DNA of 64,000 nt, from the NCBI GenBank assembly GCA_964511345.1, contig CAZEEV010000002.1, positions 2,770-66,769 on the forward strand. The letters are read 5' to 3'. Shown here one piece after another: positions 1 to 64,000 of the stretch. The stretch is from an uncultured Pseudomonadales bacterium. Its GTDB lineage: Bacteria; Patescibacteriota; Microgenomatia; UBA1400; PJMF01. Made by a program: the position numbers and the translations under genes. The notes under the pieces were generated by a model. It ran no database searches. It was given only the letters and a program-made list of their open reading frames with translations, and was not told the DNA's origin. Every line of letters begins with the position of its first letter. Positions within the stretch are counted from its first letter, which is position 1.

Positions 1-43
1 GATTATATATTTTTTAAAGACGATTTCAAGAGGGAATTTGTGT

Positions 44-2383
44 TTAAAGTAATTTAGCACGCTGATTGATTTCTGCCTCAACCAGCTCCTTATCTTTACC
101 ATATTTCAGACGAGATAATTGTTTAACCATTTCCGCTAATTTGGGATTCATGCGCGCTTCTTGTGCCTTGATATCTTTATATAATGACATGCTGAAAGCA
201 GATACTGGCTCATTATCAACTATCGTCTTGATGTAAGCATGATATTTTTCGACATTTGTTAGATCATTTTCATTAAAGGTCGGCGCAAATTCATGTTGCA
301 AGAAATTGGCATCAGTTACACCGACACGGAAAGACACCATGGTTCCAACGTTACCAAAAACAGCATTTTTGATCTCTTCATCGATCTGACCAATAAACTG
401 ATTCGCCACAATTAAATTGAGACGATATTTACGAGCCTCAGATAAAATGGCAGCAAAGTCTTCAGTAGCAAAATTTTGAAACTCATCGACATATAAGAAA
501 AAGTCTGGACGCTGATCCATGGGCACATTTTGACGACTCATAGCAGCAGTCAAAATTTTTGGTACCAAAATTAAACCTAAAAACTTGGCATCTTCTTCAC
601 CTAGAATACCTTTAGATAAGTTGCATAAAACGATTTTCTTTTCATCCATCGCTTTACGAAAGTCAAAGGCACTAGCTGGTTGACCAATGATATTACGCAT
701 GGTCTTGTTGGTGACAAAACGTCCAAACTTAGAGACGATATAATCCATCACCTCAGACTTATGAAAATCAGATGTATTGGCAATCTGATCAGTCCAATAA
801 CGCTTGACCATACCATCTTTAACTAAGGGTAAGTACTCTTCGACAAATTTAGCATCAGTTAAAATACGCACCATCTCGATAAAAGTACTACCAGGCTTAC
901 ACATAATCGTCAGCATGGCATTACGAATAGCATGTTCAAAACGTGGACCGACAATACCAGTATGGTGAGGATCATAAAGCTTATACATCAAGCCAATAAT
1001 GGAACTGGCCACAAAATGCATCTGCTCTTCTGTGTCGGCTTCCATAATATTCATCCCCATCGGTCGCTCCAAGTCGGAAGGATTGAAATAAATAACATCT
1101 TCCGCTCGCTCTGGAGGCATGAGTTGCAGAACATCTTCAACTAAGTCACCATGAGGATCGATGACTGCTACTCCATGACCAGCTTCAATATCTTGAAGTA
1201 CCATGTCTTTCAAAAATTCAGATTTACCAGTACCAGTTTTACCAATGATATAAGTATGGCGGCGGCGATCATTAAGTCCCGCATAAATATCTCTTTCTTC
1301 GCCACGATAAATCGATTTACCCATAAATAAACCCGTAGTTGGAATTTTATTTGGAGCTGGGGCATTTTTAGCAGTCAATACTCTAATGTGATGTGTCTCC
1401 ACTGTTTTATTAGGAAAATGCATTACAGTCGCCAACTCTTCAGTATTCAAAACCATCGTATTCCAGTTAAACAAAGGCATATAGCGATAAATGAAATCAA
1501 CCATAAAAAGATGTTTCAAAATGAAAAAAGCTTTTTTGAAGTTATTGTAAGTGGAAGAAAATTGAGAAAATGCTCCTACAATATTGTTCAAATGTGATTG
1601 AGCAGTAGTGGCATTTTGCGCTGATACCACCACTCTAATAGAAACTCTAAAACCTGGTTTACCAACTTTATTATTAATCGCTTCCACTTCTTTAGGATCA
1701 TGAGTGTAGTTGGCTTTATCTGGATCAGACTCACGCTTTTTCTCTTTTTGATTATGTTTTAGACCACGATCTTGCCAACGTTTCCCCTCTGGTCTTAAAA
1801 GTATTTGTAAAGTTGCTCCTTCACCATCGCCCATTTTGGACATAGCTGAAGTTAGTAAAGAAAGACCATCGGTTGGTAAATCTTTATAAGTTTTAATCGG
1901 ATAAAAATTAGCCTTAGCCAATTTAACTGGAGTAAAAGCTACGCGACCTTTTTCATTAAAAATATTGACTTCATCCATCTCTGTAATTGCAGCTGATGGG
2001 TAAGCACCATTAATTTGTTTTTCCACCAAATCACGAATTGTTTTATGACAAGTCACATAAAAAGCAATGTCTTCTTTCATGCCTATAATCTCAAAACTGA
2101 TTGTGTCTTCTGGTTTGAGGAAAGAAAAAAAGCCTTCTTTTTTAAGCGAATAGAGTCCAGCAAACATTTGTTCTGCTGCATCAATCTTAATCTCATTGCT
2201 TTTGGGTAACTTGACTAGCAAAGTCACAAAATTTAATACATAGCTTTCGCGACGCTGATTTTTGATTAAAGAAGCGATTAAAAATACTAATAAAACCAAA
2301 CACACTAGTAAACTAACCACAACGAAGGCAGAAATAAAAAAACTATTCAGTTGAGATAGCATGCTTTGCGCCTGATCATTCAT
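44..2383 (-). CDS. TraD/TraG/VirD4-family P-loop ATPase (type IV secretion coupling-protein-like) with N-terminal membrane anchor
   Basis: N-terminal hydrophobic helix; Walker A IIGKTGTGKSEF followed by VIDPHGDL; Walker B-like LYVDEFQNF and downstream ANQ motif, typical of the TrwB/TraD/VirD4 and DUF87 ATPase families; 779 aa. Confidence 0.6.
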   Translation of the reverse strand: MNDQAQSMLSQLNSFFISAFVVVSLLVCLVLLVFLIASLIKNQRRESYVLNFVTLLVKLPKSNEIKIDAAEQMFAGLYSLKKEGFFSFLKPEDTISFEIIGMKEDIAFYVTCHKTIRDLVEKQINGAYPSAAITEMDEVNIFNEKGRVAFTPVKLAKANFYPIKTYKDLPTDGLSLLTSAMSKMGDGEGATLQILLRPEGKRWQDRGLKHNQKEKKRESDPDKANYTHDPKEVEAINNKVGKPGFRVSIRVVVSAQNATTAQSHLNNIVGAFSQFSSTYNNFKKAFFILKHLFMVDFIYRYMPLFNWNTMVLNTEELATVMHFPNKTVETHHIRVLTAKNAPAPNKIPTTGLFMGKSIYRGEERDIYAGLNDRRRHTYIIGKTGTGKSEFLKDMVLQDIEAGHGVAVIDPHGDLVEDVLQLMPPERAEDVIYFNPSDLERPMGMNIMEADTEEQMHFVASSIIGLMYKLYDPHHTGIVGPRFEHAIRNAMLTIMCKPGSTFIEMVRILTDAKFVEEYLPLVKDGMVKRYWTDQIANTSDFHKSEVMDYIVSKFGRFVTNKTMRNIIGQPASAFDFRKAMDEKKIVLCNLSKGILGEEDAKFLGLILVPKILTAAMSRQNVPMDQRPDFFLYVDEFQNFATEDFAAILSEARKYRLNLIVANQFIGQIDEEIKNAVFGNVGTMVSFRVGVTDANFLQHEFAPTFNENDLTNVEKYHAYIKTIVDNEPVSAFSMSLYKDIKAQEARMNPKLAEMVKQLSRLKYGKDKELVEAEINQRAKLL

Positions 2384-3047
2384 AATCTACTTCTTCTTTA
2401 TATACTACTGCCCCTGAAAACATTTTGGCAATTTTCTTGCACCACTCAACTAACCAACGCACACTATATTTAGTGCTCTTGAACTTCGCTTCTTCTTTAC
2501 TTTTGGCAGTAATAGGCAAAACCACCACTGGTTTATTAGACACAGCCACTGGAGTGACTGCTTCTGTAGCCAATTTATCAATTTCTTGTTGTTTCTCTTT
2601 AATCAAAGCTTGCTCACGTTGTTCCTTGCTTTCTTTAGAAACTTCTTTAATTTCTTGGGAAAGTTCTACTAACTCTGGATTACTCACAACTTCAGCTGGA
2701 GCTTCTACTTGAGATTCTGGGATTTGTGCAAGCTCAGCCTGAGGCGTATTCTCCGCAGGCAGCTGACTACTCAAAGTTTCTTTGGCACGAGCAGGACTTT
2801 GAGGAATGCTTACGCTACCGACAGGAGCGTCGGTCTTACTAATCTGATTGGTAAGTGTTTGATTGATTAAATTATCAAGTAAATTCAATTTTTCATCATC
2901 ATCACTTGTATAAACAACAGTTTGCTTAGAAAAAGCAGGCAAAAACTTACCCAAAGTCGGATATTTGCTAGCATTGGAACTGGAAAAAATCCTTTTTAAG
3001 GATTGACTATTTGACACAAGATTATCATAACGTTTTTTTAACGCCAC
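2376..3047 (-). CDS. hypothetical protein, acidic/low-complexity (Glu/Lys/Ser-rich)
   Basis: ORF of 223 aa co-directional with and overlapping the ATPase gene by 8 bp; no recognisable motif. Confidence 0.3.
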   Translation of the reverse strand: MALKKRYDNLVSNSQSLKRIFSSSNASKYPTLGKFLPAFSKQTVVYTSDDDEKLNLLDNLINQTLTNQISKTDAPVGSVSIPQSPARAKETLSSQLPAENTPQAELAQIPESQVEAPAEVVSNPELVELSQEIKEVSKESKEQREQALIKEKQQEIDKLATEAVTPVAVSNKPVVVLPITAKSKEEAKFKSTKYSVRWLVEWCKKIAKMFSGAVVYKEEVDYE

Positions 3048-3529
3048 TTAAAGAAGAGCTTTGTATTTAAATCTTCATCGCTTAAAAATCCAGGCTGGGT
3101 TTCTAAAACCAAATTCACTGGCTGCGGAGAAGTATAGATTTCCAGTGTTTGATTTTTCTGAGCTGATCTCTGGCATCCCATGAACATTGATTTATTAAGC
3201 CAACAAATATCTAAATCAAAAAGCATCTCTTTCATCCAAAAATAACGAGTTGCTTGATTTGGAAAAACAAATAACAAGCCATCAATAGTTTGGCCATCAA
3301 GACTTCTCATCTCCATTCGATTAGACAAACCTTGAGTAATGCTGGCTTGAGTCTTGGCTACTTCCACAAGTATTTCTTTTTGGGGTTGAGAAAAAAAGGA
3401 TTTTTTCAAAGTTAAGCGCAATAATTGATGATCTTTCGTAAAGAAAATAAAAGCATAACTTGTATAAAAAAAATAAAGACCAAATAAAACCACTCCAATT
3501 AAAAAAACTAAAAAAGCCCGCGCTTTCAT
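3038..3529 (-). CDS. DUF192-family protein with N-terminal membrane anchor
   Basis: N-terminal TM helix; FWMKEMLFDLDICWL resembles the DUF192/COG1430 signature (FWMKNT..PLDIIF). Confidence 0.45.
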   Translation of the reverse strand: MKARAFLVFLIGVVLFGLYFFYTSYAFIFFTKDHQLLRLTLKKSFFSQPQKEILVEVAKTQASITQGLSNRMEMRSLDGQTIDGLLFVFPNQATRYFWMKEMLFDLDICWLNKSMFMGCQRSAQKNQTLEIYTSPQPVNLVLETQPGFLSDEDLNTKLFFKWR

Positions 3530-3533
3530 AAAT

Positions 3534-4040
3534 TTAAAAAAGCAAAATTACTAACAAAAAAACAAAATAGCTAAGCACTGCCCAACAAATTTTTTTAATT
3601 AATTCACTTGTAATCTCAATTTTAAACATAGATAAAAAACGTTGTTTAAAAAGCAATGCCTCACTACGTAATTGCCACATTTCTATTAGTAAATAGAAAT
3701 TAATAGCAAGAATCAAAGCAATGCCTAAAATGCTTCCCGAAGAGGTTATAACAAAAATACTTAAGAAAGGTAAAATTAAAAGAAAGAGAAAATTGCGGCT
3801 AGCAGGAATGCAAAAATGCGAGTTGTTTTCGGAAGATAGATCAGGATTTTCTGTATATAGTTTATACAAATATTGTTCATCAATGTACAATAAAACTATG
3901 CCTAAAATATAAGCAGCAATGAAACCGATTAAACTTCCTAAATTTTGCCATGCTTTGAAAAAGAGGATTAAAAAAACTAATAAAGATAATGGAAAAAGTA
4001 CTTTAAAAAGAATCTGTTTTTTAGAAAATAATTGACTCAT
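3534..4040 (-). CDS. polytopic membrane protein, hypothetical
   Basis: 168 aa with 4-5 predicted hydrophobic helices; no motif. Confidence 0.35.
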   Translation of the reverse strand: MSQLFSKKQILFKVLFPLSLLVFLILFFKAWQNLGSLIGFIAAYILGIVLLYIDEQYLYKLYTENPDLSSENNSHFCIPASRNFLFLLILPFLSIFVITSSGSILGIALILAINFYLLIEMWQLRSEALLFKQRFLSMFKIEITSELIKKICWAVLSYFVFLLVILLF

Positions 4041-5194
4041 TTTTTCAATTCTAAAATCTTACTAACAGCATTATCAACTTTGTTTCTAAAGCTTTCTGAA
4101 TCTTCATATTCTTTTTGCAAAGTCACCACTACTTCTTCCAAAGAAGATGCTTGGGTGCCTCTGCCAAAAACTAAAACATTGTTGCCAGCTTCAATAGCTT
4201 CCACGGCTACTTGCCCCAAACTTTTTTCCTGAATGCCATCTCCTTGCACTCTAGCCGACTTCATTGTTAAGTCATCAGTAAAAAGTAAAGCTTTTGGATA
4301 AGTGTCCGTAAATTTACTCAAGCATTCTTCACTTAAACTACAAACCTGTCCAGACAATTTATTTTTCAAACGCACGTGAGTAGTCATAACACCAATGTTC
4401 TTAAATTTATTTAAAAGCTGACTAAAAATTTCTGTATCATTTTTACTTAAAGTGATGGTAGAAACCGTGTTATGAGGATCCTTACTAATTGAACCTATCC
4501 CTGGGAAATGTTTTATCACTGTCATTACTCCATTCTGGGAAAAACTTAGAATAAAGTTACTGGCGGCTGCATATGTTTTGTTTATATTCGCTGCTGCTCT
4601 CGTTTTCAAAACAGCACTGTTAGAGGCCAAATCAACCACTGGTGCAAAAACCATATTTACCCCAACTTCATTTAATTCTCTAGCTGATTGATTAAAAATT
4701 GCTTTTTGTTGCTCACTGGAATAGTCAGTAACCACTTGCTGCCAAGCATCTAATTCGGTGAAACCTTCGCCATTCAAGCGTTGAACCAAACCACCTTCAT
4801 GATCAACGGCAATAAGTGGTAAATAGTCAGTTTCATTAAAAAAACCAAAAATTTTTTCTTTGGTGGAAAGAGCGGAAAAAGTGGATATTTTTTCACCAAA
4901 ATAAACCACTAAACCTGGATCGTAGTCTTCTATAAAGCGTAGCATCCGTGCACTCGAACTACTTTCTTCTTCTAACTCATTAAGATCAATGGGAGCTGCT
5001 ATAAGCTGCGCAATTTTAGCTTTACCAGTCAGTTCTTTTTTGGGAGATTTGGTAGGTGTTGGAGTCAGGACTGGCTCCACCTCAGCAAGTTGGTTTGATT
5101 CTTTGAAAAAAGGTTTTTTAAAATAATTGTAAGCAGAAATTAAAACTAAGATAAAAAGAAAAAAAATTAGTAATTTAGTGGTCCAATGTCTCAT
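4037..5194 (-). CDS. glycoside hydrolase family 3 beta-N-acetylhexosaminidase (NagZ-like), membrane-anchored with Pro/Thr linker
   Basis: GH3 N-terminal domain motifs LIAVDHEGGLVQRL and IKHFPGIG (KHFPGHG signature); N-terminal TM helix and TPTPTKSPKK linker. Confidence 0.65.
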   Translation of the reverse strand: MRHWTTKLLIFFLFILVLISAYNYFKKPFFKESNQLAEVEPVLTPTPTKSPKKELTGKAKIAQLIAAPIDLNELEEESSSSARMLRFIEDYDPGLVVYFGEKISTFSALSTKEKIFGFFNETDYLPLIAVDHEGGLVQRLNGEGFTELDAWQQVVTDYSSEQQKAIFNQSARELNEVGVNMVFAPVVDLASNSAVLKTRAAANINKTYAAASNFILSFSQNGVMTVIKHFPGIGSISKDPHNTVSTITLSKNDTEIFSQLLNKFKNIGVMTTHVRLKNKLSGQVCSLSEECLSKFTDTYPKALLFTDDLTMKSARVQGDGIQEKSLGQVAVEAIEAGNNVLVFGRGTQASSLEEVVVTLQKEYEDSESFRNKVDNAVSKILELKK

Positions 5195-5570
5195 GTTGTT
5201 CTTTTAGCTGTTTTAGTTTCCACATAAACAATTTAGCTTTATTATCTGCTCTAGAATCAATAACGAAGCTTAGAGCAGTTTCCAAGATACCGCGTGGTAA
5301 AGTTTTAGCTAATTTAATATACAACGCCGTGTGTTTCTTGTCTGCCAAGACTTCTGCCAAATGACAACCAAAGCTTTGAAATTCATGAGCAATGTGTTTA
5401 TTTTTTTCAGTTACCTGATATCTACTAAGCAAATCCTTAGTCGAAGTAAATTCAGCTTTTTGACGATCGGTGGCTGATTTTTTTTCAAGAGTTTTCTTGG
5501 AATCAATCAAATCAGGAAAAAGAGGTACAGCGCGGTACTTTTCAGATTTAGCAAATGTTACTTTTGACAT
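5175..5570 (-). CDS. hypothetical protein
   Basis: 131 aa ORF in operon orientation; no motif recognised. Confidence 0.3.
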   Translation of the reverse strand: MSKVTFAKSEKYRAVPLFPDLIDSKKTLEKKSATDRQKAEFTSTKDLLSRYQVTEKNKHIAHEFQSFGCHLAEVLADKKHTALYIKLAKTLPRGILETALSFVIDSRADNKAKLFMWKLKQLKEQHETLDH

Positions 5571-5571
5571 C

Positions 5572-6234
5572 TTACGAAAAATTATAGCCCAAACTCTGTA
5601 GAATGGCTTTATTTTTAGCCACTATCTCTTTTGGTAAATTACCCTCTTCCTCAACAACCAACTGAAGAGGTTTTTTTGCTAATTTTTCATAGAAGCTTAC
5701 TTGGGTAGCCAGGATTTCTTTGACTAAATTCAGATCAGCAAAAGCCAACCAATCAGCAGAAATCAAATATTGACCAAGATTATAAGTAGTTTCGCCACCT
5801 GCTAAAGTAAAACAAATTTTATTAGCAATGTGAATATTGCGTGGACGCACCATGTGACCCTTAATCTCATGAGCTAATTCCAATGGATCAGCAAATGGTA
5901 AAATTCCAGCATAAAGTAGTTTTTCTTGATCTGCCAAAACTTGTAAGTGTTGTTGCATACTAGCATTAGCCTCATCGAAATCATTTAAAGCTAGAGCTTC
6001 TTTGACATAGGCGTTTTCTTCACTAGCTACGATGCGTAGCTGACGATCTGGAACATCACATTTGTCCATCATCTGGCGCACTGCTGTCAGCATTCGGCTG
6101 AAATTTTCTAATTTCAAGCCAGCGCCCAAGAAAGCCAAGCGACGACCATAGTTAATCTGCACACCTTCATCACCACAAGCAATCACCCAAGGCATATTTG
6201 GGTTGAGTTTTTCTTGGTTATTTTGTTCTGACAT
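5572..6234 (-). CDS. conserved hypothetical protein (unassigned fold)
   Basis: 220 aa, compact ORF with good coding character; motifs ACGDEG and LAGGETTYNLGQ not confidently assignable. Confidence 0.3.
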   Translation of the reverse strand: MSEQNNQEKLNPNMPWVIACGDEGVQINYGRRLAFLGAGLKLENFSRMLTAVRQMMDKCDVPDRQLRIVASEENAYVKEALALNDFDEANASMQQHLQVLADQEKLLYAGILPFADPLELAHEIKGHMVRPRNIHIANKICFTLAGGETTYNLGQYLISADWLAFADLNLVKEILATQVSFYEKLAKKPLQLVVEEEGNLPKEIVAKNKAILQSLGYNFS

Positions 6235-6288
6235 TAAACTACCTTTATATAGGGCAGGAAATATAAAAAAACAAAAAAATGAAAGGAA

Positions 6289-6465
6289 CTAATCTTCGTC
6301 TTCATCTTCACTAGCTTCAGTCATGCCTTGCACAACCGCCAGATATTGTTTCATTTCTTGTTCAACTTGTTGCCAATTACCTTTGGCTTCACGGATCGCA
6401 TTAAATAATAAATCCATATCAATTAATAATTGGTCGTCTGTAACAATCATTCTTTGTTTTGCCAT
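6289..6465 (-). CDS. small hypothetical protein (58 aa) with acidic C-terminal tail; absent from the ORF track
   Basis: Manual translation gives MAKQRMIVTDDQLLIDMDLLFNAIREAKGNWQQVEQEMKQYLAVVQGMTEASEDEDED, ATG to TAG, in a 320-bp otherwise unassigned gap. Confidence 0.25.
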   Translation of the reverse strand: MAKQRMIVTDDQLLIDMDLLFNAIREAKGNWQQVEQEMKQYLAVVQGMTEASEDEDED

Positions 6466-6554
6466 GGGGTTATTATACCTTATGAACGGTTAAATCTCAA
6501 TTAAAAAGGAAGACAATAGATAAAAAACAAAAGTAAAAAAATTCTATAGTCTTA

Positions 6555-7502
6555 TTAATCAATTAAGTTTAGTAAGAAAATCTTAGTCTTCTCTCTGAGA
6601 GAAGTATTCGAAGCCTTTGTTTGTGTATTCTCAGTGGTTACTGCGTTCTCAGTGGTTATTGCGTTCTCAGAGGTAATTGCGTTCTCAGAGGTAATCTTTG
6701 AAGGTACTTCTGTGGGAGTGGGTGTTGCAGAAGTCATTGTCGAAGGCACCTCTTTTGGAGGAGCTTCCGTCACGATTGGTTCATAATCTCCATTTAAATA
6801 ATCTATAATTTTGCAATCATCACCACCACCTCCAAATAGCCCGCTTATACCACTGCATTCATCAGCAAGATTATTGTAGGCTCCACATCCCTCGCAGCCA
6901 ATACTCCCTCCGTAACAATTTTTACAATTGTTCAGATAATCAGAACATCCTTCTGGCACAGGCAAACTTGTACAATCAGCTGCTGTTATACCATCTGCTA
7001 TTTCAATCTCTTCACCCACTTTATCTTCTAAAGACTCTATAATTTCACAATCATCACCACCACTTCCAAGTATTCCACTTATACCACTGCATTTATCAGC
7101 AAGATCATTGTAAGCTCCACACCCCTCACAACCGACACCCGCTTCACGGCAACCTTTACAGTTATCTAGATAATCAGAACATCCTTCTGGCACAGGCAAA
7201 CTTGTACACTCTTCAGGGGTTGGACCATCGTCAGATTCTTGGGGGGGAACTCCACCGTTATAAGGATCACTACCATCCCAAGCCTGCTGGCGATTATCCT
7301 GACTTTGACCAATCTTAGAAACTGTAAAAGCCAGAGCAGTGATAATGAGTGTCAAAGAGAGAAAAAATAGAGTAATTTGCAAACGTCTCTTCTTTTTTCT
7401 GCGTTCAATTGCATTAACTTTATTATTCATCAAATTTAAACGAGTAACATTACGCTTTAGCTTCATACAATTGATTAAAGCACTAATTAATTTAAGTATC
7501 AA
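6555..7502 (-). CDS. surface protein with N-terminal signal anchor, two ~78-aa Cys-rich modules and C-terminal TSENAI hexapeptide repeats (paralog family A)
   Basis: TM helix near aa 45; SQDNRQQAWDGSDPY segment shared with the 42735 protein; duplicated CTSLPVPEGCSDYL-NCK-C--GCEGCGAYN-LAD-CSGISG module; Thr/Ser-rich tail. Confidence 0.5.
   Translation of the reverse strand: MILKLISALINCMKLKRNVTRLNLMNNKVNAIERRKKKRRLQITLFFLSLTLIITALAFTVSKIGQSQDNRQQAWDGSDPYNGGVPPQESDDGPTPEECTSLPVPEGCSDYLDNCKGCREAGVGCEGCGAYNDLADKCSGISGILGSGGDDCEIIESLEDKVGEEIEIADGITAADCTSLPVPEGCSDYLNNCKNCYGGSIGCEGCGAYNNLADECSGISGLFGGGGDDCKIIDYLNGDYEPIVTEAPPKEVPSTMTSATPTPTEVPSKITSENAITSENAITTENAVTTENTQTKASNTSLREKTKIFLLNLID
6630..6701. 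repeat. 4 tandem copies of an 18-bp repeat (ctcagNggtNaNtgcgtt) encoding (T/S)ENA(I/V)T hexapeptides
   Basis: Direct inspection: units at 6630, 6648, 6666 and 6684, the last degenerate. Confidence 0.7.
6806..7225. repeat. intragenic tandem duplication, period ~234 bp (two copies), encoding the Cys-rich module
   Basis: Identical 39-mer ataatcagaacatccttctggcacaggcaaacttgtaca at 6936-6974 and 7170-7208 with flanking similarity. Confidence 0.7.
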
Positions 7503-7596
7503 CCATAATTAGTAATCGAGCCACCTTATAAAAAACAACTGGTCAGTGAAAAACATCTAAAATGGGGTAGAATCTCCTTTATTCATAAACAAAATT

Positions 7597-8244
7597 ATGA
7601 TTAACAAACAAAGATTTTTCGAATTAACTAGTTCCATTTTTATTCTGATTATCGTTATTCCTGTTGGATTTTGTATTTATCCAATATTACTGTATTTCAT
7701 CGGCAAACCAATCATTTTCAAGCAAAAAAGAGTCGGTCAAAATGGCAAAGTTTTCGTGATGTATAAATTGCGCAGTATGTATAAAAACGCTCTAGAAAAC
7801 AGAGCTAAATACCTGGCAAAAAATGAAGCCCCGGCGCCAATGTTTAAAATTGCCAATGATCCACGTTTTCTTCAGAAAAAAATTCAGCTACCCTTCACTA
7901 AAAAAGTGCTTATTTTAAGAGTGGGTCGCTATTTGTCTCAATCAGGTATCGATGAAATTCCTCAACTTTTAAATGTCTTAAAAGGAGAAATGAGTCTTTT
8001 TGGCCCTAGACCTTTACCAGTGATAGAAGCTGAACAATTGCAAAAACTAGATCAAAAATGGTATAAGTGGCGTCATAGTATTAAGCCAGGCATATTCTCT
8101 GCTTGGGCATTAGATACCAAACATAATCAATCTTTCAATTACTGGAAAAAGCTGGAAAAAGAAACTTTACAAATGACCACCGAAAAACAAATTTCGACCA
8201 TCTGGAAAATTATTATTAAGCAACTAAAAAGAGCGCTGTTTTAA
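7597..8244 (+). CDS. undecaprenyl-phosphate sugar phosphotransferase (bacterial sugar transferase, WbaP/PglC-like small form)
   Basis: Bac_transf signature IDEIPQLLNVLKGEMSLFGPRPLP; single N-terminal TM helix; 215 aa. Confidence 0.8.
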   Translation: MINKQRFFELTSSIFILIIVIPVGFCIYPILLYFIGKPIIFKQKRVGQNGKVFVMYKLRSMYKNALENRAKYLAKNEAPAPMFKIANDPRFLQKKIQLPFTKKVLILRVGRYLSQSGIDEIPQLLNVLKGEMSLFGPRPLPVIEAEQLQKLDQKWYKWRHSIKPGIFSAWALDTKHNQSFNYWKKLEKETLQMTTEKQISTIWKIIIKQLKRALF

Positions 8245-8262
8245 GGCGCTCTTTTTATTATT
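8227..8262. terminator. rho-independent terminator hairpin between convergent genes
   Basis: aaaagagcgc stem, tgttttaag loop, gcgctctttt stem, then a T-rich tract; the stop codon sits in the loop; placed between the sugar transferase and rpsA. Confidence 0.5.
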
Positions 8263-8281
8263 TATTTTCAAATAGAAAAGT

Positions 8282-9475
8282 TTATTTATAAGCAATTGGC
8301 ATCGAGGTATCAACGATAGATAAACTCATACGACGCTGTTCTGGAACGACGTTTTCTACGTTTACTGTGACTTTTTCACCAACTTTAAGATCTACACCTT
8401 CTAATTTAGAGGCATGAATTAAAGCATCAACACCTTTTTCAACATTGATAAAAGCACCGAAAGCTTCCACTCTGGTCACTTCACCAGTGAAAGTTGTGCC
8501 AACGCCATAACGTTCTTCAATACTTTCCCATGGATCAGCATCTAATTGCTTAATAGAAAGATTGAGTTTGTTGGTTTTTTCATCAATACCTAAAACTTTA
8601 ACTTTAATACGATCACCAACTTTATGGTAATCTTTTGGATGGTTAACTTTTTCCCAAGAAATTTCAGAAATATGAATTAAACCTTCCACATAACCAATGC
8701 TATCTTTGGCTTCAGAATCTTTAACTGGCACTTCAACAGTTACAAAAAGGCCAAAATGCATAACGCCAGAAACTACACCATCATAAATCTTGCCTTCTTC
8801 AACACTGGAAATAGCTAAATCTTTTTGAGCCAATTCTTTAGCTTCGCTGACATGTCTCTCAGAGAAAATCAAGCGATTTTTTTCACGATCAACTTCGATA
8901 GCTTTGACTGGGAAAGCCATACCCTTGAGGTTTTGAATTTTACCCATGTATTTACGACTAAATTGACTAGATGGAACAAAAGCACGCACGCCATTGACTA
9001 AAACGATTAAACCACCACGGTTCATTTCGATACCCTTGGCTTCTAATTCCTGATCTTTCTCCATGGCTTCTTCAAAATATTCCCATTTAGCATCAGAGGC
9101 TGCACCCTTAAGAGATAAAACTACTTGGCCCTTGTCATTATCAGTTGAAATGACAATGGCTTTGACAGCATCACCTTCCTTGAGTTCTCTAACAAAATCA
9201 ACTGCAAATTCGAATTCTTTTTCGGAAACAATTCCTTCAGTTTTAGAGCCTAAATCAATGATTAGACTTTTCTTATTCTTTTCGACGATCACACCAGAAA
9301 CGGTGTCACCTTTTTTTGGGATCACTAGCTTACCTGCGTTAGCAGTTAAGAGCTCCTCCATAGTTTGTAATTTCTTGACCGTTTTATCAGTCATAGCAAA
9401 AATATTTCCTTTCTTTTTGGATTGCGAGATTGTATCATGAAAGTCAGAGTTTCGCACCTTAAACTCAAAGTACAA
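8282..9475 (-). CDS. rpsA: 30S ribosomal protein S1
   Basis: Four S1-like OB repeats (GDTVSGVIVEK, GGLIVLVNGVRAFVPSSQ, GKIYDGVVSGVMHFGLFV, GTTFTGEVTRVEAFGAFIN); 397 aa. Confidence 0.8.
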   Translation of the reverse strand: MYFEFKVRNSDFHDTISQSKKKGNIFAMTDKTVKKLQTMEELLTANAGKLVIPKKGDTVSGVIVEKNKKSLIIDLGSKTEGIVSEKEFEFAVDFVRELKEGDAVKAIVISTDNDKGQVVLSLKGAASDAKWEYFEEAMEKDQELEAKGIEMNRGGLIVLVNGVRAFVPSSQFSRKYMGKIQNLKGMAFPVKAIEVDREKNRLIFSERHVSEAKELAQKDLAISSVEEGKIYDGVVSGVMHFGLFVTVEVPVKDSEAKDSIGYVEGLIHISEISWEKVNHPKDYHKVGDRIKVKVLGIDEKTNKLNLSIKQLDADPWESIEERYGVGTTFTGEVTRVEAFGAFINVEKGVDALIHASKLEGVDLKVGEKVTVNVENVVPEQRRMSLSIVDTSMPIAYK

Positions 9476-9511
9476 AAATTAATTAACATAAATAAAGGTA
9501 AACAAAAAAAT

Positions 9512-10804
9512 ATGCTTCACACTCCTAAAGTTCTAGATATTAAAGACAAAACTGTGCTGGTCAGAGTTGATTTTAACGTGCCACTCAAAAAAACTATTGA
9601 TAATGGCACTCCTAAATACAACGTGGCTGATGATCAACGCATTAGGAGTTCACTAGAAACTTTACTTTTTTTGAAAGAACACGACGCAAAAATTATTCTT
9701 ATTTCTCACCTTGGAAGACCAGATGGTAAAGCAATTAAGGAATTTAGTTTAGAACCAGTAGCTTCCTATCTCAAAAATAATCTTGGATTGGATGCGCAAT
9801 TTGCCGCAGACTGCATAGGCAATCAAGTGACTAAAAAAGTTGCCGAATTAAAAAAAGGCGAAATTCTATTACTAGAAAATCTTCGTTTCCATGAGGAAGA
9901 AGAGGCTAATAATGCTGATTTTGCTAAAGAAATCATCAGAGACACCAAGGCAGAAGTGTTTATTAACGAAGCTTTCTCTGCTTCTCACAGAGCTCACGCC
10001 TCTGTCGTAGGCATTGCTCCATTTTTACCAAGTTTTGCAGGTTTTGATTTAGCAGCAGAAGTTAATATTTTAATTAAAATCTTGGAAAAAGCTCCTCGCC
10101 CATTTGTAGTGGTACTTGGCGGAGCAAAAATTGATGACAAGGTTTCTGCAGTTAGAAATTTGTCCAAATTAGCCGACCTAGTTCTGGTTGGTGGAGGGAT
10201 TGCTAATGCGTTCTTAAAAGCTAGTGGTATTGAGGTGCACAAATCGTTTATGGGAAAAAATGCAGAAGAAAACGTTAAAATTGCTAAAGAAATTCTTTCT
10301 GAACACCAAACAGAAAGAACTATGATCGATGTAGAAACAAACAGCAAAGGTTTGCCACTACCAAAAGTGGTAGTACCAGTTGACGTTTTAGTTGCCAAAA
10401 ATCCAGATGTAAGTAATGAACGGGAAGTGACTCGTCTCGAATTATTAAAAAATGTTAAAGACAGCGAGACTGATTTAGATCTTCAATACTTAGATATTGG
10501 CAAAGAAACTATAGCTTTATATAAATATTTATTATCAAAAGCTAAAACAATTTTTTTCAACGGCCCACTAGGCGTCTTTGAGAATCCACTTTTTGCCAAA
10601 GGTAGTAGAGAAATTGCTAAAGCTATTGCCAACAATACTACTAACTCAGCAACCGTCACTATTTGCGGTGGAGGTGAAACCAACGCGGTGATTAATGCTT
10701 GCGGTCTGCGAGACCGTTTTACTCACGTTTCAACAGCCGGCGGAGCCGCTTTAGAGTTCTTAGGTGGAGAAAAGTTGCCAGGTATTGAAATACTAAAAAA
10801 GTAA
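9512..10804 (+). CDS. pgk: phosphoglycerate kinase
   Basis: KTVLVRVDFNVPL, ILISHLGRPDGK, VVLGGAKIDDKV, GGGIANAFL, ICGGGETNAVI, STAGGAALEFLGGEKLPGIE. The ORF-track start at 9422 overlaps rpsA; the ATG at 9512 (MLHTPKVLD) is the likely start. Confidence 0.9.
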   Translation: MLHTPKVLDIKDKTVLVRVDFNVPLKKTIDNGTPKYNVADDQRIRSSLETLLFLKEHDAKIILISHLGRPDGKAIKEFSLEPVASYLKNNLGLDAQFAADCIGNQVTKKVAELKKGEILLLENLRFHEEEEANNADFAKEIIRDTKAEVFINEAFSASHRAHASVVGIAPFLPSFAGFDLAAEVNILIKILEKAPRPFVVVLGGAKIDDKVSAVRNLSKLADLVLVGGGIANAFLKASGIEVHKSFMGKNAEENVKIAKEILSEHQTERTMIDVETNSKGLPLPKVVVPVDVLVAKNPDVSNEREVTRLELLKNVKDSETDLDLQYLDIGKETIALYKYLLSKAKTIFFNGPLGVFENPLFAKGSREIAKAIANNTTNSATVTICGGGETNAVINACGLRDRFTHVSTAGGAALEFLGGEKLPGIEILKK

Positions 10805-10819
10805 TTTAAATTTTGGTAG

Positions 10820-12979
10820 CTATTCTTTGGGTAACGGCCAAAAGCTGCTCCAACTGTCTATATCTTTGAAATGTTCGTGTATTTTTTCTAGTCTCACCTT
10901 TTCTTCTGGAGTCTTGCCAACAGCAATTACTTCACGCCATAGAGACCAAGCAAAGTTTGGCTGCTTAGCTATTATTTCTTCTGTCAAAACAAAATAATCG
11001 TCTAACTGGTCATTTTTAAATAAATAGGTTAAAGTTTTTCCATAGAGGCCCATGTACTCATAAAAGTATTTATTCATTAATTCCGGATTAAAATCTTTAA
11101 AATACTTAAGAAAAATTGCAACTTGAGACAAATTATTGTCATCCAAAAAAGCTGATCGTCTATCTCCCATGACAAATTTATTAAGAAAAATGGCTTTTTT
11201 ATAATAACTAGCTGCCAATTCTAGATTTTTTTCTGTATAAGCTTGATTAGCAAAATTGAAGAATTGCTGAGACAAATTCCTCTGATCCCAATAATTTAGA
11301 AAGATCCCATTGTTTAAAAAGTTGTATTTAACGAGCACTTCAATATATTTATTTGCAAGAAGATCAGCAGTTCGATAATCATATTGGTCAAATTCCACAT
11401 TATTGATAAAAGAAGATGGATCAAGATCGGCATATTCAATCTGTAAAATTGCTCTTTTGTCAGGGTTTACTGAAGCAATAGAAAAAAATCTAAATAGAAA
11501 CTCAGTATCATATTTATAAAGCGGATATAGAGTCATAAAATTTTCATATGACAATTTTCGATCATTTAAAAGCAAGCGAACTTGGCGATCTGAATATGGC
11601 AAATATTTAACAATCAATCCTGATTTATTAAACCTATAAAGGACCTGCGCAAAGAAGCTATATATAGCAAAAAAAGCGGTAATGATTAGGATAAAGATAT
11701 AGTATTTTTTATAGAACTTTGTTTTCAAATCAACTCTATTATGATGATCTTCTCTTAAAATCATGGCTAAAAATATTAGAGTTAAAGTAAAAATAACAAA
11801 AAAGTTCCAATCAAAATCAAACATAGCATTTAGTAAAGATGCAGAAGCAGCTAACCATAAAAATTTATATAAATGCTCATTATCACTTTTGATGAGTACA
11901 AAGCTTCTATGGAAAATATAGAATACGAAAAAAATAAAAAAACCACCAACTAATATTCCACATTCAGCTAAATTATGTAAAAAGATATTGTGAGCATAAG
12001 AAGTAACTTGCTGATCTTTAATAGGAAATTGACGATTAGCAAAACCAAAATTTTTAAGCCCTACTCCAAAATAAGGATTTTGCTTAAAAATAAGTATAGC
12101 TTTTTTCCAGTATACAAGGCGATAATTCTCCAAAAGTGGTTTGCAAATTTCTTTGTTTGTAAATACGAGAGGACAAAAACTTTCTCCATTCTTATTGAAA
12201 GGTATGGAAAGAAATAAAAACAATATTCCTATTGATAAAAAAGTAAAAATAAATGTTTTACCAATAATTCTAATAAAATTGTTATTTTCTAAAGAAGCAA
12301 AAGCTTTTTTGTTTGTAAAAAAAATTAGAATTAATTGAATTAAAGAAATCAATAAAGCCAATCTCGCTAAACTTAGAATAATTAACAAATATGAAGAAAT
12401 TAATAAAATAATTATTAAAAGATTAGTTTCTTTAGTATTAGTTTTTCTTTCACCTTTAAATAGAAATTGCCACCAAAAAATAGGTATCATTAGCAATAAG
12501 AAGGCAACGTAATGATTATGCCCATAATTTCTTACTAATAAGTTCATGCCTGGAAAAATATCCTGTTGATTTTTATAAAAGGTAAAAAATAAAACAAAGA
12601 TATTAATTATCAGGGTCATAATTGACGAAAAATAAAAAAACAACTTAGGTTCGATGGTATTAGTTTTAGAAGAATTAAAGAACACAAAAATGGCCAAAGA
12701 TACTAAGTAAAAAAGCAATTTTTCAATAGATAGTGGAATTTGCCTTGAAAAGATAATACTCAGAGCAAATAGCACTGATAAAATTAAGGCAAAGACAGAT
12801 GCTTTCGGCATTTTTGGTTCAAAGAAGTTAATCTTATCAGCCAATCTACTAAAAAATAATAAAAAGATGGTCCATAAACTAAATAAATAGAAGCGATACT
12901 CTCCCTCAATTAAAAAAAATGATAAAAGGAAAAGCAGAAAAAAAATGGGATAAAAAAAGTTTCTAAAAAATTTTTCCAT
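10820..12979 (-). CDS. O-antigen ligase/polymerase-like (Wzy_C) membrane protein with large C-terminal non-membrane domain
   Basis: About 12 TM helices and the motif YAHNIFLHNLAECGILVGGFF, typical of the Wzy_C/WaaL family; 719 aa. Confidence 0.55.
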   Translation of the reverse strand: MEKFFRNFFYPIFFLLFLLSFFLIEGEYRFYLFSLWTIFLLFFSRLADKINFFEPKMPKASVFALILSVLFALSIIFSRQIPLSIEKLLFYLVSLAIFVFFNSSKTNTIEPKLFFYFSSIMTLIINIFVLFFTFYKNQQDIFPGMNLLVRNYGHNHYVAFLLLMIPIFWWQFLFKGERKTNTKETNLLIIILLISSYLLIILSLARLALLISLIQLILIFFTNKKAFASLENNNFIRIIGKTFIFTFLSIGILFLFLSIPFNKNGESFCPLVFTNKEICKPLLENYRLVYWKKAILIFKQNPYFGVGLKNFGFANRQFPIKDQQVTSYAHNIFLHNLAECGILVGGFFIFFVFYIFHRSFVLIKSDNEHLYKFLWLAASASLLNAMFDFDWNFFVIFTLTLIFLAMILREDHHNRVDLKTKFYKKYYIFILIITAFFAIYSFFAQVLYRFNKSGLIVKYLPYSDRQVRLLLNDRKLSYENFMTLYPLYKYDTEFLFRFFSIASVNPDKRAILQIEYADLDPSSFINNVEFDQYDYRTADLLANKYIEVLVKYNFLNNGIFLNYWDQRNLSQQFFNFANQAYTEKNLELAASYYKKAIFLNKFVMGDRRSAFLDDNNLSQVAIFLKYFKDFNPELMNKYFYEYMGLYGKTLTYLFKNDQLDDYFVLTEEIIAKQPNFAWSLWREVIAVGKTPEEKVRLEKIHEHFKDIDSWSSFWPLPKE

Positions 12980-13009
12980 TACTTTCTTATAAGAATATAC
13001 TCAATATTA

Positions 13010-14335
13010 TCACGATCCAGGGTGAACAACATAAGCTTTATATAATTTTTTAAACTCATTAAATCTACCATATCTAAATTCACACAAATTTTTGAGAAAC
13101 AATAAAGCAAACTTCCTAATAAATTTGCCATCTAATGAATGAAAAGACGAAGAAATACTTCGTATTCTCAAGATTGACGTCTTTGTTATTTCTTTCTCTA
13201 AGAGTTTGTTAATAGGCGAAAAAATGTGTAAATGCTGTTCAGAATTTAGATAAATTGGTCTAATGCCTAATTTCAATAAACGGTTATACTGGGCAAGAAA
13301 TTCAGTCTTGATATCATCAATTTTAATCAAACCTAAATTTAACCTCAACATAAAAAAGAATAAATTATAAAATTTGCCACTCGAATCAACTAAGCTTTTG
13401 ACCTTATCTACATCTGTACAGGGCTTACCTCTTAAAAGATTAAAGTGCATTGAGTAATCAATAGGATTTTGAGCCAATTTTAACTTTTCCAAATCAGACT
13501 GTTTAACTAAATTGGGCATAATAGAAACTACATTTAAAGACATTGAATTTACTTCATCGAGAATTGCCTGATTAACTCTGCTAGAAATTCCAAAGTCATC
13601 AGCATCTATTAGGGAGCAGAAAAAAACACTTCTAAAGAAATATTTAGTTTTAATAATAGAAATTAAATCACTAATAGTTGATTTAATTCTTCTAGTTCCA
13701 AAATACCTTGATTTTCTTAATTCAACTATTTTCTGCGGTAAATCAACAAAAATAGCACCATTTTTAGTTAAACGTAAGATTAGCTCCGTATCAAAAAGCT
13801 CATTTTGAGTTCGACAGCTCTTGGCAATTTCCACTAAGTTTTCAGATTTGCGAAAAGCCTTAATTCCATGAGTATCGGTCCCTGGATAGTTGAGCACTAA
13901 TCTTAAGAAAACATTGAAAAAATAAGTCATCATTCTTCTAAAAAAAGACCTCTGGTCATCGCTACTCGTTAAAGTTTTGGATCCAATTACAACGTCAATT
14001 GTTTTCAACAACTTATTAGCTTTCTCTATAAAATCAAAATCAAAATAATCTACATTTAATACAAAAACATTTTTCCCAACAGCGTTAAGAATGCCCCACC
14101 TAATAGCCATACCATATGATGGACTTGGAAAGTGATGGGCTTTAACAAAAGCATACTTTTTTTCTAATCGTTTAGCTATTAACCAAGAATTATCACTACT
14201 ACCATTTTCTACTAAAATAACTCCAAATTTATTTTGATATTTTTTATTTGCAAAATCGAAAAATTTAGTTAATTGATTTTCTAAAAATAAGGCCTCATTG
14301 TGAATTGGGAAAATGAATGAATAAATTTTTAGCAT
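13010..14335 (-). CDS. bifunctional GT2 glycosyltransferase fused to a YdjC/ChbG-like carbohydrate deacetylase
   Basis: N-terminal YSFIFPIHNEALFLE...VILVENGSSDNS (GT2); C-terminal CSLIDADDFGISSRVNQAILDEV matches the YdjC family N-terminal ADDFG signature. Confidence 0.6.
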   Translation of the reverse strand: MLKIYSFIFPIHNEALFLENQLTKFFDFANKKYQNKFGVILVENGSSDNSWLIAKRLEKKYAFVKAHHFPSPSYGMAIRWGILNAVGKNVFVLNVDYFDFDFIEKANKLLKTIDVVIGSKTLTSSDDQRSFFRRMMTYFFNVFLRLVLNYPGTDTHGIKAFRKSENLVEIAKSCRTQNELFDTELILRLTKNGAIFVDLPQKIVELRKSRYFGTRRIKSTISDLISIIKTKYFFRSVFFCSLIDADDFGISSRVNQAILDEVNSMSLNVVSIMPNLVKQSDLEKLKLAQNPIDYSMHFNLLRGKPCTDVDKVKSLVDSSGKFYNLFFFMLRLNLGLIKIDDIKTEFLAQYNRLLKLGIRPIYLNSEQHLHIFSPINKLLEKEITKTSILRIRSISSSFHSLDGKFIRKFALLFLKNLCEFRYGRFNEFKKLYKAYVVHPGS

Positions 14336-14338
14336 TTT

Positions 14339-15811
14339 TTATTTAAAGTTCAATATATACAAAGATTGATCATTATTCTTATCTACAAATTTTTTATTTG
14401 AGTTAGAATCAGAAAAAATTTGATAATAAACTTGCAAGTCTTCTCTATTCTTGTCTACAGAAGTTTGATTTAGCATGTATATAACTGAACAATCTTTAGT
14501 TTCTTCACGAAGCAAATTGTTGCTGGAATTGTAAATAGGAATAACTTTAACTTTTTGCCCCAAAAAATATCTCAAAGATAAATAATTCCAATATGGCATC
14601 GGGATGATACAACTATTTTTTTCAAAATTATAATTTGCAAAATATGCAACTGGATGATGGCGATAGTCAAAAAGATAATACATATAGTCTGTTTTTTTAT
14701 GGTCGGCAAAATAAATAAAAAATTGACTAATTTGAAACACAATCATTACGTAAACAATTGATTTAATTAACTTTGAATTGAGAGCATAGATATCGGCAAT
14801 GATAATGTAAAAAATAATAGCAAAAGTAATCGAAGTTCTGGCATAAAGAAGACTTCTATCAGTTAAATACACAGCTAAGATAAAAAATAAAAAGAATATT
14901 GCCAAAGAAATAACCACAGACAAAATATATTGATTCTTTTTTTTGTTAGACAACCAAATAATCATAAAAACAAACAATATTAAAAACGGAATAACCAAAA
15001 TGTTGAGTTTATTTAAATCGAAGTATCTTGGAATAATACCAAAAAAATTACCAATCATTTCTAAGGTATTCTGAAAGTTTAATGGTGGTGCCCATTGATT
15101 GACTGCAATACTGTACTCAGCATTTTTAACAAATTTAGGCATAAACCAGCTAATAGACAATAAGAATGTAGCAGATGAAAAAAATGCTGTTTTAAAAGCT
15201 GGCAAACTCCTCTTATATAAAAAATAAGCCAATGGCCAAAGAGGAATTATCCAAACCATGCTGAAATTTGAGAAAAAACCGAGCGAGGCTATTAAACCTA
15301 AAAAAATAGAGGTTTTCATAGAAAAATCATGGTTTTTTTTGATCAAGTAATACCAAAAAAGAGAATAAAAAACAGCTATCCCTAAAACTAAAGAATACAT
15401 CCTATGCTGGAACGTGATATGAACAAAGTAAACATTTGTTAAAAATAGCGTTAAAAAAATGAATAAAAAAGATTTAGGAAGTTTGTTTTTAAAATAAAAA
15501 ATAGAAAAAGATAATAAAACAAAAAGAATAACCACTTGAATTAATCGATAATAGAAGATTCCATGAATAATACCTAAAAAATGTGTCGGAATTTCCATTA
15601 ACATATACCAAAACCCGGGATGACTTATGTCTGGTGAAAAGAAAAAATCACGGAAAGAATAAATATTATTGATATCTATTGATAATATCTCGTCCTCTAT
15701 TGTGTCATGCTCTAAATGAGCAAAATATCTTGGCACAAACAAAAGGACCGCAAACAATGCAAAAAACAGAAATTGTCGGCATCTCTTACTAAACTTCTTT
15801 TTATTGATCAT
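14339..15811 (-). CDS. GT-C fold membrane glycosyltransferase (PMT/ArnT-like, GT39/GT83-type), paralog A
   Basis: About 11 TM helices; acidic DE motif in the first extracytoplasmic loop (HLEHDTIEDEILS); full-length paralog of the split pair at 20762-22194. Confidence 0.5.
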   Translation of the reverse strand: MINKKKFSKRCRQFLFFALFAVLLFVPRYFAHLEHDTIEDEILSIDINNIYSFRDFFFSPDISHPGFWYMLMEIPTHFLGIIHGIFYYRLIQVVILFVLLSFSIFYFKNKLPKSFLFIFLTLFLTNVYFVHITFQHRMYSLVLGIAVFYSLFWYYLIKKNHDFSMKTSIFLGLIASLGFFSNFSMVWIIPLWPLAYFLYKRSLPAFKTAFFSSATFLLSISWFMPKFVKNAEYSIAVNQWAPPLNFQNTLEMIGNFFGIIPRYFDLNKLNILVIPFLILFVFMIIWLSNKKKNQYILSVVISLAIFFLFFILAVYLTDRSLLYARTSITFAIIFYIIIADIYALNSKLIKSIVYVMIVFQISQFFIYFADHKKTDYMYYLFDYRHHPVAYFANYNFEKNSCIIPMPYWNYLSLRYFLGQKVKVIPIYNSSNNLLREETKDCSVIYMLNQTSVDKNREDLQVYYQIFSDSNSNKKFVDKNNDQSLYILNFK

Positions 15812-16790
15812 ATTCGTTGAATAAATTATTTTTTAGGTAATCAAAAATTGTAAGAGCAATTGTATGATGTCCATCTGAATTAGGATGCCCATCAGGCAAA
15901 GTTTGCTTCTTATCAGAGAGATTCGGAACTAAAGAAGCAAATATAGTCATAGGATATCTAGATTTCCACTTATTTAAAATGTCTATCTCTGGAGAACTTA
16001 AATTGTCTTCTTCGTAAGTAAACACTAAAACTGTATTATTACTTGTAAACGCGTAAAAATCATCGAGACTATTGGTAATAATTTTGTCTACTTCCCCTTT
16101 ATACTCATTTTCGATTTGTTGTTGTGCTTTTAGCCAACAGTTAACAACTCCTCTACTACTTGTGTCAGAATTCTGAGCCTGACAATCATCAATTATTGGC
16201 GCCATTAATTCAGACAATCGATTAAATCCAGAGCCACCTTCAAACCAAATAATTAAGTCTGGATTGTATTTCATACCAATATCTTTATATCTTTTAACTA
16301 TGTAAGGAATATCAAAACCAGGCATTCCTAGATTTATGACCTCAAAATGCTTGATGTTAGAAATATTTAGCAAAGAGTTGTTCAGCATGCTCTCTAATTG
16401 CTCTGTCCAATTTTCATTTGTGTTAACAAAATGACCGTATGTAAAAGAATCCCCTAAAGTAACAATACGAAATGTATCTGTTGATTTTTCTAATTCATAA
16501 TCAAAACGATCATGTAAACCATCAACATTGTAGTTATACTTCACTTGATAGCCAAGCCATTTTGGCTCATCTGTAGCAATAATATTCGGTTTTAATTCCC
16601 AATAATGCTTATACTCTGATTCTTTCGGGAAAATTAAATTTTCCTTTTTAATTATTGTGGCCTTATCTGGATCTTGAGTTTTATAAACAATTTTTTTTTG
16701 GTAAAAATTAAAAAGAAAAATAAAACCAATTATCAACTCTATTGCGATTACGGCAATTAAAATAATTTTCTTTTTTTTACTTGAACTCAT
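15801..16790 (-). CDS. SGNH/GDSL-family hydrolase (esterase/acyltransferase-like), membrane-anchored
   Basis: N-terminal TM helix; block I VTLGDSFTYG; later conserved Gly, Asn and DGHH blocks consistent with an SGNH fold. Confidence 0.55.
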   Translation of the reverse strand: MSSSKKKKIILIAVIAIELIIGFIFLFNFYQKKIVYKTQDPDKATIIKKENLIFPKESEYKHYWELKPNIIATDEPKWLGYQVKYNYNVDGLHDRFDYELEKSTDTFRIVTLGDSFTYGHFVNTNENWTEQLESMLNNSLLNISNIKHFEVINLGMPGFDIPYIVKRYKDIGMKYNPDLIIWFEGGSGFNRLSELMAPIIDDCQAQNSDTSSRGVVNCWLKAQQQIENEYKGEVDKIITNSLDDFYAFTSNNTVLVFTYEEDNLSSPEIDILNKWKSRYPMTIFASLVPNLSDKKQTLPDGHPNSDGHHTIALTIFDYLKNNLFNEYDQ

Positions 16791-16809
16791 TTGCGTAAGC
16801 TACATTAAA

Positions 16810-16950
16810 TCAAAAAAGCATATAAATAAAAGCACCAACTGGAGAAACTTGGGCAAAAATAATCAGGGCTCCAAAAACTAAAAAAATCAAAACTGGAGGA
16901 ATCAACCACCACTTTTTATTTTGCCACATAAAATCTAAGATTTCTTTCAT
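16810..16950 (-). CDS. small membrane protein (46 aa), DUF5989-like; absent from the ORF track
   Basis: Manual translation MKEILDFMWQNKKWWLIPPVLIFLVFGALIIFAQVSPVGAFIYMLF. Its ATG overlaps the carbamoyltransferase stop in an ATGA arrangement. As I recall, the pattern (KKWWLIP...aPFIYtLF) matches small proteins that commonly follow carbamoyltransferase genes. Confidence 0.45.
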   Translation of the reverse strand: MKEILDFMWQNKKWWLIPPVLIFLVFGALIIFAQVSPVGAFIYMLF

Positions 16951-18701
16951 TTTGCCTTTCTCATTGTCTTTTTACTCACCACAAACTGATCTATTACTAA
17001 ATAATCTATATCGGTTTTCAACAAACAATCAACAGCCTCATTGGGACGACAAATAATTGGTTCGCCTCTGACATTGAATGATGTATTAATTAAAATTGGC
17101 ACACCAGTTTTTTTGTAATATGCATTTAGCAAATCATAATACATCTTATTATCATTTGGGCGCAAGCTCTCTAAGCGACCGCTACCATCAACATGAACTA
17201 CAGCTGGAACTATTTTTTTCTTGTTCGATAAAAATGGATAAACAGTTAACATCCAACGATTTGATGGTGATTGATCATTTTTAGTTTTTTGACTCATTTT
17301 AAAATAATCAGCAATTTGATCTTCAAAAATTACCGGAGCAAAAGGTCTAAAAAGTTCTCGATTTTTAACTCTGCTATTAATCACTTCTTGCATTTCTTTA
17401 TCAGTAGCTGCCGCTAAAATACTACGATTCCCAAGAGCTCTTGGGCCCCATTCCATACGTCCCTGAAACCAACCAACAATTTTTCGATCAATTAGATAAT
17501 CAGAAATTAAATTCAGTAAACTTTTCTTGGAAATGATTAATTGATAATCTATCAGATTATCTTTTTTATATTTTTTCAAACATTTTTCAATTTGTGACCA
17601 ATTAAACTCAGGGCCAAGATATGGAGAAAAATTATTGCCTAAAGATTTTTTATCCAAACAATCAAATTTATTAGCAAAATACAAAGCAGCGCCCATAGCT
17701 CCGCCGGCATCACTTGGATCTGGTGGAATAAACAATTTTTTAAATGGCGTATTATCCAAAATCTTGCCATTAAGGACTGAATTAAGCGCCACTCCTCCAG
17801 CTAAACAAAGATTAGGATTTTTTTGTTTTTCGTAAACTTTGTTTAACAGGTTAAAAGTTAGCTCTTCTAACTTAAACTGCAGTGTTGCTGCTAAATTTTC
17901 ATGAAATGACTTGATTTCAGACTCCTTAGTTCTTGATTGATTCTCAAAAAGCTCAATAAATTTAGAAGAATACATTCTGTCTCCATAGCCAAAAGAAAAA
18001 TATTCCATGTTTAATGAATAGCTGCCATCTTTGTGAACTCGAACCAGTTTGGTAAATTTATTCAATAATTTTTGATCAACGTGACCGAAAGCCGCTAATC
18101 CCATGACTTTATATTCAGCGTCATTAGCTTCAAAACCTAGATATGTAGTAAAAGTGCTATAAAGAAGCCCAAGTGAATTTGGGAAATTAATTTGCTGATC
18201 AATTTTGATATTTTTGCCAAAACCACGCCCCACCGTTGTCGTAGCCCACTCTCCAACCCCATCTAGAGTAACAATGCTGGCGGAATCAAAGTTTGATAAA
18301 TAATAGCTACTGGCAGCATGAGCGAAATGATGATCAACAAAAAAAACTTTTCCATAATAGTTGAGTTGCTTTTTAATAATTTCACGAAAACGCAAACGAT
18401 GAGTCAACCACTGCCCCATATGTTTAATAAAATTTAGATAACTCTTTGGAAAATACTCTAAATGTTGTGTAAAAATTCTTTCTAATTTAATAATTGGTTT
18501 TTCATAAAAAATCACTGCATCTAGTTCATTTGCAGCAATGGCTGATTGACTCAAACAAAAATCAATTGCCTGAGAAGGAAAAGAATTGTCATGCTTAATT
18601 CTAGAAAATCTTTCTTCTGCTGCCGCAGCAATTATTTTGCCATCAACAATTAAGCAGGCGGCTGCATCATGATAATAACAAGATATACCAAGTATTTTCA
18701 T
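16947..18701 (-). CDS. carbamoyltransferase (NodU/CmcH family)
   Basis: N-terminal MKILGISCYYHDAAACLIVDGKIIAAAAEERFSRIKHD, the hallmark of the NodU/CmcH/HypF-like carbamoyltransferase N-terminal domain; 584 aa with a C-terminal carbamoyltransferase domain. Confidence 0.85.
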   Translation of the reverse strand: MKILGISCYYHDAAACLIVDGKIIAAAAEERFSRIKHDNSFPSQAIDFCLSQSAIAANELDAVIFYEKPIIKLERIFTQHLEYFPKSYLNFIKHMGQWLTHRLRFREIIKKQLNYYGKVFFVDHHFAHAASSYYLSNFDSASIVTLDGVGEWATTTVGRGFGKNIKIDQQINFPNSLGLLYSTFTTYLGFEANDAEYKVMGLAAFGHVDQKLLNKFTKLVRVHKDGSYSLNMEYFSFGYGDRMYSSKFIELFENQSRTKESEIKSFHENLAATLQFKLEELTFNLLNKVYEKQKNPNLCLAGGVALNSVLNGKILDNTPFKKLFIPPDPSDAGGAMGAALYFANKFDCLDKKSLGNNFSPYLGPEFNWSQIEKCLKKYKKDNLIDYQLIISKKSLLNLISDYLIDRKIVGWFQGRMEWGPRALGNRSILAAATDKEMQEVINSRVKNRELFRPFAPVIFEDQIADYFKMSQKTKNDQSPSNRWMLTVYPFLSNKKKIVPAVVHVDGSGRLESLRPNDNKMYYDLLNAYYKKTGVPILINTSFNVRGEPIICRPNEAVDCLLKTDIDYLVIDQFVVSKKTMRKAK

Positions 18702-18898
18702 TAAAACATCTTTTCTAGATTGTCACCTTCTTTAAAGTTTGTATAACTAGTTTTTTTATTATTTTTACTCTTCAATAACAAGAAATCCTTAGCAACAATT
18801 CTAGCAAAAATGGCAGTAAAACCTATACCAATAAAGTAAACAATCGACAATAAAATGAAATTAGAAAGAATTGTAAGCTTTTGTTTAATTATCTTCAT
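18701..18898 (-). CDS. small membrane protein (65 aa) immediately upstream of the carbamoyltransferase (SxtJ-like position)
   Basis: Single TM helix; 1-nt overlap with the carbamoyltransferase start; the positional analogy is an inference. Confidence 0.35.
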   Translation of the reverse strand: MKIIKQKLTILSNFILLSIVYFIGIGFTAIFARIVAKDFLLLKSKNNKKTSYTNFKEGDNLEKMF

Positions 18899-19994
18899 AG
18901 ATTGCCTTTTCTTTAAAAATAAAGTTAAAAAATAGAATATTGCCTACTTTTTCTTGGCCACTAGCACCTAGATGACGGACGCCTATTATCTTTTCTTGTT
19001 TCCAAAAATCAGATTGATCTAACATTTCCAATGAACTCATACTCTCATTTTTATACATAGAAATAAATCTTGAATTATTTTGCAAGATATTAGTCATTTC
19101 ATTTTGAAACCTTAAAAAAGAATCATAAAGAACAAATCCTTGCTGTTCATCTAATTTAGCACAACCATTTGAATCAATGACCTCGCATTCTAATGGAGAC
19201 ATTGTTGTGACTAATTTAAAATTATATTTTTTCTCCAAAACTTTCATTTCATTAAGTAAAAAAGTAATTTTTTTATTATTGAAATCGAGTAATAAGTTCG
19301 GGTCACTTTCAATATGAAACCAATCAACTGAAGCGTCTTTCTTTAACTCACCAAAATAAAGTAAGAAGTCTCCTAAATTAGTATTTTTAACAATCGGCAA
19401 TTTTTGATAAATCCAACCTGACCAGAAATAGAAATTTTTAAAAGATTTTTCCCTATGAAAAGAATCTCCTTCTAAGCTGTAAAGTGGCTTTTCCACATTA
19501 TCAAACAAATCATTCCAATAAAATTGCCATATAACTAATTTTGGTCGTAAAAACTTAACAATATCAGTAAATCTGGCAAATTGTTGATCATTGCCAGTTC
19601 CATTAGTTGCAATTCTAATTAATCTGTAGCAATTGTGATTTTTGACAGAAAGTCTATCTACGAAATGCTCAGCATACGGCTTGCCTTCGTAGTCCCATGG
19701 CGAATCTGTAAATGAATCTCCTAGAACCACTATATTTTCACAGTTACCATAACTTTTATTTACGTAAATAACTTTTGAAGTTGAAAACTTCTCTAAAGGT
19801 TCTTCACATATAGAATCCTTGCAGTAAGATTTACCCCAATAAATATATCTCAAATCAAACTTATCGTTTATAGCAGCTTGCAAAATGAAATTTGGTTTGC
19901 AATCGCTACAAAAACGAGGGATAAAATGATTAATAATAATCATGCTTATCAGCAATGAAAAAATAATCATCAAAATAGCCATTACTCTCTTCAT
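18885..19994 (-). CDS. membrane-anchored SGNH-like domain protein (GDSFT motif), paralog A of the C-terminal half of the 22203 protein
   Basis: N-terminal TM helix; VVLGDSFTDSPWDYEGKPYAEHFVDRL...NDQQFARF...WQFYWNDLFDN aligns with LFLGDSFTNSPWNEYDHSYTEYFVSNL...NDQQFARF...WQFCWNDFYEN of the 22203 protein. Confidence 0.4.
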   Translation of the reverse strand: MKRVMAILMIIFSLLISMIIINHFIPRFCSDCKPNFILQAAINDKFDLRYIYWGKSYCKDSICEEPLEKFSTSKVIYVNKSYGNCENIVVLGDSFTDSPWDYEGKPYAEHFVDRLSVKNHNCYRLIRIATNGTGNDQQFARFTDIVKFLRPKLVIWQFYWNDLFDNVEKPLYSLEGDSFHREKSFKNFYFWSGWIYQKLPIVKNTNLGDFLLYFGELKKDASVDWFHIESDPNLLLDFNNKKITFLLNEMKVLEKKYNFKLVTTMSPLECEVIDSNGCAKLDEQQGFVLYDSFLRFQNEMTNILQNNSRFISMYKNESMSSLEMLDQSDFWKQEKIIGVRHLGASGQEKVGNILFFNFIFKEKAIYEDN

Positions 19995-20087
19995 ACCTCC
20001 TTATGTATACAACCTGACCGTCATATTTTCTAGTGAGAATAAATTAGTATTTAGTCATTTATTTATTGCTTTATAATTAATTAATAT

Positions 20088-20753
20088 ATGCACGAAAAAA
20101 ACAATTTTATAAATAAAATATTCAGCCTTCAGCTCCCGCTAAAAGAACGTATTTTTATTTTTATGCGTTTTATTTCAGCTCCTTTTGTTGAAATAGAAAA
20201 TTTAATACCACAAAAAGCGAACATTTTAGATATTGGTTGCGGTCACGGATTACTGGAACTAGTTTTAAAAAACAAAAATAATCAAAGACTTATAACAGGA
20301 ATTGACCCAGATAAAAATAAAATAAAATTTGCTAAAAAGCTGGAACAAAGTTTAAATTTAAAAAATTTGAACTTTTACAACTGCTCTGTTTTTGATGTAA
20401 AAGAAATTAACAAATTTGACTACGTGATAATTTTTGATGTTGATTATCTTTTAGAAAATGAAGAAAAAACAAAATTTCTAAAAAAAATAAGAAAATTGCT
20501 AAATAAAAATGGAATATTGGTGATAAAAACTGTTATCAAAAAGAAAAGTATTGGATACTATCTTTCATATCTTCAAGAATTATTCACTGTCTATTTATTC
20601 AAAAAGACTTTCACAGGTAGTTCACAATTTCATTTTTTAACAATAGAAGAATATAAAAGAATCTTAAAAAATAATAACTATAAAGTAATTAAAGATGGCA
20701 AATTAAAAACAAAATTTTATCATCCACATTATTATTTTATAGCCAAGAAATAG
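20088..20753 (+). CDS. class I SAM-dependent methyltransferase
   Basis: Motif I ILDIGCGHGLLELVL; acidic residue at the end of beta2 (GIDPD); 221 aa. Confidence 0.75.
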   Translation: MHEKNNFINKIFSLQLPLKERIFIFMRFISAPFVEIENLIPQKANILDIGCGHGLLELVLKNKNNQRLITGIDPDKNKIKFAKKLEQSLNLKNLNFYNCSVFDVKEINKFDYVIIFDVDYLLENEEKTKFLKKIRKLLNKNGILVIKTVIKKKSIGYYLSYLQELFTVYLFKKTFTGSSQFHFLTIEEYKRILKNNNYKVIKDGKLKTKFYHPHYYFIAKK

Positions 20754-20761
20754 TTGCCACT

Positions 20762-21346
20762 TTATTTTTCCTCCAAAAAAAATATTTCTTGATTATAATT
20801 TTTTTCTAAGAGTTTTGGTTGATAACCAGCCTGATTTAATGAATCGTAAAAATATTGGAATCTGTATCTTTCTATTGAAGTTTGATCTAAAACATAAATA
20901 TGATCACAATATTTACTTTTATTTTGAAAATTTTCAAACGAATTGTTGATCATAATTACATTAGTTTTTTTACCTAAAAAATAATTAGCTGACAAATAGT
21001 TCCAATATGGGACAGTTATCAAACAGCTATTATCTAAAAACGCAAAATCATTAAAACTAGCTATCGGATGTTTAACATAGTCAAAACGAGCATAATTTTT
21101 AAATGGCTGATAATCTTGCATAAAATAGATTAAAAATTGGCTTAGCTGGAAAAAAACTAATATAAAAAGCATAATTTTAAAAATAGCTTTCTTTGAATAA
21201 GAAGAAAAAAAATCTGCTAGTAAAATATAAAAAACAACAATGAATGATAAGATTGCTCTAACATAAAAAAGTCTGTTATTGGCAAAGTAATTAACCAATA
21301 AAAAAAACATAAACATAATAAAAACACTCCAAGATATTAATTTCAT
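20762..21346 (-). CDS. GT-C glycosyltransferase paralog B, C-terminal piece (split gene)
   Basis: Aligns to the C-terminal third of the 14339 protein (HPIASFNDFAFLDNSCLITVPYWNYLSANYFLGKK versus HPVAYFANYNFEKNSCIIPMPYWNYLSLRYFLGQK); its start overlaps the stop of the upstream piece (ATGA). Confidence 0.45.
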   Translation of the reverse strand: MKLISWSVFIMFMFFLLVNYFANNRLFYVRAILSFIVVFYILLADFFSSYSKKAIFKIMLFILVFFQLSQFLIYFMQDYQPFKNYARFDYVKHPIASFNDFAFLDNSCLITVPYWNYLSANYFLGKKTNVIMINNSFENFQNKSKYCDHIYVLDQTSIERYRFQYFYDSLNQAGYQPKLLEKNYNQEIFFLEEK

Positions 21347-22194
21347 ATGGAAAAATTTTTTTGTTCAGAAATTATATAAATCATAAAGATTAATAAGGAT
21401 AAATAAGGAAAGACTAAAAAATTCAACTTATTTATGTCTTGAACAGGAATTAATCCAAAAGAATTTAAAAGCAAGCTGATAGTGTTTTTGGCAGTGTGAG
21501 GAAGCAACCATCCATTATCTGATAAAGATTTTTGAATGTTCCCAAAGAAAATTGGGATAAACCAAGCTACACCTAATAAAAAAATAGAAATAAAAAAAAG
21601 AATCTTTTTGAAATCCTTATTTCCTTTCTTGTTAAGTAAATAAATTAATGGCCATAATGGAATTATCCATATCATGCTGTAATCGGTAAAAAAACCTAAT
21701 ATTGCGATAGTCGATAAAAATGTGACATTGCCATAGGATAATTTTCTTTTATTTTTTATTAATTCAAACCAAAATAACGAATAAATAATAGCCACGCCTA
21801 TCAACATAGCAAACATTCTGTACTGGATAGATAGATGTACTAAATATATATTGCTTAAAAATAAAATAAAAAAAGCAAATAAAAATTGGGGTGTGAGCTT
21901 TTTTTTGAAATAAAAAAAAGAAAAAACTAAACAAAAGAATAAAATCAGAACCTGCATTGACCTGTATACAAAAATACTATTATCAAATCCTATTAGCAAA
22001 ATAGGGGCCTTCATAAGAGCGTACCATAGACCAGGATGAACATAATCAGGAGCTTTTAATAACAGATCTTTTAAGTTAACATCTCTAGAAAACATAACTG
22101 ACAAGAACTCATCCTCCATTGGGTCATGCATTCTGATTGCAAAATACTGTGGAATAAAAAAACTGCACAAAAAACAAAACAGATAAAAAAACAA
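21343..22194 (-). CDS. GT-C glycosyltransferase paralog B, N-terminal piece (split gene)
   Basis: Aligns to aa 30-320 of the 14339 protein, including the DE motif (HDPMEDEFLS) and the IWIIPLWPL block. Confidence 0.45.
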   Translation of the reverse strand: MFFYLFCFLCSFFIPQYFAIRMHDPMEDEFLSVMFSRDVNLKDLLLKAPDYVHPGLWYALMKAPILLIGFDNSIFVYRSMQVLILFFCLVFSFFYFKKKLTPQFLFAFFILFLSNIYLVHLSIQYRMFAMLIGVAIIYSLFWFELIKNKRKLSYGNVTFLSTIAILGFFTDYSMIWIIPLWPLIYLLNKKGNKDFKKILFFISIFLLGVAWFIPIFFGNIQKSLSDNGWLLPHTAKNTISLLLNSFGLIPVQDINKLNFLVFPYLSLLIFMIYIISEQKNFSI

Positions 22195-22202
22195 GTTTTT
22201 TT

Positions 22203-24329
22203 CTAGTAATTTTCATGTATCGATTGATTATTAGAAATAAAATTTAAAAATAAAATATTGCCAGCTTTCTCTTGACCACTAGGCTCCAAGTGACGAGTGC
22301 CTATATTTTTTTCTAAAACAGAAAAATCAGATTGATTAAATATTTGCTCTTTTGTTAAGGAATCGCTATCAGACATGGAAACAAATTTAGAATTACGTTT
22401 TAAAATATCCACTAAACTAGTTTGTATTATAAAAGCGTCAGTATTGTCTAATTCATCTAAAATGCCACATCCCTCAGAAAAAACAAGCTCACACTCTAAG
22501 GGAGAAATTGTTGTAGCCAACTTGAAATCATATTTTTTTGCTAAAAATTTCATTCTATCTAAAAAATATATAATTTTGTTCTCGTTAGAATTTATTAATG
22601 AATCCAAATTTCCTTCAACTTCAGACTCATTTATAAAAAAATTATTATTTTTTTCTCCAAAATAAAGTAAAAAATTACCTAAATTAGTATTAACTAAAAA
22701 TGGAAACTTTTGATTGAGCCATCCAGCCCAAAAGTAGGAATTTGCGTAGGATTTTTCTCTGTGAAAGTTGCCATTATTATCTAATTTATATAAAGGTCTA
22801 TCAAAATTTTCATAAAAGTCATTCCAGCAAAATTGCCAAAAAACCATTTTGGGCTTAATAATGTCGATAATGTCTAAAAATCTAGCAAATTGTTGATCAT
22901 TGTTAGTAGCACTAGTAGCTACCCTAACAAGCGAATAACATTTTTGATCTTTAGCTGCAAGATTAGATACAAAATATTCTGTATATGAATGATCATATTC
23001 GTTCCAAGGAGAATTTGTAAAAGAATCTCCTAAAAAAAGTATTTTTTCACAATTACCAAGATCTTCGTTATAAGATACAACTTTATTTGTTGAATACATT
23101 TCAGCAGAATTCTTACAATTAGTTTTACAATAAGAATTCCCCCAAAAAACATATTTTGGATCAAAAACTGCAGAATCAACCAGTATCTGGATAAACTGTG
23201 GTTTGTAATTTTTACAAAGATAAGGAATTAAAAAATTAAGTATAACTAAAGAAAATATTAAAGAGGCGATAAGAGAAGAAATAACTAAAAGAATTCTAAA
23301 AAAATTTATTTTGTTATTTATAGCACTAAACCAAGAAGATTTTGAGCTACCTTTAATTTCTTTTTCAATCCAAAGATAAGTTTCTTTCATGCCTTTTTTC
23401 AAAGAAATACTTGGCTGCCAATTTAAATATTTTTTAATCAAAGTATTATCACTACTTCTGCCACGTACACCTTTTGGGGCATCGGGATTATAGCGATGCT
23501 CCAGTTTTGTCTGAGCTATCCCTTCGATTAAATCTACAAGTTCATTAACAGTAACCAGCTCATTTGTGCCCAAATTAATTGGCTCTTTAATGTCACTGTG
23601 CATGATTAGATCGATACCTTTGACACAGTCATCAATGTACATGAAAGTTCTTGATTGCTTGCCATCTCCCCAAATTTCAATTTCTTTTTGTCCTGAAATT
23701 TTAGCTTCAATTACTTTGCGAATTAAGGCAGCGGGAGCTTTTTCTCTACCACCTTTGTACTCTCCAAATGGACCATAAACATTATGAAAGCGTGCAACTC
23801 TAGTTTCTAAGCCAAAATCCTCCATAAAATGGCGACACAAACGCTCAGAAAAGAGTTTCTCCCAACCATAACCATCTTCTGGCATAGCTGGATAAGCGTC
23901 TTCTTCTTTAAGACCAGCAATTTTAGCATTTGTTTGTTTATTAGCCGCATAAACACAGGCAGACGAAGAATAAAAGAATCTGTTAACCCCAGCTTCTTTA
24001 GAAGCCAGAAGCATGTGAGTATTAATCAAAACATTAAGCATGCATAAAGCTTTGTTGCTTTCTATAAAACCCATGCCACCCATATTTGCGGCCAAATTAT
24101 AAACTTCATCCATGTTTTTGACCGCAGTCTTACAATTTCGCAAATCTTTCAGATCTAAACTCAAATTCTCTACTCCCATGCTCAATTGGTGCCAATCTTT
24201 AAGAGGCTTTATATCTACTGCACGAATTTTTCGATAACCTTGCTTTTGCAAATATTTAATTAAGTGCCCACCTATAAACCCACCAGCACCAGTCACTAAA
24301 ACCTTAATTTCTTTTTTTGATAAACTCAT
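22203..24329 (-). CDS. NAD-dependent sugar epimerase/dehydratase (extended SDR) fused to a TM segment and a C-terminal SGNH-like domain (paralog B)
   Basis: N-terminal Rossmann VLVTGAGGFIGGHLIKYL; catalytic-region SSSACVYA...Y..AK context; mid-protein TM helix; C-terminal half paralogous to the 18885 protein, including LFLGDSFTNSPW. Confidence 0.65.
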   Translation of the reverse strand: MSLSKKEIKVLVTGAGGFIGGHLIKYLQKQGYRKIRAVDIKPLKDWHQLSMGVENLSLDLKDLRNCKTAVKNMDEVYNLAANMGGMGFIESNKALCMLNVLINTHMLLASKEAGVNRFFYSSSACVYAANKQTNAKIAGLKEEDAYPAMPEDGYGWEKLFSERLCRHFMEDFGLETRVARFHNVYGPFGEYKGGREKAPAALIRKVIEAKISGQKEIEIWGDGKQSRTFMYIDDCVKGIDLIMHSDIKEPINLGTNELVTVNELVDLIEGIAQTKLEHRYNPDAPKGVRGRSSDNTLIKKYLNWQPSISLKKGMKETYLWIEKEIKGSSKSSWFSAINNKINFFRILLVISSLIASLIFSLVILNFLIPYLCKNYKPQFIQILVDSAVFDPKYVFWGNSYCKTNCKNSAEMYSTNKVVSYNEDLGNCEKILFLGDSFTNSPWNEYDHSYTEYFVSNLAAKDQKCYSLVRVATSATNNDQQFARFLDIIDIIKPKMVFWQFCWNDFYENFDRPLYKLDNNGNFHREKSYANSYFWAGWLNQKFPFLVNTNLGNFLLYFGEKNNNFFINESEVEGNLDSLINSNENKIIYFLDRMKFLAKKYDFKLATTISPLECELVFSEGCGILDELDNTDAFIIQTSLVDILKRNSKFVSMSDSDSLTKEQIFNQSDFSVLEKNIGTRHLEPSGQEKAGNILFLNFISNNQSIHENY

Positions 24330-25473
24330 AAATTCTTTCTAATTTACTTAGCCAACTATTTTGTATAGCAATTTCTCTTTGTACAGACTGTTTTTTGAAA
24401 CGATGAGATTCCTTTAACAACTGATTTATATTCTTTTGCCACCGTTCTGAGTCAGCTCCCATTTTAACGAAATCACTAAAACGTTCAAGCTCATCAATTT
24501 GTGCACTAACAACAGGTTTACCAGCATAAAAATATTCAAAAACTTTCATCGGATATGAATAACGATTAAAATCAAAGGACGAATCGTAAGGAATCATGCA
24601 TATATCAAACCTATCTAGTATAGAAAGAATTGCCTTCCTCGGTTGTTTCTCATAATAAAAACAATTTTTTTTCTGACATATTTTATTAAAAGAATCTCGA
24701 TAAGAAGGATTTGCTGGTACATTATCTTCATGGTGCCAAGGACCAATAAAAACAAAATTCCATTGTCTATTATTTAGAACTAAATTCTCTATTAATTTGA
24801 AATCCAATCTTTCACTAATTTGGCCAATAAAACCAATAATTGGTTTCCCATCTGGTAAAATGAGAGCTGTTTTTTTATTATTTGCCGAAAAACTATCCAA
24901 ATCAAAACCCTGTGGAACAATTTCTATTTTATTTTTAAGATTGATGTGTTCTCTCTTGATAAACTTCTCGTACTGCTTTAATAAAGTATGGGAAATAACA
25001 AAAATATGATCGGCTTTTGTCAGTAATTTTCTTTTAGCTTTGGTTAAAATAAATTCTGCTTGCTCGTTTTCAGAGGTGTGGAAATCAACAATGTCAAAAA
25101 TAATTTGCCACCATGGCAAACTTAACTGAACAGCGGTAACAAGTTGTGGAAAAAACATCCATAAATAACAATCCTTAAAGTTTCTATGTTTTATTGACAA
25201 ATAAACTTGCAAAGCAGAAAAATAGATTGCTCTATTAAGATCTTTTATAAAAACAAATCTTCTAAAAGGTAAGAAATCAATAGGTTTTAAATAATTAATT
25301 TTTTTCCCAAATATCAATGATCTTAGTACTTGAACTAGAGATTGAGAACTTGAGCAATCGATAATATAGACAAAATTGTTTTTGGCCAAAACTTTTTTTG
25401 TTTGCCATAAGAAATCACAAACTTGATCTTCATTTGATATATTTGGAATAATAATGACCGAGTTTTTAATCAT
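24304..25473 (-). CDS. GT4/GT1-fold glycosyltransferase
   Basis: Two Rossmann-like halves; C-terminal FIGQISERLDFKLIENLV...FVFIGPW...KPVVSAQI, typical GT4 layout. Confidence 0.5.
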   Translation of the reverse strand: MIKNSVIIIPNISNEDQVCDFLWQTKKVLAKNNFVYIIDCSSSQSLVQVLRSLIFGKKINYLKPIDFLPFRRFVFIKDLNRAIYFSALQVYLSIKHRNFKDCYLWMFFPQLVTAVQLSLPWWQIIFDIVDFHTSENEQAEFILTKAKRKLLTKADHIFVISHTLLKQYEKFIKREHINLKNKIEIVPQGFDLDSFSANNKKTALILPDGKPIIGFIGQISERLDFKLIENLVLNNRQWNFVFIGPWHHEDNVPANPSYRDSFNKICQKKNCFYYEKQPRKAILSILDRFDICMIPYDSSFDFNRYSYPMKVFEYFYAGKPVVSAQIDELERFSDFVKMGADSERWQKNINQLLKESHRFKKQSVQREIAIQNSWLSKLERIYEFIKKRN

Positions 25474-25499
25474 TTCTTGTTTATAATAAGCTATAAAGC

Positions 25500-26390
25500 A
25501 TGAAAACTGAAATATCTATTGCCATTATTACCAAAAATAGAAAAAAAGAGCTAGAAAATTGTTTAGATAGTATCGTCAAACAAACCTTAATCCCTAAAGT
25601 TATTATTATCGATAATGATGAAAAACTTTCTGCTAAACATATTATTAATAACAAAAAATATAAACAAATAAAAATTAATTACTATTATTCCAAAGGAAGT
25701 GTCCCTAAATGCAGAAACTTCGCTGTAAGAATGGCTAAAAACAAATATTTAGGCTTTGTGGATGATGATTGTATATTAGATAAAAAGTGGACAGAGAATG
25801 GTCTTAAATCAATCAAAAAAAATAAAACGGCTTATGTTTTGGGCAAAACACTACTCCTAAATCCACACAATATCTTTGCTTTGGCTCAATATTCTAGAGA
25901 TGATTATTGGAAAAATTATAACTCCCAAATTTTTGACACTAAGAATGCTATCTTAAATCTCGATGTAATTAAAAAATCTAAGTTGCAATTTGATGAAAAA
26001 TGTCAAAAAGAATTTTATGATAGCGCAGATTTTGATTTTGATTTTGCACTTAAAAAAGCTGGGCTTAAAGGATATTTTTGCAAAAGAATGACTTTACTAC
26101 ATAAAGAAACTACTAATTTCGATCGTTTTAAAAAAAGAGCCTACTGCCGAGGATATTTAGCCAAATATTTGGACAGAAAATGGAAATTAAATGATAAGCT
26201 AGTTGATTTAAGAAACAGATATTTTTATTTTTGGTTATTAAAGGCGATCAAAGATTCTTTTAAAGACTTTAAAAGATATAGTAAGCATATGGAATCGCCA
26301 CTTTATAAAAAAATATTAGCAACCTTTGTAATTAAGCTGTTTGAGCGTTACTATGTCACTGGATATGTTTCAAATCAAGAAAATAGGTAA
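25500..26390 (+). CDS. GT2 family glycosyltransferase
   Basis: ISIAIITKNRKKELENCLDSIVKQT plus DxD (FVDDDC). Confidence 0.65.
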   Translation: MKTEISIAIITKNRKKELENCLDSIVKQTLIPKVIIIDNDEKLSAKHIINNKKYKQIKINYYYSKGSVPKCRNFAVRMAKNKYLGFVDDDCILDKKWTENGLKSIKKNKTAYVLGKTLLLNPHNIFALAQYSRDDYWKNYNSQIFDTKNAILNLDVIKKSKLQFDEKCQKEFYDSADFDFDFALKKAGLKGYFCKRMTLLHKETTNFDRFKKRAYCRGYLAKYLDRKWKLNDKLVDLRNRYFYFWLLKAIKDSFKDFKRYSKHMESPLYKKILATFVIKLFERYYVTGYVSNQENR

Positions 26391-27927
26391 ATACTACAAA
26401 AAATCAATCGTTCCAATGTTCCTCAATGAATTAAAGTCATTGAGGAAATCAAGTGATACAGAGGCGATAGTTGCTTCAATTGTATTTTTATTAGTAGCTC
26501 CTTTTATTCCAAATGTGAAATTATTTTTTGTTGCTTCTTTTGTACTCCTGGCATTTTTAGTGATGAAATATGGTTTTATAAAAGCGTTTATTTATACAAT
26601 TTTGCCAGTGAGTTTAATACATATTGGGCAAACACATTATGTATCAGTCATTCCTCAATCAAAAATTATGTCTCCACGATATTTTGAAGACATTAGATTG
26701 GTTTTTACAGTAACACCCTCAATAATTATCTCATGTGCCAGTTTATTGTTAATACCATGGTTTTATAAAAATAAAATTTTTAAGGAAAAATTATTTGAAC
26801 ACGAGAAATTATTGATTGGATTGGCTGGTTGTGCAGTTTTATCAAGTTTCTATGGTAGTTTAATGCCAGGTTTGAGTTTATTTGCAGCTTTCTCACAATT
26901 TTCAATATTGATCTGGGCTTGGTATTTAATTAACTATTTAGGATTTGCCAAAAAAGATGAAAAAATAAAGGTTATATTTTCCATATTATTGATATTAGCC
27001 ATAATGGTTTGTTACGAAGCTCTAATTGTCTTCGCCCAACAATTGATGGGCTCGCCACTTGGCATAAAAGTTGAACCCACACAATACGCCGCATCATTTG
27101 GTAGCGGAGCAGATGAAGGAAATGGTGGTTTTAGACCACTTGGTTTACAATTTCATCCTAATGGCATGGCTAATAACCAATTAATTTTAATGAGTAGCAT
27201 TATTTTGCTCCTAAGTTTTTTAAAGAAGAAAATCATTTTAAAACCATTAATTAAAAAGTTCTTAGCCACAACCATTATTTTTTCAACAATGTCAATTATT
27301 CTTTCTCTGAGTCGTGCTGTTTATATTTCTTGTGTTGCAGGAATAATCATATATGTATTATATTTTCCAAAATCAATTAATTACGTACTTAAAACAATAA
27401 AGGAAATTAATAAAAAGATTAACACAAAAGTTAAAATTATTTTTATTTTATTATTACTTGCCTTCGTTATTAAATTTACAAATAGAATGTTAAATACTGT
27501 CTATTCCTTTGCTCAAAATGGCGGAGTAGAAACGAGAATCAAACAATACGTTGAAGCAGCTGAAGTTTTTAAGAGAAGCCCAATACTTGGCATAGGCGAC
27601 TCAATGTTTATCCCAACTTCGTATCAGTTGTTTCCAAACGGAATAATGGTTTATTTTCCAGAGAATGTTCATAACGGATTTTTCCTCTTTCTCATTGAGA
27701 AAGGAAGCCTATCAGCAATAATGTATATTATTGCCTTTATATTAACTTACTCTGTAATTAAAAAATTAAAAATTAACAAGATCAATAAGATCATGATATA
27801 CTCAGTTGCCGTTGCCAACTATACTATTATGTTCTTTCATCCAGAAAGAAATTTTTTAAGTTTATTAATCGTCTTTATACTAGTAGTGGTACATTATGAA
27901 AAATATTATTCAATCAATAAAAACTAA
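26341..27927 (+). CDS. O-antigen ligase/polymerase-like (Wzy_C) membrane protein, second copy
   Basis: About 10 TM helices; VHNGFFLFLIEKGSL motif (Wzy_C HN..L...E.G). The ORF-track start overlaps the upstream gene by 50 bp, so an alternative ATG near 26416 (MFLNELKS) is more plausible. Confidence 0.55.
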   Translation: MSVTMSLDMFQIKKIGKYYKKSIVPMFLNELKSLRKSSDTEAIVASIVFLLVAPFIPNVKLFFVASFVLLAFLVMKYGFIKAFIYTILPVSLIHIGQTHYVSVIPQSKIMSPRYFEDIRLVFTVTPSIIISCASLLLIPWFYKNKIFKEKLFEHEKLLIGLAGCAVLSSFYGSLMPGLSLFAAFSQFSILIWAWYLINYLGFAKKDEKIKVIFSILLILAIMVCYEALIVFAQQLMGSPLGIKVEPTQYAASFGSGADEGNGGFRPLGLQFHPNGMANNQLILMSSIILLLSFLKKKIILKPLIKKFLATTIIFSTMSIILSLSRAVYISCVAGIIIYVLYFPKSINYVLKTIKEINKKINTKVKIIFILLLLAFVIKFTNRMLNTVYSFAQNGGVETRIKQYVEAAEVFKRSPILGIGDSMFIPTSYQLFPNGIMVYFPENVHNGFFLFLIEKGSLSAIMYIIAFILTYSVIKKLKINKINKIMIYSVAVANYTIMFFHPERNFLSLLIVFILVVVHYEKYYSINKN

Positions 27928-28753
27928 AAAAACATTTAAGTTAAATTTTTTTGCATTATTTCTAGTTGGTTTTTTAACAGTACTAACTTATCTTTTTCTA
28001 AGTAGAAAAACAACTCACTTGGACATTACTTTACGCTTATATAATCAAGATGTACCTGAATATTATTTAGGTAGCAATGCTCCCTATGTTTGGTATACAG
28101 AAAAAATAATTCCTGGTAAAGCTACTAAAAATCTGTTGGGCGAAAGTACGATAGAGATTGTCGATACATTTAGCTATCCAACGGCTTATGTAAACAATGA
28201 GGTTTATGTAACATTACGTGTAAAAGCAGTGCAAAATAAAGTTACTAAACAATATACTTATGAGGGAAGTCCCTTATTAATTAATGACATACGTTCCTTT
28301 AAAATCCAAGACTTGTTGTTAAATGGAGTTATTGTTGATTTGTCCAATCAACAATATGAAACCAAAAAATTCAAAATTTTAGTAACACTTAATAACAGAA
28401 GCTACAATTTTCAGAACAACAGTGATGTCATAGTCAAGGGAATAGAAAATTATATAGCTGATTTGGTTAAAGAGAATATGATTATCAAAGATAGTAAAGG
28501 TAATGAAATTGCAAAAATTCTCAAAGTTACAAAAAAACCTGGAGAAAAAGTTGTTTCATCAAGCACTGGGGTAAAGAGTTTCCAAGATCCTGAAAGAACG
28601 CAGGTTGTTATTGAAACAGAAGTTTTGACCGAAAAAATTGGTAATTCTTACTTTTATAAAAAAACCACTCCAATCCTCGCTGGCGAAGGAATCTGGCTAT
28701 ATTTGGATAATATTACTGTGACTGGAACAATTTTGTCTGTATTGCCGGAATAA
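27896..28753 (+). CDS. hypothetical protein with a single N-terminal TM anchor (candidate glycan chain-length or processing factor)
   Basis: 285 aa; one TM helix (FFALFLVGFLTVLTYLFL) followed by a soluble domain; no motif. Confidence 0.3.
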   Translation: MKNIIQSIKTKKTFKLNFFALFLVGFLTVLTYLFLSRKTTHLDITLRLYNQDVPEYYLGSNAPYVWYTEKIIPGKATKNLLGESTIEIVDTFSYPTAYVNNEVYVTLRVKAVQNKVTKQYTYEGSPLLINDIRSFKIQDLLLNGVIVDLSNQQYETKKFKILVTLNNRSYNFQNNSDVIVKGIENYIADLVKENMIIKDSKGNEIAKILKVTKKPGEKVVSSSTGVKSFQDPERTQVVIETEVLTEKIGNSYFYKKTTPILAGEGIWLYLDNITVTGTILSVLPE

Positions 28754-28758
28754 TCTTC

Positions 28759-29634
28759 ATGTCTCGCTCATTATTACCAAAAATTTCCATCGTAACTCCC
28801 TCATATAATCAGGGCAATTTTTTGGAATCAACTCTTAAATCTGTCTTAGAACAAGATTATTCTAATTTCGAATATGTAGTAATAGATGGCGGTTCCAAAG
28901 ACAATAGCTTAAAAATCATTAATAAGTATCAAAAAAAGTTAAAGCATTTTGAAAGTAAAAAGGATCGCGGACAGTCTCATGCCATAAATAAAGGCTTTAA
29001 AAAAACAGATGGTGAAATTATGGCCTGGATTAATAGTGACGACATGTTGAGACCAGGAACTTTAAGGCTTGTCGCAAGCATATTCGCAAATTTTCCAGAA
29101 ATAGAATGGCTAACTAGCCTACCCTCCACAATGAATGCAGATGGCATGCAGATTTATTTGGCCCAACCTCCACTTTACATCAGAAGCTTTATAAAAAAAG
29201 GTTGGTACACCAAAAAATTTATGGGATTTATCATGCAAGAAGGTACTTTTTGGCGTCGCTCCCTATGGGAAAAATCCGGAGGAAAACTAGCTGAAGTACC
29301 TTACTCTATGGATATGAAATTGTGGCAATCATTTGCACAATATAGCCAGCTATATTGTGTACAAGCCTGTCTCGCTTCATATCGCTTAAACCCGAATAGA
29401 AAAAATAATGACAATCACAAAAAGTATTACCATGAAATGAAAGCATTAGTTCCAGAGAAAATAAGCCTTATTGGTAAAATTATATGGAGACAAATTGCAA
29501 AACTTGCTAATCACAGTAAATTATTTCCTGCAATTTATTTCGATCAAAAAAGATTGACTTGGTGCTTTAGGAAAAATCTATTTAATGTAAAAACTTTCAA
29601 GTTGCTTAGCGACACTCTTCCAAGAAAGTTTTAG
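28759..29634 (+). CDS. GT2 family glycosyltransferase
   Basis: ISIVTPSYNQGNFLESTLKSVLEQDY, VVIDGGSKDNS, WINSDDML (DxD). Confidence 0.7.
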   Translation: MSRSLLPKISIVTPSYNQGNFLESTLKSVLEQDYSNFEYVVIDGGSKDNSLKIINKYQKKLKHFESKKDRGQSHAINKGFKKTDGEIMAWINSDDMLRPGTLRLVASIFANFPEIEWLTSLPSTMNADGMQIYLAQPPLYIRSFIKKGWYTKKFMGFIMQEGTFWRRSLWEKSGGKLAEVPYSMDMKLWQSFAQYSQLYCVQACLASYRLNPNRKNNDNHKKYYHEMKALVPEKISLIGKIIWRQIAKLANHSKLFPAIYFDQKRLTWCFRKNLFNVKTFKLLSDTLPRKF

Positions 29635-30720
29635 CCCTACTTTTCTTGCATTTTGACCTAATTTATCCATGACTTTTGGATTATCTAGCAAGTCGCTAAT
29701 TCCTTTAGCAAACAGACTTGGTTTTTCTGGTACTAAAACACCTATTTCTTCTTTTTCAAGGATTTTTTTAACTTCACCAGTTGGATTGGCGACAATTGGC
29801 CTCCCAGATGCTAAATAATCGCCTAATTTATTAGGGAACTTACCGAGATTAATTTCTTTTTTAGCGAACGGTAATAGCATGATGTCAGCGGCGGCCAGAT
29901 ACCACACAAGCATTTCTCTAGAAACAACCCCTTGGTTAATAACTTTCTTTTGTTTATAAAATAGTGGCAATTTTGGACCCAAAAGCATTAATGAAACATC
30001 TTTTCTGATTTTTTTAAGCTCATTAAAAGTTTTGAATAATAGCTCATCATCATAAGTGCCAACATATAAATAAACTAGAAATTTTTCTTTTATAGATAAA
30101 GATAGTCTTTTTCTGGCTTCAAGTTTTGAGAGCGGTTTAATAAAATCTATATTGGCACCGACAGGTAAAAAATATACGTTTTTTTTCGATTTTCTAATTA
30201 AAATTGCCTTTCTAATTAAATCGTCACTAATTGCGGTAACGGCAAATGGCAATTTAATAAAAAGTCGCTCAGTATAATGATCAATGTTAGACGTTAAAAA
30301 ACGAAATGGCCCATAGCGACGATCAGCTATGCCACCTTTACCCCATAAATCAGCCCAATCTAAAAACCATTTGGTTTTATTAGAAAATATATATTTAAAA
30401 AACGCCGGCCAGGTGGCAGCAGGACGATGATTAAAACTATGGATCACAGAGCATTTAGAAAATAAAATTGCTATTGTTCTAAAAAATATATCAAAAGGAT
30501 CGTAACCACCCTTTCTGAATCTATATGGAAAAAGACCAATAGACTCAATTACTTTTACTCCATTTTCATAACTTATTTTTGGAAAAAGAGTGCGCTGTTT
30601 AGCACTTGTCCAAAGCGTAACCTCATGTCCAAGTTTTACTAATCCTTCTGCAAGAGATAGCGACCTTAAATAGCTGCCACCTATTTCCTTAGCTTCATAA
30701 GTAGAAAAAATTATGTTCAT
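29578..30720 (-). CDS. GT4/GT1-fold glycosyltransferase
   Basis: N-terminal MNIIFSTYEAKEIGGSY, typical of the GT4 N-terminal domain; C-terminal nucleotide-sugar-binding region (ASGRPIVANPTGE). Confidence 0.55.
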   Translation of the reverse strand: MNIIFSTYEAKEIGGSYLRSLSLAEGLVKLGHEVTLWTSAKQRTLFPKISYENGVKVIESIGLFPYRFRKGGYDPFDIFFRTIAILFSKCSVIHSFNHRPAATWPAFFKYIFSNKTKWFLDWADLWGKGGIADRRYGPFRFLTSNIDHYTERLFIKLPFAVTAISDDLIRKAILIRKSKKNVYFLPVGANIDFIKPLSKLEARKRLSLSIKEKFLVYLYVGTYDDELLFKTFNELKKIRKDVSLMLLGPKLPLFYKQKKVINQGVVSREMLVWYLAAADIMLLPFAKKEINLGKFPNKLGDYLASGRPIVANPTGEVKKILEKEEIGVLVPEKPSLFAKGISDLLDNPKVMDKLGQNARKVGLKLSWKSVAKQLESFYIK

Positions 30721-31487
30721 TTAAACCTTTTCTGAATTATCTTACGCCACAAAACAAAAACCAAGTAATGAGGAATTGTAACTAAATAGCGTCGCCACAA
30801 GCGACTTGGCTCTGAAAACAAACGAAACAACCATTCTAAACTGAAACGTTGCATTAAAAATGGAGCTTGTTTTTTCTGACCAGTTAAAAAATCAAAGGCT
30901 GCGCCAACACAAAAAATTTTAATTCCCCTTGAATGTTTTTTTAAATAAGTTGCCAATTCTACTTGTTTCGGAGAACCAATTCCCAACCAAATAAAGCTTG
31001 CTTTACTTTTTAAGATTTTTTGGAGCATTTTTCTCTCTCCTTCTTGACTAATATCTTTTGGTAAAAAATTAAGTTCAGCATTAATCTTTGGGTAAGATTC
31101 ATTCAGGATTTTAGTTAATTTATCATAGGTTTCTGAATTGGGAGATAAAAAATAATGCTTTCGTTTAGGTTTGGTAACTAACTTTTGTTCTTTGTTTAAA
31201 ACTGCTTTTAGTAAATCAGGACCATATACCCTGTCTATCTTTTTTTTATATTTTAAACGAAAAAAATAAGTTAAAAACATGCTATCACAAGTACAATAAT
31301 CCACATTTTTATATGGATTTGTGATTGATTTTGAATTCCAACTCATGGCCAAATCATTAAGAGAACACGGCAAAATAATGAGAGATTCACTATTCGATTG
31401 CAATTCTTTAGATAGAAAATCAATCGCTCGTGAGAACAGAGCAATTAGAAAAACTTTTCCTTCTAAATAAACAAACATACTTTTCAA
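30717..31487 (-). CDS. WecB/TagA/CpsF-family glycosyltransferase (GT26)
   Basis: C-terminal QAPFLMQRFSLEWLFRLFSEPSRLWRRYLVTIPHYL matches the GT26 signature (eP.w..r..LEWlyRl..eP.Rl.rRY). Confidence 0.7.
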   Translation of the reverse strand: MKSMFVYLEGKVFLIALFSRAIDFLSKELQSNSESLIILPCSLNDLAMSWNSKSITNPYKNVDYCTCDSMFLTYFFRLKYKKKIDRVYGPDLLKAVLNKEQKLVTKPKRKHYFLSPNSETYDKLTKILNESYPKINAELNFLPKDISQEGERKMLQKILKSKASFIWLGIGSPKQVELATYLKKHSRGIKIFCVGAAFDFLTGQKKQAPFLMQRFSLEWLFRLFSEPSRLWRRYLVTIPHYLVFVLWRKIIQKRFK

Positions 31488-31569
31488 GTATCTGATATTT
31501 AACCACTGTGTGCTCTAAGTGTATAGCTTAATTTGAGCAATTCATTGTGCATTAAAAAAGACTATTTAA

Positions 31570-32424
31570 TTGCCATTATTAATGAGGTCATGTATCATGA
31601 TAACTACAAAAATAAAATCCAATATGGATACCGCTTTTATCTTGAAACTACTAAAACAAGATATAAAAACAGACTTTAAAACAGAAGTTTTAAAGTCAAT
31701 TATGCAATTCTTCAATTCTCACAATAATCTTGTTAAACTTAAATTTAAAAGTGACGATCTTAATCGTTTTTATAAAATAAAATATTCCAGCAAATATGAT
31801 TCAAAAGAAAACATGTTGGATTGTTTCTGTGTAAATGTTGAGCAAGCTATTAATATATATCATCTACTTTCTCAAACAATTTTATTGAATATTCCTGGAG
31901 ATGTGGTTGAACTTGGATGTTACGAAGGAATTACTTCTATTTTAATGCAGCAAACCTTAGAACAATTTGGTTCTACAAAGAAACTTCACGTGTATGATTC
32001 ATTTGAAGGATTGCCTAAAAAATCAAGGCAGGATGGTAAAAGCAATTTTTATGCTGGTGGTCTTAAAACACAAAAAGAAAATCTGATATTAAATTTTAAG
32101 AAACACAAAACGAAACTGCCAGCAATTCACGTTGGATGGTTCTCAGATGTATTACAAAAAGACTTGCCAAATAAAATAAGTTTTGCTCATCTCGATGGAG
32201 ATTTTTATTCTTCTATCTTAGACTCACTAACCTACGTCTACCCCAGATTATCTAAAAGAGCCGTAGTGGTAATAGATGATTACTGTGATCCAAAGATACT
32301 CAATGTAAATAATATTTTACCTGGAGTTAAGCGCGCCTGCGATGAATTTTTTAAAGATAAAGAAGAAAAAGTCAGCGTGCTTGTCGCAGATTGTGAATCG
32401 CACGGATATTTTAGAAAGCTTTGA
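31570..32424 (+). CDS. TylF/MycF-like (macrocin-O-methyltransferase family) class I SAM methyltransferase
   Basis: PGDVVELGCYEGITSIL and HLDGDFYSSILDSLTYVYPRLSKRAVVVIDDY match the TylF family blocks. Confidence 0.65.
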   Translation: MPLLMRSCIMITTKIKSNMDTAFILKLLKQDIKTDFKTEVLKSIMQFFNSHNNLVKLKFKSDDLNRFYKIKYSSKYDSKENMLDCFCVNVEQAINIYHLLSQTILLNIPGDVVELGCYEGITSILMQQTLEQFGSTKKLHVYDSFEGLPKKSRQDGKSNFYAGGLKTQKENLILNFKKHKTKLPAIHVGWFSDVLQKDLPNKISFAHLDGDFYSSILDSLTYVYPRLSKRAVVVIDDYCDPKILNVNNILPGVKRACDEFFKDKEEKVSVLVADCESHGYFRKL

Positions 32425-33490
32425 TGTTTGATGAGAGTTCATTTTCGATACTATCAACCATCCGATCCCAATTATAATATCGCATAGTATCTTTTCTGGC
32501 TTCTAAACCTAACTTTTTACCAAATTTTTTATTATTTTTTATAAACAATATTTTCTTAATAATATCGTTCACACTATTATCAGTTAGCAACCCATTTTTG
32601 TTATTTTTTATTATTTCCGATATTTGACCCAAATCTGAAGCGATGATTGGCAACCCCATTGACATAGAGTCAAACAATTTCATAGGCGAATTATAAAAAT
32701 GCGAAGTAAACTGTGGATTGTAGAGTATTAAAGACAAATCAGCTGATTTTAAATAGCTTGGTATAGCTGAATAAGGAACCGTTTTCAACCACATAATATT
32801 GTCTAGTATTGGAGCATCAATCCAATTATCACCTCCTATTACAATAAAAAGAATATCTGGATCAATATTTTTTATCTTTTTTGCAACCTTAGCAATAATA
32901 TCTAGGCCTTGCCACGAAATTTTTCCACCGCCTGCCCAAACAACTTTATATTTTGAACGCATTGCAGATAGTGCACTATCTGAAGTTTTTTGAGGATCAA
33001 ATAATTTTGTATCTGCGCCATTTGGGACGACAACGGTACGCTCCAGCAAAAGTTCCTTTTTTGCAAACGCTTCAACTTCATTCGAGACGCATATTCCAAC
33101 ATCTACAAAGCGTGATAGCTGTTTTCTATAAAAACAATCAGATTTATACTTTTTCATGTCATAACTAGGGATAATAGTTGACTCTTTGATTGGGGCGTTG
33201 ATCAACCAAATAACAGGTATTTTTTTACGCTTGAGCAATGGAAGCATGGTAAACTTCTCACTATAAAAATCGAAAACTCCATCAATGATAATAAAAAGAG
33301 CATCGATTTTCTGAACAAAAGAATAGCCATCCTTTTTCCCACTATAAGCGTGGATTGCTCCTGGAAATGGGCATCTATTAGAAGTAAAAATTTTGTGATG
33401 TTTTTGAAGTCTGGAAAAAATTTGCCAACTTTGTATTGACCAGCAGTTGTTTAAAGGCCAATCGTCGTTGTGAATAAAACCTACATTCAT
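32411..33490 (-). CDS. GT4 glycosyltransferase
   Basis: GT4 layout with C-terminal MSMGLPIIASDLGQISEII...NGLL. The ORF-track start at 33613 would overlap the divergent 33541 gene, so the ATG at 33490 (MNVGFIHNDDW) is preferred. Confidence 0.55.
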   Translation of the reverse strand: MNVGFIHNDDWPLNNCWSIQSWQIFSRLQKHHKIFTSNRCPFPGAIHAYSGKKDGYSFVQKIDALFIIIDGVFDFYSEKFTMLPLLKRKKIPVIWLINAPIKESTIIPSYDMKKYKSDCFYRKQLSRFVDVGICVSNEVEAFAKKELLLERTVVVPNGADTKLFDPQKTSDSALSAMRSKYKVVWAGGGKISWQGLDIIAKVAKKIKNIDPDILFIVIGGDNWIDAPILDNIMWLKTVPYSAIPSYLKSADLSLILYNPQFTSHFYNSPMKLFDSMSMGLPIIASDLGQISEIIKNNKNGLLTDNSVNDIIKKILFIKNNKKFGKKLGLEARKDTMRYYNWDRMVDSIENELSSNIKAF

Positions 33491-33540
33491 ATTGCTTTGC
33501 TTTCTATAAATTATACCATCTGTTATGATGTTGGAAATAA

Positions 33541-36120
33541 ATGAAGATGAAAATGAAACCTCGATATTTTTGGATGTTTTTATTGGTTTTAATAGCCATA
33601 TTTTGTTGCACATATTTACTCACTAAAAAAAGCCATAACCAAAATAAATGGCAATTTTTTATAAAGAACCAAGTTGGAGCTAAGTCCGCTTTAAATGTTG
33701 GCCGCAACTTGTCTTTTGATGAAAAGAGAGTTTACTTTTGTGATGGATTAGGACTTATTCATGCCTTAAATAAAAAAACAGGAGAAATAGATTGGCTCAG
33801 TCAATTAAGTGATCACACACCTTTTGAGATCACTCAGGATCAAGAAGCTCTTTTTGTCTCTAATTTTAACAGCCATATCTATAAAATAGACAAACAAAAT
33901 GGCTACATTTTATGGAGTTTTTCTATCCCTAATCAGTTCTGGCCAGATACAGAGGTTGTTTTTGATGATAATGATCAATATGTATTTTTCGCTGACCGCG
34001 GAGGATTTTTGTATGCTTTGGATAAAAAAACTGGCCAAGAAATGTGGAAAAGAGAACTTGGCACAATTGATAATACTAAAGCTTTTAAGGAAGGATCAAT
34101 TCACTTTGGATTTCTAAAACAGAATGATGAAAATATCATAGTTGACCACTTTCCAAACAAAAAAAGGTATTCAATAGATAAACAAACTGGAGATATATTG
34201 AAAGAAGAAATTATACAACCAGTGATTGAACTTGGAAAAGAAAAAACTAGCTTACAATTTTCACCTTACAATTTAACAATTCAAAAAAATGTTGCCAAAC
34301 AACCGCAACTGAACTTATTTGATCAACAAGAGAATTTGCTTTGGTCCTATCAGACAGAACAACAAACTAATATCAAAGAAATTTATCAAAATGAGGACAG
34401 GGTTTATTTTTTAGATATTAATAATCAGTTGCTTTCCTCAATTAAAATTGGTAATGAAGATCCAACAAAGCCACAATTTAAAAAAATTAATTTTAAGATT
34501 AAAGAAGATCCATACATTGCTTATGTCGTAAAGTCAGGTTGGCAACAAAAAATTAAAAATACCTGGCTCTTTTTAAGATACTTTAGCCAAAATATCCAAC
34601 AAGTTGCTCAATTTGAACTCAAGACTGAAGAAAAAGATTCATATCTAGAGCTCAGCTTAATCCACCAACAAAATTTTTATAAAAATGTCTTTACTGATGT
34701 TGAAATAGAAACCACCTTTATCAATCAGTACGATAAAGATGAAAAATTTAGGGTTAAAGGATTTTACTATGACTATAATTTGTGGAAAGTTAGAGCGAGA
34801 CTAACAAGAGGAGTATGGAAATGGGAAATCAAGATAAAAACACCATTCCTTACAAAGAAGCAAAGTGGTGTTGTTGAAATAAAAAATGATTCCGAAAAAA
34901 GTTTAAAAATAAAAGATAAAAATCTTGTAACTAATAACGATGAGCTATTCTTTCCTATCGGGATACAAGATGCAATCGTGGACAACAATGCAGATGGCAA
35001 TTGCCTCAACCAAATGAATGTTAAAGCCGTAACACTTCCAAGTGGTCAAACAGATCATAGTTATTTAAATTTTCCAGATTATTTAGATCTATACCAAAAA
35101 GAAGCTCCCATCAATCTCTTTCGCTATGGACCAGATAATTGGTCACCAAAAATTTGGGTTAATTTAGCAAGCACTAAAACCTTTACCATGAGTATTAACG
35201 GCAACTTTCAGGGCGATACTATTATTGATGAAGCTAAGAAAAGAAATATGAAATTAATGATGAGCGTATTTAGCTTCAGTCCTCCTTACTCTAGTAAGGA
35301 AGCCATTTCTAAAAAAAGCAACCGAAAGATAATTATTAAATATTTAGATTACGTAATAGCTCGCTATGCCAGTAATATAGATATTTGGGAATTATCTAAT
35401 GAGGCTTTCCCATCTATAGAATGGCAAAATTTCATCAGCGATTATCTGGCAAAAAATGATCCTTATAAACATCCGATTACTACTAATTTTGAAAATACAA
35501 AATTAAATAACTCAAATCTATTATCAATCCATATTTATGCTCATCCAAAGAATAACTTTGACTTACTGGATTATATTAATAAAAATTTTAAAAAACCCAT
35601 CACAGAAGATTGGCAAGGAGCGATGATGGTCAGTGAGCTCGGTTTTAGTGACTCTAATTTTTCCGCTGTTTCAGCAAATTTCATGAGAAAAATCATGTGG
35701 ATACTTGCCTTTAAACAAACAGGCATAGTTTACTGGAATTTTGGTGACGTTATTTTACAAAACAATAAAACTCCTAATATATATATTGGCTTAAAAGAGT
35801 ATCACTTAAATGAATTGCAAAAATTTTTGTCTGGTTTACAAATACCATCAACAAGCAAATTTGAAATTATTAGCAACAATAGGTTGGCTGTTTACCAACT
35901 TGAAAACAAAAATACTAAATTATTTTATTTAATAAATATGATAAATGAAATGACTATGAACTTTGATTTACCAATTTCAGTTGATGAAAACTCTCTGGTG
36001 CAAATGGTAGATCCAAAAAGCAATACCACCTTGAAAGAAATGTTTGTAAATCAAAAAACAAAGACAATACAGTTGCCGAGATTCTATGACGATTTGGCAA
36101 TCAAAATCATTAAGATTTAA
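33541..36120 (+). CDS. secreted/membrane-anchored PQQ-like beta-propeller fused to a GH5-like (clan GH-A) glycoside hydrolase domain
   Basis: N-terminal signal anchor; repeated motifs IHALNKKTGEIDW, IYKIDKQNGYILW and LYALDKKTGQEMW (PQQ/WD-like blades); C-terminal IWELSNEAF (acid/base NE) and MMVSELGF (nucleophile E) with HIYAHP. Confidence 0.55.
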   Translation: MKMKMKPRYFWMFLLVLIAIFCCTYLLTKKSHNQNKWQFFIKNQVGAKSALNVGRNLSFDEKRVYFCDGLGLIHALNKKTGEIDWLSQLSDHTPFEITQDQEALFVSNFNSHIYKIDKQNGYILWSFSIPNQFWPDTEVVFDDNDQYVFFADRGGFLYALDKKTGQEMWKRELGTIDNTKAFKEGSIHFGFLKQNDENIIVDHFPNKKRYSIDKQTGDILKEEIIQPVIELGKEKTSLQFSPYNLTIQKNVAKQPQLNLFDQQENLLWSYQTEQQTNIKEIYQNEDRVYFLDINNQLLSSIKIGNEDPTKPQFKKINFKIKEDPYIAYVVKSGWQQKIKNTWLFLRYFSQNIQQVAQFELKTEEKDSYLELSLIHQQNFYKNVFTDVEIETTFINQYDKDEKFRVKGFYYDYNLWKVRARLTRGVWKWEIKIKTPFLTKKQSGVVEIKNDSEKSLKIKDKNLVTNNDELFFPIGIQDAIVDNNADGNCLNQMNVKAVTLPSGQTDHSYLNFPDYLDLYQKEAPINLFRYGPDNWSPKIWVNLASTKTFTMSINGNFQGDTIIDEAKKRNMKLMMSVFSFSPPYSSKEAISKKSNRKIIIKYLDYVIARYASNIDIWELSNEAFPSIEWQNFISDYLAKNDPYKHPITTNFENTKLNNSNLLSIHIYAHPKNNFDLLDYINKNFKKPITEDWQGAMMVSELGFSDSNFSAVSANFMRKIMWILAFKQTGIVYWNFGDVILQNNKTPNIYIGLKEYHLNELQKFLSGLQIPSTSKFEIISNNRLAVYQLENKNTKLFYLINMINEMTMNFDLPISVDENSLVQMVDPKSNTTLKEMFVNQKTKTIQLPRFYDDLAIKIIKI

Positions 36121-36159
36121 TATTTATAGTAATTAAGCGGTTTAAAACAAAAAATAAAA

Positions 36160-37107
36160 ATGGATAGTAAATTTGATCTTACAGTTGGTATATGCACAAG
36201 AAATAGACAAGATAAATGTCTTAGTCTGTTGGAATCTCTAGAAAAAAACGAAAAGATTATTGGCAATATCGCTATTGTTGTAGTTGAAGATACATCGGAT
36301 AATCAACATTTTTCTCAACAATCCATACAAAAAATATTCAAAAGTAGTAATCAAGTAAAAATAATCTATAAAAACGTTAAATATCAAAATGTATCTAAAT
36401 CTAGAAACCTCATTTTAAAAACCGCTAATAGCAAATTTCTTATTTTTATAGATGATGACGTTTGTTTAGCAAAAAATTCAATCTTAGAAACAATTAATAT
36501 TCTAAAACAAAACGAAAAGAATGCTGTTGTTATTGGTTTATTAAAACCAAAAATAAAAAATTTAGTTTCGATTGCTGATTCAGTTTATTACAATCGAGAA
36601 AGATTCTTATTGAAAAGAAAAGAGCTTGAAATGGCTCCTTTTTCGTTTGTAGGAATTAATTTGTATTTAATTAAAAAGCATCAAATAAAATTTGATGAAA
36701 AATTTAATAAACCAGCTGGAGAGGATATCGACTTCTGCCTTCAAGTTATTAAAAGAAAATTAAAAATCCTTTTTGATTCGAATATTGTTAATTATCATTT
36801 TTTTGACACCGACTTATCAAGTTTACTCAGAAAAAAACAAGGATATGGGAAATATATCTTCCAATTATGCAAAAAGCATCCTCAATATATTCATCTTTCC
36901 TACTACGTTTCAACAAATAGGATATGGAAAATGCTCCCATTCTTAGGTATTTTTATTAGATCTTTGGAAACACTTTCTTACAGTAGGAAAATTAAAATGC
37001 CGTTAATATCTAGAGTGATTTTGTTTGTAACTGAATATGTAGTTAACAAAGCCACTTATGATTATTTTTCTGCCTCAACAAATAAACTCAAATTTTGTCG
37101 ATCATAA
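36160..37107 (+). CDS. GT2 family glycosyltransferase
   Basis: LTVGICTRNRQDKCLSLLESL; DxD FIDDDV; PAGEDIDFCL. Confidence 0.65.
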   Translation: MDSKFDLTVGICTRNRQDKCLSLLESLEKNEKIIGNIAIVVVEDTSDNQHFSQQSIQKIFKSSNQVKIIYKNVKYQNVSKSRNLILKTANSKFLIFIDDDVCLAKNSILETINILKQNEKNAVVIGLLKPKIKNLVSIADSVYYNRERFLLKRKELEMAPFSFVGINLYLIKKHQIKFDEKFNKPAGEDIDFCLQVIKRKLKILFDSNIVNYHFFDTDLSSLLRKKQGYGKYIFQLCKKHPQYIHLSYYVSTNRIWKMLPFLGIFIRSLETLSYSRKIKMPLISRVILFVTEYVVNKATYDYFSASTNKLKFCRS

Positions 37108-37730
37108 GAGTCAAGCTTTTTATCAAATTTTCTTTGTTTAATTTTTTTAAAACCATTCTTTAACAAAAGAGAATTTAATAAATCATAGGTATAAACAAAT
37201 TTATGATCTCCTCCTTGGTAGATTAGCCAATTGAGTAGTAATGACTTTTTGAGTCCCTTATCTTTTTGTTTAAATTCAACACCAAACCTAGATAAATCTT
37301 TACAATAAAGATCAATAATTTTTGATTCTTTTGGATTAAGTAGTGCTTTCATTAACTCTTCGTAATGTGGAACACTAAAAAGAAGTACTCCACCTTTTTT
37401 CAAAATTCTGTGGCTTTCTTTAAAGATATTTTCTAACTCCCAGGCTTCAAAGTGTTCGAAAACATGCTCTGAAAAAATTAAGCTAACAGAGTTACTTTTA
37501 TAAGGTAGAGTTCTTCTTAAATCCAAAACTCTATCTGTGGCTGGAGTCTTCTTTATATCTACGTTTGTAAAGTTATTAAGTCTAATATCTCCACAGCCAA
37601 AATGAATCTTATCAGGATTCTCTCCAAGTAATCTGATCATGTAAAAGTTAAATTTATGTTTAATCAAAATCAAGAACTCAGAATAAATTCGGAGTAAGTT
37701 TCTTTTTAAGAAAAAAAGTAAAAGTTTCAT
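37062..37730 (-). CDS. class I SAM-dependent methyltransferase (Methyltransf_11-like)
   Basis: FGCGDIRL (motif I variant) and FSEHVFEHFEAWELENIFKESHRILKKGGVLLFSVP (post-I/II/III blocks). Confidence 0.65.
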   Translation of the reverse strand: MKLLLFFLKRNLLRIYSEFLILIKHKFNFYMIRLLGENPDKIHFGCGDIRLNNFTNVDIKKTPATDRVLDLRRTLPYKSNSVSLIFSEHVFEHFEAWELENIFKESHRILKKGGVLLFSVPHYEELMKALLNPKESKIIDLYCKDLSRFGVEFKQKDKGLKKSLLLNWLIYQGGDHKFVYTYDLLNSLLLKNGFKKIKQRKFDKKLDSYDRQNLSLFVEAEK

Positions 37731-37732
37731 AA

Positions 37733-38929
37733 TTAATTAAAATATAATTTACTAATAGCTTTGAGGCTAAATTTTTCTACTATTGTCTTCGTTGCTGACT
37801 TACCGATTTCATTTAAAACTTTATCATTATAATTAAAAATCAGTTTAAGTACTCTATTGAGATCATTTGAATCAGCTTCAATTAAAAAACCATTTTTACC
37901 ATCAGTAATAATTTCTCGTCCTCCACCATTTTTGCTTGCAATAGTGACAAAACCCATTGCCATAGCCTCTATCGTGGTGAAGCCAAAAGGCTCATATCTA
38001 GCTGGGAAAATAGCAATTCCTTTGATTTTTTTGAGTAAAACTATTAAATCTTCCAAATTTTGTATCTCTTCGTAGAAATGAATTCTTTTTATAACTTTTT
38101 GGTCAAAATTTTTTAAATTTAATAAACTATCAATCGTTACTAATTCATTGTTATCTGGAAAATCTTTCATTTTTTTTCCAATGATATGCAATTTTAAATT
38201 TGGATCTTTTACCGCCAAGTCTATAAAAGAATCGAGCAAAACATCAACTCCTTTTCTGTATTCTACTCTTCCAAAATATACTAAGTTGTTTTTGTTTATT
38301 TTTTCTTTATTAAGATAAAGAGTGTGGTCGATAAAGTTATGAATAACTTTTGATTTATTTCTCAGATAGCTATGTTTTAACAGATGCTTGCGCTTAACGT
38401 TATAACTGCAATAAATTATTTCATCAGCAACATATCTGAGGTAATAATTTTCTATTGCTATCGCCAATTTCAAATCAAAATTTTCTGGCTGATTGAAATT
38501 AGTTATTTTTACAGAACCCTGAAAAGGACTAACTATTTTAGTTCTAGGATAAAAAGCATGAATTAAGATAGCTGAAGAGTGATAGGAAGGAGAAAATATT
38601 AAATCAAAGTTTACTTTTCTTGCTAATTTTCTAAAAACAAAAAAAGATAATAAATTAAAATCCAAAATTAAAACTGATCTTGGAAAAAATCTTTTAAAAA
38701 AATTTATCAAAAGATAATAAAAATGATTAATAATTCTATTAAAAGGAGCTCGCCTTAGATAATGAATTTTATAATTGTTTTTTTGCTTTAACTTTTTACT
38801 ACCATAAGTAATAACGTGAACATTATGACCATTTGCAACTAATAAATTGGTTAGATTTTCATTAAATCTAGCAACACCTCCCCAATTTGTCTGTGGCGGA
38901 AATTCTGGAGATACGATTGCAATGTTCAT
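37733..38929 (-). CDS. GT4 glycosyltransferase
   Basis: Classic GT4 C-terminal block YEPFGFTTIEAMAMGFVTIASKNGG...NGFL. Confidence 0.75.
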   Translation of the reverse strand: MNIAIVSPEFPPQTNWGGVARFNENLTNLLVANGHNVHVITYGSKKLKQKNNYKIHYLRRAPFNRIINHFYYLLINFFKRFFPRSVLILDFNLLSFFVFRKLARKVNFDLIFSPSYHSSAILIHAFYPRTKIVSPFQGSVKITNFNQPENFDLKLAIAIENYYLRYVADEIIYCSYNVKRKHLLKHSYLRNKSKVIHNFIDHTLYLNKEKINKNNLVYFGRVEYRKGVDVLLDSFIDLAVKDPNLKLHIIGKKMKDFPDNNELVTIDSLLNLKNFDQKVIKRIHFYEEIQNLEDLIVLLKKIKGIAIFPARYEPFGFTTIEAMAMGFVTIASKNGGGREIITDGKNGFLIEADSNDLNRVLKLIFNYNDKVLNEIGKSATKTIVEKFSLKAISKLYFN

Positions 38930-40179
38930 TTATCCCTCAATTGTTTAGAAAAATACATTTTTGAATACCTGTAATCAGCAAGCATCGAAATTACTGTATC
39001 AGATAACGATCCAATACCAACATCTATTGGCATATATCTATGAATAAAAGACAAAAGCCTGGGATCAAAATTTTGAAACTGGGGGGTAATTACAACATCC
39101 TGGCCGAGACAGCCAATCGAATGATCTCGCATAATCTCAATTTTCATTCCAGCCAAAGCTACTGGTAAAATCATATGAGAACCGAGTGTTCCAATTATTA
39201 ATTTACTTTTAGAATAAAGTTTGCACATTTCTTTATCTTTACTTTGACTAAAATGAGCTATCCTAGAATCATTGATCCATGATGGAAACTTTATTTGTTT
39301 TCCTATACCAACAAGCAAAAACTTAGCATTTGGGAATGCTTTTTTTATTTTAGAAAAAAGCAAAATAATTTTTATAGCCTGAACCAAAAAAGAGAAATTT
39401 TTAAGGGCATTAAATGCCAAAAATTTATCAAGAATTTTGCTTGATAGCCATGGTCGATCCTCTCGCCAATAAAAACTAATTACCAATTCTTCACTTTCTA
39501 AATTATGTGGCTCACATTTAACATAATCTGGAACATTAACATTTCGAGGATGACAATTAGTTTTATTAAGATAAAAAGAACTAAACCTATTAAGCTGTTG
39601 ATTAATCTTCTTTTCTAATTTCAAATAATATTCTTGAGCTTCTCTAATCGGAATATTAACTATCCAAGTTTCAGCAACATAATCTGGAATTAACCATTCG
39701 ATACTTTGAGGAGCTATGACAATTAAATAATTATTTACATCATTTTTATATTGATCACAATTGAACAATTTTAATAAACAATGACCATATAAAAAATCAA
39801 TGCAATTAATGATAATTACTTTTTTGTTTTTATAACTAACTGCTATTTTTTTAGTTACTTTTAAAGCTATATCTTTTGAATTTGGATTTTTTAGTGATTC
39901 CAAAAGTGGCTGACCAAACCATTTTTGAGAGTGATTTTCTGGACCAAATAATTTCCAATTAGTGGTGTCTACGCCAAAAGGATAATATCTCGCATGCCCA
40001 ATAATTAAATCTTGTACAAAATCAATATTACAAGCATCGCAATGTCCAGATACACAAACATGAATTCCTGTCCAAATAGGTTTTTGATCACTTAATATTT
40101 TCGAACAATATGGACAAAAAACCTTTTGATTAATAAATGGTTTGAGTTGAATAGTATTAATAGGCAATTTATGATTCAT
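38926..40179 (-). CDS. hypothetical protein with N-terminal Cys4 zinc ribbon
   Basis: CPYCSKIL...CVSGHCDACN near the N-terminus; 417 aa; translationally coupled in the glycan locus. Confidence 0.3.
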   Translation of the reverse strand: MNHKLPINTIQLKPFINQKVFCPYCSKILSDQKPIWTGIHVCVSGHCDACNIDFVQDLIIGHARYYPFGVDTTNWKLFGPENHSQKWFGQPLLESLKNPNSKDIALKVTKKIAVSYKNKKVIIINCIDFLYGHCLLKLFNCDQYKNDVNNYLIVIAPQSIEWLIPDYVAETWIVNIPIREAQEYYLKLEKKINQQLNRFSSFYLNKTNCHPRNVNVPDYVKCEPHNLESEELVISFYWREDRPWLSSKILDKFLAFNALKNFSFLVQAIKIILLFSKIKKAFPNAKFLLVGIGKQIKFPSWINDSRIAHFSQSKDKEMCKLYSKSKLIIGTLGSHMILPVALAGMKIEIMRDHSIGCLGQDVVITPQFQNFDPRLLSFIHRYMPIDVGIGSLSDTVISMLADYRYSKMYFSKQLRDK

Positions 40180-41108
40180 TTTGGTCTAAATAAATTTCTA
40201 GATATAGCTAATTTGACAGCATCTTTTTGGAATCTTTCTTTTACTTCTCCAGCATAATGTAAATAAGTTATGTCTTTTAATTTTTCTGGCTGATATTGCC
40301 AATATAACCATAAATTCAAATATTTGTTAGCTGACAGAATTTTGCTTTTAATTTTATCGAACAAAATAATTAGAGCGTCTTCTTCCACTATAAAATGCCT
40401 GGCAAATTCTACTTGGACAGCTAATTTAAAGACTTTATCCAAAAATGCTAAATCTATGCATTCTTTATTAGGAAAACCGATCATTCCGCAACTCATATAT
40501 ATGTGTGAGCTGGTGGCAGAAAAGATTTTTCTAAGTAAGCGTCTAACGACCATAGCTAGGTCATCATTTGTCCTCGTTTTTTCTTTCCACTCATGGACAG
40601 AATAGAGACCAAGATTTTTTTTAGAATAAAGCCAGTCAAGGACTTCTTTTGGTTTTTTATAAAATAAAACATCAGAATCGAAATTGATAAATCGATCGAA
40701 AGGGTTGAGAAGAAAAGCATCGAATTTATTTCTCACCATATTCTTAGAATAGTTCTGAGAAAATCTATATTCTGTAAAAGACGGATAATTCTTTAAAAGC
40801 TTTTTCATTTTTGTATCACACCATTTTTTAGATGGAATTATGACTGTAAAAAATTTAGACAACTTTTTTTTATCAGCCTCTGTCAAAGACCCATCACTAA
40901 CAATAAATATTGGGAATGGTCGGTTTGCACTATAAAAAAATGAGCTAATAGAATAAATAAACATGTCAACATATCGATGGCATAATAAAGCAGTAATGCC
41001 AATCGAATTATCTACAGGAGATTCTGTCTTTTGACTAGGAAGGAAATTTACCAAAAATTTAAATATAAATTCTTTAATTTGTCTCTTTAAAATAAAGTGC
41101 TTAGGCAT
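40176..41108 (-). CDS. hypothetical protein, possibly a nucleotide-sugar-dependent transferase
   Basis: 310 aa; DxD-like FINFDSDVLFY; SDGSLTEAD; immediately downstream of the wzt-like gene. Confidence 0.3.
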   Translation of the reverse strand: MPKHFILKRQIKEFIFKFLVNFLPSQKTESPVDNSIGITALLCHRYVDMFIYSISSFFYSANRPFPIFIVSDGSLTEADKKKLSKFFTVIIPSKKWCDTKMKKLLKNYPSFTEYRFSQNYSKNMVRNKFDAFLLNPFDRFINFDSDVLFYKKPKEVLDWLYSKKNLGLYSVHEWKEKTRTNDDLAMVVRRLLRKIFSATSSHIYMSCGMIGFPNKECIDLAFLDKVFKLAVQVEFARHFIVEEDALIILFDKIKSKILSANKYLNLWLYWQYQPEKLKDITYLHYAGEVKERFQKDAVKLAISRNLFRPK

Positions 41109-41826
41109 TTTTAAATCCTATTATTTTATCGCAACTCTTTTCTAAATAATCCAACCACTGGCTAACCATTATTATGGTGACATTATTCTTAAACATTTCT
41201 TTCATAGCCTCATTAGACCTTTTCTTAAAGTCATCATCGCCTGTATTCATTACCTCATCTAAAAGCAATATGTCTGGTTCTGCATGAATGGCTACACTGA
41301 AACCTAAACGCAACTTCATACCACTGGAATATGTATATAAAGGAGCGGTGATAAAATTACCAAGTCCAGCAAATTCTACAATCTTTTTAAACTTATGCTC
41401 GATTTCTTTTCTAGACATTCCAATAATCAAACCATTTAAAAATACATTTTCTTGACCAGTCAAGTCAGGGTGAAAACCAGCCTCTAAATCAATAAGAGAG
41501 ATGATACGACCCTTAGTTTTAACTGTGCCTTCAGTTGGAGAACTAATACCAGCAATAATTTTAAGGAGAGTGGTCTTACCAGCTCCGTTACGTCCATAGA
41601 AACCAATTTTTTCTCCTCTGTGAATTTGTAGAATAATATTTCTAAGAGCCCAATACTCTTCATTCTTTTGAAAATGTAAGACTCTATTTACGTCTTCTGC
41701 TAAAGTTGGTTTTTCGTGGTGAACAATATATTTTTTACCAACATGTTTCAGGTCAATCACCACTTCCTCATTTAATCTTTTCTTTTGTAGGACTTTTTCT
41801 TCTAGAATTGTCATTCTTATAACCAA
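41101..41826 (-). CDS. wzt: polysaccharide ABC exporter ATP-binding protein (Wzt/TagH/KpsT-like, short form)
   Basis: Walker A GRNGAGKTTLLKIIAG; signature YSSGMKLRLGFSVAIH; Walker B ILLLDEV. Confidence 0.8.
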   Translation of the reverse strand: MVIRMTILEEKVLQKKRLNEEVVIDLKHVGKKYIVHHEKPTLAEDVNRVLHFQKNEEYWALRNIILQIHRGEKIGFYGRNGAGKTTLLKIIAGISSPTEGTVKTKGRIISLIDLEAGFHPDLTGQENVFLNGLIIGMSRKEIEHKFKKIVEFAGLGNFITAPLYTYSSGMKLRLGFSVAIHAEPDILLLDEVMNTGDDDFKKRSNEAMKEMFKNNVTIIMVSQWLDYLEKSCDKIIGFKNA

Positions 41827-42656
41827 TCATCAAAATTTTTATTTTGTTGCTTGAAAATTTTTAACCCCAAATGAAAAATGTAAAAAACTATTAATAAACT
41901 TACCCAACTAAACTCAACTAATGTGAATGGCAATCTCATTAATGCAAAATGAAACATTTCAATAATTAAAGTCATCGGATTCAAATAGAAAAATGGCCTT
42001 AATAACTGTGGTAATAAATCAAGAGCGTAAATTACAGGAGTAGCGTAAAACCAAAGCATAACTGCCAATTGCACTATAAAATTTACATCACGAAAACGTA
42101 CGTTCAGAGAAGAAGCCAATAAAGATAGTCCTGAAGTAAATAATAAGAGCAATAAAACCGCTGGAATCAGCCATAACATTCTACCTAAATAGAAAAATAA
42201 TTGAATAAAACCGTAACCTTCCAAAATCATTTTGTCACCAATCAATAAAATAACCAACATTAGTAAAGCTACTAAAAAATGAAATAAATTAGATAAAATA
42301 ATTGATAAAACAATTGATTCTCTAGGAAACTTAGCTTTTTTTATTAAATTCCTCTCATAGAAAAAAGCTGGTGTGGTTTTAGTCAAACTTTGCGCAAAAA
42401 AATTCCACGGCAAAAGACCAGCAAATAAAAATAGGAAGTAATTATCAACGCGAACCGGTACAAAAAATTGAAAAACAAAACCCATAACAAGCATCTGTAA
42501 CAAAGGATTGATAATAATCCATAAAAACCCAAGCGTCGCATTTTTGTAGCGAGCTTTTATTTCTTTTTGCGTCATCACCACTAAAAAGTCTATCCAATGC
42601 CTCTGTTTTTTATTTAATTTAAAAAAATGTCCCATCAAGCCATCAAGATACCACAT
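41817..42656 (-). CDS. wzm: ABC-2 type polysaccharide exporter permease (Wzm/TagG-like)
   Basis: Six TM helices; position immediately upstream of, and overlapping, the ATPase gene. Confidence 0.7.
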   Translation of the reverse strand: MWYLDGLMGHFFKLNKKQRHWIDFLVVMTQKEIKARYKNATLGFLWIIINPLLQMLVMGFVFQFFVPVRVDNYFLFLFAGLLPWNFFAQSLTKTTPAFFYERNLIKKAKFPRESIVLSIILSNLFHFLVALLMLVILLIGDKMILEGYGFIQLFFYLGRMLWLIPAVLLLLLFTSGLSLLASSLNVRFRDVNFIVQLAVMLWFYATPVIYALDLLPQLLRPFFYLNPMTLIIEMFHFALMRLPFTLVEFSWVSLLIVFYIFHLGLKIFKQQNKNFDDWL

Positions 42657-42734
42657 TAATACCCTCTTGCAAAGATAAACAAAAATAGGATATTCTTATA
42701 AACGTCAGCATTTTTATTTGCTGCTTGGCTGCCA

Positions 42735-44279
42735 ATGTACAATCCTAGAGACTTTATTCCAACAAAATACAAGAAAAATATTGATAAGGTCAGTAGTTCT
42801 TCTGATGATGAAAAACCAAGTGAGTCAATTATCGACTCTCCATGGAGTGATTTAGCTAAAGAACCACAAACTCCAGAGTATCGCAGTAACATCACTCTTA
42901 GTGAAAATGGTATTAAAAACGAATTAAATGCCTCAAGTAAACTTGAAGAATTAAAAGAAATCAGCCAAGAAGAACAGACTCCATCTAGTTTAAATTTAAA
43001 AAATAAATCTAGTAATAAGAAAAAACTAACCGGTCTTTTAATGGTTTTCTTTTTGGTTATCGGTGGTTTTGCTAGTTACATGCTTAGTCAACAAAATCAA
43101 GATAATCGCCAACAGGCTAGCACTGGTAGTGAGGATCCATATCCAACCGATAATAGTTGTGGAACAAACATGACAAGATGGTCTGATGGATATTGCAGGT
43201 GGGATAATTGTAGGGCAACATCTAACGGTAAAATACTCTGTGGCTACATTACCGATCAAGATGCCTGTACAGAACAGTCTATGGGTGGAGATTGGTGCGA
43301 TAATCCAAATACTAGCCGCGTAGAAAATTGTGAAGAATCAGGCTTAATGCGCTGTCAATGCAGTGCTGGTTGGTGGGTAATTGGTAAAGCCCCTAGTTGT
43401 AGTGAGTTATGTGGCGATGCCAACGCAGACTGTGATGATTGTCCTACCCCAACTCCTCCACCTGGTGGTGGAGGTGGCAGTGGCGAACCAACTCCAACTC
43501 CTACTCCTCCAGCTGAGCTTTTGGCTTGTGGGACAACTGGTTGCACACAAAATGACGATTGCCAAAATGGCTTAACTTGCCAATCAGTAACAGTGAATTC
43601 TCAATCAACTGGTATTTGTGCTAAAGGAGAAAATCAGCTTTTCTGTGCTGCTAACCCTACTACAGATAACTGCTGTATTAGTCAAGCTATGCCAGTTTGT
43701 GCCAGTATTGAAATGCTTGATGCAAGCAACAATTTAATGACTGGCGATGCTGATAAAAACCTAAAGGTTGGAGATGAAGTACGTTTCCGTTGTAATGCTG
43801 TTGGCAACCAAGATGTTGATTTTGATTATCAATTCAGAATTTGGGATAAATCTACCACTACATGGGTAGACATTACCGATAGCAGCGGAACTGTAGCAAA
43901 GAATATTTCCGATACATATAAAATTAATAATTTCAGTAAGCACGTCGTCCAAGGTCGCATTTGCTGGGGAACCGAATGCCAAGTCTGGGAAATAGTCGAA
44001 GGAGCACCAACGACAAAAGGAGAACCACTACCGCTAATTAATGACGTTAGATCGCTAAACTGTTTTGAGGAAAATGCTATTCCATGCGCAGATGGTTACA
44101 TTTGTTCTGCCACTCCAGCAGGTGGCTGTCCTTCATCAGTAACAGTGAATGGCGAAGAGCTTGTGAGCGCCTGCGCCAGAACACCATCTTGCATGAAAGC
44201 AGAAGGAATCGAATGCGAGACAGTTAAAGATTGTTTTGATGGGTATAGCTGTCAAGAAGGATTTTGTACAAAACAATGA
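42735..44279 (+). CDS. surface protein with signal anchor, Cys-rich modules and Pro/Gly/Thr linker (paralog family A)
   Basis: TM helix at about aa 100; SQQNQDNRQQASTGSEDPY shared with the 6555 protein; linker PTPTPPPGGGGGSGEPTPTPTPP; modules CGTTGCTQNDDCQNGLTCQ; 514 aa. Confidence 0.5.
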   Translation: MYNPRDFIPTKYKKNIDKVSSSSDDEKPSESIIDSPWSDLAKEPQTPEYRSNITLSENGIKNELNASSKLEELKEISQEEQTPSSLNLKNKSSNKKKLTGLLMVFFLVIGGFASYMLSQQNQDNRQQASTGSEDPYPTDNSCGTNMTRWSDGYCRWDNCRATSNGKILCGYITDQDACTEQSMGGDWCDNPNTSRVENCEESGLMRCQCSAGWWVIGKAPSCSELCGDANADCDDCPTPTPPPGGGGGSGEPTPTPTPPAELLACGTTGCTQNDDCQNGLTCQSVTVNSQSTGICAKGENQLFCAANPTTDNCCISQAMPVCASIEMLDASNNLMTGDADKNLKVGDEVRFRCNAVGNQDVDFDYQFRIWDKSTTTWVDITDSSGTVAKNISDTYKINNFSKHVVQGRICWGTECQVWEIVEGAPTTKGEPLPLINDVRSLNCFEENAIPCADGYICSATPAGGCPSSVTVNGEELVSACARTPSCMKAEGIECETVKDCFDGYSCQEGFCTKQ

Positions 44280-45274
44280 ATATAGATCAACATCAAACAC
44301 CAACCACTTATTTAAAATCCAAAGATGGGCATAGTTCTGGTGTAATGAAAAAAACAAGTAACTTTAAAGCAATTCTAATGGCTCTTGGTTTGCTAGTGTT
44401 TATTGGTGGAACAGTCAGCGTTTTTCTCATCAGTCAAAAACAAGACACCACTCCAGTAGCTCCAAATGCTCCACAATCACAACCGGCCGCTTATATTGAA
44501 AAAACACAAACCTGTACCCTAGAGTTTGAAGTAACAGAACCTGAAGAAGAAAAAGTTTCTTGTGGTAATAGTGGATGCACTAATACTGACGACTGTGTCA
44601 GTGGTTATGTTTGCGTTTCTACTTCAGCCACAGATGATGACGGCAATATTATGAAGTATTGTGCTGACGAGGATTATTTAGACGCATGTGTTAATAATCC
44701 AAATCAAAACAATTGTTGCGAAGCACCAGAGGAAAATAAATTAGAATGTGGTGAAAAAGGTTGCGATAATGACGAGGATTGCGAGGATAATTTAATTTGT
44801 GTTGATGCCGATGGCAACAATAGATATTGTGCTAAAGAATCATATCAAGATGCTTGTGCAGATGATCCGGATGAAGAAACCTGCTGTGAAGCACCAGCTA
44901 CAGTCACTCCTACTACTACACTCACCACTACGCCAACTGTTACGCCTACGACAACTGTAACTGCAACACCAACTAACAAAACTACTACCGTAACTCCCAC
45001 TGCAACAGTAACGACTATCATCACCACTGTCGGTTGCAATGAGACCTGCAAGGCTAACGCAGATTGCAGCAACGTAAGCCATATTTGTTATGGCGGACAG
45101 TGCCGTTTAGATGTCAATCCAACCGATAGCCAATGTAAATTACCTAATGGCGAAACCACGATCGTCCGTCCAGTGACAGTTCCAACTCAAAGTGGTCCTG
45201 CCAACTGGGCAAACTATGTCAAGGCAGGGCTTGGTACTTTAGGTATTGGCGCTCTCTTGCTACTACTTCTCTAA
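44264..45274 (+). CDS. surface protein with signal anchor, Cys-rich modules, 45-aa Thr-rich mucin-like stretch and C-terminal hydrophobic tail (paralog family A)
   Basis: CGNSGCTNTDDCVSGYVCV and CGEKGCDNDEDCEDNLICVD modules; TVTPTTTLTTTPTVTPTTTVTATPTNKTTTVTPTATVTTIITT; C-terminal GLGTLGIGALLLLLL. Confidence 0.5.
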   Translation: MYKTMNIDQHQTPTTYLKSKDGHSSGVMKKTSNFKAILMALGLLVFIGGTVSVFLISQKQDTTPVAPNAPQSQPAAYIEKTQTCTLEFEVTEPEEEKVSCGNSGCTNTDDCVSGYVCVSTSATDDDGNIMKYCADEDYLDACVNNPNQNNCCEAPEENKLECGEKGCDNDEDCEDNLICVDADGNNRYCAKESYQDACADDPDEETCCEAPATVTPTTTLTTTPTVTPTTTVTATPTNKTTTVTPTATVTTIITTVGCNETCKANADCSNVSHICYGGQCRLDVNPTDSQCKLPNGETTIVRPVTVPTQSGPANWANYVKAGLGTLGIGALLLLLL

Positions 45275-45303
45275 AATCCAGAAGTCTAGTAAAATCTACC
45301 TCT

Positions 45304-45377
45304 GAAGATAAATGCGTGTGTAGCTCAATTGGTTAGAGCTCCAAGCTTATACCTTGGCGGTTCTAGGTTCGAGTCCT
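45304..45377 (+). tRNA. tRNA-Ile, anticodon UAU (decodes AUA)
   Basis: Hand-folded cloverleaf: acceptor GCGTGTG/CACACGC, D-arm GCTC-AATTGGTTA-GAGC, anticodon stem CCAAG/CTTGG with loop CTTATAC, T-arm CTAGG-TTCGAGT-CCTAG, discriminator A; no encoded CCA. Confidence 0.8.
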
Positions 45378-45439
45378 AGCACACGCACAGAACCCTCTTA
45401 AAAAATTTTTTATCCTCTCAAACATGTTAGAATAAATAT

Positions 45440-45889
45440 GTGTTACGCAAACTATTGATCATTATCGTCGTCATGTTTTTAATTTTTGGAACTTATAAAA
45501 TAGCTAAAGCTAAAAATCTTTTACCGAGCACTGTTTTTTCTAAAATCGAAGAAATTATTCCAGACAAAATTACTTTGCCTTGGAACAAGGAGAAAGAAAT
45601 TAAACTTGATGAGGTAAAAGTCGAACAAAAAGATCTAGAAAAACTTGGAGCTGATGGTCTATCTCAAATTCAGATCTTAGCAAACAAAGCCAAAGAAGCT
45701 GGTGGTGTTGCTCAAGACTTTGTAGATGACGTGGTCAAGGTTGACGAAAGTTCTGATAAAAATATCTCTGAAAAAGCATTCGATTATGGTAGATATATTT
45801 ATTGCCAAGAAGTAGTCAAACAGTATGAAGTCGCTCACAATTCTAATGAGGCTACTGACAGTTCAAGCACGGATTTAACATCAGAATAA
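45440..45889 (+). CDS. hypothetical protein with N-terminal TM anchor and acidic C-terminus
   Basis: 149 aa; TM helix LLIIIVVMFLIFGTY. Confidence 0.3.
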   Translation: MLRKLLIIIVVMFLIFGTYKIAKAKNLLPSTVFSKIEEIIPDKITLPWNKEKEIKLDEVKVEQKDLEKLGADGLSQIQILANKAKEAGGVAQDFVDDVVKVDESSDKNISEKAFDYGRYIYCQEVVKQYEVAHNSNEATDSSSTDLTSE

Positions 45890-46879
45890 ATGATGCTGCA
45901 AAAATTTTGGTTTTTCACCAACAGAAGAAGAGATAATTTTTTGTACACTTGGCAAACTTTGCAATAAATTTAAAACTTCTTTTTCATATTGAGGTAATGT
46001 CAAAACATGTACATTAAAACCTGTATTGATAGTGAAATAAGTTGGAATACCCTCTTTTCTAAGCTTACGAACAGCTTGCATAACTTCAATTGTCCCTGGA
46101 TAAAACAGTAATATATTTGGCTTGCTAGTTAATAAGATACTGTGAAATTCTAGAGCCTCAGCCTCAATTAATTCTCCTAAAGTTACGAAGTCTTTATCTA
46201 AAATTGCTTTTTTGACATTTGTAAGCTTTTCACCAATTTTCTCTTGACGAGCTGTAAAAAATAAACTTGTTTCTGCTAGATCATGACCCTCTGTGGAACT
46301 TAAGTTCTTTTTGTCTTCTGACACAATCGCCACCAAGTCTCTGATTGGAAAAGAATCTGGCTCTGCAAAACTTTGCGAATAAGATTCCTCTGAAGTTTCT
46401 CCATCCAACCATTCCACAAAACCTCCGTAAACACAACGACAAGCTGTGCCAGAACCCTGACGGGCTAAAATAGAGAGTTCTTTTTCTGATAGATCTAAAC
46501 CAATAGCCTTGCTAGCAGCTATCGTTAGAGCAGCAAAGCCAGATCCAGAACTAGAAAGGCCAGTACTTTTAGGAAAGTTATTTTCAGAAACAACTTTAGC
46601 AAAAATATTTTCTTTTATTAAATTTTGGCTTTGAGCCAAAGCTCTAATACGATCTAAGTGTTTAATTACACGAGAGGTCTCACCCTCTTCTGTTTCACCA
46701 CCAATAAACACTTCGTCCTTGCTTAAACTTGGTGAAAATTCAACAGTGGTCGTGCTATATAACGAATCCAGAATCATGGAAATACTGCCATTGGCAGGTA
46801 AACGCAAAATTTTGTCTTTTTTGCCCCAATATTTAACTAAAGCAACGTCGCTACTGGCTTGAGCTGTAATTTTTTGCAT
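45881..46879 (-). CDS. mvaD: mevalonate diphosphate decarboxylase family (MVD or phosphomevalonate-decarboxylase-like)
   Basis: GHMP fold; N-terminal ALVKYWGKKD (MVD KYWGKRD signature); GLSSSGSGFAAL. Confidence 0.75.
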   Translation of the reverse strand: MQKITAQASSDVALVKYWGKKDKILRLPANGSISMILDSLYSTTTVEFSPSLSKDEVFIGGETEEGETSRVIKHLDRIRALAQSQNLIKENIFAKVVSENNFPKSTGLSSSGSGFAALTIAASKAIGLDLSEKELSILARQGSGTACRCVYGGFVEWLDGETSEESYSQSFAEPDSFPIRDLVAIVSEDKKNLSSTEGHDLAETSLFFTARQEKIGEKLTNVKKAILDKDFVTLGELIEAEALEFHSILLTSKPNILLFYPGTIEVMQAVRKLRKEGIPTYFTINTGFNVHVLTLPQYEKEVLNLLQSLPSVQKIISSSVGEKPKFLQHHLF

Positions 46880-46886
46880 AAAACTT

Positions 46887-47885
46887 TTAATTTTCTGGCC
46901 TTACTCCCTCTTCATTCATGTTAACTTCAATAATTTTACCACCTGCTCGAGTAATTTCTTCAGCAACAGCACAATAATCGGCTGAATCGGCCAAAGCCAG
47001 CATACAATCTCCTCCGCCAGCACCTGAAAGTTTGGCACCCATTGCACCTGCGCTTTTGCTGGCAGCAATTAAATTCTCCAATTCAATGCTGCTCACTTGC
47101 AATCTACGCAATAAAGCTTGATTTTCATCCATTAATAAACCTAAATGCGGCCAATCTTGCTGTTGAAGAGTTTTTTTAGCTTGTTCAACTAATAAAGTGA
47201 TGTCGGTAAAGATATGATTAATAACTTCTTTATTATCGCTATGCAAACTTTGCACCATGCGTACTAAAGTAGCTGTATCAGCCTTAATTCCAGTATAGCC
47301 AACCATCAATGGCAAGCTTTTAATACTAATTGGCTCAACTGTTTTATGTTTGGTGAATTTGCCGTGAGGCGTAACATAATACAAAGTGCCACCCCAAATG
47401 CCAGCAGCAATATCAAATCCAGAAGCCACTCCCTGAACTTCAAGAACAGTGGCATAACAAAGATCGAATAACTCATCGTTGCTCATTGGCACCTCATAGA
47501 ATTCGCTCAGTGCTTTAGCAAAAGCTACCGTGCTTGCGCTACTCGAGCCTAGACCGTAAGAACTTTTGAATTCGTTTTTACTATAGACATGAATAGTTTT
47601 TTTCTGCGGATATTTTTTTAAAAAAAGTTTATAGCAAGTCTCAATAAAACTTACCTCTTTTGGCAAATTTTCATTACCAAGATCGGTGATTTTTTTTGAA
47701 TAAGCTCGTAAACCTAAATCTGGTGCATCCAAGATAAAAACTTCTTCACCGTTTTCTTCAACAGTGATCGATAAACGACGATTAACGGCAGTCACAATAC
47801 AAGGATGACCAAAAACTACACTATGTTCACCAAATAACATTAATTTACCAGGCGCTGAAGTTTTAATAACTTTTTTCATAAACAA
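46887..47885 (-). CDS. GHMP kinase, mevalonate-kinase-like (MVK or divergent phosphomevalonate kinase)
   Basis: APGKLMLFGEHSVVFGHP; GLGSSSAS; SGAGGGDCMLAL. Confidence 0.7.
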   Translation of the reverse strand: MFMKKVIKTSAPGKLMLFGEHSVVFGHPCIVTAVNRRLSITVEENGEEVFILDAPDLGLRAYSKKITDLGNENLPKEVSFIETCYKLFLKKYPQKKTIHVYSKNEFKSSYGLGSSSASTVAFAKALSEFYEVPMSNDELFDLCYATVLEVQGVASGFDIAAGIWGGTLYYVTPHGKFTKHKTVEPISIKSLPLMVGYTGIKADTATLVRMVQSLHSDNKEVINHIFTDITLLVEQAKKTLQQQDWPHLGLLMDENQALLRRLQVSSIELENLIAASKSAGAMGAKLSGAGGGDCMLALADSADYCAVAEEITRAGGKIIEVNMNEEGVRPEN

Positions 47886-48747
47886 CTCCTATCTGAGTTT
47901 GAAAAAAATCCAAACCCATTTTTTCTAGATTTACCTTAAATTCCTGAGGATCTTCATGCCAAGCTAAAATATAACCTGAGCCAGTTTTTACCCCTCCAGC
48001 TCCAGTAATTTTGCAAAAGGCACCATAGTTTTTTAATTTTTGAATGATTTCTTGAGCTTTTAGGCCAACCACACCTATTTGCTCCAATAAAATCTGGTTT
48101 TCATTTAATAAACTTGGGTTGAAAACACCAGAATTCAAATTCTCCAACATTCTTTGACTTAAAATTCCAATTTTTTGCAAGATTGCTTGATTATTTGGCT
48201 TATCGGCAACTTTTTGCACCATCTCTCCAGTCGATTCACTAGCTTCTCCGGAATTGATTAAGAAAAAATGTTCATTCATCAATGTTTTATTTGATATCGA
48301 TTCTACTTTGCCCTGACTAAAAGCGATTAGTCCTCCATAAACCACAATGCTTGGGTCTGCTCCACTTGAGTGACCATGAATAAAATTTTCTGCCTCTAAA
48401 ACCAAATTATAGAGACGATCTTCATTTAGAGAATAATTATGAAATTTAAACAACTCACTAAAAACTGCAGCAGCAAAGGCAGCTGAAGAACCAAGACCAG
48501 ATTTCTCTAGTAAATTAGATTCAATTTGAATACTAACGTTAATTTTGGAAAGCGGGAATTGAGTGTGTTTGGCAAAAATCTCTAAAATATGTTGCAAATA
48601 TCGATCTTGTTTTTGTTCTTTGCTTAAAAAACCTTCTTTAACCTTACAACTGATACCCATATTTAAACTCGCTAAAATCGCGGTGTGTCCATAAACCACA
48701 CTATGTTCACCAGTTAAAATGACTTTTCCGCTATAAAAGCTAGACAT
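47863..48747 (-). CDS. mvk: GHMP kinase, mevalonate kinase-like
   Basis: SGKVILTGEHSVVYGHTAI; GLGSSAAFAAAV; TGAGGVKTGSGYILA; 294 aa. Confidence 0.7.
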   Translation of the reverse strand: MSSFYSGKVILTGEHSVVYGHTAILASLNMGISCKVKEGFLSKEQKQDRYLQHILEIFAKHTQFPLSKINVSIQIESNLLEKSGLGSSAAFAAAVFSELFKFHNYSLNEDRLYNLVLEAENFIHGHSSGADPSIVVYGGLIAFSQGKVESISNKTLMNEHFFLINSGEASESTGEMVQKVADKPNNQAILQKIGILSQRMLENLNSGVFNPSLLNENQILLEQIGVVGLKAQEIIQKLKNYGAFCKITGAGGVKTGSGYILAWHEDPQEFKVNLEKMGLDFFQTQIGVVYEKSY

Positions 48748-49027
48748 GTTGTACTTTCAAGCCATAACAAATTATCTCGCTCGAAGCCTCTTTTTTAATT
48801 TTTCTTAAAACTATTTCCACTTCGTCATCAATTTCGAATTCACTGTGCGCAACTCCCATTAAAGAAATTTTTTCTTTACCTAAATCAACCAACAAATAAG
48901 CATAGGGCAATAACTCAGTTTGATCAGAAGCAGAGACTTCCATCATAGAAACAGACAAAACTTTGCCTTTTTTACCTAAGTATTTAGACCAATTTTTATT
49001 TGAGCGCCAATATTCTGTAATTTGCAT
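48740..49027 (-). CDS. DUF35-like OB-fold protein (scaffold partner of archaeal-type thiolase/HMG-CoA synthase), lacking the Zn-ribbon
   Basis: 95 aa; position directly downstream of the thiolase; OB-fold-like GKVLSVSMMEV...YAYLLVDLGKEKISLMGVA...DDEVEIVLRKI. Confidence 0.5.
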   Translation of the reverse strand: MQITEYWRSNKNWSKYLGKKGKVLSVSMMEVSASDQTELLPYAYLLVDLGKEKISLMGVAHSEFEIDDEVEIVLRKIKKEASSEIICYGLKVQHV

Positions 49028-49088
49028 AATTTCTGCTTTATAATTTAGTTAGTCACGTTCGACTGAAATTCAAAGTGTTTATTTCTCA

Positions 49089-50201
49089 TTATTTTTTCCC
49101 CAGGATGTTAACTATTGCCGTCGCACCACTACCACCGACATTGTGCGCCAACGTTCGATCAAACTGACCAGCTTCAATTAAAGATGAAAGATAAGCGATT
49201 TGTTTAACCCCAGTAGCTCCCACCGGATGCCCACAAGCTTTTAGTCCACCAGATGGATTAATAACTATTTGTCCATCATAAGTTGCTTGACCTGCAGCGA
49301 TTGCTTGAGCTGCTTTGCCTTTAGCAAAAAATCCAAGATCTTCAGCAGCTAAAATTTCAGCAATACTAAAACAGTCATGCACTTCAATGGCTTGAATATC
49401 TTTTTGACTCAAACTAGCCTGATTAAAAGCTTGTTTAGCTGCTTTTTGCGTGGCTACTAATTTTCCCAAATCCTGGCGATCTTGCAAAGCCAAAGTATCT
49501 TGACCATGACCAAAACCTAAAATTTGAGCTTTACGATTGGATTTTTTACTACTTAGAATTACCGCCGCTACTCCATCGCTAATGGGTGAACAATCTAAAA
49601 GTCTAAGCGGTGAAGCAACCACGGCAGAATTAGAGACATCTTCCAAGGTAAATTTTTTGTGAAATTGAGCCTTGGGATTATTAAAAGCATGTAGATGGTT
49701 TTTAACCACCACACTAGATAACTGCTCACGAGTTGTTCCATAGCGATGCGTATGATAATTGGCCAAAATGGCATAAAGAGCAGGAAAAGTGGAGCCATAT
49801 TCTTTTTCTCTGCTGGCTGCCGTCGCCAAAATGGCACTAGCCTGACTACCAGAAACATCAGTCATCTTTTCTACTCCCAAAACTAGAACTGTCTTGTACA
49901 AACCACTAAGTAAAGCTTGTTGCGCCGCCACAACTGCCAAACCACCAGAGGCACAAGCCCCTTCGACGCGCATAGCTGGTGGAAAATGATCAAATTGTTC
50001 ACTCACTAAAGCACCCAAATGTCTTTGCTCATTAAAACTGCCTCCAGCTTTATTAGCCACGAAAATTGCTTCGATTTCTGAAGGATTAATTTGAGCGTCA
50101 ACTAAGACACCATTAACACCTTCCTTAATCAAATCAGTTAAACTTTTTTCCCAAAGCTCACCAAATTGACCAATATAATTGCCAATTACTTTAATGTTCA
50201 T
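49089..50201 (-). CDS. acetyl-CoA C-acetyltransferase (archaeal-type thiolase)
   Basis: Active-site Cys context RVEGACASGGLAVVAAQ; C-terminal GHPVGATG and GGSGATAI; 370 aa. Confidence 0.8.
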   Translation of the reverse strand: MNIKVIGNYIGQFGELWEKSLTDLIKEGVNGVLVDAQINPSEIEAIFVANKAGGSFNEQRHLGALVSEQFDHFPPAMRVEGACASGGLAVVAAQQALLSGLYKTVLVLGVEKMTDVSGSQASAILATAASREKEYGSTFPALYAILANYHTHRYGTTREQLSSVVVKNHLHAFNNPKAQFHKKFTLEDVSNSAVVASPLRLLDCSPISDGVAAVILSSKKSNRKAQILGFGHGQDTLALQDRQDLGKLVATQKAAKQAFNQASLSQKDIQAIEVHDCFSIAEILAAEDLGFFAKGKAAQAIAAGQATYDGQIVINPSGGLKACGHPVGATGVKQIAYLSSLIEAGQFDRTLAHNVGGSGATAIVNILGKK

Positions 50202-51276
50202 TCTGGCTCCTCATTTTTTGATAATTGGCAAGATTAATGGTTTGCAAAGCAGCAATTTGCTCTGCAAGCATGTTTGAATATTTTTTTCTTTGCATAACTA
50301 AATGATTAGTTGTTTCAAAAAGAAAAGCGTCTGCACCAGCACCAGAACCATAAGAGCAAACTAGTATTTTGCTTTTAGTAGGAGCGATATCTAAAATTTG
50401 GCTCAAAGCTAAAAGCGAAGCTGCCGCATAAGTGTTGCCCACTTCTTTTACAACTAGAGAAGGGGCTAGTTGCTCTCTAGTAAAACCCAATTGTTTAGCT
50501 ACTTGTTGTGGAAACTTAGCATTAGGAGTGTGAAAAACACAAAAATCTATGTCAGCTGGTTGTAAATTAACTTCCTCTAACAAGGCTTTTGTTGCCATGA
50601 TCACATGCTTAAAATAAGCTGGCTCACCAGTGAATCTACCAAAGTGTTGTGGGTAAGATTCTTTGGGTTTGCGCCAAAAATCTGGCGTATCAGTTGCTAC
50701 TGATTTAGTAGCCAGTAATTCAACTAATAGCTGATTACCATTTGCTTCGCTACCAAGGATAAAGGCGGCGGCGCCCGCCGCCGCAGTATATTCCAGTGCG
50801 TCTCCAGGACGAGCTTGGGCAGTGTCGGCACCAATGGCTATAGCATTTTTAAACATGCCCGCTTGCACATAAGCAGCGGCGATTTGTAGGGACTGCGAGC
50901 CTGCTTTGCAAGCAAATTGCAAATCAGCCATACTTAAATAATCACTCAAGCCTAAAGCTGTCTTAACTACTGTACCAGATGGTTTCACTGCATACGGATG
51001 GCTTTCACTACCAATAAAAAGTGTACCAATATCACTGACTGCTCCACCGTTAGATAAAAAGCGATCAAGAGCAATTTTTCCTGCGTCTGTTGCTAAAGTA
51101 ATTGTGTCTTCATCAATACTTGGCACAGTTTTGGATGAAACACCCAAAGATTTAACTAAATCGGAGTTTTTTCCTTGGCTTTGGGCGATTGTGCTGGTCA
51201 GAACTTTTTGCTTAGGTAAAGCTGCAGCGTAAGCAACAATACCAACTCGATTTTTATTTATTTTAGAGTTTTTCAT
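50191..51276 (-). CDS. mvaS: hydroxymethylglutaryl-CoA synthase (archaeal-type, about 360 aa)
   Basis: FabH-like fold; LQFACKAGSQSL (catalytic Cys); FHTPNAKF; CSYGSGAGAD. Confidence 0.75.
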   Translation of the reverse strand: MKNSKINKNRVGIVAYAAALPKQKVLTSTIAQSQGKNSDLVKSLGVSSKTVPSIDEDTITLATDAGKIALDRFLSNGGAVSDIGTLFIGSESHPYAVKPSGTVVKTALGLSDYLSMADLQFACKAGSQSLQIAAAYVQAGMFKNAIAIGADTAQARPGDALEYTAAAGAAAFILGSEANGNQLLVELLATKSVATDTPDFWRKPKESYPQHFGRFTGEPAYFKHVIMATKALLEEVNLQPADIDFCVFHTPNAKFPQQVAKQLGFTREQLAPSLVVKEVGNTYAAASLLALSQILDIAPTKSKILVCSYGSGAGADAFLFETTNHLVMQRKKYSNMLAEQIAALQTINLANYQKMRSQNEH

Positions 51277-51280
51277 TTAA

Positions 51281-52456
51281 TTATCTTGCTAAACGCTGAT
51301 GCGCGCTTGCTAAACTATGGTTACTGAGAGCTGCTAAACCAGAAATTTCGGCCGCTAATACACCAACTGCGAGGATTGTGACTAGTTGCGATGCATTAAG
51401 ATCTTTTTGACCCTTTGTGATAAGTGTTCGCAACTCTCTTTGAGCTGGCAAATTAGTGCCACCGCCAACACTGCCAAATGGAAGATCTGGAAGATTGACA
51501 GCAATATAAATGCCTTTTTCTTCGTTTTCTACGATAGTAGTGCCTTGACTTGCCTCCACAATATGAGCCAGATCTTGACCAGTAGCCATGTAAAAAGCTG
51601 CTACTACATTGGCAAATTGCATGTTTAAAGAATTAGAACCTGCTACATTAGAACCAATAATATTTTTAGCATGGTGAGTTCTTAAAAAATCCCTAGCATT
51701 TGTCTTCAGCACATTTTGCAGAATCTCTTCACTTAAAAAAACCTCAGCCTGAACGCCATAGCCTCTGCCTAATAATTGATTGATAAATGATGCTTTTTTG
51801 TCAGTACAAACATTGCTAGACAAGGCTAACATTTTAATACCTTGATATTGACTCAAAAAATCCTCCCACAATTTTTGTAGAGCAATCGTCACCATATTCA
51901 TACCCATTGCCTGATCTGTTAAGAAACTAAAACGTACATAAACATTACGACCTCTGACAAAACTCATTAATTTAATAAATTTAAGATGAGAGCTGGTTTT
52001 TTCCGTGACTTGGCTGATTTTTTTGAGGGTTTTTTCCTCCTCTAAATATTTAGTAAAAGTAAAAGCCTCGTTTCCATTTTTAAAAGCAAAAACTGGAGCT
52101 CGAGTCATGCCAAAATTTTTGACCATGACTTGCGCGCCGCCAGCTTGATTAATGGCTTTCAAACCTCTGTTGACACTGGCAACGAGAGCTCCTTCGCTAG
52201 TCGCTAATGGCACAAAATATTCTTCTGTTTGTTGCTGTTCATCAATAATTTTCACTGGGCCAGCCAAACCAACCGGCAATGCCACTGCTCCAATCATATT
52301 CTCACAGTTGTGTTGATTAGCTTTACTCAATTCTTCACCAACATTAAAAAGATGATTGTATCCATCTTTTTTCCATGTTTCTTGCAATTTTTTTTGTCGC
52401 TCAAAGATCGTTTCCAGATCAGAGAGTTCGTTTGGGTTTTTTGAAAAGAATGACAT
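51281..52456 (-). CDS. mvaA: hydroxymethylglutaryl-CoA reductase
   Basis: ENMIGAVALPVGLAGPVKI; DQAMGMNMV; GSVGGGT; 391 aa. Confidence 0.85.
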   Translation of the reverse strand: MSFFSKNPNELSDLETIFERQKKLQETWKKDGYNHLFNVGEELSKANQHNCENMIGAVALPVGLAGPVKIIDEQQQTEEYFVPLATSEGALVASVNRGLKAINQAGGAQVMVKNFGMTRAPVFAFKNGNEAFTFTKYLEEEKTLKKISQVTEKTSSHLKFIKLMSFVRGRNVYVRFSFLTDQAMGMNMVTIALQKLWEDFLSQYQGIKMLALSSNVCTDKKASFINQLLGRGYGVQAEVFLSEEILQNVLKTNARDFLRTHHAKNIIGSNVAGSNSLNMQFANVVAAFYMATGQDLAHIVEASQGTTIVENEEKGIYIAVNLPDLPFGSVGGGTNLPAQRELRTLITKGQKDLNASQLVTILAVGVLAAEISGLAALSNHSLASAHQRLAR

Positions 52457-52544
52457 TACCTATTAATAGTCGTAAAAAAAAGCAAAATCATGCAAGAAAT
52501 TTTACATGGCAATCTGGATTTTTTAGTTATAAAATAAGCCAACT

Positions 52545-53225
52545 ATGAAAACAGTGGGCATCATTGGTGGATTGGGACCAGAAACTACGGCGGAATTTTA
52601 TTTAAAGTTAATTTTTTCTAGTTTTGAAAAAGATAAAAAAAAGAGACCTCCCGTGCTGATTTGGAGCATTCCTCTTGAGTATCAGCTTGAACAAGACTTC
52701 ATTACCAAAAGCAAGGGAATTGAAAAATATATCCCATATCTTCAAGATGCAGCTAAAAGATTGGAGAATGGCGGAGCAGATTTTATTGTAATTCCTTGCA
52801 ATTCTGTGCATCTTGCCATTGATGCCGTGCGCCAAGCTGTTAAAATCCCGGTTTTAAGCATTGTTGAAGAAACAGAGAAATTTCTTAAAAAAAGAAACAT
52901 TAAAGAGATTGCTTTGTTGGCAACAAACCCAACCGTCAAGACAAATTTATATAATTTAAAGAATATTAAAATTCATTTACCCATAGAAAAAGATCAGAAG
53001 AAAATTGGACAACTAATTAATAATCTAGTTCGTAGTAGATACAGCAAAAAAGACCAAGCTGAATTAATTAACATTATTAGAAAATTTGCAAAAGAAGACA
53101 TTAAACATGTTGTTTTAGCTTGCACTGATCTGCAACTATTAACTCCAACATATGCCGGAACAGAAATTTTTGATTCCATGGCAATTTTGGCAGAGGCAAC
53201 AATTGAAAAAATCTTAAAATGCTAA
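52545..53225 (+). CDS. aspartate/glutamate racemase family protein
   Basis: IIGGLGPETTAEFY, IVIPCNSVHLAI, VVLACTDLQLL (the two catalytic Cys blocks of PF01177). Confidence 0.75.
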   Translation: MKTVGIIGGLGPETTAEFYLKLIFSSFEKDKKKRPPVLIWSIPLEYQLEQDFITKSKGIEKYIPYLQDAAKRLENGGADFIVIPCNSVHLAIDAVRQAVKIPVLSIVEETEKFLKKRNIKEIALLATNPTVKTNLYNLKNIKIHLPIEKDQKKIGQLINNLVRSRYSKKDQAELINIIRKFAKEDIKHVVLACTDLQLLTPTYAGTEIFDSMAILAEATIEKILKC

Positions 53226-54283
53226 AAAAAATACAAATAGAAAAAAAACTTATTGATACCTGGCTATTAAATTTCCTTCAAGAGGAAGAGAAAAATTTTA
53301 ATCAACAAGCTCTAGTTCAAGAAGCTTTTGCCATTATTAAAGATTTTGTCACTAGTGGGAAAACTGTGCGCGGCGGCCTTTTTTTACTCACCGTAAAAGC
53401 TTTCAATGCACAGATCTACCAAGAAAACCAAAAAGATTTATTAGCTGTGGCCGCCGCACTAGAGCTAGCTCATTCCAGCTTGCTTGTTCATGACGACATT
53501 ATTGATCGAGACGAGATGCGTCGTGGACAGGATTCTGTTTGGCAACAATATGCTAAGAATGCCATCAAAAATGACTACAAAAATCCTCAAAATTATGGTC
53601 AGAGCTTAGCTATTTGTGTTGGCAATATCTTAAATTATTTAGCTGATTTAGCCTTGGCAAGAATTTTTAAACTCCCCACAAATATTCAAAACGATCTTAA
53701 AAAAACCATTGATAAAGAAATTATTAAAACCAATTTTGCAGAAATGCTAGACAGCAAAATCACTCTTCAGAATGAGTTGCCTTCCACAGACGAGGTGCTA
53801 GAAATGTACTTATTCAAAACCGCTCGTTATACCTTTTCTCTTCCTTTCAAATTAGCTGGAATTATCAATCAATTATCTGATAGCCAAAATAATAATTTAA
53901 TTGAAGCTGGCGAAAAATTGGGCATGATTTTTCAAATAAAAGACGATGGAATCAGTCTCTTTGCCACTGAAGAACTTTCTGGAAAAAGTTTTGCTTCGGA
54001 CATTAAAGAAGGTAAAAAAACAATTTTTTATCTCACTTTAATCAAAAACGTCAATAAATCTGAGCAAAAATTTCTTACAGAAAACCTTGGCAAGAGAGAT
54101 CTCGACTTGAAAACTATCGAGAAAATCCAAAATTTATTTCATAAGTACACTAAAAACGAAATTGAAAAAACTATCCAGCAATTAAAACAAGATGCAAAAG
54201 TGCAGATTAAAAAAATTGAGTCGATTCAAATTGCTGAACTACTTGAGGAAATTCTTGACTTTAACTTAAATAGAAAATTTTAG
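53219..54283 (+). CDS. polyprenyl diphosphate synthase (FPP/GGPP synthase family)
   Basis: First Asp-rich motif LVHDDIIDRDEMRRGQ; second FQIKDDGISLF; 354 aa. Confidence 0.8.
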   Translation: MLKKIQIEKKLIDTWLLNFLQEEEKNFNQQALVQEAFAIIKDFVTSGKTVRGGLFLLTVKAFNAQIYQENQKDLLAVAAALELAHSSLLVHDDIIDRDEMRRGQDSVWQQYAKNAIKNDYKNPQNYGQSLAICVGNILNYLADLALARIFKLPTNIQNDLKKTIDKEIIKTNFAEMLDSKITLQNELPSTDEVLEMYLFKTARYTFSLPFKLAGIINQLSDSQNNNLIEAGEKLGMIFQIKDDGISLFATEELSGKSFASDIKEGKKTIFYLTLIKNVNKSEQKFLTENLGKRDLDLKTIEKIQNLFHKYTKNEIEKTIQQLKQDAKVQIKKIESIQIAELLEEILDFNLNRKF

Positions 54284-55485
54284 TTTAGCTCTTCCGTGTG
54301 ATGTTCTTTAATTAGCAAGGTTAGCATCACACCTACTGCAGCAACAATAAATAAACTTTTCCAAGCAATAATCACGAAATTAAAAAGCAAGACAACAATT
54401 AGCCAAAAAATAATTGTTGCTAAACTGTAAATCATTTCTCGATAAACAAAATAAGATAATGCTTCTCGACCTTTGCCTCTTAATATCCAGCTACGATCAA
54501 AAAACAACCAATGAAAACTAGCAGTTAATTTATCGATTGCATTCAAAATAGTGATTGACCAGATATTGACTAAAAAACCTCTTAAAACCCAAAAAATTGA
54601 CAAGAAACTTCCAGAGAGCAAAAATTGTTTGTTGTTTTTACTTTTATCAACAAAAGAGCCTGCCACATAACTAATAAATAAAGCTAAAAACAAAGATAAG
54701 CTATATAAATATCCTAATCCTTGCACAGTACCTAAAATAATAAACATATAAAGTGACCATAAAGACATGGTGCCATCATTGAAACTATGGCCTGTAAAAG
54801 TTAGCGCTAAGCGTCTAAAGCCAGGCTCTTTTAGCCAAGTAAAAAACTCTTTAAAAGATATGGCATCCCTAACTTTGACATTGTCCAAAAGCACTGAAAA
54901 TATTACTCCAAAAAGTACTATCACCAACCCCAATAAGAACAATGCCTGGTATCCCAAAGTAACAATAATTAAACCTCCTAAAGCTGGAGCAATCATTGCC
55001 AATAAATTTAGTAAGAAATTTATGATTCCCAGATTGGCACCTATTTTTGACTGATCACTATTGCGACTTAAAGAGTAATGGTAGCTATTCCAGAAAAAAT
55101 TGATTTGAAAACCGTTAACTACAGCTGCTAAGAAAATTAAATAAGGATTTTCTTTAGATAAATAAAGTAATAAAACAAATAAAACATAGCACAAATGACC
55201 CATCAAGAAACCATGTCTGATACCATATTTAATTGAGATTTTAGAGATTGGAATAGCTGACAAAAAAGAAACAAATCTGGTAGAAGCATAAATCATCGCT
55301 ACATTAAAAATCCCCTCTTTTAATGCTGATAATTCAAATTGGCTCATAAAAGGAAAGCGTATATTAAAAAAATAGATTGGTAGAAAAAAAACCACCAGAT
55401 GATTAGTTAATTCGCGCACTAAACGAATGGCATAAGTATATTGAAAATTCTTAGTTTTCTGAAAACTTAAGTGGAGAATAGGCAT
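54280..55485 (-). CDS. polytopic membrane protein, possible MFS-type transporter
   Basis: About 12 predicted TM helices; no strong family signature. Confidence 0.4.
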   Translation of the reverse strand: MPILHLSFQKTKNFQYTYAIRLVRELTNHLVVFFLPIYFFNIRFPFMSQFELSALKEGIFNVAMIYASTRFVSFLSAIPISKISIKYGIRHGFLMGHLCYVLFVLLLYLSKENPYLIFLAAVVNGFQINFFWNSYHYSLSRNSDQSKIGANLGIINFLLNLLAMIAPALGGLIIVTLGYQALFLLGLVIVLFGVIFSVLLDNVKVRDAISFKEFFTWLKEPGFRRLALTFTGHSFNDGTMSLWSLYMFIILGTVQGLGYLYSLSLFLALFISYVAGSFVDKSKNNKQFLLSGSFLSIFWVLRGFLVNIWSITILNAIDKLTASFHWLFFDRSWILRGKGREALSYFVYREMIYSLATIIFWLIVVLLFNFVIIAWKSLFIVAAVGVMLTLLIKEHHTEELN

Positions 55486-56024
55486 GTAGCAACCTCACTA
55501 ATCACTTGTTCCAATTTTCTTTGCTCAATCTGATTCATTTTCATTAAAACATAGCTACTCGGCTCAATATTGCGACTACCAGCTCGCGAATCAATACCTA
55601 GACGTAAATGCCAAAAGTTTTTATGTCCCAAATGTTTGTAAATCGAAGTTAAACCATTGTGTACTTTTGGACCTTTGCCTTTTTGCAATTTAAATTGTCC
55701 CAAGTCTAAATCTAAATCATCATGCGCCACAATTAGATGATTTCCTTCATCTTCCTCAAGAATATCGGCATAAAAATAATCCAGAAAAGCTCTTAGTGTA
55801 ATGCCAGAATTATTCATGAAAGCCATTGTTTTAATTAAACAAACATCTTCCGCTACTCCATTTTGGATAATCTCTGCTTTGACACACTCTACGTTAAATT
55901 TTTTATCAAAATGAAGATTCAGAGAGAATTTTTTAGCTAAAAAATCAATAAAGGTAAAACCAGCATTGTGCCTAGTGTTTTCGTATTCTTTGCCTGGATT
56001 GCCGAGTCCTACTATAACTTTCAT
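55467..56024 (-). CDS. pth: peptidyl-tRNA hydrolase
   Basis: MKVIVGLGNPGKEYENTRHNAGF and HDDLDL..G..KLK.GGG..GHNGL blocks. The ORF-track start at 56087 (GTG) adds 21 non-conserved residues; the ATG at 56024 is preferred. Confidence 0.85.
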   Translation of the reverse strand: MKVIVGLGNPGKEYENTRHNAGFTFIDFLAKKFSLNLHFDKKFNVECVKAEIIQNGVAEDVCLIKTMAFMNNSGITLRAFLDYFYADILEEDEGNHLIVAHDDLDLDLGQFKLQKGKGPKVHNGLTSIYKHLGHKNFWHLRLGIDSRAGSRNIEPSSYVLMKMNQIEQRKLEQVISEVATCLFST

Positions 56025-56064
56025 ATTTCTACTTGAATGAACAAAAGTATATAATAGCCAAGTC

Positions 56065-57168
56065 ATGAAAACCATTGGAATCTTCACTAGCGGCTATGGA
56101 CACGAAAGTATCGCTGATGCTATTGCAGAAAAAATTGAACAAAAAGCCAAAGGAAGATATAAAGTCAAAAAATTTTTCCGAAAAGAAATTCTTGGTTTTG
56201 CTTATAATTCAATTTATAAGTTTATTCCAGAATCTTTAGGACCTTCTTTTTATCTGAGTTCAAAATTTATTCGTAAAGACAATAATGTTAGAAAATTCTT
56301 AGAAAATTTGTTTTTAGTTAATACAGAAAAGAAAATTAAAGATTTTGTCAAAAAAAATAAAATAAGTTTATGTATTAGCACTTATTTTGGATGCAACCCT
56401 ACTCTGGAAAAAATACAAAAAGAAGGAATTCCACTAGTGAATATCATCACTGATCCTAAAACTGCTCATCCTCTCTTAATTTCGCCAATTGCTAAAGCAC
56501 AAATGGCTTTTGATGAGACTGTTTTTAAGTTATATGCTGATAAAAACACAAAAAAATCCGGTTGGTTTGTAAGATCAAAATTTGAAAACAACTATGACCA
56601 AAGAGAAATTAGAAAAAAACTAAAAATAGACAATCATCTAACTTTTTTAGTTGTTTCTGGCTCTGAGGGAGCGAATGCTATTTTAAAAATTCTACCTAGC
56701 ATCATTAATTGCAATAAAAAAGTAAATTTTATTATTGCTTGCGGCAAAAACAAGTTTCTGTATAACAATATTCTCGGAATTAAACAAAGCTTAAACAGCT
56801 TAAGTTCTTCTAAAGCACAAGTCATTCCTCTTAGTTACACTAAAAATCTGCATTTATATATGCAAGCTGCCGATATGGTTATTGGCAAAGCTGGACCAAA
56901 CACACTTTTCGAAAGCATCGCTTGCGAAACTGCGTTTTTTGCCATCACTCATATTCATGGTCAAGAAGATGGCAATTTGGACATTATTAGAGATTATAAA
57001 ATTGGCGTTGTTGAAGAAAACACTAAAAAAGCCAATCAAGAATTAGAAAAATTAATTCAAAATCCAGAAAAGATCAATTCTTTTACAAAAAATATTAAAA
57101 AACTTAAAGAGTACAACAAAAATTCAATTAATATTTTACTTGAAGAAATTGAAGGTTTATTAAATTAG
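56065..57168 (+). CDS. GT28-like glycosyltransferase (MGDG-synthase/UgtP/MurG-like C-terminal domain), possible glycolipid synthase
   Basis: VVSGSEGANAILKIL and IGKAGPNTLFESIACETAFFAITHIHGQEDGN resemble the GT28 C-terminal nucleotide-sugar-binding domain. Confidence 0.45.
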   Translation: MKTIGIFTSGYGHESIADAIAEKIEQKAKGRYKVKKFFRKEILGFAYNSIYKFIPESLGPSFYLSSKFIRKDNNVRKFLENLFLVNTEKKIKDFVKKNKISLCISTYFGCNPTLEKIQKEGIPLVNIITDPKTAHPLLISPIAKAQMAFDETVFKLYADKNTKKSGWFVRSKFENNYDQREIRKKLKIDNHLTFLVVSGSEGANAILKILPSIINCNKKVNFIIACGKNKFLYNNILGIKQSLNSLSSSKAQVIPLSYTKNLHLYMQAADMVIGKAGPNTLFESIACETAFFAITHIHGQEDGNLDIIRDYKIGVVEENTKKANQELEKLIQNPEKINSFTKNIKKLKEYNKNSINILLEEIEGLLN

Positions 57169-59033
57169 GTGGCAATATGAATTGAAGCCAGCTCTTCAAG
57201 AGTCGTCGCTTCTTCATAGTTTTTATCACTACGAATTCGTACTAGCCTTGGAAAACGCAGGGCTACACCAGCGCTATGAATTGGTGACTGACTAATTTCA
57301 TCAGCGGCAATTTCTAAAACAATTTTTGGTTCCAACCAAAAATCTGGAGCCAAATTCTTATCGACATCATAAATAGCTGGTTTGTGATTTTTTTGACTCA
57401 AATTTTGATCTGCCATTTTTTTCACTTCTTTAAATTGCTCATCTGTTAAACCGGTGCCAATTTTAGATAGGCTTCTCACAATTAAATCTCCAGCCTCATC
57501 CTTATCCAAAACACCCACCAGTAAAGCACCAATTCCAAAAGCTTGTCTTTTACCTTTACCCACGTAGTAACCAAGCATGATGCAATCAATAGTATCCGAT
57601 AATTTTCCCTGGCTACCTTCTTCTTCTTTAATTTTAACCCAACGCCAAGATTTACGACCAGAAACATATTTTGAGTTTTTTTGCTTCATCACCGCACCCT
57701 CTAGACCTAGTTTCAATTGCTCTTCATGAAAAATCTTAAGCTTAGTCGGATCACTAATTAATAAATATTCTGTTTTTTTAATAAATTCTGAATCAGTTAA
57801 GATTTCATTTAGTTTGCTTTTTCTAGCAAGCAACTCTTCATCAATTAACACTTCATTATCGAGTAAAATTAGGTCAAAAGTGTAAAAACAAAGTGGAACC
57901 TCTAAGGCTTTAGCCGAAACGTTATGCTTGCGCTTGCGCTGTATGGTTTCTTGAAAAGATAAAAATTTGCCAGTTTTTTGATCAATACCAATAGCCTCCG
58001 TATCTAAAATACAATTTTGTACTTTAAGTGCTTTGACTACTTCCATCAATTCAGGAAACATGTGAGTCACGTCTTCTAAATTCCTGGTAAAAGCTTTATA
58101 TGGTAAATCATTATCTGCAAACTTTTCTTTATTAATATGAATTTGTACTCTCAGACCATCGTATTTTGGTTCGGCGAGAACCTCACCCATTTTCTCAATA
58201 ATTTCATGAGCGCTATTTAATCGCTGACAAAGTACAGGCAAAACGGGAATACCAATTTCTACCTGATAGGTTTTAAGCAATTCTGCACTACTTAATCCTG
58301 GGTATTCTAATAAATAAGCGGTGGCTAACTTACCTAAGTCGGCCTTTTTATAAAATGCTTTTTCCAAATTAGAACTATCGCTTTTGGTGCCAGTTTTCAC
58401 AAAAGACAAAGCATCGATGAGTGTCATGGTTGAAAAACCGAGCCTCATCTTGGATAAGATAATTCTGCTAATGTATTTGGCTGACAACGGATCTAGTTTT
58501 TGCAATAGATTAGCTAAAAAAGCTATTTTTTTATCTTGAGAACCAATCCCAGAAGTTGTGGCTATTTCACAGAGCAATGAATGAACTTCTTTAATTGAAA
58601 ACTGTTCTTTAAGTTTTTCAGAAGATTCCAGCTCAATTAAAGTTTGTTCAAAAAGTTCACCAATGTCGCCAACTTTTTTATATCTAGCAGTCAACTCTTT
58701 CTCCAGAATAGAATGATCACTGAATAAACTTTGATCGGTATTTGAAACTTCAGAAAAAAGATTATCTGCGTTAACTCGATCGAAACCTTTAACTTTAGCT
58801 TTTACATGGGCCAAGGTTTTGATTAGCATTTTTTCTGACATTTGAAACTCTAAGGATAAATACGAAGGCACTAAACTACCCTGCATCAAATAAGTTGCCA
58901 CGGTTAATTCTTCTTTAGCTTGCTGACCCTTCATTAAATCTTTAAAAAGATCAGCTAAAATAGAGGTAATTTCCAGACGAGCGGAAACATTTTCAATCTT
59001 TTGCAAATAGACGGAAAAGTCTTTAAAAAGCAT
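57165..59033 (-). CDS. lig: ATP-dependent DNA ligase (Lig1/archaeal-type, with N-terminal DNA-binding domain)
   Basis: Motif I EPKYDGLRVQIH (KxDG); motif IV/V region EGAVMK; motif VI-like WLEPKIVLEI; 622 aa. Confidence 0.85.
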   Translation of the reverse strand: MLFKDFSVYLQKIENVSARLEITSILADLFKDLMKGQQAKEELTVATYLMQGSLVPSYLSLEFQMSEKMLIKTLAHVKAKVKGFDRVNADNLFSEVSNTDQSLFSDHSILEKELTARYKKVGDIGELFEQTLIELESSEKLKEQFSIKEVHSLLCEIATTSGIGSQDKKIAFLANLLQKLDPLSAKYISRIILSKMRLGFSTMTLIDALSFVKTGTKSDSSNLEKAFYKKADLGKLATAYLLEYPGLSSAELLKTYQVEIGIPVLPVLCQRLNSAHEIIEKMGEVLAEPKYDGLRVQIHINKEKFADNDLPYKAFTRNLEDVTHMFPELMEVVKALKVQNCILDTEAIGIDQKTGKFLSFQETIQRKRKHNVSAKALEVPLCFYTFDLILLDNEVLIDEELLARKSKLNEILTDSEFIKKTEYLLISDPTKLKIFHEEQLKLGLEGAVMKQKNSKYVSGRKSWRWVKIKEEEGSQGKLSDTIDCIMLGYYVGKGKRQAFGIGALLVGVLDKDEAGDLIVRSLSKIGTGLTDEQFKEVKKMADQNLSQKNHKPAIYDVDKNLAPDFWLEPKIVLEIAADEISQSPIHSAGVALRFPRLVRIRSDKNYEEATTLEELASIHIAT

Positions 59034-59050
59034 AAAAATATTCTAACAGC

Positions 59051-60142
59051 TTAACTCAACAAAGTGTAACTTACGCCTTTAGTGACACCATGTTTTTGGA
59101 CCACATTTTTGGCAATTAAATCTTTGAGGTCACGTAAAATTGTATCGACAGAAACGTTAGGCAAAGCTTTTTGCGCATCTTCAGAAGTCATTTGACCCTG
59201 GTTTTGTAGGACTTCCAAAAGAATAATCTGTCTTTCAGAAAGAGCCACTTGTTGACCGAGCTCACGTTGAATTTTTAAATCTTGAGAAAGTTTTAAAACT
59301 TTTTGTTTAACTTTATCAATCTCTAAAGCTAAACCATAGGTAAAATACTCTAACCAATAAGTTAGATCCTTGTCGTCACTTTGCTGAACTGAAAGCAAAG
59401 CTTGGTAATAAGCTTCAACATCGCTGTCAAAATATTCTTCCAAAGCAAAAAAGCGTTTAAAATCATAACCAGCACTGTATAAAACCAAAGTAGCAAAGGC
59501 TCTAGCAACTCGGCCATTGCCTTCAACGAAAGGATGCACATAAACTAAAAAATAATGAGCAATAGCAGCTCTGAAGATTGGGTGCAATTCCATAGCCTCC
59601 GTGCTATTAATCCAAGTAAAAAAATCTTCCATTAAATATGGCACTTCAACTGCTACTGGCGGACGAAAAACTACTTGACCGTCAGCGGCACCTCGTACAA
59701 TCACTTGTTTGTCACGAAAAACAGCAATTTGCTCCTCAGGTAATAATCTTTGCATGGTTAACTTATGCAAAACCATCAAAGTATCCAAGTTTAATTCTTC
59801 CTGGAGTTTTTTAATCGGACGTTGATCAATCCAAGCCACTACATTGCGATAATTAATCACTTCTTGAATGTCTCTATCTCTAGCAATAATTCCAGTTTGA
59901 TCAACAACCATTTGTGGATTACTGGTATTTTTTAATTGCACCACTTTTCCAGCCTGATCAGCAGTTAATTCGTTACCTTCGATGTGAGTACCAAAGTGCA
60001 CCGTTCTTTGCATGGCTTCATCACGAAATTTAGCCTCCCAAGATGGCACTAAAGCAGAATGATCGATAAGAGCCTTAGCTGATTCAACTGAAGCGACATA
60101 AGTAAGTAAGTGGTTAGTAATTTTAAACTTCGGTTGATACAT
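59051..60142 (-). CDS. fic: Fic family protein (AMPylase-type) with C-terminal winged-helix domain
   Basis: Canonical Fic motif HPFVEGNGRVARAF; C-terminal wHTH-like segment; 18-bp gap to the downstream ligase gene on the same strand. Confidence 0.85.
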   Translation of the reverse strand: MYQPKFKITNHLLTYVASVESAKALIDHSALVPSWEAKFRDEAMQRTVHFGTHIEGNELTADQAGKVVQLKNTSNPQMVVDQTGIIARDRDIQEVINYRNVVAWIDQRPIKKLQEELNLDTLMVLHKLTMQRLLPEEQIAVFRDKQVIVRGAADGQVVFRPPVAVEVPYLMEDFFTWINSTEAMELHPIFRAAIAHYFLVYVHPFVEGNGRVARAFATLVLYSAGYDFKRFFALEEYFDSDVEAYYQALLSVQQSDDKDLTYWLEYFTYGLALEIDKVKQKVLKLSQDLKIQRELGQQVALSERQIILLEVLQNQGQMTSEDAQKALPNVSVDTILRDLKDLIAKNVVQKHGVTKGVSYTLLS

Positions 60143-60163
60143 TTAGATTGATTCTAAACCAGT

Positions 60164-61066
60164 TTGTTAATTTTGAAAAGATTCTTGCAAAATCTACAAG
60201 AAAAAGAAAATAACAACTACGCCAAAAGCGTAAAATACGTTACAATCAAGACGATTATGAGCAATTTAACTCCAATTTTAAAAGCAGCTTTTGGTGAAAT
60301 TATTTTAGCTGACGCAAAAAGCCATAAGGGACAGAATGGCAAATTATTGATTATCGGTGGAAGTGATTTGTTTCACGCAGCTAGTAAATGGAGTTTAGAT
60401 GTGGCTAGTAAAATTGTTGACATGGTTTTTTATACCTCTACACCAAGCAATAACAAAATAATCAGAGAAGCCAAAGAAAATTTCTGGAATGGCATCGTCA
60501 TTGAGCGCAAACAAATTGAGAGTTATATAAAAGAGGCTGATGTTGTTTTAATTGGACCAGGCATGGATCGCTCGTTTTACACCAAGCTTTTAGTCAACAA
60601 GTTACTCAAAAAATATGCTGACAAAAAATGGGTGATTGATGCTGGCGCGCTGCAAATGTTAGATGTTAATTTACTCAGGAAAAATCATATTATCACTCCC
60701 CATCATCAAGAGATGAGCTTGCTTAAAAACAAAAGCGAGTTATTTGACGAACAAAACTATCGAGCCAATTGTTATTGCTTGCTAAAAGGACCGATCGATA
60801 AAGTTTTTTCACCACAAAACCCGCAGGCTGTAAACATCGAGGGAGGAAATGCCGGTATGACCAAAGGAGGTACGGGTGATGTTTTAGCTGGCTTATTAGC
60901 CGCTCTCTATTGTAAAAACTCCGCCTTAAATAGTTGTTTAGTGGCGAGCTATATTAATAAAAAAGCCGGCGAAGAATTGTACTTAAAGCAAGGACTATAT
61001 TTTAACAGTAGTGATTTAGTGGAAATGATTCCAATAACTCTCTGGCAATTTTTACAAAACAATTAA
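60164..61066 (+). CDS. nnrD: ADP-dependent NAD(P)H-hydrate dehydratase (YjeF C-terminal/Nnr2 family)
   Basis: HKGQNGKLLIIGGS and GGTGDVLAGLLAAL. The true start may be the internal ATG near 60257 (MSNLTPILK). Confidence 0.8.
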   Translation: MLILKRFLQNLQEKENNNYAKSVKYVTIKTIMSNLTPILKAAFGEIILADAKSHKGQNGKLLIIGGSDLFHAASKWSLDVASKIVDMVFYTSTPSNNKIIREAKENFWNGIVIERKQIESYIKEADVVLIGPGMDRSFYTKLLVNKLLKKYADKKWVIDAGALQMLDVNLLRKNHIITPHHQEMSLLKNKSELFDEQNYRANCYCLLKGPIDKVFSPQNPQAVNIEGGNAGMTKGGTGDVLAGLLAALYCKNSALNSCLVASYINKKAGEELYLKQGLYFNSSDLVEMIPITLWQFLQNN

Positions 61067-62134
61067 ATTCAGCTCTTTGATTCTGTTTTTGAGATCCGCT
61101 AATACATCAGCATCGGCGGTGGTTAGAATCGTTTGATAATTAGATAATAACTCAAGCACCATATCTTTACTGTTAATGTCTAACTCAGACAAAATATCAT
61201 CTAGCAACAGCACTGGCTGATAGCCTATTTTGTCAGTGAGAAATTGCAACTCAGCAATTTTTAGCCATAAAACCCCCAATCTTTGCTGACCTCTTGAACC
61301 GTAAGCCAATAAACTTAAATCTTCGATGCCCTTATCTGTTTCAGAAAATTTTAAAAGAAAATCATCTTTATGCGGACCAATCAATGAATGTCCTAGAAAA
61401 ATTTCTTTGTCTAAATGTTCCAAAAGACGTTTTTCAGAAATCAATGATGGCAAATAATCAATGTTTAATTCAAAAGGAAAAACCACTTCTCTAATGAAGT
61501 CAATCAAGCTAGCGCGTTTATTTTGTAAGAATTCACCATACCGCACCAGATTGATGTTCCAAAAATTAAGCGCATCTCTACCTTCACTTCCTTCACTCAC
61601 TTTTTGTAATAAACGATTGCGACGTTTCAGCGTTTGTTCATATTTAGCCAAAGCTGAGCTATATTCTCCTGAAACCATACTCAAAGCATTATCCAAAAAA
61701 TTCCTTCTTCTTGAAGGAGAACCTTCTACTAAGCGCAAATCTTCTGGTCTAAAAACAACCGCTTTGAAAAAAGCTAAAAAGTCTTTTTTTCTGCGACGAA
61801 TATCATTAACTGCAAACAAACGGTATTGCGTTCTCTTTCCTTGCACCATACCTCTCGTCAACATTACTTCAAGCTTTAACTCTTCATCTTGTTCTTGATT
61901 GAGACCTTCCAAATCGATTAAACCTTGAACTCTCCCAAAATCAGTTTCCAAACGAATCATCTCCTCAACTTTGCCAGCTCTAAAACTATCGGCGCTGGCC
62001 AATAAATAAATTGCTTCTACGATGGATGTTTTACCAATACCATTAGCTCCAAAAATGAGATTGGTTTTCTCAAATTGAAAATTCTGCAAAGTAAAATTGC
62101 GAAAGTTTTGTAGGGCCAAAGATTTAATTAACAT
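61052..62134 (-). CDS. recF: DNA replication and repair protein RecF
   Basis: N-terminal MLIKSLALQNFRNF...LIFGANGIGKTSIVEAIYLL; C-terminal LLLDDILSELD (Walker B/D-loop); 360 aa. Confidence 0.85.
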   Translation of the reverse strand: MLIKSLALQNFRNFTLQNFQFEKTNLIFGANGIGKTSIVEAIYLLASADSFRAGKVEEMIRLETDFGRVQGLIDLEGLNQEQDEELKLEVMLTRGMVQGKRTQYRLFAVNDIRRRKKDFLAFFKAVVFRPEDLRLVEGSPSRRRNFLDNALSMVSGEYSSALAKYEQTLKRRNRLLQKVSEGSEGRDALNFWNINLVRYGEFLQNKRASLIDFIREVVFPFELNIDYLPSLISEKRLLEHLDKEIFLGHSLIGPHKDDFLLKFSETDKGIEDLSLLAYGSRGQQRLGVLWLKIAELQFLTDKIGYQPVLLLDDILSELDINSKDMVLELLSNYQTILTTADADVLADLKNRIKELNLIVL

Positions 62135-62140
62135 AAAATA

Positions 62141-62479
62141 TTAAGACTGGTTTGATTTGGCGAAAGCTCTGGTAAAACGCAACCACAAATAAAAAAGGAT
62201 AATCTGCCAATAAAAGCAAAAAAATAATCCCACTTGATAAAAAAATTTAAATATAAAAATATCTTTGTAGGCTCTCAACAGCAAATCTATGTGCAATGAA
62301 AAATAAAATAATAAAACAAAAAAAACAGGATAAAAAATGAAAGGTAACAATACTTTGTTCTTAACTAAAATTTGCACACTACGATAAGGATGCAAAAATA
62401 AACCCAACAACATTTGGCCGCATGAATAAATAAATGATTCTAGAATTAATAAAAGTTTGTATTGTGATTTTTTTTGCAT
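62141..62479 (-). CDS. hypothetical membrane protein
   Basis: 112 aa with 3 hydrophobic helices. Confidence 0.3.
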   Translation of the reverse strand: MQKKSQYKLLLILESFIYSCGQMLLGLFLHPYRSVQILVKNKVLLPFIFYPVFFVLLFYFSLHIDLLLRAYKDIFIFKFFYQVGLFFCFYWQIILFYLWLRFTRAFAKSNQS

Positions 62480-62488
62480 TTTAAAATA

Positions 62489-62764
62489 TCAGTTCATAAC
62501 CTGATAAAAATTTAGGATTAGGGTCGAAAAAATAGATAAAATTAAAATTGCTTGCCACAAATGAGTTGCTACATAATTGGAAAAGTCACTTAAAAAATCT
62601 GGTACAAATTTTTCTTGACTCAAAAAACTTTGTTCCTTGGCAGTGTCCTTGAGTAACTGTAAAAAATTATCTTTTTTCATGATTGACATCCAATGCTGCC
62701 CACAGCGATCTGAATTCTTGCCTTGCTCTAAAAAGATCTGATTCAACCGCTTTAACTGTATCAC
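62489..62764 (-). CDS. small single-TM protein downstream of the sigma factor (possible anti-sigma factor)
   Basis: C-terminal TM helix ILILSIFSTLILNF; overlaps the sigma gene's 3' end; the true start is probably internal (MKK near 62680-62689); assigned by position only. Confidence 0.25.
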   Translation of the reverse strand: MIQLKRLNQIFLEQGKNSDRCGQHWMSIMKKDNFLQLLKDTAKEQSFLSQEKFVPDFLSDFSNYVATHLWQAILILSIFSTLILNFYQVMN

Positions 62765-63239
62765 CCATTTCTAAAGCGATTTCTTTGACTTTTTTACAAT
62801 CAACATATTTCTTAAGTAGCAATTCGCGATTTTTACAAACCATACGTTTAAGCACTACACTCACCAACTCAGCAGAAGTAGCAGCATCTTTGTAATTCTG
62901 CTCTAATAAAAAATCACTTAAAGGAATGGTTTGAATAAATTTCTTGGCGTAGCGCTTACGATAATAATCGGCAATTTCATGGCGCAGGACACTTTGCATC
63001 CAAGTTAAAAGCGAAGAATTTCCCTTAAACAAGTTAAGCGTCTGCAAACAATTAATAAAAGTTTCCTGAACAATTTCAGCTGCTTGACTTGGATTTGATA
63101 TTTTACTCAGAGCAATTTTTTTCAATTTGAGACGATATTTTTTAAACCAATATTCCACTGCCAACTCATTACCTGTCTTTAGGGCCTCAACTAGCACTCG
63201 CTCATTATCAAAACCAACAAAACGCGTTAATTCTTGCAC
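62667..63239 (-). CDS. RNA polymerase sigma-70 family factor (ECF-like)
   Basis: Region 2-like FINCLQTLNLFKGNSSLLTWMQSVLRHEIADYYRK; region 4-like KVKEIALEMGDTVKAVESDLFRARQEFR; 190 aa. Confidence 0.65.
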   Translation of the reverse strand: MQELTRFVGFDNERVLVEALKTGNELAVEYWFKKYRLKLKKIALSKISNPSQAAEIVQETFINCLQTLNLFKGNSSLLTWMQSVLRHEIADYYRKRYAKKFIQTIPLSDFLLEQNYKDAATSAELVSVVLKRMVCKNRELLLKKYVDCKKVKEIALEMGDTVKAVESDLFRARQEFRSLWAALDVNHEKR

Positions 63240-63290
63240 ACCACTATTTTACACTAGAAAGAAAGCTAGATTCATTTATAATAATTCTTA

Positions 63291-63719
63291 ATGAAGAACA
63301 AGTTTATATTAGTTATTTTCTTATTCTTAACTTTTATCACTGGTTTTCTTTTCGCACATCCTCAAGAAATCAGTGCTCAAACCGCCGCGCCTGAAGAAAA
63401 TTTACTGGAAGTTGAAAACGTAGAAATTTCCTTAAGCGATAAGATGATTTTAAAAGACGGCACTCCAGTCAAGGACGTTTTTAATAGTACTGATGATATT
63501 GTCAATCTAATTGTTAAAGTGGTCTTTGTTGGCGCCGGCGTAGTACTTTTTGTGATGATCGTGATGGCAGGATTTTCAATGATCGGCGGAGACAGCAAAG
63601 ATAAAGACAAGGCTAAAACCACTATGACCTCCGCTGCCATTGGCTTCATCATAATGTTTGCAGCCTATTGGATCATGCAGATTATTCAACTCTTAACTGG
63701 TATTAAGATGGGTTTTTAA
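63291..63719 (+). CDS. small secreted/membrane protein with VirB2/TrbC-pilin-like architecture
   Basis: Signal peptide MKNKFILVIFLFLTFITGFLFA, then two hydrophobic helices (VVKVVFVGAGVVLFVMIVMAGF and AAIGFIIMFAAYWIMQIIQLL); 142 aa. Confidence 0.35.
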   Translation: MKNKFILVIFLFLTFITGFLFAHPQEISAQTAAPEENLLEVENVEISLSDKMILKDGTPVKDVFNSTDDIVNLIVKVVFVGAGVVLFVMIVMAGFSMIGGDSKDKDKAKTTMTSAAIGFIIMFAAYWIMQIIQLLTGIKMGF

Positions 63720-63755
63720 TAAAAAATAAAAATAGTTTATAATCAAAAAGTAATC

Positions 63756-64000
63756 ATGAAAAAATTTTTATTAGGATTATTCATCAGCTCGACATTGTTA
63801 TTTACTAGCAATCAAGCCGTAATAGCCGGAGAAGGTCCTGCTGGAGAAGATGCGCCATTAGCAGCAGATAGTGTTTTTGGTCAAATTGAAGCTCCTGCTG
63901 GAGTGGCTGAACTCAATACGCAGGCTGGAGCCGCAAGTAGTAACATTGGACTTTTAATCTTTGTTTCTAATGTGATTAAACTCGCCTCCATTGTGGCAGG
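63756..64000 (+). CDS. second small signal-peptide protein (5' partial, runs off the window end), pilin-like
   Basis: ATG at 63756; MKKFLLGLFISSTLLFTSNQAVIAGEG signal peptide, then a Gly/Ala-rich segment and a hydrophobic helix LLIFVSNVIKLASIVA. Confidence 0.3.
   Translation, partial: MKKFLLGLFISSTLLFTSNQAVIAGEGPAGEDAPLAADSVFGQIEAPAGVAELNTQAGAASSNIGLLIFVSNVIKLASIVA

Follow-up and report, generated by a model that had tools for sequence, protein, structure and literature searches.

In bacteria, the decoding of AUA codons is a textbook case of an essential anticodon modification, the formation of lysidine by TilS. We analyzed a stretch of DNA of 64,000 nucleotides (hereafter, the window), for which the initial annotation had proposed a tRNA-Ile gene with the anticodon UAU. 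The locus raises the question of whether such a gene is genuine and inherited with its chromosome and, if it is, whether its product is the sole reader of AUA in the host or an addition to the lysidine route.

Detection and structure of the tRNA gene

The only tRNA that ARAGORN found in the 64-kb window was a tRNA-Ile with the anticodon tat, at 45314-45388 (+). The Rfam model RF00005, whose gathering score is 29, matched 45314-45387 with 71.7 bits (E = 1e-13) over model positions 1-71 of 71. The gene is a tRNA-Ile(UAU), the species named tRNAIle3 by tRNAscan-SE. Both programs bore out the initial annotation as to the nature of the gene; the interval that it gave, 45304-45377, had the right length and was placed 10 nt too far left, so that 10 upstream bases were included and the last 10 nt were lost. 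The parts of the gene are as follows, with the source of each in brackets.

45314..45387, + strand: tRNA-Ile(UAU) gene, 74 nt, CCA not encoded (ARAGORN; Rfam RF00005; conservation; compensatory changes)
45314..45320, + strand: 5' strand of the acceptor stem, GCGTGTG, pairing with CACACGC at 45380-45386, 7 bp (sequence)
45323..45339, + strand: D-arm, GCTC-AATTGGTTA-GAGC, with U12-A23 and the GGTTAGAGC motif (sequence)
45341..45357, + strand: anticodon arm, CCAAG-CTTATAC-CTTGG, 7-nt loop with C32, U33, A37 and C38 (ARAGORN, sequence, Rfam)
45348..45350, + strand: anticodon TAT (UAU), a Watson-Crick match to AUA (ARAGORN)
45363..45379, + strand: T-arm, CTAGG-TTCGAGT-CCTAG (sequence, Rfam)
45387, + strand: discriminator A73 (sequence)

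Read from the sequence, the full tRNA is GCGTGTG-TA-GCTC-AATTGGTTA-GAGC-T-CCAAG-CTTATAC-CTTGG-CGGTT-CTAGG-TTCGAGT-CCTAG-CACACGC-A. The anticodon loop C-T-TAT-A-C (45346-45352), which no intron interrupts, has U33 and a purine at 37, and the variable loop is CGGTT. The A15-U48 Levitt pair, G18G19 and T54-T55-C56 are all present, and the discriminator A is followed by CAG in place of an encoded CCA. All details of the cloverleaf given in the initial annotation (the 7-bp acceptor, the TTCGAGT T-loop, the discriminator A and the loop CTTATAC) agreed with the sequence and the Rfam match, and neither ARAGORN nor Rfam gave an 8-nt loop, a shifted anticodon or a different anticodon call.

In thermodynamic folding, the minimum free energy (MFE) fold of the bare tRNA sequence was an extended hairpin, not a cloverleaf. 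Extended-hairpin MFE folds are common among unmodified tRNA sequences, and we disregarded this one because we gave preference to the covariation evidence presented below. A consensus scan detected neither a sigma-70-like promoter nor an intrinsic terminator near the gene, an outcome that is uninformative for bacteria of the candidate phyla radiation (CPR).

The isotype named by ARAGORN is derived from the anticodon alone. In comparisons with E. coli ileV, ileX and alaV we observed 47-53 matches, i.e. overall identity was not discriminating, and the tRNA was Ile-like in the D-arm only, where the GGTTAGAGC motif is common to the window tRNA and both E. coli Ile tRNAs. Among the identity elements of E. 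coli IleRS, A73, U12-A23, A35, U36 and A37 are present, and C4-G69, C29-G41 and A38 are missing (replaced by U-A, A-U and C38, respectively); the requirements of a distant IleRS may differ. C38 is not unusual in UAU tRNAs, as it occurs in 17 of 101 phage examples among the matches listed.

Genomic neighborhood and conservation among relatives

The window carries genes for PGK, an S1-domain protein, an ATP-dependent DNA ligase of archaeal/eukaryote type and peptidyl-tRNA hydrolase, as well as a complete mevalonate operon, a large low-GC glycan-synthesis island (12-42 kb) and type-IV-secretion-like genes. The ABC-transporter genes located between the glycan island and the tRNA are syntenic in relatives. 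The named homologs of PGK, at ~55-58% identity, are labeled 'Patescibacteria group' and 'Candidatus Pacebacteria'. We rejected the idea that the window is phage DNA, as blastn against phage genomes gave short tRNA-level matches only; the idea of an integration site was rejected as well, the 3' half of the tRNA not being repeated in the window.

The immediate neighbors of the tRNA gene are the following.

44264..45274, + strand: Cys-rich, Thr/Pro-rich protein with a hydrophobic C-terminal tail; upstream neighbor, a marker of synteny and not of tRNA function
45440..45889, + strand: 149-aa protein with an N-terminal membrane helix; downstream neighbor
45881..52456, - strand: mevalonate-pathway operon (Pfam marks), which anchors the position of the tRNA in family-level relatives

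No Pfam family was found for the Cys-rich protein (44264..45274); in most of 16 related loci, the segment coding for its C-terminal ~65 aa immediately precedes the tRNA, with 54-88% identity. Homologs of the 149-aa protein, which had a sub-threshold TatA_B_E match only in Pfam, adjoin the tRNA in 15 of these 16 loci. The mevalonate operon codes for diphosphomevalonate decarboxylase (MDD), two GHMP kinases, a small OB-fold protein, thiolase, an HMG-CoA synthase-like protein and HMG-CoA reductase, and its order is kept, with 64-93% amino-acid identity, in L002, L127-L129, L131, L135, L136 and L139. The whole order of Cys-rich protein, tRNA, 149-aa protein and mevalonate operon is kept in nine of the 16 loci (L002, L127-L129, L131, L132, L135, L136 and L139), the complete genome CP011212.1 included. 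This genome, which is entered at NCBI as 'candidate division TM6', shares gene order with the window, has proteins 64-93% identical to those encoded there and carries an identical tRNA. It was the closest complete genome recovered, and it belongs to Microgenomatia, order UBA1400, family PJMF01, genus UBA1364 (PMC7143001). The host of the window is accordingly a member of the CPR (Patescibacteria). The size of PJMF01-family genomes is ~0.85 Mb (CP011212.1), and that of the host genome is probably near the same value.

We scanned GTDB, taking one genome per species (185,579 species), with a 36-mer that corresponds to positions 8-43 of the tRNA and has N at position 34. The 36-mer matched 15 species; all 15 have T34, with the ARAGORN call tat in each. 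A version of the 36-mer with C, G or A at position 34 occurred in none of the 185,579 GTDB species, so that a form of this tRNA body with CAT is absent from them. All 22 related genes found share the TAT anticodon of the window gene, and none has the CAT anticodon of the TilS type.

The block made of the C-terminus of the Cys-rich protein, the tRNA and the 149-aa protein was recognizable in 14 of the 15 GTDB matches; in locus L126, the part of the conserved block that could be seen was the C-terminus of the Cys-rich protein only. The exception is a locus labeled Uhrbacteria (L140), where the tRNA adjoins tRNA-Val(GAC) and ValRS. The L140 tRNA differs from that of the window at 8 of 74 positions, all within four compensatory pairs, including 50-64 and 51-63, and the ValRS of L140 is 43% identical to the ValRS of the window organism. 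The comparison indicates that a near-identical tRNA-Ile(UAU) is present in two deeply separated Patescibacteria lineages; given this ValRS identity, the gene would be either old in the phylum or moved between lineages.

Since the retrieval by 36-mer was conditioned on the tRNA, metagenome loci were retrieved a second time via the neighboring MDD protein, independently of the tRNA. Five relatives combined an MDD identity of 76% or higher with a sufficiently long flank, and in every one tRNA-Ile(tat) was present at the corresponding position. For relatives with MDD identity of 63% or less, synteny was lost and no tRNA was found within 4 kb. The conserved gene order indicates vertical inheritance and fixation of the gene in one lineage of Patescibacteria (Microgenomatia, order UBA1400, around the family PJMF01).

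The full tRNA sequences of the relatives have from 0 to 8 differences from that of the window. For example, in a syntenic ENA contig (L002) with proteins ~72-93% identical, the tRNA is 100% identical and the 3' flank is unalignable. In a comparison that covered 17 genomes, all differences in stems were compensatory: pair 4-69 changes from U-A to C-G or A-U, 6-67 from U-A to C-G, 7-66 from G-C to A-U, 50-64 from U-A to C-G, and 51-63 from A-U to U-A. Across the 8 distinct tRNA sequences, 100% of the cells were paired and 5 pairs had double changes, a result equaled by 0 of 500 shuffles. The D-arm and the anticodon arm are invariant by construction of the search pattern and, being fixed by the 36-mer, say nothing on covariation. 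The pattern of changes indicates that purifying selection on the tRNA-Ile(UAU) gene is strong and that its stems change in a compensatory way.

Search for tilS, ileS and tRNAIle2(CAU)

Homologs of TilS and IleRS were searched for by tblastn with the E. coli proteins and by a scan for the PP-loop motif; none was found in the window, in a 10-kb extension that belongs to the window organism, or among 103 related loci (~0.7 Mb). The search matched ValRS only, plus GuaA in unrelated lineages, and ValRS is the single class-I synthetase nearby. The PF01171 domain was absent from the 29 window ORFs scanned and from the Pfam marks for 45.4-64 kb; for the 21 ORFs lying at 18.9-41.1 kb, the check consisted of tblastn and the PP-loop motif only. 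ARAGORN detected no second tRNA of any kind within the 64-kb window, tRNAIle2(CAU) included.

We consider it somewhat probable that tRNA-Ile(UAU) is the sole decoder of AUA in these genomes of ~0.85 Mb, which would then have neither tilS nor tRNAIle2(CAU). A loss of TilS is favored by the very small size of the genomes, by the invariance of the gene together with its universal retention among relatives, and by the lack of a CAT twin; the near-universal occurrence of TilS counts against such a loss in the window lineage. The same state may extend to a whole Patescibacteria clade (at least the Microgenomatia order UBA1400, possibly much of the phylum) without TilS and lysidine, where AUA would be read solely by tRNAIle(UAU). 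We regard this extension as tentative and on the doubtful side; the trait could be of ancient origin, since the tRNA is shared by lineages whose ValRS proteins are 43% identical.

The alternative that comes out best is that tilS and tRNAIle2(CAU) are kept elsewhere in the genome and that the UAU tRNA is a parallel, redundant reader of AUA. Double systems of this kind exist in Lactobacillus casei, L. plantarum, Cyanothece and Ferrimonas (PMC3575796), and the window together with the ~0.7 Mb of related loci, in which tilS was absent, makes up a small part of any one genome. On the other hand, redundancy in the translation apparatus would be unusual at ~0.85 Mb, the tRNA is invariant and is kept in every close relative examined, as expected of an essential gene, and its body has no counterpart with CAT in the GTDB set. 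We rate redundancy as quite plausible, falling a little short of probable.

Use and meaning of the ATA codon

The description of the DNA as AT-rich proved correct, with GC content of 28-38% in 4-kb windows. The ATA codon occurs 344 times in the 20,701 codons of 60 window ORFs, a frequency of 16.6 per 1000 and a 20% share of the Ile codons; the frequencies of ATT and ATC in the same ORFs are 50.7 and 14.3 per 1000, respectively. A frequency of ATA above 10 per 1000 has been classified as 'high' (PMC12514573), and the window falls in that class. The heavy use of ATA that the initial annotation had claimed was seen in this overall frequency and did not extend to most of the flanking genes of housekeeping type, in which the share of ATA among Ile codons is mostly 0-12% (21-29% in a few short ORFs). 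The ATA share in the low-GC glycan island (12-42 kb) is mostly 20-50%.

Such a difference between the island and most of the flanking genes would fit an accessory tRNA that was recently acquired via a phage or mobile element and that serves, for example, the ATA-rich island. Phages do carry tRNAs of this kind: a generic tRNA-Ile(TAT) pattern had at least 120 matches in IMG/VR, and 101 were confirmed by ARAGORN among the matches listed. However, the 36-nt core occurs in no IMG/VR viral contig, and a phage vector is therefore not evident. Moreover, the tRNA occupies the same syntenic slot, with conserved chromosomal flanks, in all family-level relatives, where the ABC-transporter genes that separate it from the island are syntenic too, and the window has no integrase, no second copy or fragment of the tRNA, no duplicate of its 3' half and no att-like repeat. 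A recent acquisition is therefore very unlikely.

The meaning of ATA was assessed from alignments. Three alignable ATA codons of PGK fall in I- or V-dominated columns of ~110 homologs. In codon-by-codon comparisons of nine genes with relatives, window ATA codons faced ATT or ATC in 37 cases, ATA in 26, Leu codons in 25, Val codons in 10, ATG in 8 and Phe codons in 7; window ATG codons faced ATG in 219 of 282 cases. In-frame stops are absent from the window ORFs, and all three stop codons are used. Because ATA faces Ile, Val and Leu codons in homologs, and not Met, these alignments indicate that AUA is an ordinary Ile-type codon with no sign of reassignment. This codon evidence makes an isotype other than Ile unlikely for the window tRNA.

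Reassignment of AUA (e.g. to Met, as in many mitochondria), or charging of the tRNA with another amino acid, would be conceivable in that U34 allows a tRNA, in principle, to read AUG as well as AUA, and in that the identity elements for an IleRS of E. coli type are present only in part. However, the I/V columns of distant PGK homologs and the balance of synonymous, Leu and Val codons against the few ATG codons facing ATA, next to the steady correspondence of ATG with ATG, leave an altered meaning with an extremely low probability. A screen of 250,000 genomes for alternative genetic codes is available (PMC8629427). Finally, a chance tRNA-like sequence or a pseudogene, to which the lack of a recognizable promoter or terminator consensus might point, is of negligible probability in view of the 71.7-bit Rfam match and of the conservation of the tRNA, with compensatory stem changes only, across genera whose proteins are 64-93% identical.

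Proposed decoding of AUA

From the sequence comparisons, we conclude that the locus very likely encodes a functional chromosomal tRNA-Ile(UAU) that reads AUA and is conserved in a lineage of Patescibacteria. AUA would be read by an ordinary U34-A pair, not via the lysidine that TilS forms at C34 of a CAU tRNA. By the precedents of M. mobile, of Bifidobacterium and Neorickettsia and of the B. subtilis suppressor, the tRNA would be expected to carry t6A37, and U34 would be either unmodified or modified in such a way that G is not read. On the same precedents, the charging enzyme would be an IleRS able to accept U34: a bacterial-type IleRS in which Arg or Lys stands where E. coli has W905, or else an enzyme of the eukaryote/archaeal type IleRS2. 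The ribosome, together with competition from tRNA-Met, would hold misreading of AUG in check.

Significance

The tRNA-Ile(UAU) is an already known, uncommon bacterial solution, found here in a Patescibacteria lineage for which no earlier report was found. We found no report in the literature that links TilS, lysidine or tRNAIle(UAU) to CPR, Patescibacteria or Saccharibacteria, and the survey papers on TilS and IleRS do not mention CPR. As a fixed trait of a CPR lineage, the gene is more than a routine tRNA. If tilS is present, however, it would be merely a routine extra isoacceptor.

The initial annotation described a UAU anticodon encoded in the genome as rare. For catalogued bacterial genomes this holds: tRNAIle(UAU) replaces tRNAIle2(CAU) in 17 bacterial genomes of GtRNAdb, with Bifidobacterium, Mycoplasma and Neorickettsia (PMC8450103), tRNADB-CE has 19 bacterial species with tRNAIle(UAU) (PMC4013482), and the tilS-less bacteria amounted, as of 2013, to nine species in three clades (PMC3575796). 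The description was too narrow with respect to the 371 unique metagenomic sequences of tDNA-Ile(TAT) known in 2013 (PMC3575796), to the many phage contigs, and to the fixed syntenic core gene in a lineage of Patescibacteria.

A conserved tRNAIle(UAU) in CPR would add a large, deeply branching group with minimal genomes to the few, scattered exceptions. If the absence of TilS were true of the whole clade, this would be by far the largest lysidine-free group of bacteria and would be relevant to the suggestion by Taniguchi et al. that the TilS system is younger than tRNAIle(UAU) (PMC3575796). The gene also directs attention to the anticodon-binding domain of IleRS, to the enzymes that modify U34 and to adaptations of the ribosomal decoding center against the reading of AUG as Ile. 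In genome annotation, pipelines that expect three CAT tRNAs would mark such genomes as incomplete. The finding matters as well for the expression of CPR genes in hosts with few AUA decoders.

Comparison with known systems

The best characterized counterpart is Mycoplasma mobile, whose UAU tRNA has t6A37 and an unmodified U34 and binds AUA, not AUG, on the cognate ribosome; its IleRS has Arg865 in place of the Trp that stacks on the wobble base, and E. coli IleRS gains the activity with W905R (PMC3575796). The window tRNA is similar in its canonical cloverleaf and in having an A37 suitable for t6A. The absence of tilS, the unmodified U34, Arg865 and the rejection of AUG have been demonstrated in M. 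mobile, whereas the present system is known from its gene. The two also differ in distribution, which in the Mollicutes is one species or a few hemoplasmas and here, in the unrelated Patescibacteria, extends as a fixed trait across many genera.

In Bifidobacterium and Neorickettsia, as in the window lineage, tRNAIle(UAU) occurs in whole genera, and there it replaces tRNAIle2(CAU) (PMC3575796; PMC8450103). Both have an IleRS of eukaryote type (PMC3575796). Given the archaeal/eukaryote-type genes of the window (the ATP-dependent DNA ligase and the mevalonate pathway with its trio of HMGS, thiolase and OB-fold protein), an enzyme of the IleRS2 type would be plausible here too.

A bacterial tRNAIle(TAT) is also found in Lactobacillus casei/plantarum, Cyanothece and Ferrimonas, which would be the right analogs if tilS is present in the window organism. 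Unlike it, they have larger genomes, and the presence of tilS has been shown in them (PMC3575796).

Among archaea, Nanoarchaeum equitans and Korarchaeum cryptofilum have a tRNAIle3(UAU) (PMC8450103). They resemble the present case as ultra-small or episymbiotic cells, in which the UAU tRNA replaces the route via a modified cytidine (TiaS/agmatidine). In contrast to these archaeal tRNAs, the window tRNA has bacterial features and a D-arm of the bacterial Ile type.

Phage tRNA-Ile(TAT) genes have the same anticodon, and among the matches listed the loop CTTATAC appears in 17 of 101, CTTATAA being the commonest. Unlike them, the window gene is chromosomal and syntenic, and its 36-mer is absent from IMG/VR.

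Bacillus subtilis cells with tilS deleted remain viable by means of a G34U tRNA in which U34 is unmodified and binding to AUG is weak (PMC3919564). The derived tRNA1Ile(G34U) is a laboratory mutant of a GAU tRNA, whereas the window gene is natural and ancient. By analogy, the decoding mode of this suppressor, in which an unmodified U34 reads AUA strongly and AUG weakly (PMC3919564), is most likely the mode of action of the window tRNA.

Variation at the tRNA locus among relatives

The 3' CCA following the discriminator base of the tRNA-Ile(UAU) gene was encoded in three of the related loci (L126:4116-4192, L130:2927-3003 and L138:2653-2729), while it was absent from the window (positions 45388-45390) and from most other relatives, in which the respective triplets were CAG, CTT and so on. 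Therefore, gene-encoded CCA varies inside one tRNA family. The locus also varied in gene content. In L002, the syntenic contig of a relative, an extra ORF of 205 aa with no Pfam match (L002:17062-17679) was inserted between the gene of a 138-aa membrane protein and the tRNA; this ORF was absent from the window.

Upstream of the tRNA we observed two overlapping ORFs coding for Cys-rich, Thr/Pro-rich proteins.

42735-44279, plus strand: first Cys-rich, Thr/Pro-rich protein
44264-45274, plus strand: second Cys-rich, Thr/Pro-rich protein

Both proteins had a membrane helix at the N-terminus, and neither matched a Pfam family. The second one had a short hydrophobic tail at its C-terminus, ...GLGTLGIGALLLLLL, similar to a sorting signal. 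The last ~65 residues of this protein had 54-88% identity in those related loci that contained them, while the remainder was variable.

Record titles and taxonomic placement

The complete genome CP011212.1 (L139), syntenic with the window, carries the public title 'candidate division TM6', while it has been described as a Microgenomatia (PJMF01) genome (PMC7143001). Several MAGs titled 'uncultured Pseudomonadales' (represented by the loci L126, L130, L131, L134, L136 and L138) share the CPR tRNA along with the neighboring genes. The titles of the public records for CP011212.1 and several such MAGs are misleading.

Composition of the window

The GC skew was negative in all 4-kb bins of the whole window, with the cumulative skew falling steadily to -1.17; the minus strand holds most of the window genes. 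An unusual strand-composition disparity has been reported for some UBA1400 genomes and a normal pattern for the PJMF01 genome (PMC7143001).

A glycan-biosynthesis island of low GC content (28-32%) occupies window positions about 12000-42700. Its genes include those of two Wzy_C/O-antigen-ligase-like membrane proteins, an ABC-2 exporter pair and a carbamoyltransferase, along with two fusions, one of GT2 with YdjC and one of an epimerase with a GDSL-lipase-like domain. The ATA share of Ile codons was mostly 20-50% in the island; for most housekeeping-type genes on either side of it, the share was 0-12%. This difference suggests that the island differs from its flanks in origin or in expression level.

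Type-IV-secretion-like parts were present at both window ends.

44-2383, minus strand: TrwB/VirD4-type coupling ATPase
63291-63719, plus strand, and L143:10001-13001: T4SS_pilin-family small genes

The pilin array, six T4SS_pilin-family genes and one interleaved ORF with no Pfam match, runs past the right end of the window, as seen in L143, a Logan contig of the same organism. At the left end, on the Logan contig L146, the TrwB-like gene is adjoined by tRNA-Ala(UGC) (L146:5279-5355), about 130-200 bp outside the window, with no tRNA-Ile(GAU) next to it on this contig.

Translation, replication and mevalonate pathway genes

The valyl-tRNA synthetase of this organism (L143:14324-16567) is short, 747 aa. 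Its match to the NCBIfam model was confined to positions 2-696 of 860, and thus it seems to lack the C-terminal coiled-coil region. An ATP-dependent DNA ligase with three domains (57165-59033, minus strand; Pfam DNA_ligase_A_N, _M and _C), kept in relatives, is of the archaeal/eukaryotic type.

The mevalonate pathway is complete in this bacterium (45881-54283).

45881-46879, minus strand: diphosphomevalonate decarboxylase
46887-48747, minus strand: two GHMP kinases
48740-49027, minus strand: OB-fold/DUF35-like protein, 95 aa
49089-50201, minus strand: thiolase
50191-51276, minus strand: HMG-CoA synthase-like gene
51281-52456, minus strand: HMG-CoA reductase
53219-54283, plus strand: polyprenyl synthase

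The minus-strand genes form an operon, and the gene order is kept in family-level relatives. The trio of thiolase, HMG-CoA synthase and small OB-fold protein is the archaeal arrangement.

Follow-up and report, generated by a model that had tools for sequence, protein, structure and literature searches.

A Microgenomates-type mevalonate operon whose enzymes carry clade-wide variants not described before

By which route does a bacterial mevalonate operon with an archaeal-type front end make IPP, and how far does it depart from what has been described? The operon occupies positions 45881-52456 on the minus strand of the 64-kb stretch of DNA analysed here (64,000 nucleotides, hereafter the window). 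Its seven genes are tightly packed; they overlap or lie 4-61 nt apart, which makes them a single operon, in the order HMGR, HMGCS, thiolase, short DUF35, K294-like kinase, K332-like kinase and decarboxylase. Families were assigned with Pfam and NCBIfam models, and the coordinates of all ORFs hold in the window. About 14 metagenomic CPR loci and one Daviesbacteria genome (L064) have the identical gene order, as do the close relatives L081 and L161; among named relatives, Pacebacteria are nearest. In gene content the region is an ordinary mevalonate-pathway operon of the kind typical of the Microgenomates group of Patescibacteria (CPR). Its enzymes probably follow the classical (bacterial/eukaryotic) route from acetyl-CoA to IPP.

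The preliminary description had listed HMGR, an archaeal-type HMGCS and thiolase, a 95-aa ORF at the position of DUF35, two kinases and a decarboxylase, and both the ORFs and the family scores agree with this inventory. The novelty it implied, an archaeal-style mevalonate operon in a bacterium, does not stand: exactly this gene set was described in most Microgenomates by Hoshino & Gaucher (2018, Mol Biol Evol, PMC6107057). There as here, archaeal-type AACT and HMGS, HMGR-I, MVK, PMVK and DPMD share one locus, with an isoprenyl diphosphate synthase nearby. IDI-I is also nearby in many of those genomes, whereas it does not adjoin the operon in the window or in its closest relatives. That study deals with gene presence and phylogeny and mentions neither DUF35, nor a PMD-like pocket, nor an Asn at the catalytic Asp. 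The archaeal-type HMGCS-thiolase-DUF35 triad is found in many other bacterial phyla as well.

The first gene (51281-52456, minus strand) encodes a class I HMG-CoA reductase (PF00368, 347 bits), which scores 340 bits with TIGR00533, under the cutoff of 441.8. Its motif, usually GDAMGMN, reads TDQAMGMN (51896-51919). Next comes a 361-aa HMG-CoA synthase (50191-51276, minus strand; TIGR00748, 367.7 for a cutoff of 353.35; PRK04262, 407.8), with the catalytic tetrad E-C-H-N present in the motifs SESH, FACKAG, FHTPN and GNTYA. The 370-aa acetoacetyl-CoA thiolase (49089-50201, minus strand) keeps its catalytic Cys (ACASGG) and the HDCF and GHP motifs; it scores 417.1 with PRK06064 (cutoff 420) and 375 with the Methanothermococcus-type AACT model. 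The earlier view of these early enzymes as archaeal, more precisely archaeal/CPR, in type is supported.

The 95-aa ORF (48740-49027, minus strand) had been described as DUF35-like without the Cys4 ribbon, and three comparisons bear this out. It is a true DUF35 homolog, composed of an N-terminal 'WR' segment and an OB fold: hhalign aligns the CPR family with full-length DUF35 at a probability of 99.9% (E 1e-32), with a gap of 32 columns lying exactly over the Cys4 ribbon, a clean 32-residue deletion. The ORF contains a single Cys and no CxxC. A PDB profile search matched 6esq_E at E 3e-17, and the best Foldseek matches of the AF2 model (pLDDT 77.8) are chains E, G and F of 6ESQ. The ribbon-less form occurs in 16/16 CPR operons examined (the window and 15 further loci). 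In the Methanothermococcus thermolithotrophicus complex (6ESQ/6ET9), which also provides the best sequence and fold match for the small-subunit OB fold, the triad order HMGCS, thiolase, DUF35 is the same, and both enzymes keep their catalytic motifs in the window. Unlike the small subunit of that complex, the window DUF35 has no rubredoxin-like Cys4 zinc ribbon; every DUF35 protein with a characterised structure binds zinc (PMC6996347). The thiolase and HMGCS are probably joined in a complex by this minimal, zinc-free DUF35.

Upstream of HMGR, the divergent intergenic region (52457-52544), the presumed site of the operon promoter, is almost identical to its counterpart in the closest relative L081; a consensus promoter scan of it scored no better than chance. 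On the plus strand, a trans-polyprenyl diphosphate synthase (53219-54283; PF00348, 160 bits), the IPP/DMAPP consumer, is divergent from HMGR and has DDIID and, as its second motif, the atypical DDGIS. Its position is kept in L081 and L161, as is that of an MFS transporter (54280-55485, minus strand; PF07690). As noted in the preliminary description, the window holds no idi or fni: no Nudix/IDI-1, FMN_dh/IDI-2 or amino-acid-kinase/IPK domain turned up when all ORFs of 110 aa or more across the 64 kb were scanned with Pfam, and a CPR IDI-1 used as a tblastn query had no match in the window. The window covers 64 kb of a genome of probably ~0.8-1 Mb, and the absence of IDI from it is uninformative on the genome. 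In many relatives IDI-1 adjoins the operon; here it is presumably encoded elsewhere.

Two GHMP kinases, K294 (294 aa; 47863-48747, minus strand) and K332 (332 aa; 46887-47885, minus strand), precede the decarboxylase. Both carry GEHSVV, and whole-sequence similarity, which makes no clean split between the two, upholds their earlier description as MVK-like. Judged by motifs and tree position, K332 is best read as the phosphomevalonate kinase and K294 as the mevalonate kinase. K294 has the MVK-like motifs sGLGSSAA and HGxSSGADPS; its family profile scores 125-140 bits evenly across archaeal, bacterial and eukaryotic MVKs, and the CPR K294 clade (98% bootstrap) falls on the MVK side of the tree. 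K332 has the motif III of the Gram-positive PMKs (S. pneumoniae 3GON/1K47, Listeria 3K17), SGxGGGDC, as SGAGGGDC at 47004-47027, where the MVK counterpart is TGAGGGGC; it also shares with them the DIA[AS]xx[YW]GG segment and an aromatic residue before GLGSS. In an NJ tree with two reference PMKs, its clade (100% bootstrap) groups as the sister of the PDB PMKs with 65% support. Unlike these enzymes, K332 has an MVK-like motif I (GEHSVV, not GEYAV), is nearer overall to archaeal MVKs and scores under both NCBIfam PMK cutoffs.

The last gene (45881-46879, minus strand) encodes a mevalonate (di)phosphate decarboxylase homolog (TIGR01240, 259 for a cutoff of 171) with a mixed pocket. At the four positions that discriminate MVD from phosphomevalonate decarboxylase, with sites defined as in Table 4 of PMC3857490, one residue is of DMD type and three, Arg26, Thr196 and His199, are PMD-like. 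The latter correspond to the Arg at the Ile27 site and the S-T-x-G-H (here SSTEGH) of the Anaerolinea thermophila PMD 6N0X, which shares fold and GHMP motifs and is the best PDB match at 272 bits, DMDs reaching at most 200 bits. The DMD-type residue is K20, within YWGK (46814-46831), at the site of S. epidermidis Lys21, which binds the β-phosphate (PMC3857490); this Lys, the fold and the GHMP motifs are shared with classical DMDs such as 5V2L, 2HK2 and 3QT5. The sequences of 6N0X and 6N0Z differ by N to K at the same site. Among decarboxylase homologs with a K332-like neighbour the residue is Lys or Arg in 26/27, while in those without one it is Asn, Asp or Leu (15/15; Fisher p = 1.6e-10, homologs counted without phylogenetic correction). 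The protein is best read, on these residues, as a diphosphomevalonate decarboxylase on a PMD-like scaffold. In addition, FTINTGFN (46013-46036) replaces FTxDAGPN, which puts Asn285 at the position of the catalytic Asp. Asn is found there in 33/33 CPR homologs and Asp in 50/50 others, and the residues that follow are also altered in CPR, from AGP to TG[F/Q]. The window enzyme differs in this from every solved DMD and PMD, and the Asp has been described as conserved throughout the related decarboxylases (PMC9254496).

Could the kinase roles be swapped, with K332 acting on mevalonate and the divergent K294 family serving as the PMK, in a pathway that would still be classical? K332, with GEH and not GEY in an MVK-type PGKxxLFGEH motif, exceeds the NCBIfam MVK equivalog cutoff (198 vs 163) and K294 does not (TIGR00549, 148.9); the K332 family profile reaches 200 bits with archaeal MVKs (Methanosarcina MVK) vs 113 bits with a PMK, and motif III of K294 is aberrant (GAGGVKTGSG). 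We nevertheless consider the swap unlikely, given the even match of K294 to MVKs of all three domains, the GGGDC motif of K332 and the grouping of each kinase in the tree; on both PMK models, moreover, K294 (41 and 29 bits) falls below K332 (127 and 109 bits). The partner of the K332 homolog in the loci L022 and L115 is an ordinary MVK of GGC type and not a K294-like gene, and K332 presence tracks Lys/Arg at the β-phosphate site of the decarboxylase. The same correlation, with the window Lys where PMDs have Asn, Asp or Leu, makes a haloarchaeal/Chloroflexi-type route improbable, in which the decarboxylase would be a PMD acting on mevalonate 5-phosphate and an IPK encoded elsewhere would supply the last step; this would leave one of the two kinases redundant or with a different substrate. 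The Anaerolinea match and the three PMD-like residues speak for such a route, as do the IPK homologs of unknown role, often syntenic with IDI-I, in some CPR (Hoshino & Gaucher, PMC6107057). Yet IPK is absent from the window and from all aligned CPR loci, the haloarchaeal PMD model NF040704 gives 190 vs a cutoff of 475, and two kinases closely coupled to the decarboxylase suit the classical route.

The Asn itself raises the question of whether the homolog is only a 3-kinase, or has some other activity, in an undescribed CPR variant of the lower pathway. Its fixation in CPR and the altered residues after it favour this, and D-to-T or D-to-V turns SsoDMD into a 3-kinase, while D309N, the same swap, inactivates PtoMBD (PMC9254496). 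However, Asn285 is compatible with decarboxylation, because the D281N mutant of SsoDMD keeps DMD activity (PMC9254496); the remaining catalytic and binding motifs are intact, neither a second, MBD-like decarboxylase homolog nor a UbiD/AcnX-type gene is found in the operon or window, and a loss of decarboxylation would turn the operon into a dead end. We hold this reading to be quite improbable. The preliminary description had put an Asp/Glu racemase (52545-53225, plus strand) in place of an obvious IPP isomerase, a substitution that now appears extremely improbable. In L081 and L161, the two closest relatives, the 10 kb around the operon hold no IDI either, and the racemase gene is translationally coupled to that of the polyprenyl synthase by an overlap of 7 nt, also in L161-L163. 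Against this, the protein passes TIGR00035 (135, cutoff 93) with both catalytic Cys motifs kept (PCNS, 52794-52805; ACTD, 53118-53129), and its 2348 homologs at E <=1e-20, where named in the source, are called aspartate or amino-acid racemases. Homologs number in the thousands in CPR, one in Woesebacteria adjoining tRNA-editing and rRNA-methylase genes, an unrelated context. The gene, present in L161-L163, is missing from L081 by a clean indel in an otherwise identical locus and occurs in 0/160 MVA-related loci, and relatives have a canonical IDI-1 beside the operon. The protein is an ordinary amino-acid racemase of the two-Cys type, outside the pathway; its gene happens, in this sub-lineage, to lie between those of HMGR and the prenyl synthase.

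On the classical route, the thiolase and HMG-CoA synthase, probably bridged by the zinc-free DUF35, would convert acetyl-CoA to HMG-CoA, which the class I HMGR would reduce to mevalonate. K294 would phosphorylate mevalonate, and K332, as a PMK whose N-terminal motif is still that of an MVK in appearance, would phosphorylate mevalonate 5-phosphate; the decarboxylase would then turn mevalonate 5-diphosphate into IPP. The IPP would go to the divergently encoded polyprenyl synthase, whose product most plausibly serves a lipid carrier of bactoprenol type. The locus is a known system with undescribed enzyme variants that run through the clade: a DUF35 free of its zinc ribbon, a putative phosphomevalonate kinase with the looks of an MVK, and a decarboxylase in which Asn replaces the catalytic Asp.

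All genes named in the preliminary description were recovered at their positions by ORF listing and by Pfam and NCBIfam scans. Seven of them lie on the minus strand and constitute a single mevalonate (MVA) operon, since they overlap or sit 4-61 nt apart: a class-I HMG-CoA reductase (HMGR, 52456-51281; PF00368, 347 bits), an HMG-CoA synthase of 361 residues (HMGCS, 51276-50191), a thiolase of 370 residues (50201-49089), a 95-residue homolog of DUF35 (49027-48740), an MVK-like GHMP kinase of 294 residues (K294, 48747-47863), a PMK-like GHMP kinase of 332 residues (K332, 47885-46887) and an MVD-family protein (46879-45881; TIGR01240, 259.1 against a cutoff of 171.35). A gene of the Asp/Glu-racemase family (52545-53225) is divergent from the operon and overlaps by 7 nt a polyprenyl synthase gene (53219-54283), followed by an MFS transporter. 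Promoter and terminator scans gave fewer matches than in shuffled sequence.

The HMGCS is of the archaeal type: it scores 367.7 with TIGR00748, above the curated cutoff of 353.35, and keeps the Glu-Cys-His-Asn tetrad, with motifs SESH, FACKAG, FHTPN and GNTYA. The thiolase resembles the archaeal-type model PRK06064, slightly under its cutoff (417.1 bits, cutoff 420; NF053570, 375 against 600) and retains the catalytic Cys and the HDxF and GHP motifs. The class-I HMGR motif is usually written GDAMGMN. Residues 180-187 of the HMGR (51896-51919) read TDQAMGMN, as in the loci L081 and L087; L161 and L096 have TDEAMGMN instead, and a Woesearchaeota locus has TDNAMGMN. We take the altered position, here Gln, Glu or Asn, to be that of the catalytic Asp (human D767); an Asp stands one position earlier.

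A scan of species-representative genomes with HMGCS returned no relative above ~50% identity, and its sole syntenic locus was that of a Daviesbacteria genome (L064), with a gene order identical to that of the window operon. Two small unrelated ORFs of 134 and 81 residues, L064:10547-10951(+) and L064:12023-12268(+), are placed between its kinases and before its decarboxylase, so the operon of the Patescibacteria group (CPR) tolerates insertions. A metagenome scan with the decarboxylase alignment added ~35 CPR-type loci, 14 of them with the thiolase and downstream genes. The closest relatives are L081, on an 841-kb contig and with a decarboxylase 79% identical, and L161, on a 272-kb contig and retrieved through a racemase homology search. 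Both have the window's arrangement over the whole span between the decarboxylase and the MFS gene, these two included; in L161 the synteny extends to peptidyl-tRNA hydrolase, glycosyltransferase, DNA ligase and Fic genes. The ligase, whose position is thus conserved, is a 622-residue ATP-dependent enzyme (57165-59033, minus strand) with N-terminal, adenylation and C-terminal domains, archaeal/eukaryotic-like in type.

The window has a G+C content of ~33% and carries Patescibacteria-type features, namely a type IV secretion coupling protein, a pilin and the ATP-dependent ligase. Named close homologs of the 95-residue protein come from 'Patescibacteria group bacterium' and 'Candidatus Pacebacteria', those of the relatives' IPP isomerase from Collierbacteria and those of the racemase from Woesebacteria; Pacebacteria, Collierbacteria and Woesebacteria are all Microgenomates. 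The structural observations of the preliminary description on the operon were correct, but the novelty it implied for an archaeal-style mevalonate operon in a bacterium does not hold, as such operons are already published for this CPR group (Hoshino & Gaucher 2018, PMC6107057). The operon is a member of that published system and adds no new pathway. According to the HMGCS scan of species-representative genomes, the archaeal-type HMGCS-thiolase-DUF35 triad also occurs in other bacteria, including Ignavibacteria, Gemmatimonadota, Chloroflexota, Bacteroidota, WOR-3, Cloacimonadota and Planctomycetota.

Elsewhere in the window, a VirD4/TrwB-like coupling ATPase (44-2383, minus strand) and a type IV secretion pilin (63291-63719, plus strand) lie at the two ends, in keeping with the type IV secretion system on record for Patescibacteria. 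The ~30 kb between ~10800 and 42700 encode mostly glycosyltransferases, O-antigen-ligase-like proteins, methyltransferases, a carbamoyltransferase and an ABC-2 exporter, with G+C down to 24-30% in places; the stretch resembles a large locus for cell-surface glycans. Two adjacent plus-strand genes follow, for proteins of 514 (42735-44279) and 336 residues (44264-45274). Each has one hydrophobic segment, no Pfam match, and many Cys in repeated C-x-G-C / D-x-C-type modules joined by Thr/Pro-rich linkers; they are probably surface proteins.

Taken alone, the 95-residue protein matches PF01796 (E 1.2e-3, under the gathering score) and chain E of 6ESQ (E 0.007) only weakly. Comparison of the CPR family with full-length DUF35 by hhalign, a check of the kind proposed at the outset, settled the homology with a probability of 99.9% and an E-value of 1e-32. 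The alignment contains one gap of 32 columns, which corresponds exactly to the Cys4 ribbon; the OB barrel is kept, as is the 'WR...Y' segment at the N terminus. With one Cys and no CxxC, the protein indeed lacks the rubredoxin-like zinc ribbon, as noted from the sequence, and retains the DUF35 OB-fold domain. The CPR profile finds 6ESQ_E in the PDB at E 3e-17. An AlphaFold model of the protein (pLDDT 77.8) has five strands, and its best Foldseek matches are the three DUF35 chains of 6ESQ, then BbsA, MucC, Shy-DUF35 and Trf; the top 12 are all DUF35 proteins.

The short form is not peculiar to the window. The 15 other CPR homologs, from all CPR loci with a thiolase, are 95-107 residues long, are encoded at the same place and have no CxxC (0/15), whereas archaeal and non-CPR bacterial triads nearly all encode a DUF35 of 125-165 residues with two CxxC. 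A frameshifted or missed ribbon upstream of the ORF can be dismissed: the gene starts only 61 nt past the thiolase stop, and the short form recurs in the 15 other loci. An exhaustive search of 1.84 billion cluster representatives with the profile of the short family matched 158 clusters; among the best 150 of these, ~126 are shorter than 118 residues, with the match beginning near residue 5, so that the ribbon-less DUF35 is a sizeable family. In databases its members go by the names hypothetical or 'uncharacterized OB-fold protein', and most carry no Pfam domain. Zinc is bound by all structurally characterised DUF35 proteins (PMC6996347), and among the best-ranked matches of a literature search none linked DUF35 with CPR. 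The gene position, shared by all CPR loci and by the archaeal and bacterial triads, suggests that the short DUF35 would bridge thiolase and HMGCS. A locus labelled Candidatus Saccharimonadales (L066) encodes a DUF35 with a full Cys4 ribbon, close to Micrarchaeota sequences; either the short form is absent from some CPR-labelled bins or this contig is mis-binned.

Both kinases carry GEHSVV, where solved phosphomevalonate kinases (PMKs) have GEYAI or GEYAV, and both were rightly called mevalonate kinase (MVK)-like: singly and as family profiles they score highest against MVKs. The K332 family reaches 200 bits to the Methanosarcina MVK and 113 bits to the Listeria PMK; the K294 family reaches 125-140 bits to MVKs of all three domains and 104 bits to the Listeria PMK. 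With the MVK model TIGR00549 (cutoff 163.05), K294 falls below at 148.9 and K332 rises above at 198.2; the model thus names as MVK the kinase that is assigned below to PMK. On the PMK models K332 stays under both cutoffs (126.8 against 165.7 for TIGR01220, 109.2 against 500 for NF040957), and K294 scores 41 and 28.8, respectively. Whole-sequence similarity and PDB profile searches, which favour MVK for both kinases, were therefore set aside as a means of assigning roles, and motifs, co-occurrence and a tree were needed.

Motif III of K332 is SGAGGGDC, invariant across its family. The same motif is found in the solved PMK of S. pneumoniae (3GON), and SGSGGGDC in that of Listeria (3K17); MVKs have TGAGGGGC, and GAGxGG[C/N] is seen in MVKs that include those of single-kinase Chloroflexota and the ordinary MVK of a Woesearchaeota locus. 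K332 also agrees with PMKs in its DIAAxxWGG segment and in the aromatic residue ahead of GLGSS. A neighbor-joining (NJ) tree with the decarboxylase as root joins the K332 clade (100% bootstrap) to the two PMKs included as its sister group, with moderate support (65%), and places the K294 clade (98%) among MVKs. Two loci, L022 and L115, encode a K332-like kinase beside the decarboxylase together with an ordinary MVK and no K294-like partner. On the strength of motif III, the tree, this pairing and the β-phosphate residue of the decarboxylase, K332 is quite probably a PMK, one that differs from the solved PMKs in retaining an MVK-type motif I, and K294 would be the MVK.

The best solved homolog of the decarboxylase is 6N0X, at 272 bits; the diphosphomevalonate decarboxylases (DMDs) of Enterococcus, Staphylococcus and others reach at most 200. 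6N0X is the phosphomevalonate decarboxylase (PMD) of Anaerolinea thermophila (PMC9254496). The positions that discriminate the two activities were taken from Table 4 of Dellas et al. (PMC3857490) and from the sequence differences between 6N0X and 6N0Z, presumably a specificity-switched mutant, which amount to two substitutions: N to K in YWGx and H to M. In S. epidermidis numbering, Ile27, Arg193 and Met196 are replaced in the window by Arg26, Thr196 and His199, all PMD-type, and Lys21 is kept as the DMD-type Lys20. The phosphate-binding residues of DMD, Tyr18, Lys21, Ser139, Ser141 and Ser192 (PMC3857490, Table 4), have as equivalents Y17, K20, S143, T145 (conservative) and S195, and the TIGR01240 score also lies above its DMD cutoff.

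A PMD acting on mevalonate 5-phosphate (MVAP) would thus be suggested by the overall similarity, highest to 6N0X despite the DMD-type Lys, and by most of the pocket. In PMD-type loci, by comparison, the Lys21 site is N, D or L and a K332-like kinase is absent; the window combines Lys20 with a neighbouring K332 gene, and its decarboxylase scores 189.6 with the PMD model NF040704, against a cutoff of 475. Among the homologs retrieved, 26 of the 27 with a K332-like neighbour have Lys or Arg at the site, and all 15 that lack such a kinase in two flanks of at least 3 kb each have Asn, Asp or Leu (Fisher p = 1.6e-10, the homologs being counted as independent despite their kinship). This split supports a diphosphate substrate and, independently, K332 as PMK. 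Two other routes were considered and rejected. The Thermoplasma type does not suit the gene content, with a single MVD homolog and with M3P5K and isopentenyl phosphate kinase (IPK) absent from the window; the archaeal AcnX/UbiD route is contradicted by the lack of such genes there.

The enzyme departs from both types at its catalytic Asp (D283 in S. epidermidis, D282 in E. faecalis, D281 in S. solfataricus, D280 in AthPMD). Residues 282-289 (46013-46036) read FTINTGFN in place of the usual (F/Y)TxDAGPN, with Asn285 at the Asp position; the following residues are also changed, to TG[F/Q] in place of AGP. Asn is found in 33/33 homologs from CPR operons, and Asp in 50/50 others and in three PDB references: the clade-wide Asn is a real deviation. 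The Asp has been called conserved in all related decarboxylases, and its replacement has diverse effects: D-to-T and D-to-V make SsoDMD a 3-kinase, D309N inactivates PtoMBD, and SsoDMD D281N keeps its DMD activity (PMC9254496; PMC7414129). By analogy with this last mutant, decarboxylation would still be favoured and is most likely the activity of the Asn285 enzyme. A natural Asn at an 'invariant' Asp is of immediate relevance to the debate over what that residue does. Three clade-wide traits of the CPR enzymes are undescribed until now: a DUF35 that is zinc-free, a PMK whose motif I is of the MVK type, and a decarboxylase of mixed signature, in which a PMD-like pocket is combined with a DMD-type Lys and with Asn at the catalytic Asp. 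The first would show that a DUF35 scaffold can dispense with the zinc ribbon present in every solved DUF35; the other two offer natural instances of the transitions proposed from MVK to PMK and from PMD to DMD, so far mimicked only through mutagenesis.

The absence of idi and fni from the window, noted in the preliminary description, was borne out: Pfam scans of window ORFs of at least 110 residues gave no match to IDI-1 (PF00293), IDI-2 (PF01070) or IPK (PF00696), a tblastn search of the window with CPR IDI-1 was negative, and no IPP isomerase (IDI) was found near the operon in the window or in the surroundings of L081 and L161. IDI-I is reported to be universal in MVA-bearing CPR (Hoshino & Gaucher, PMC6107057). 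Many relatives have a canonical IDI-1 within or beside the operon (for example L082, L084, L085, L087, L088, L095, L098, L106 and L114), and its close matches bear the database name isopentenyl-diphosphate isomerase.

The suggestion that the racemase stands in for this enzyme had to be given up. It is an ordinary racemase by its model (TIGR00035, 135 against a cutoff of 93.1) and its Cys motifs, PCNS and ACTD. Among its 2348 homologs at E <=1e-20, those named by source are aspartate or amino-acid racemases, for example in Woesebacteria, where the gene adjoins tRNA-editing and rRNA-methylase genes in an unrelated context. The order of racemase and prenyl synthase is common to L161-L163. In L081 the region upstream of HMGR is almost the same but directly adjoins the prenyl synthase, with a clean indel of ~680 bp in place of the racemase ORF; none of the 160 other MVA loci examined has the gene. 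It is a lineage-specific neighbour instead.

Several features of the relatives' isomerases and of the prenyl synthase stand apart from this. IDI-1 (Nudix)-polyprenyl diphosphate synthase fusions adjoin the MVA operon in L099:1979-3556(-), with 525 residues, and L118:1796-3421(-), with 541. A subgroup of the CPR IDI-1 encoded beside the operon has the motif WDFTASTHP (L064:16117-16668, L088:10914-11444, L095:13042-13638, L098:7238-7771, L106:10955-11482 and L114:4575-5132, all on the minus strand), which we presume to align with the catalytic-Cys motif NSVCGHP of E. coli IDI; Cys is absent at that position, and kept in L082, L084, L085, L087 and L091. The canonical second Asp-rich motif of prenyl synthases is DDxxD. 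In the window enzyme the first motif, DDIID, is canonical, and residues 242-246 (53942-53956) read DDGIS; L081 and L161 have DDEIS as their second motif, and other CPR have DDILG or DDILD.

The assignments would likely correct several annotations: a PMK named 'mevalonate kinase', an MVK below its model cutoff and a DUF35 homolog called 'hypothetical'. A broader reading, which we consider improbable, is that the lower MVA pathway of CPR is no plain copy of the classical one and survives as an evolutionary intermediate, with its MVK-motif PMK, altered decarboxylase and zinc-free DUF35 complex. A PMD-type pocket would here have gained only the β-phosphate Lys, while Asn replaced the supposedly universal Asp; the decarboxylase may then accept both MVAP and mevalonate 5-diphosphate (MVAPP), or have an altered elimination step, and the thiolase/HMGCS channeling complex may be built on a minimal, zinc-free DUF35. 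Were this true, the CPR enzymes would differ measurably from textbook ones in specificity or mechanism.
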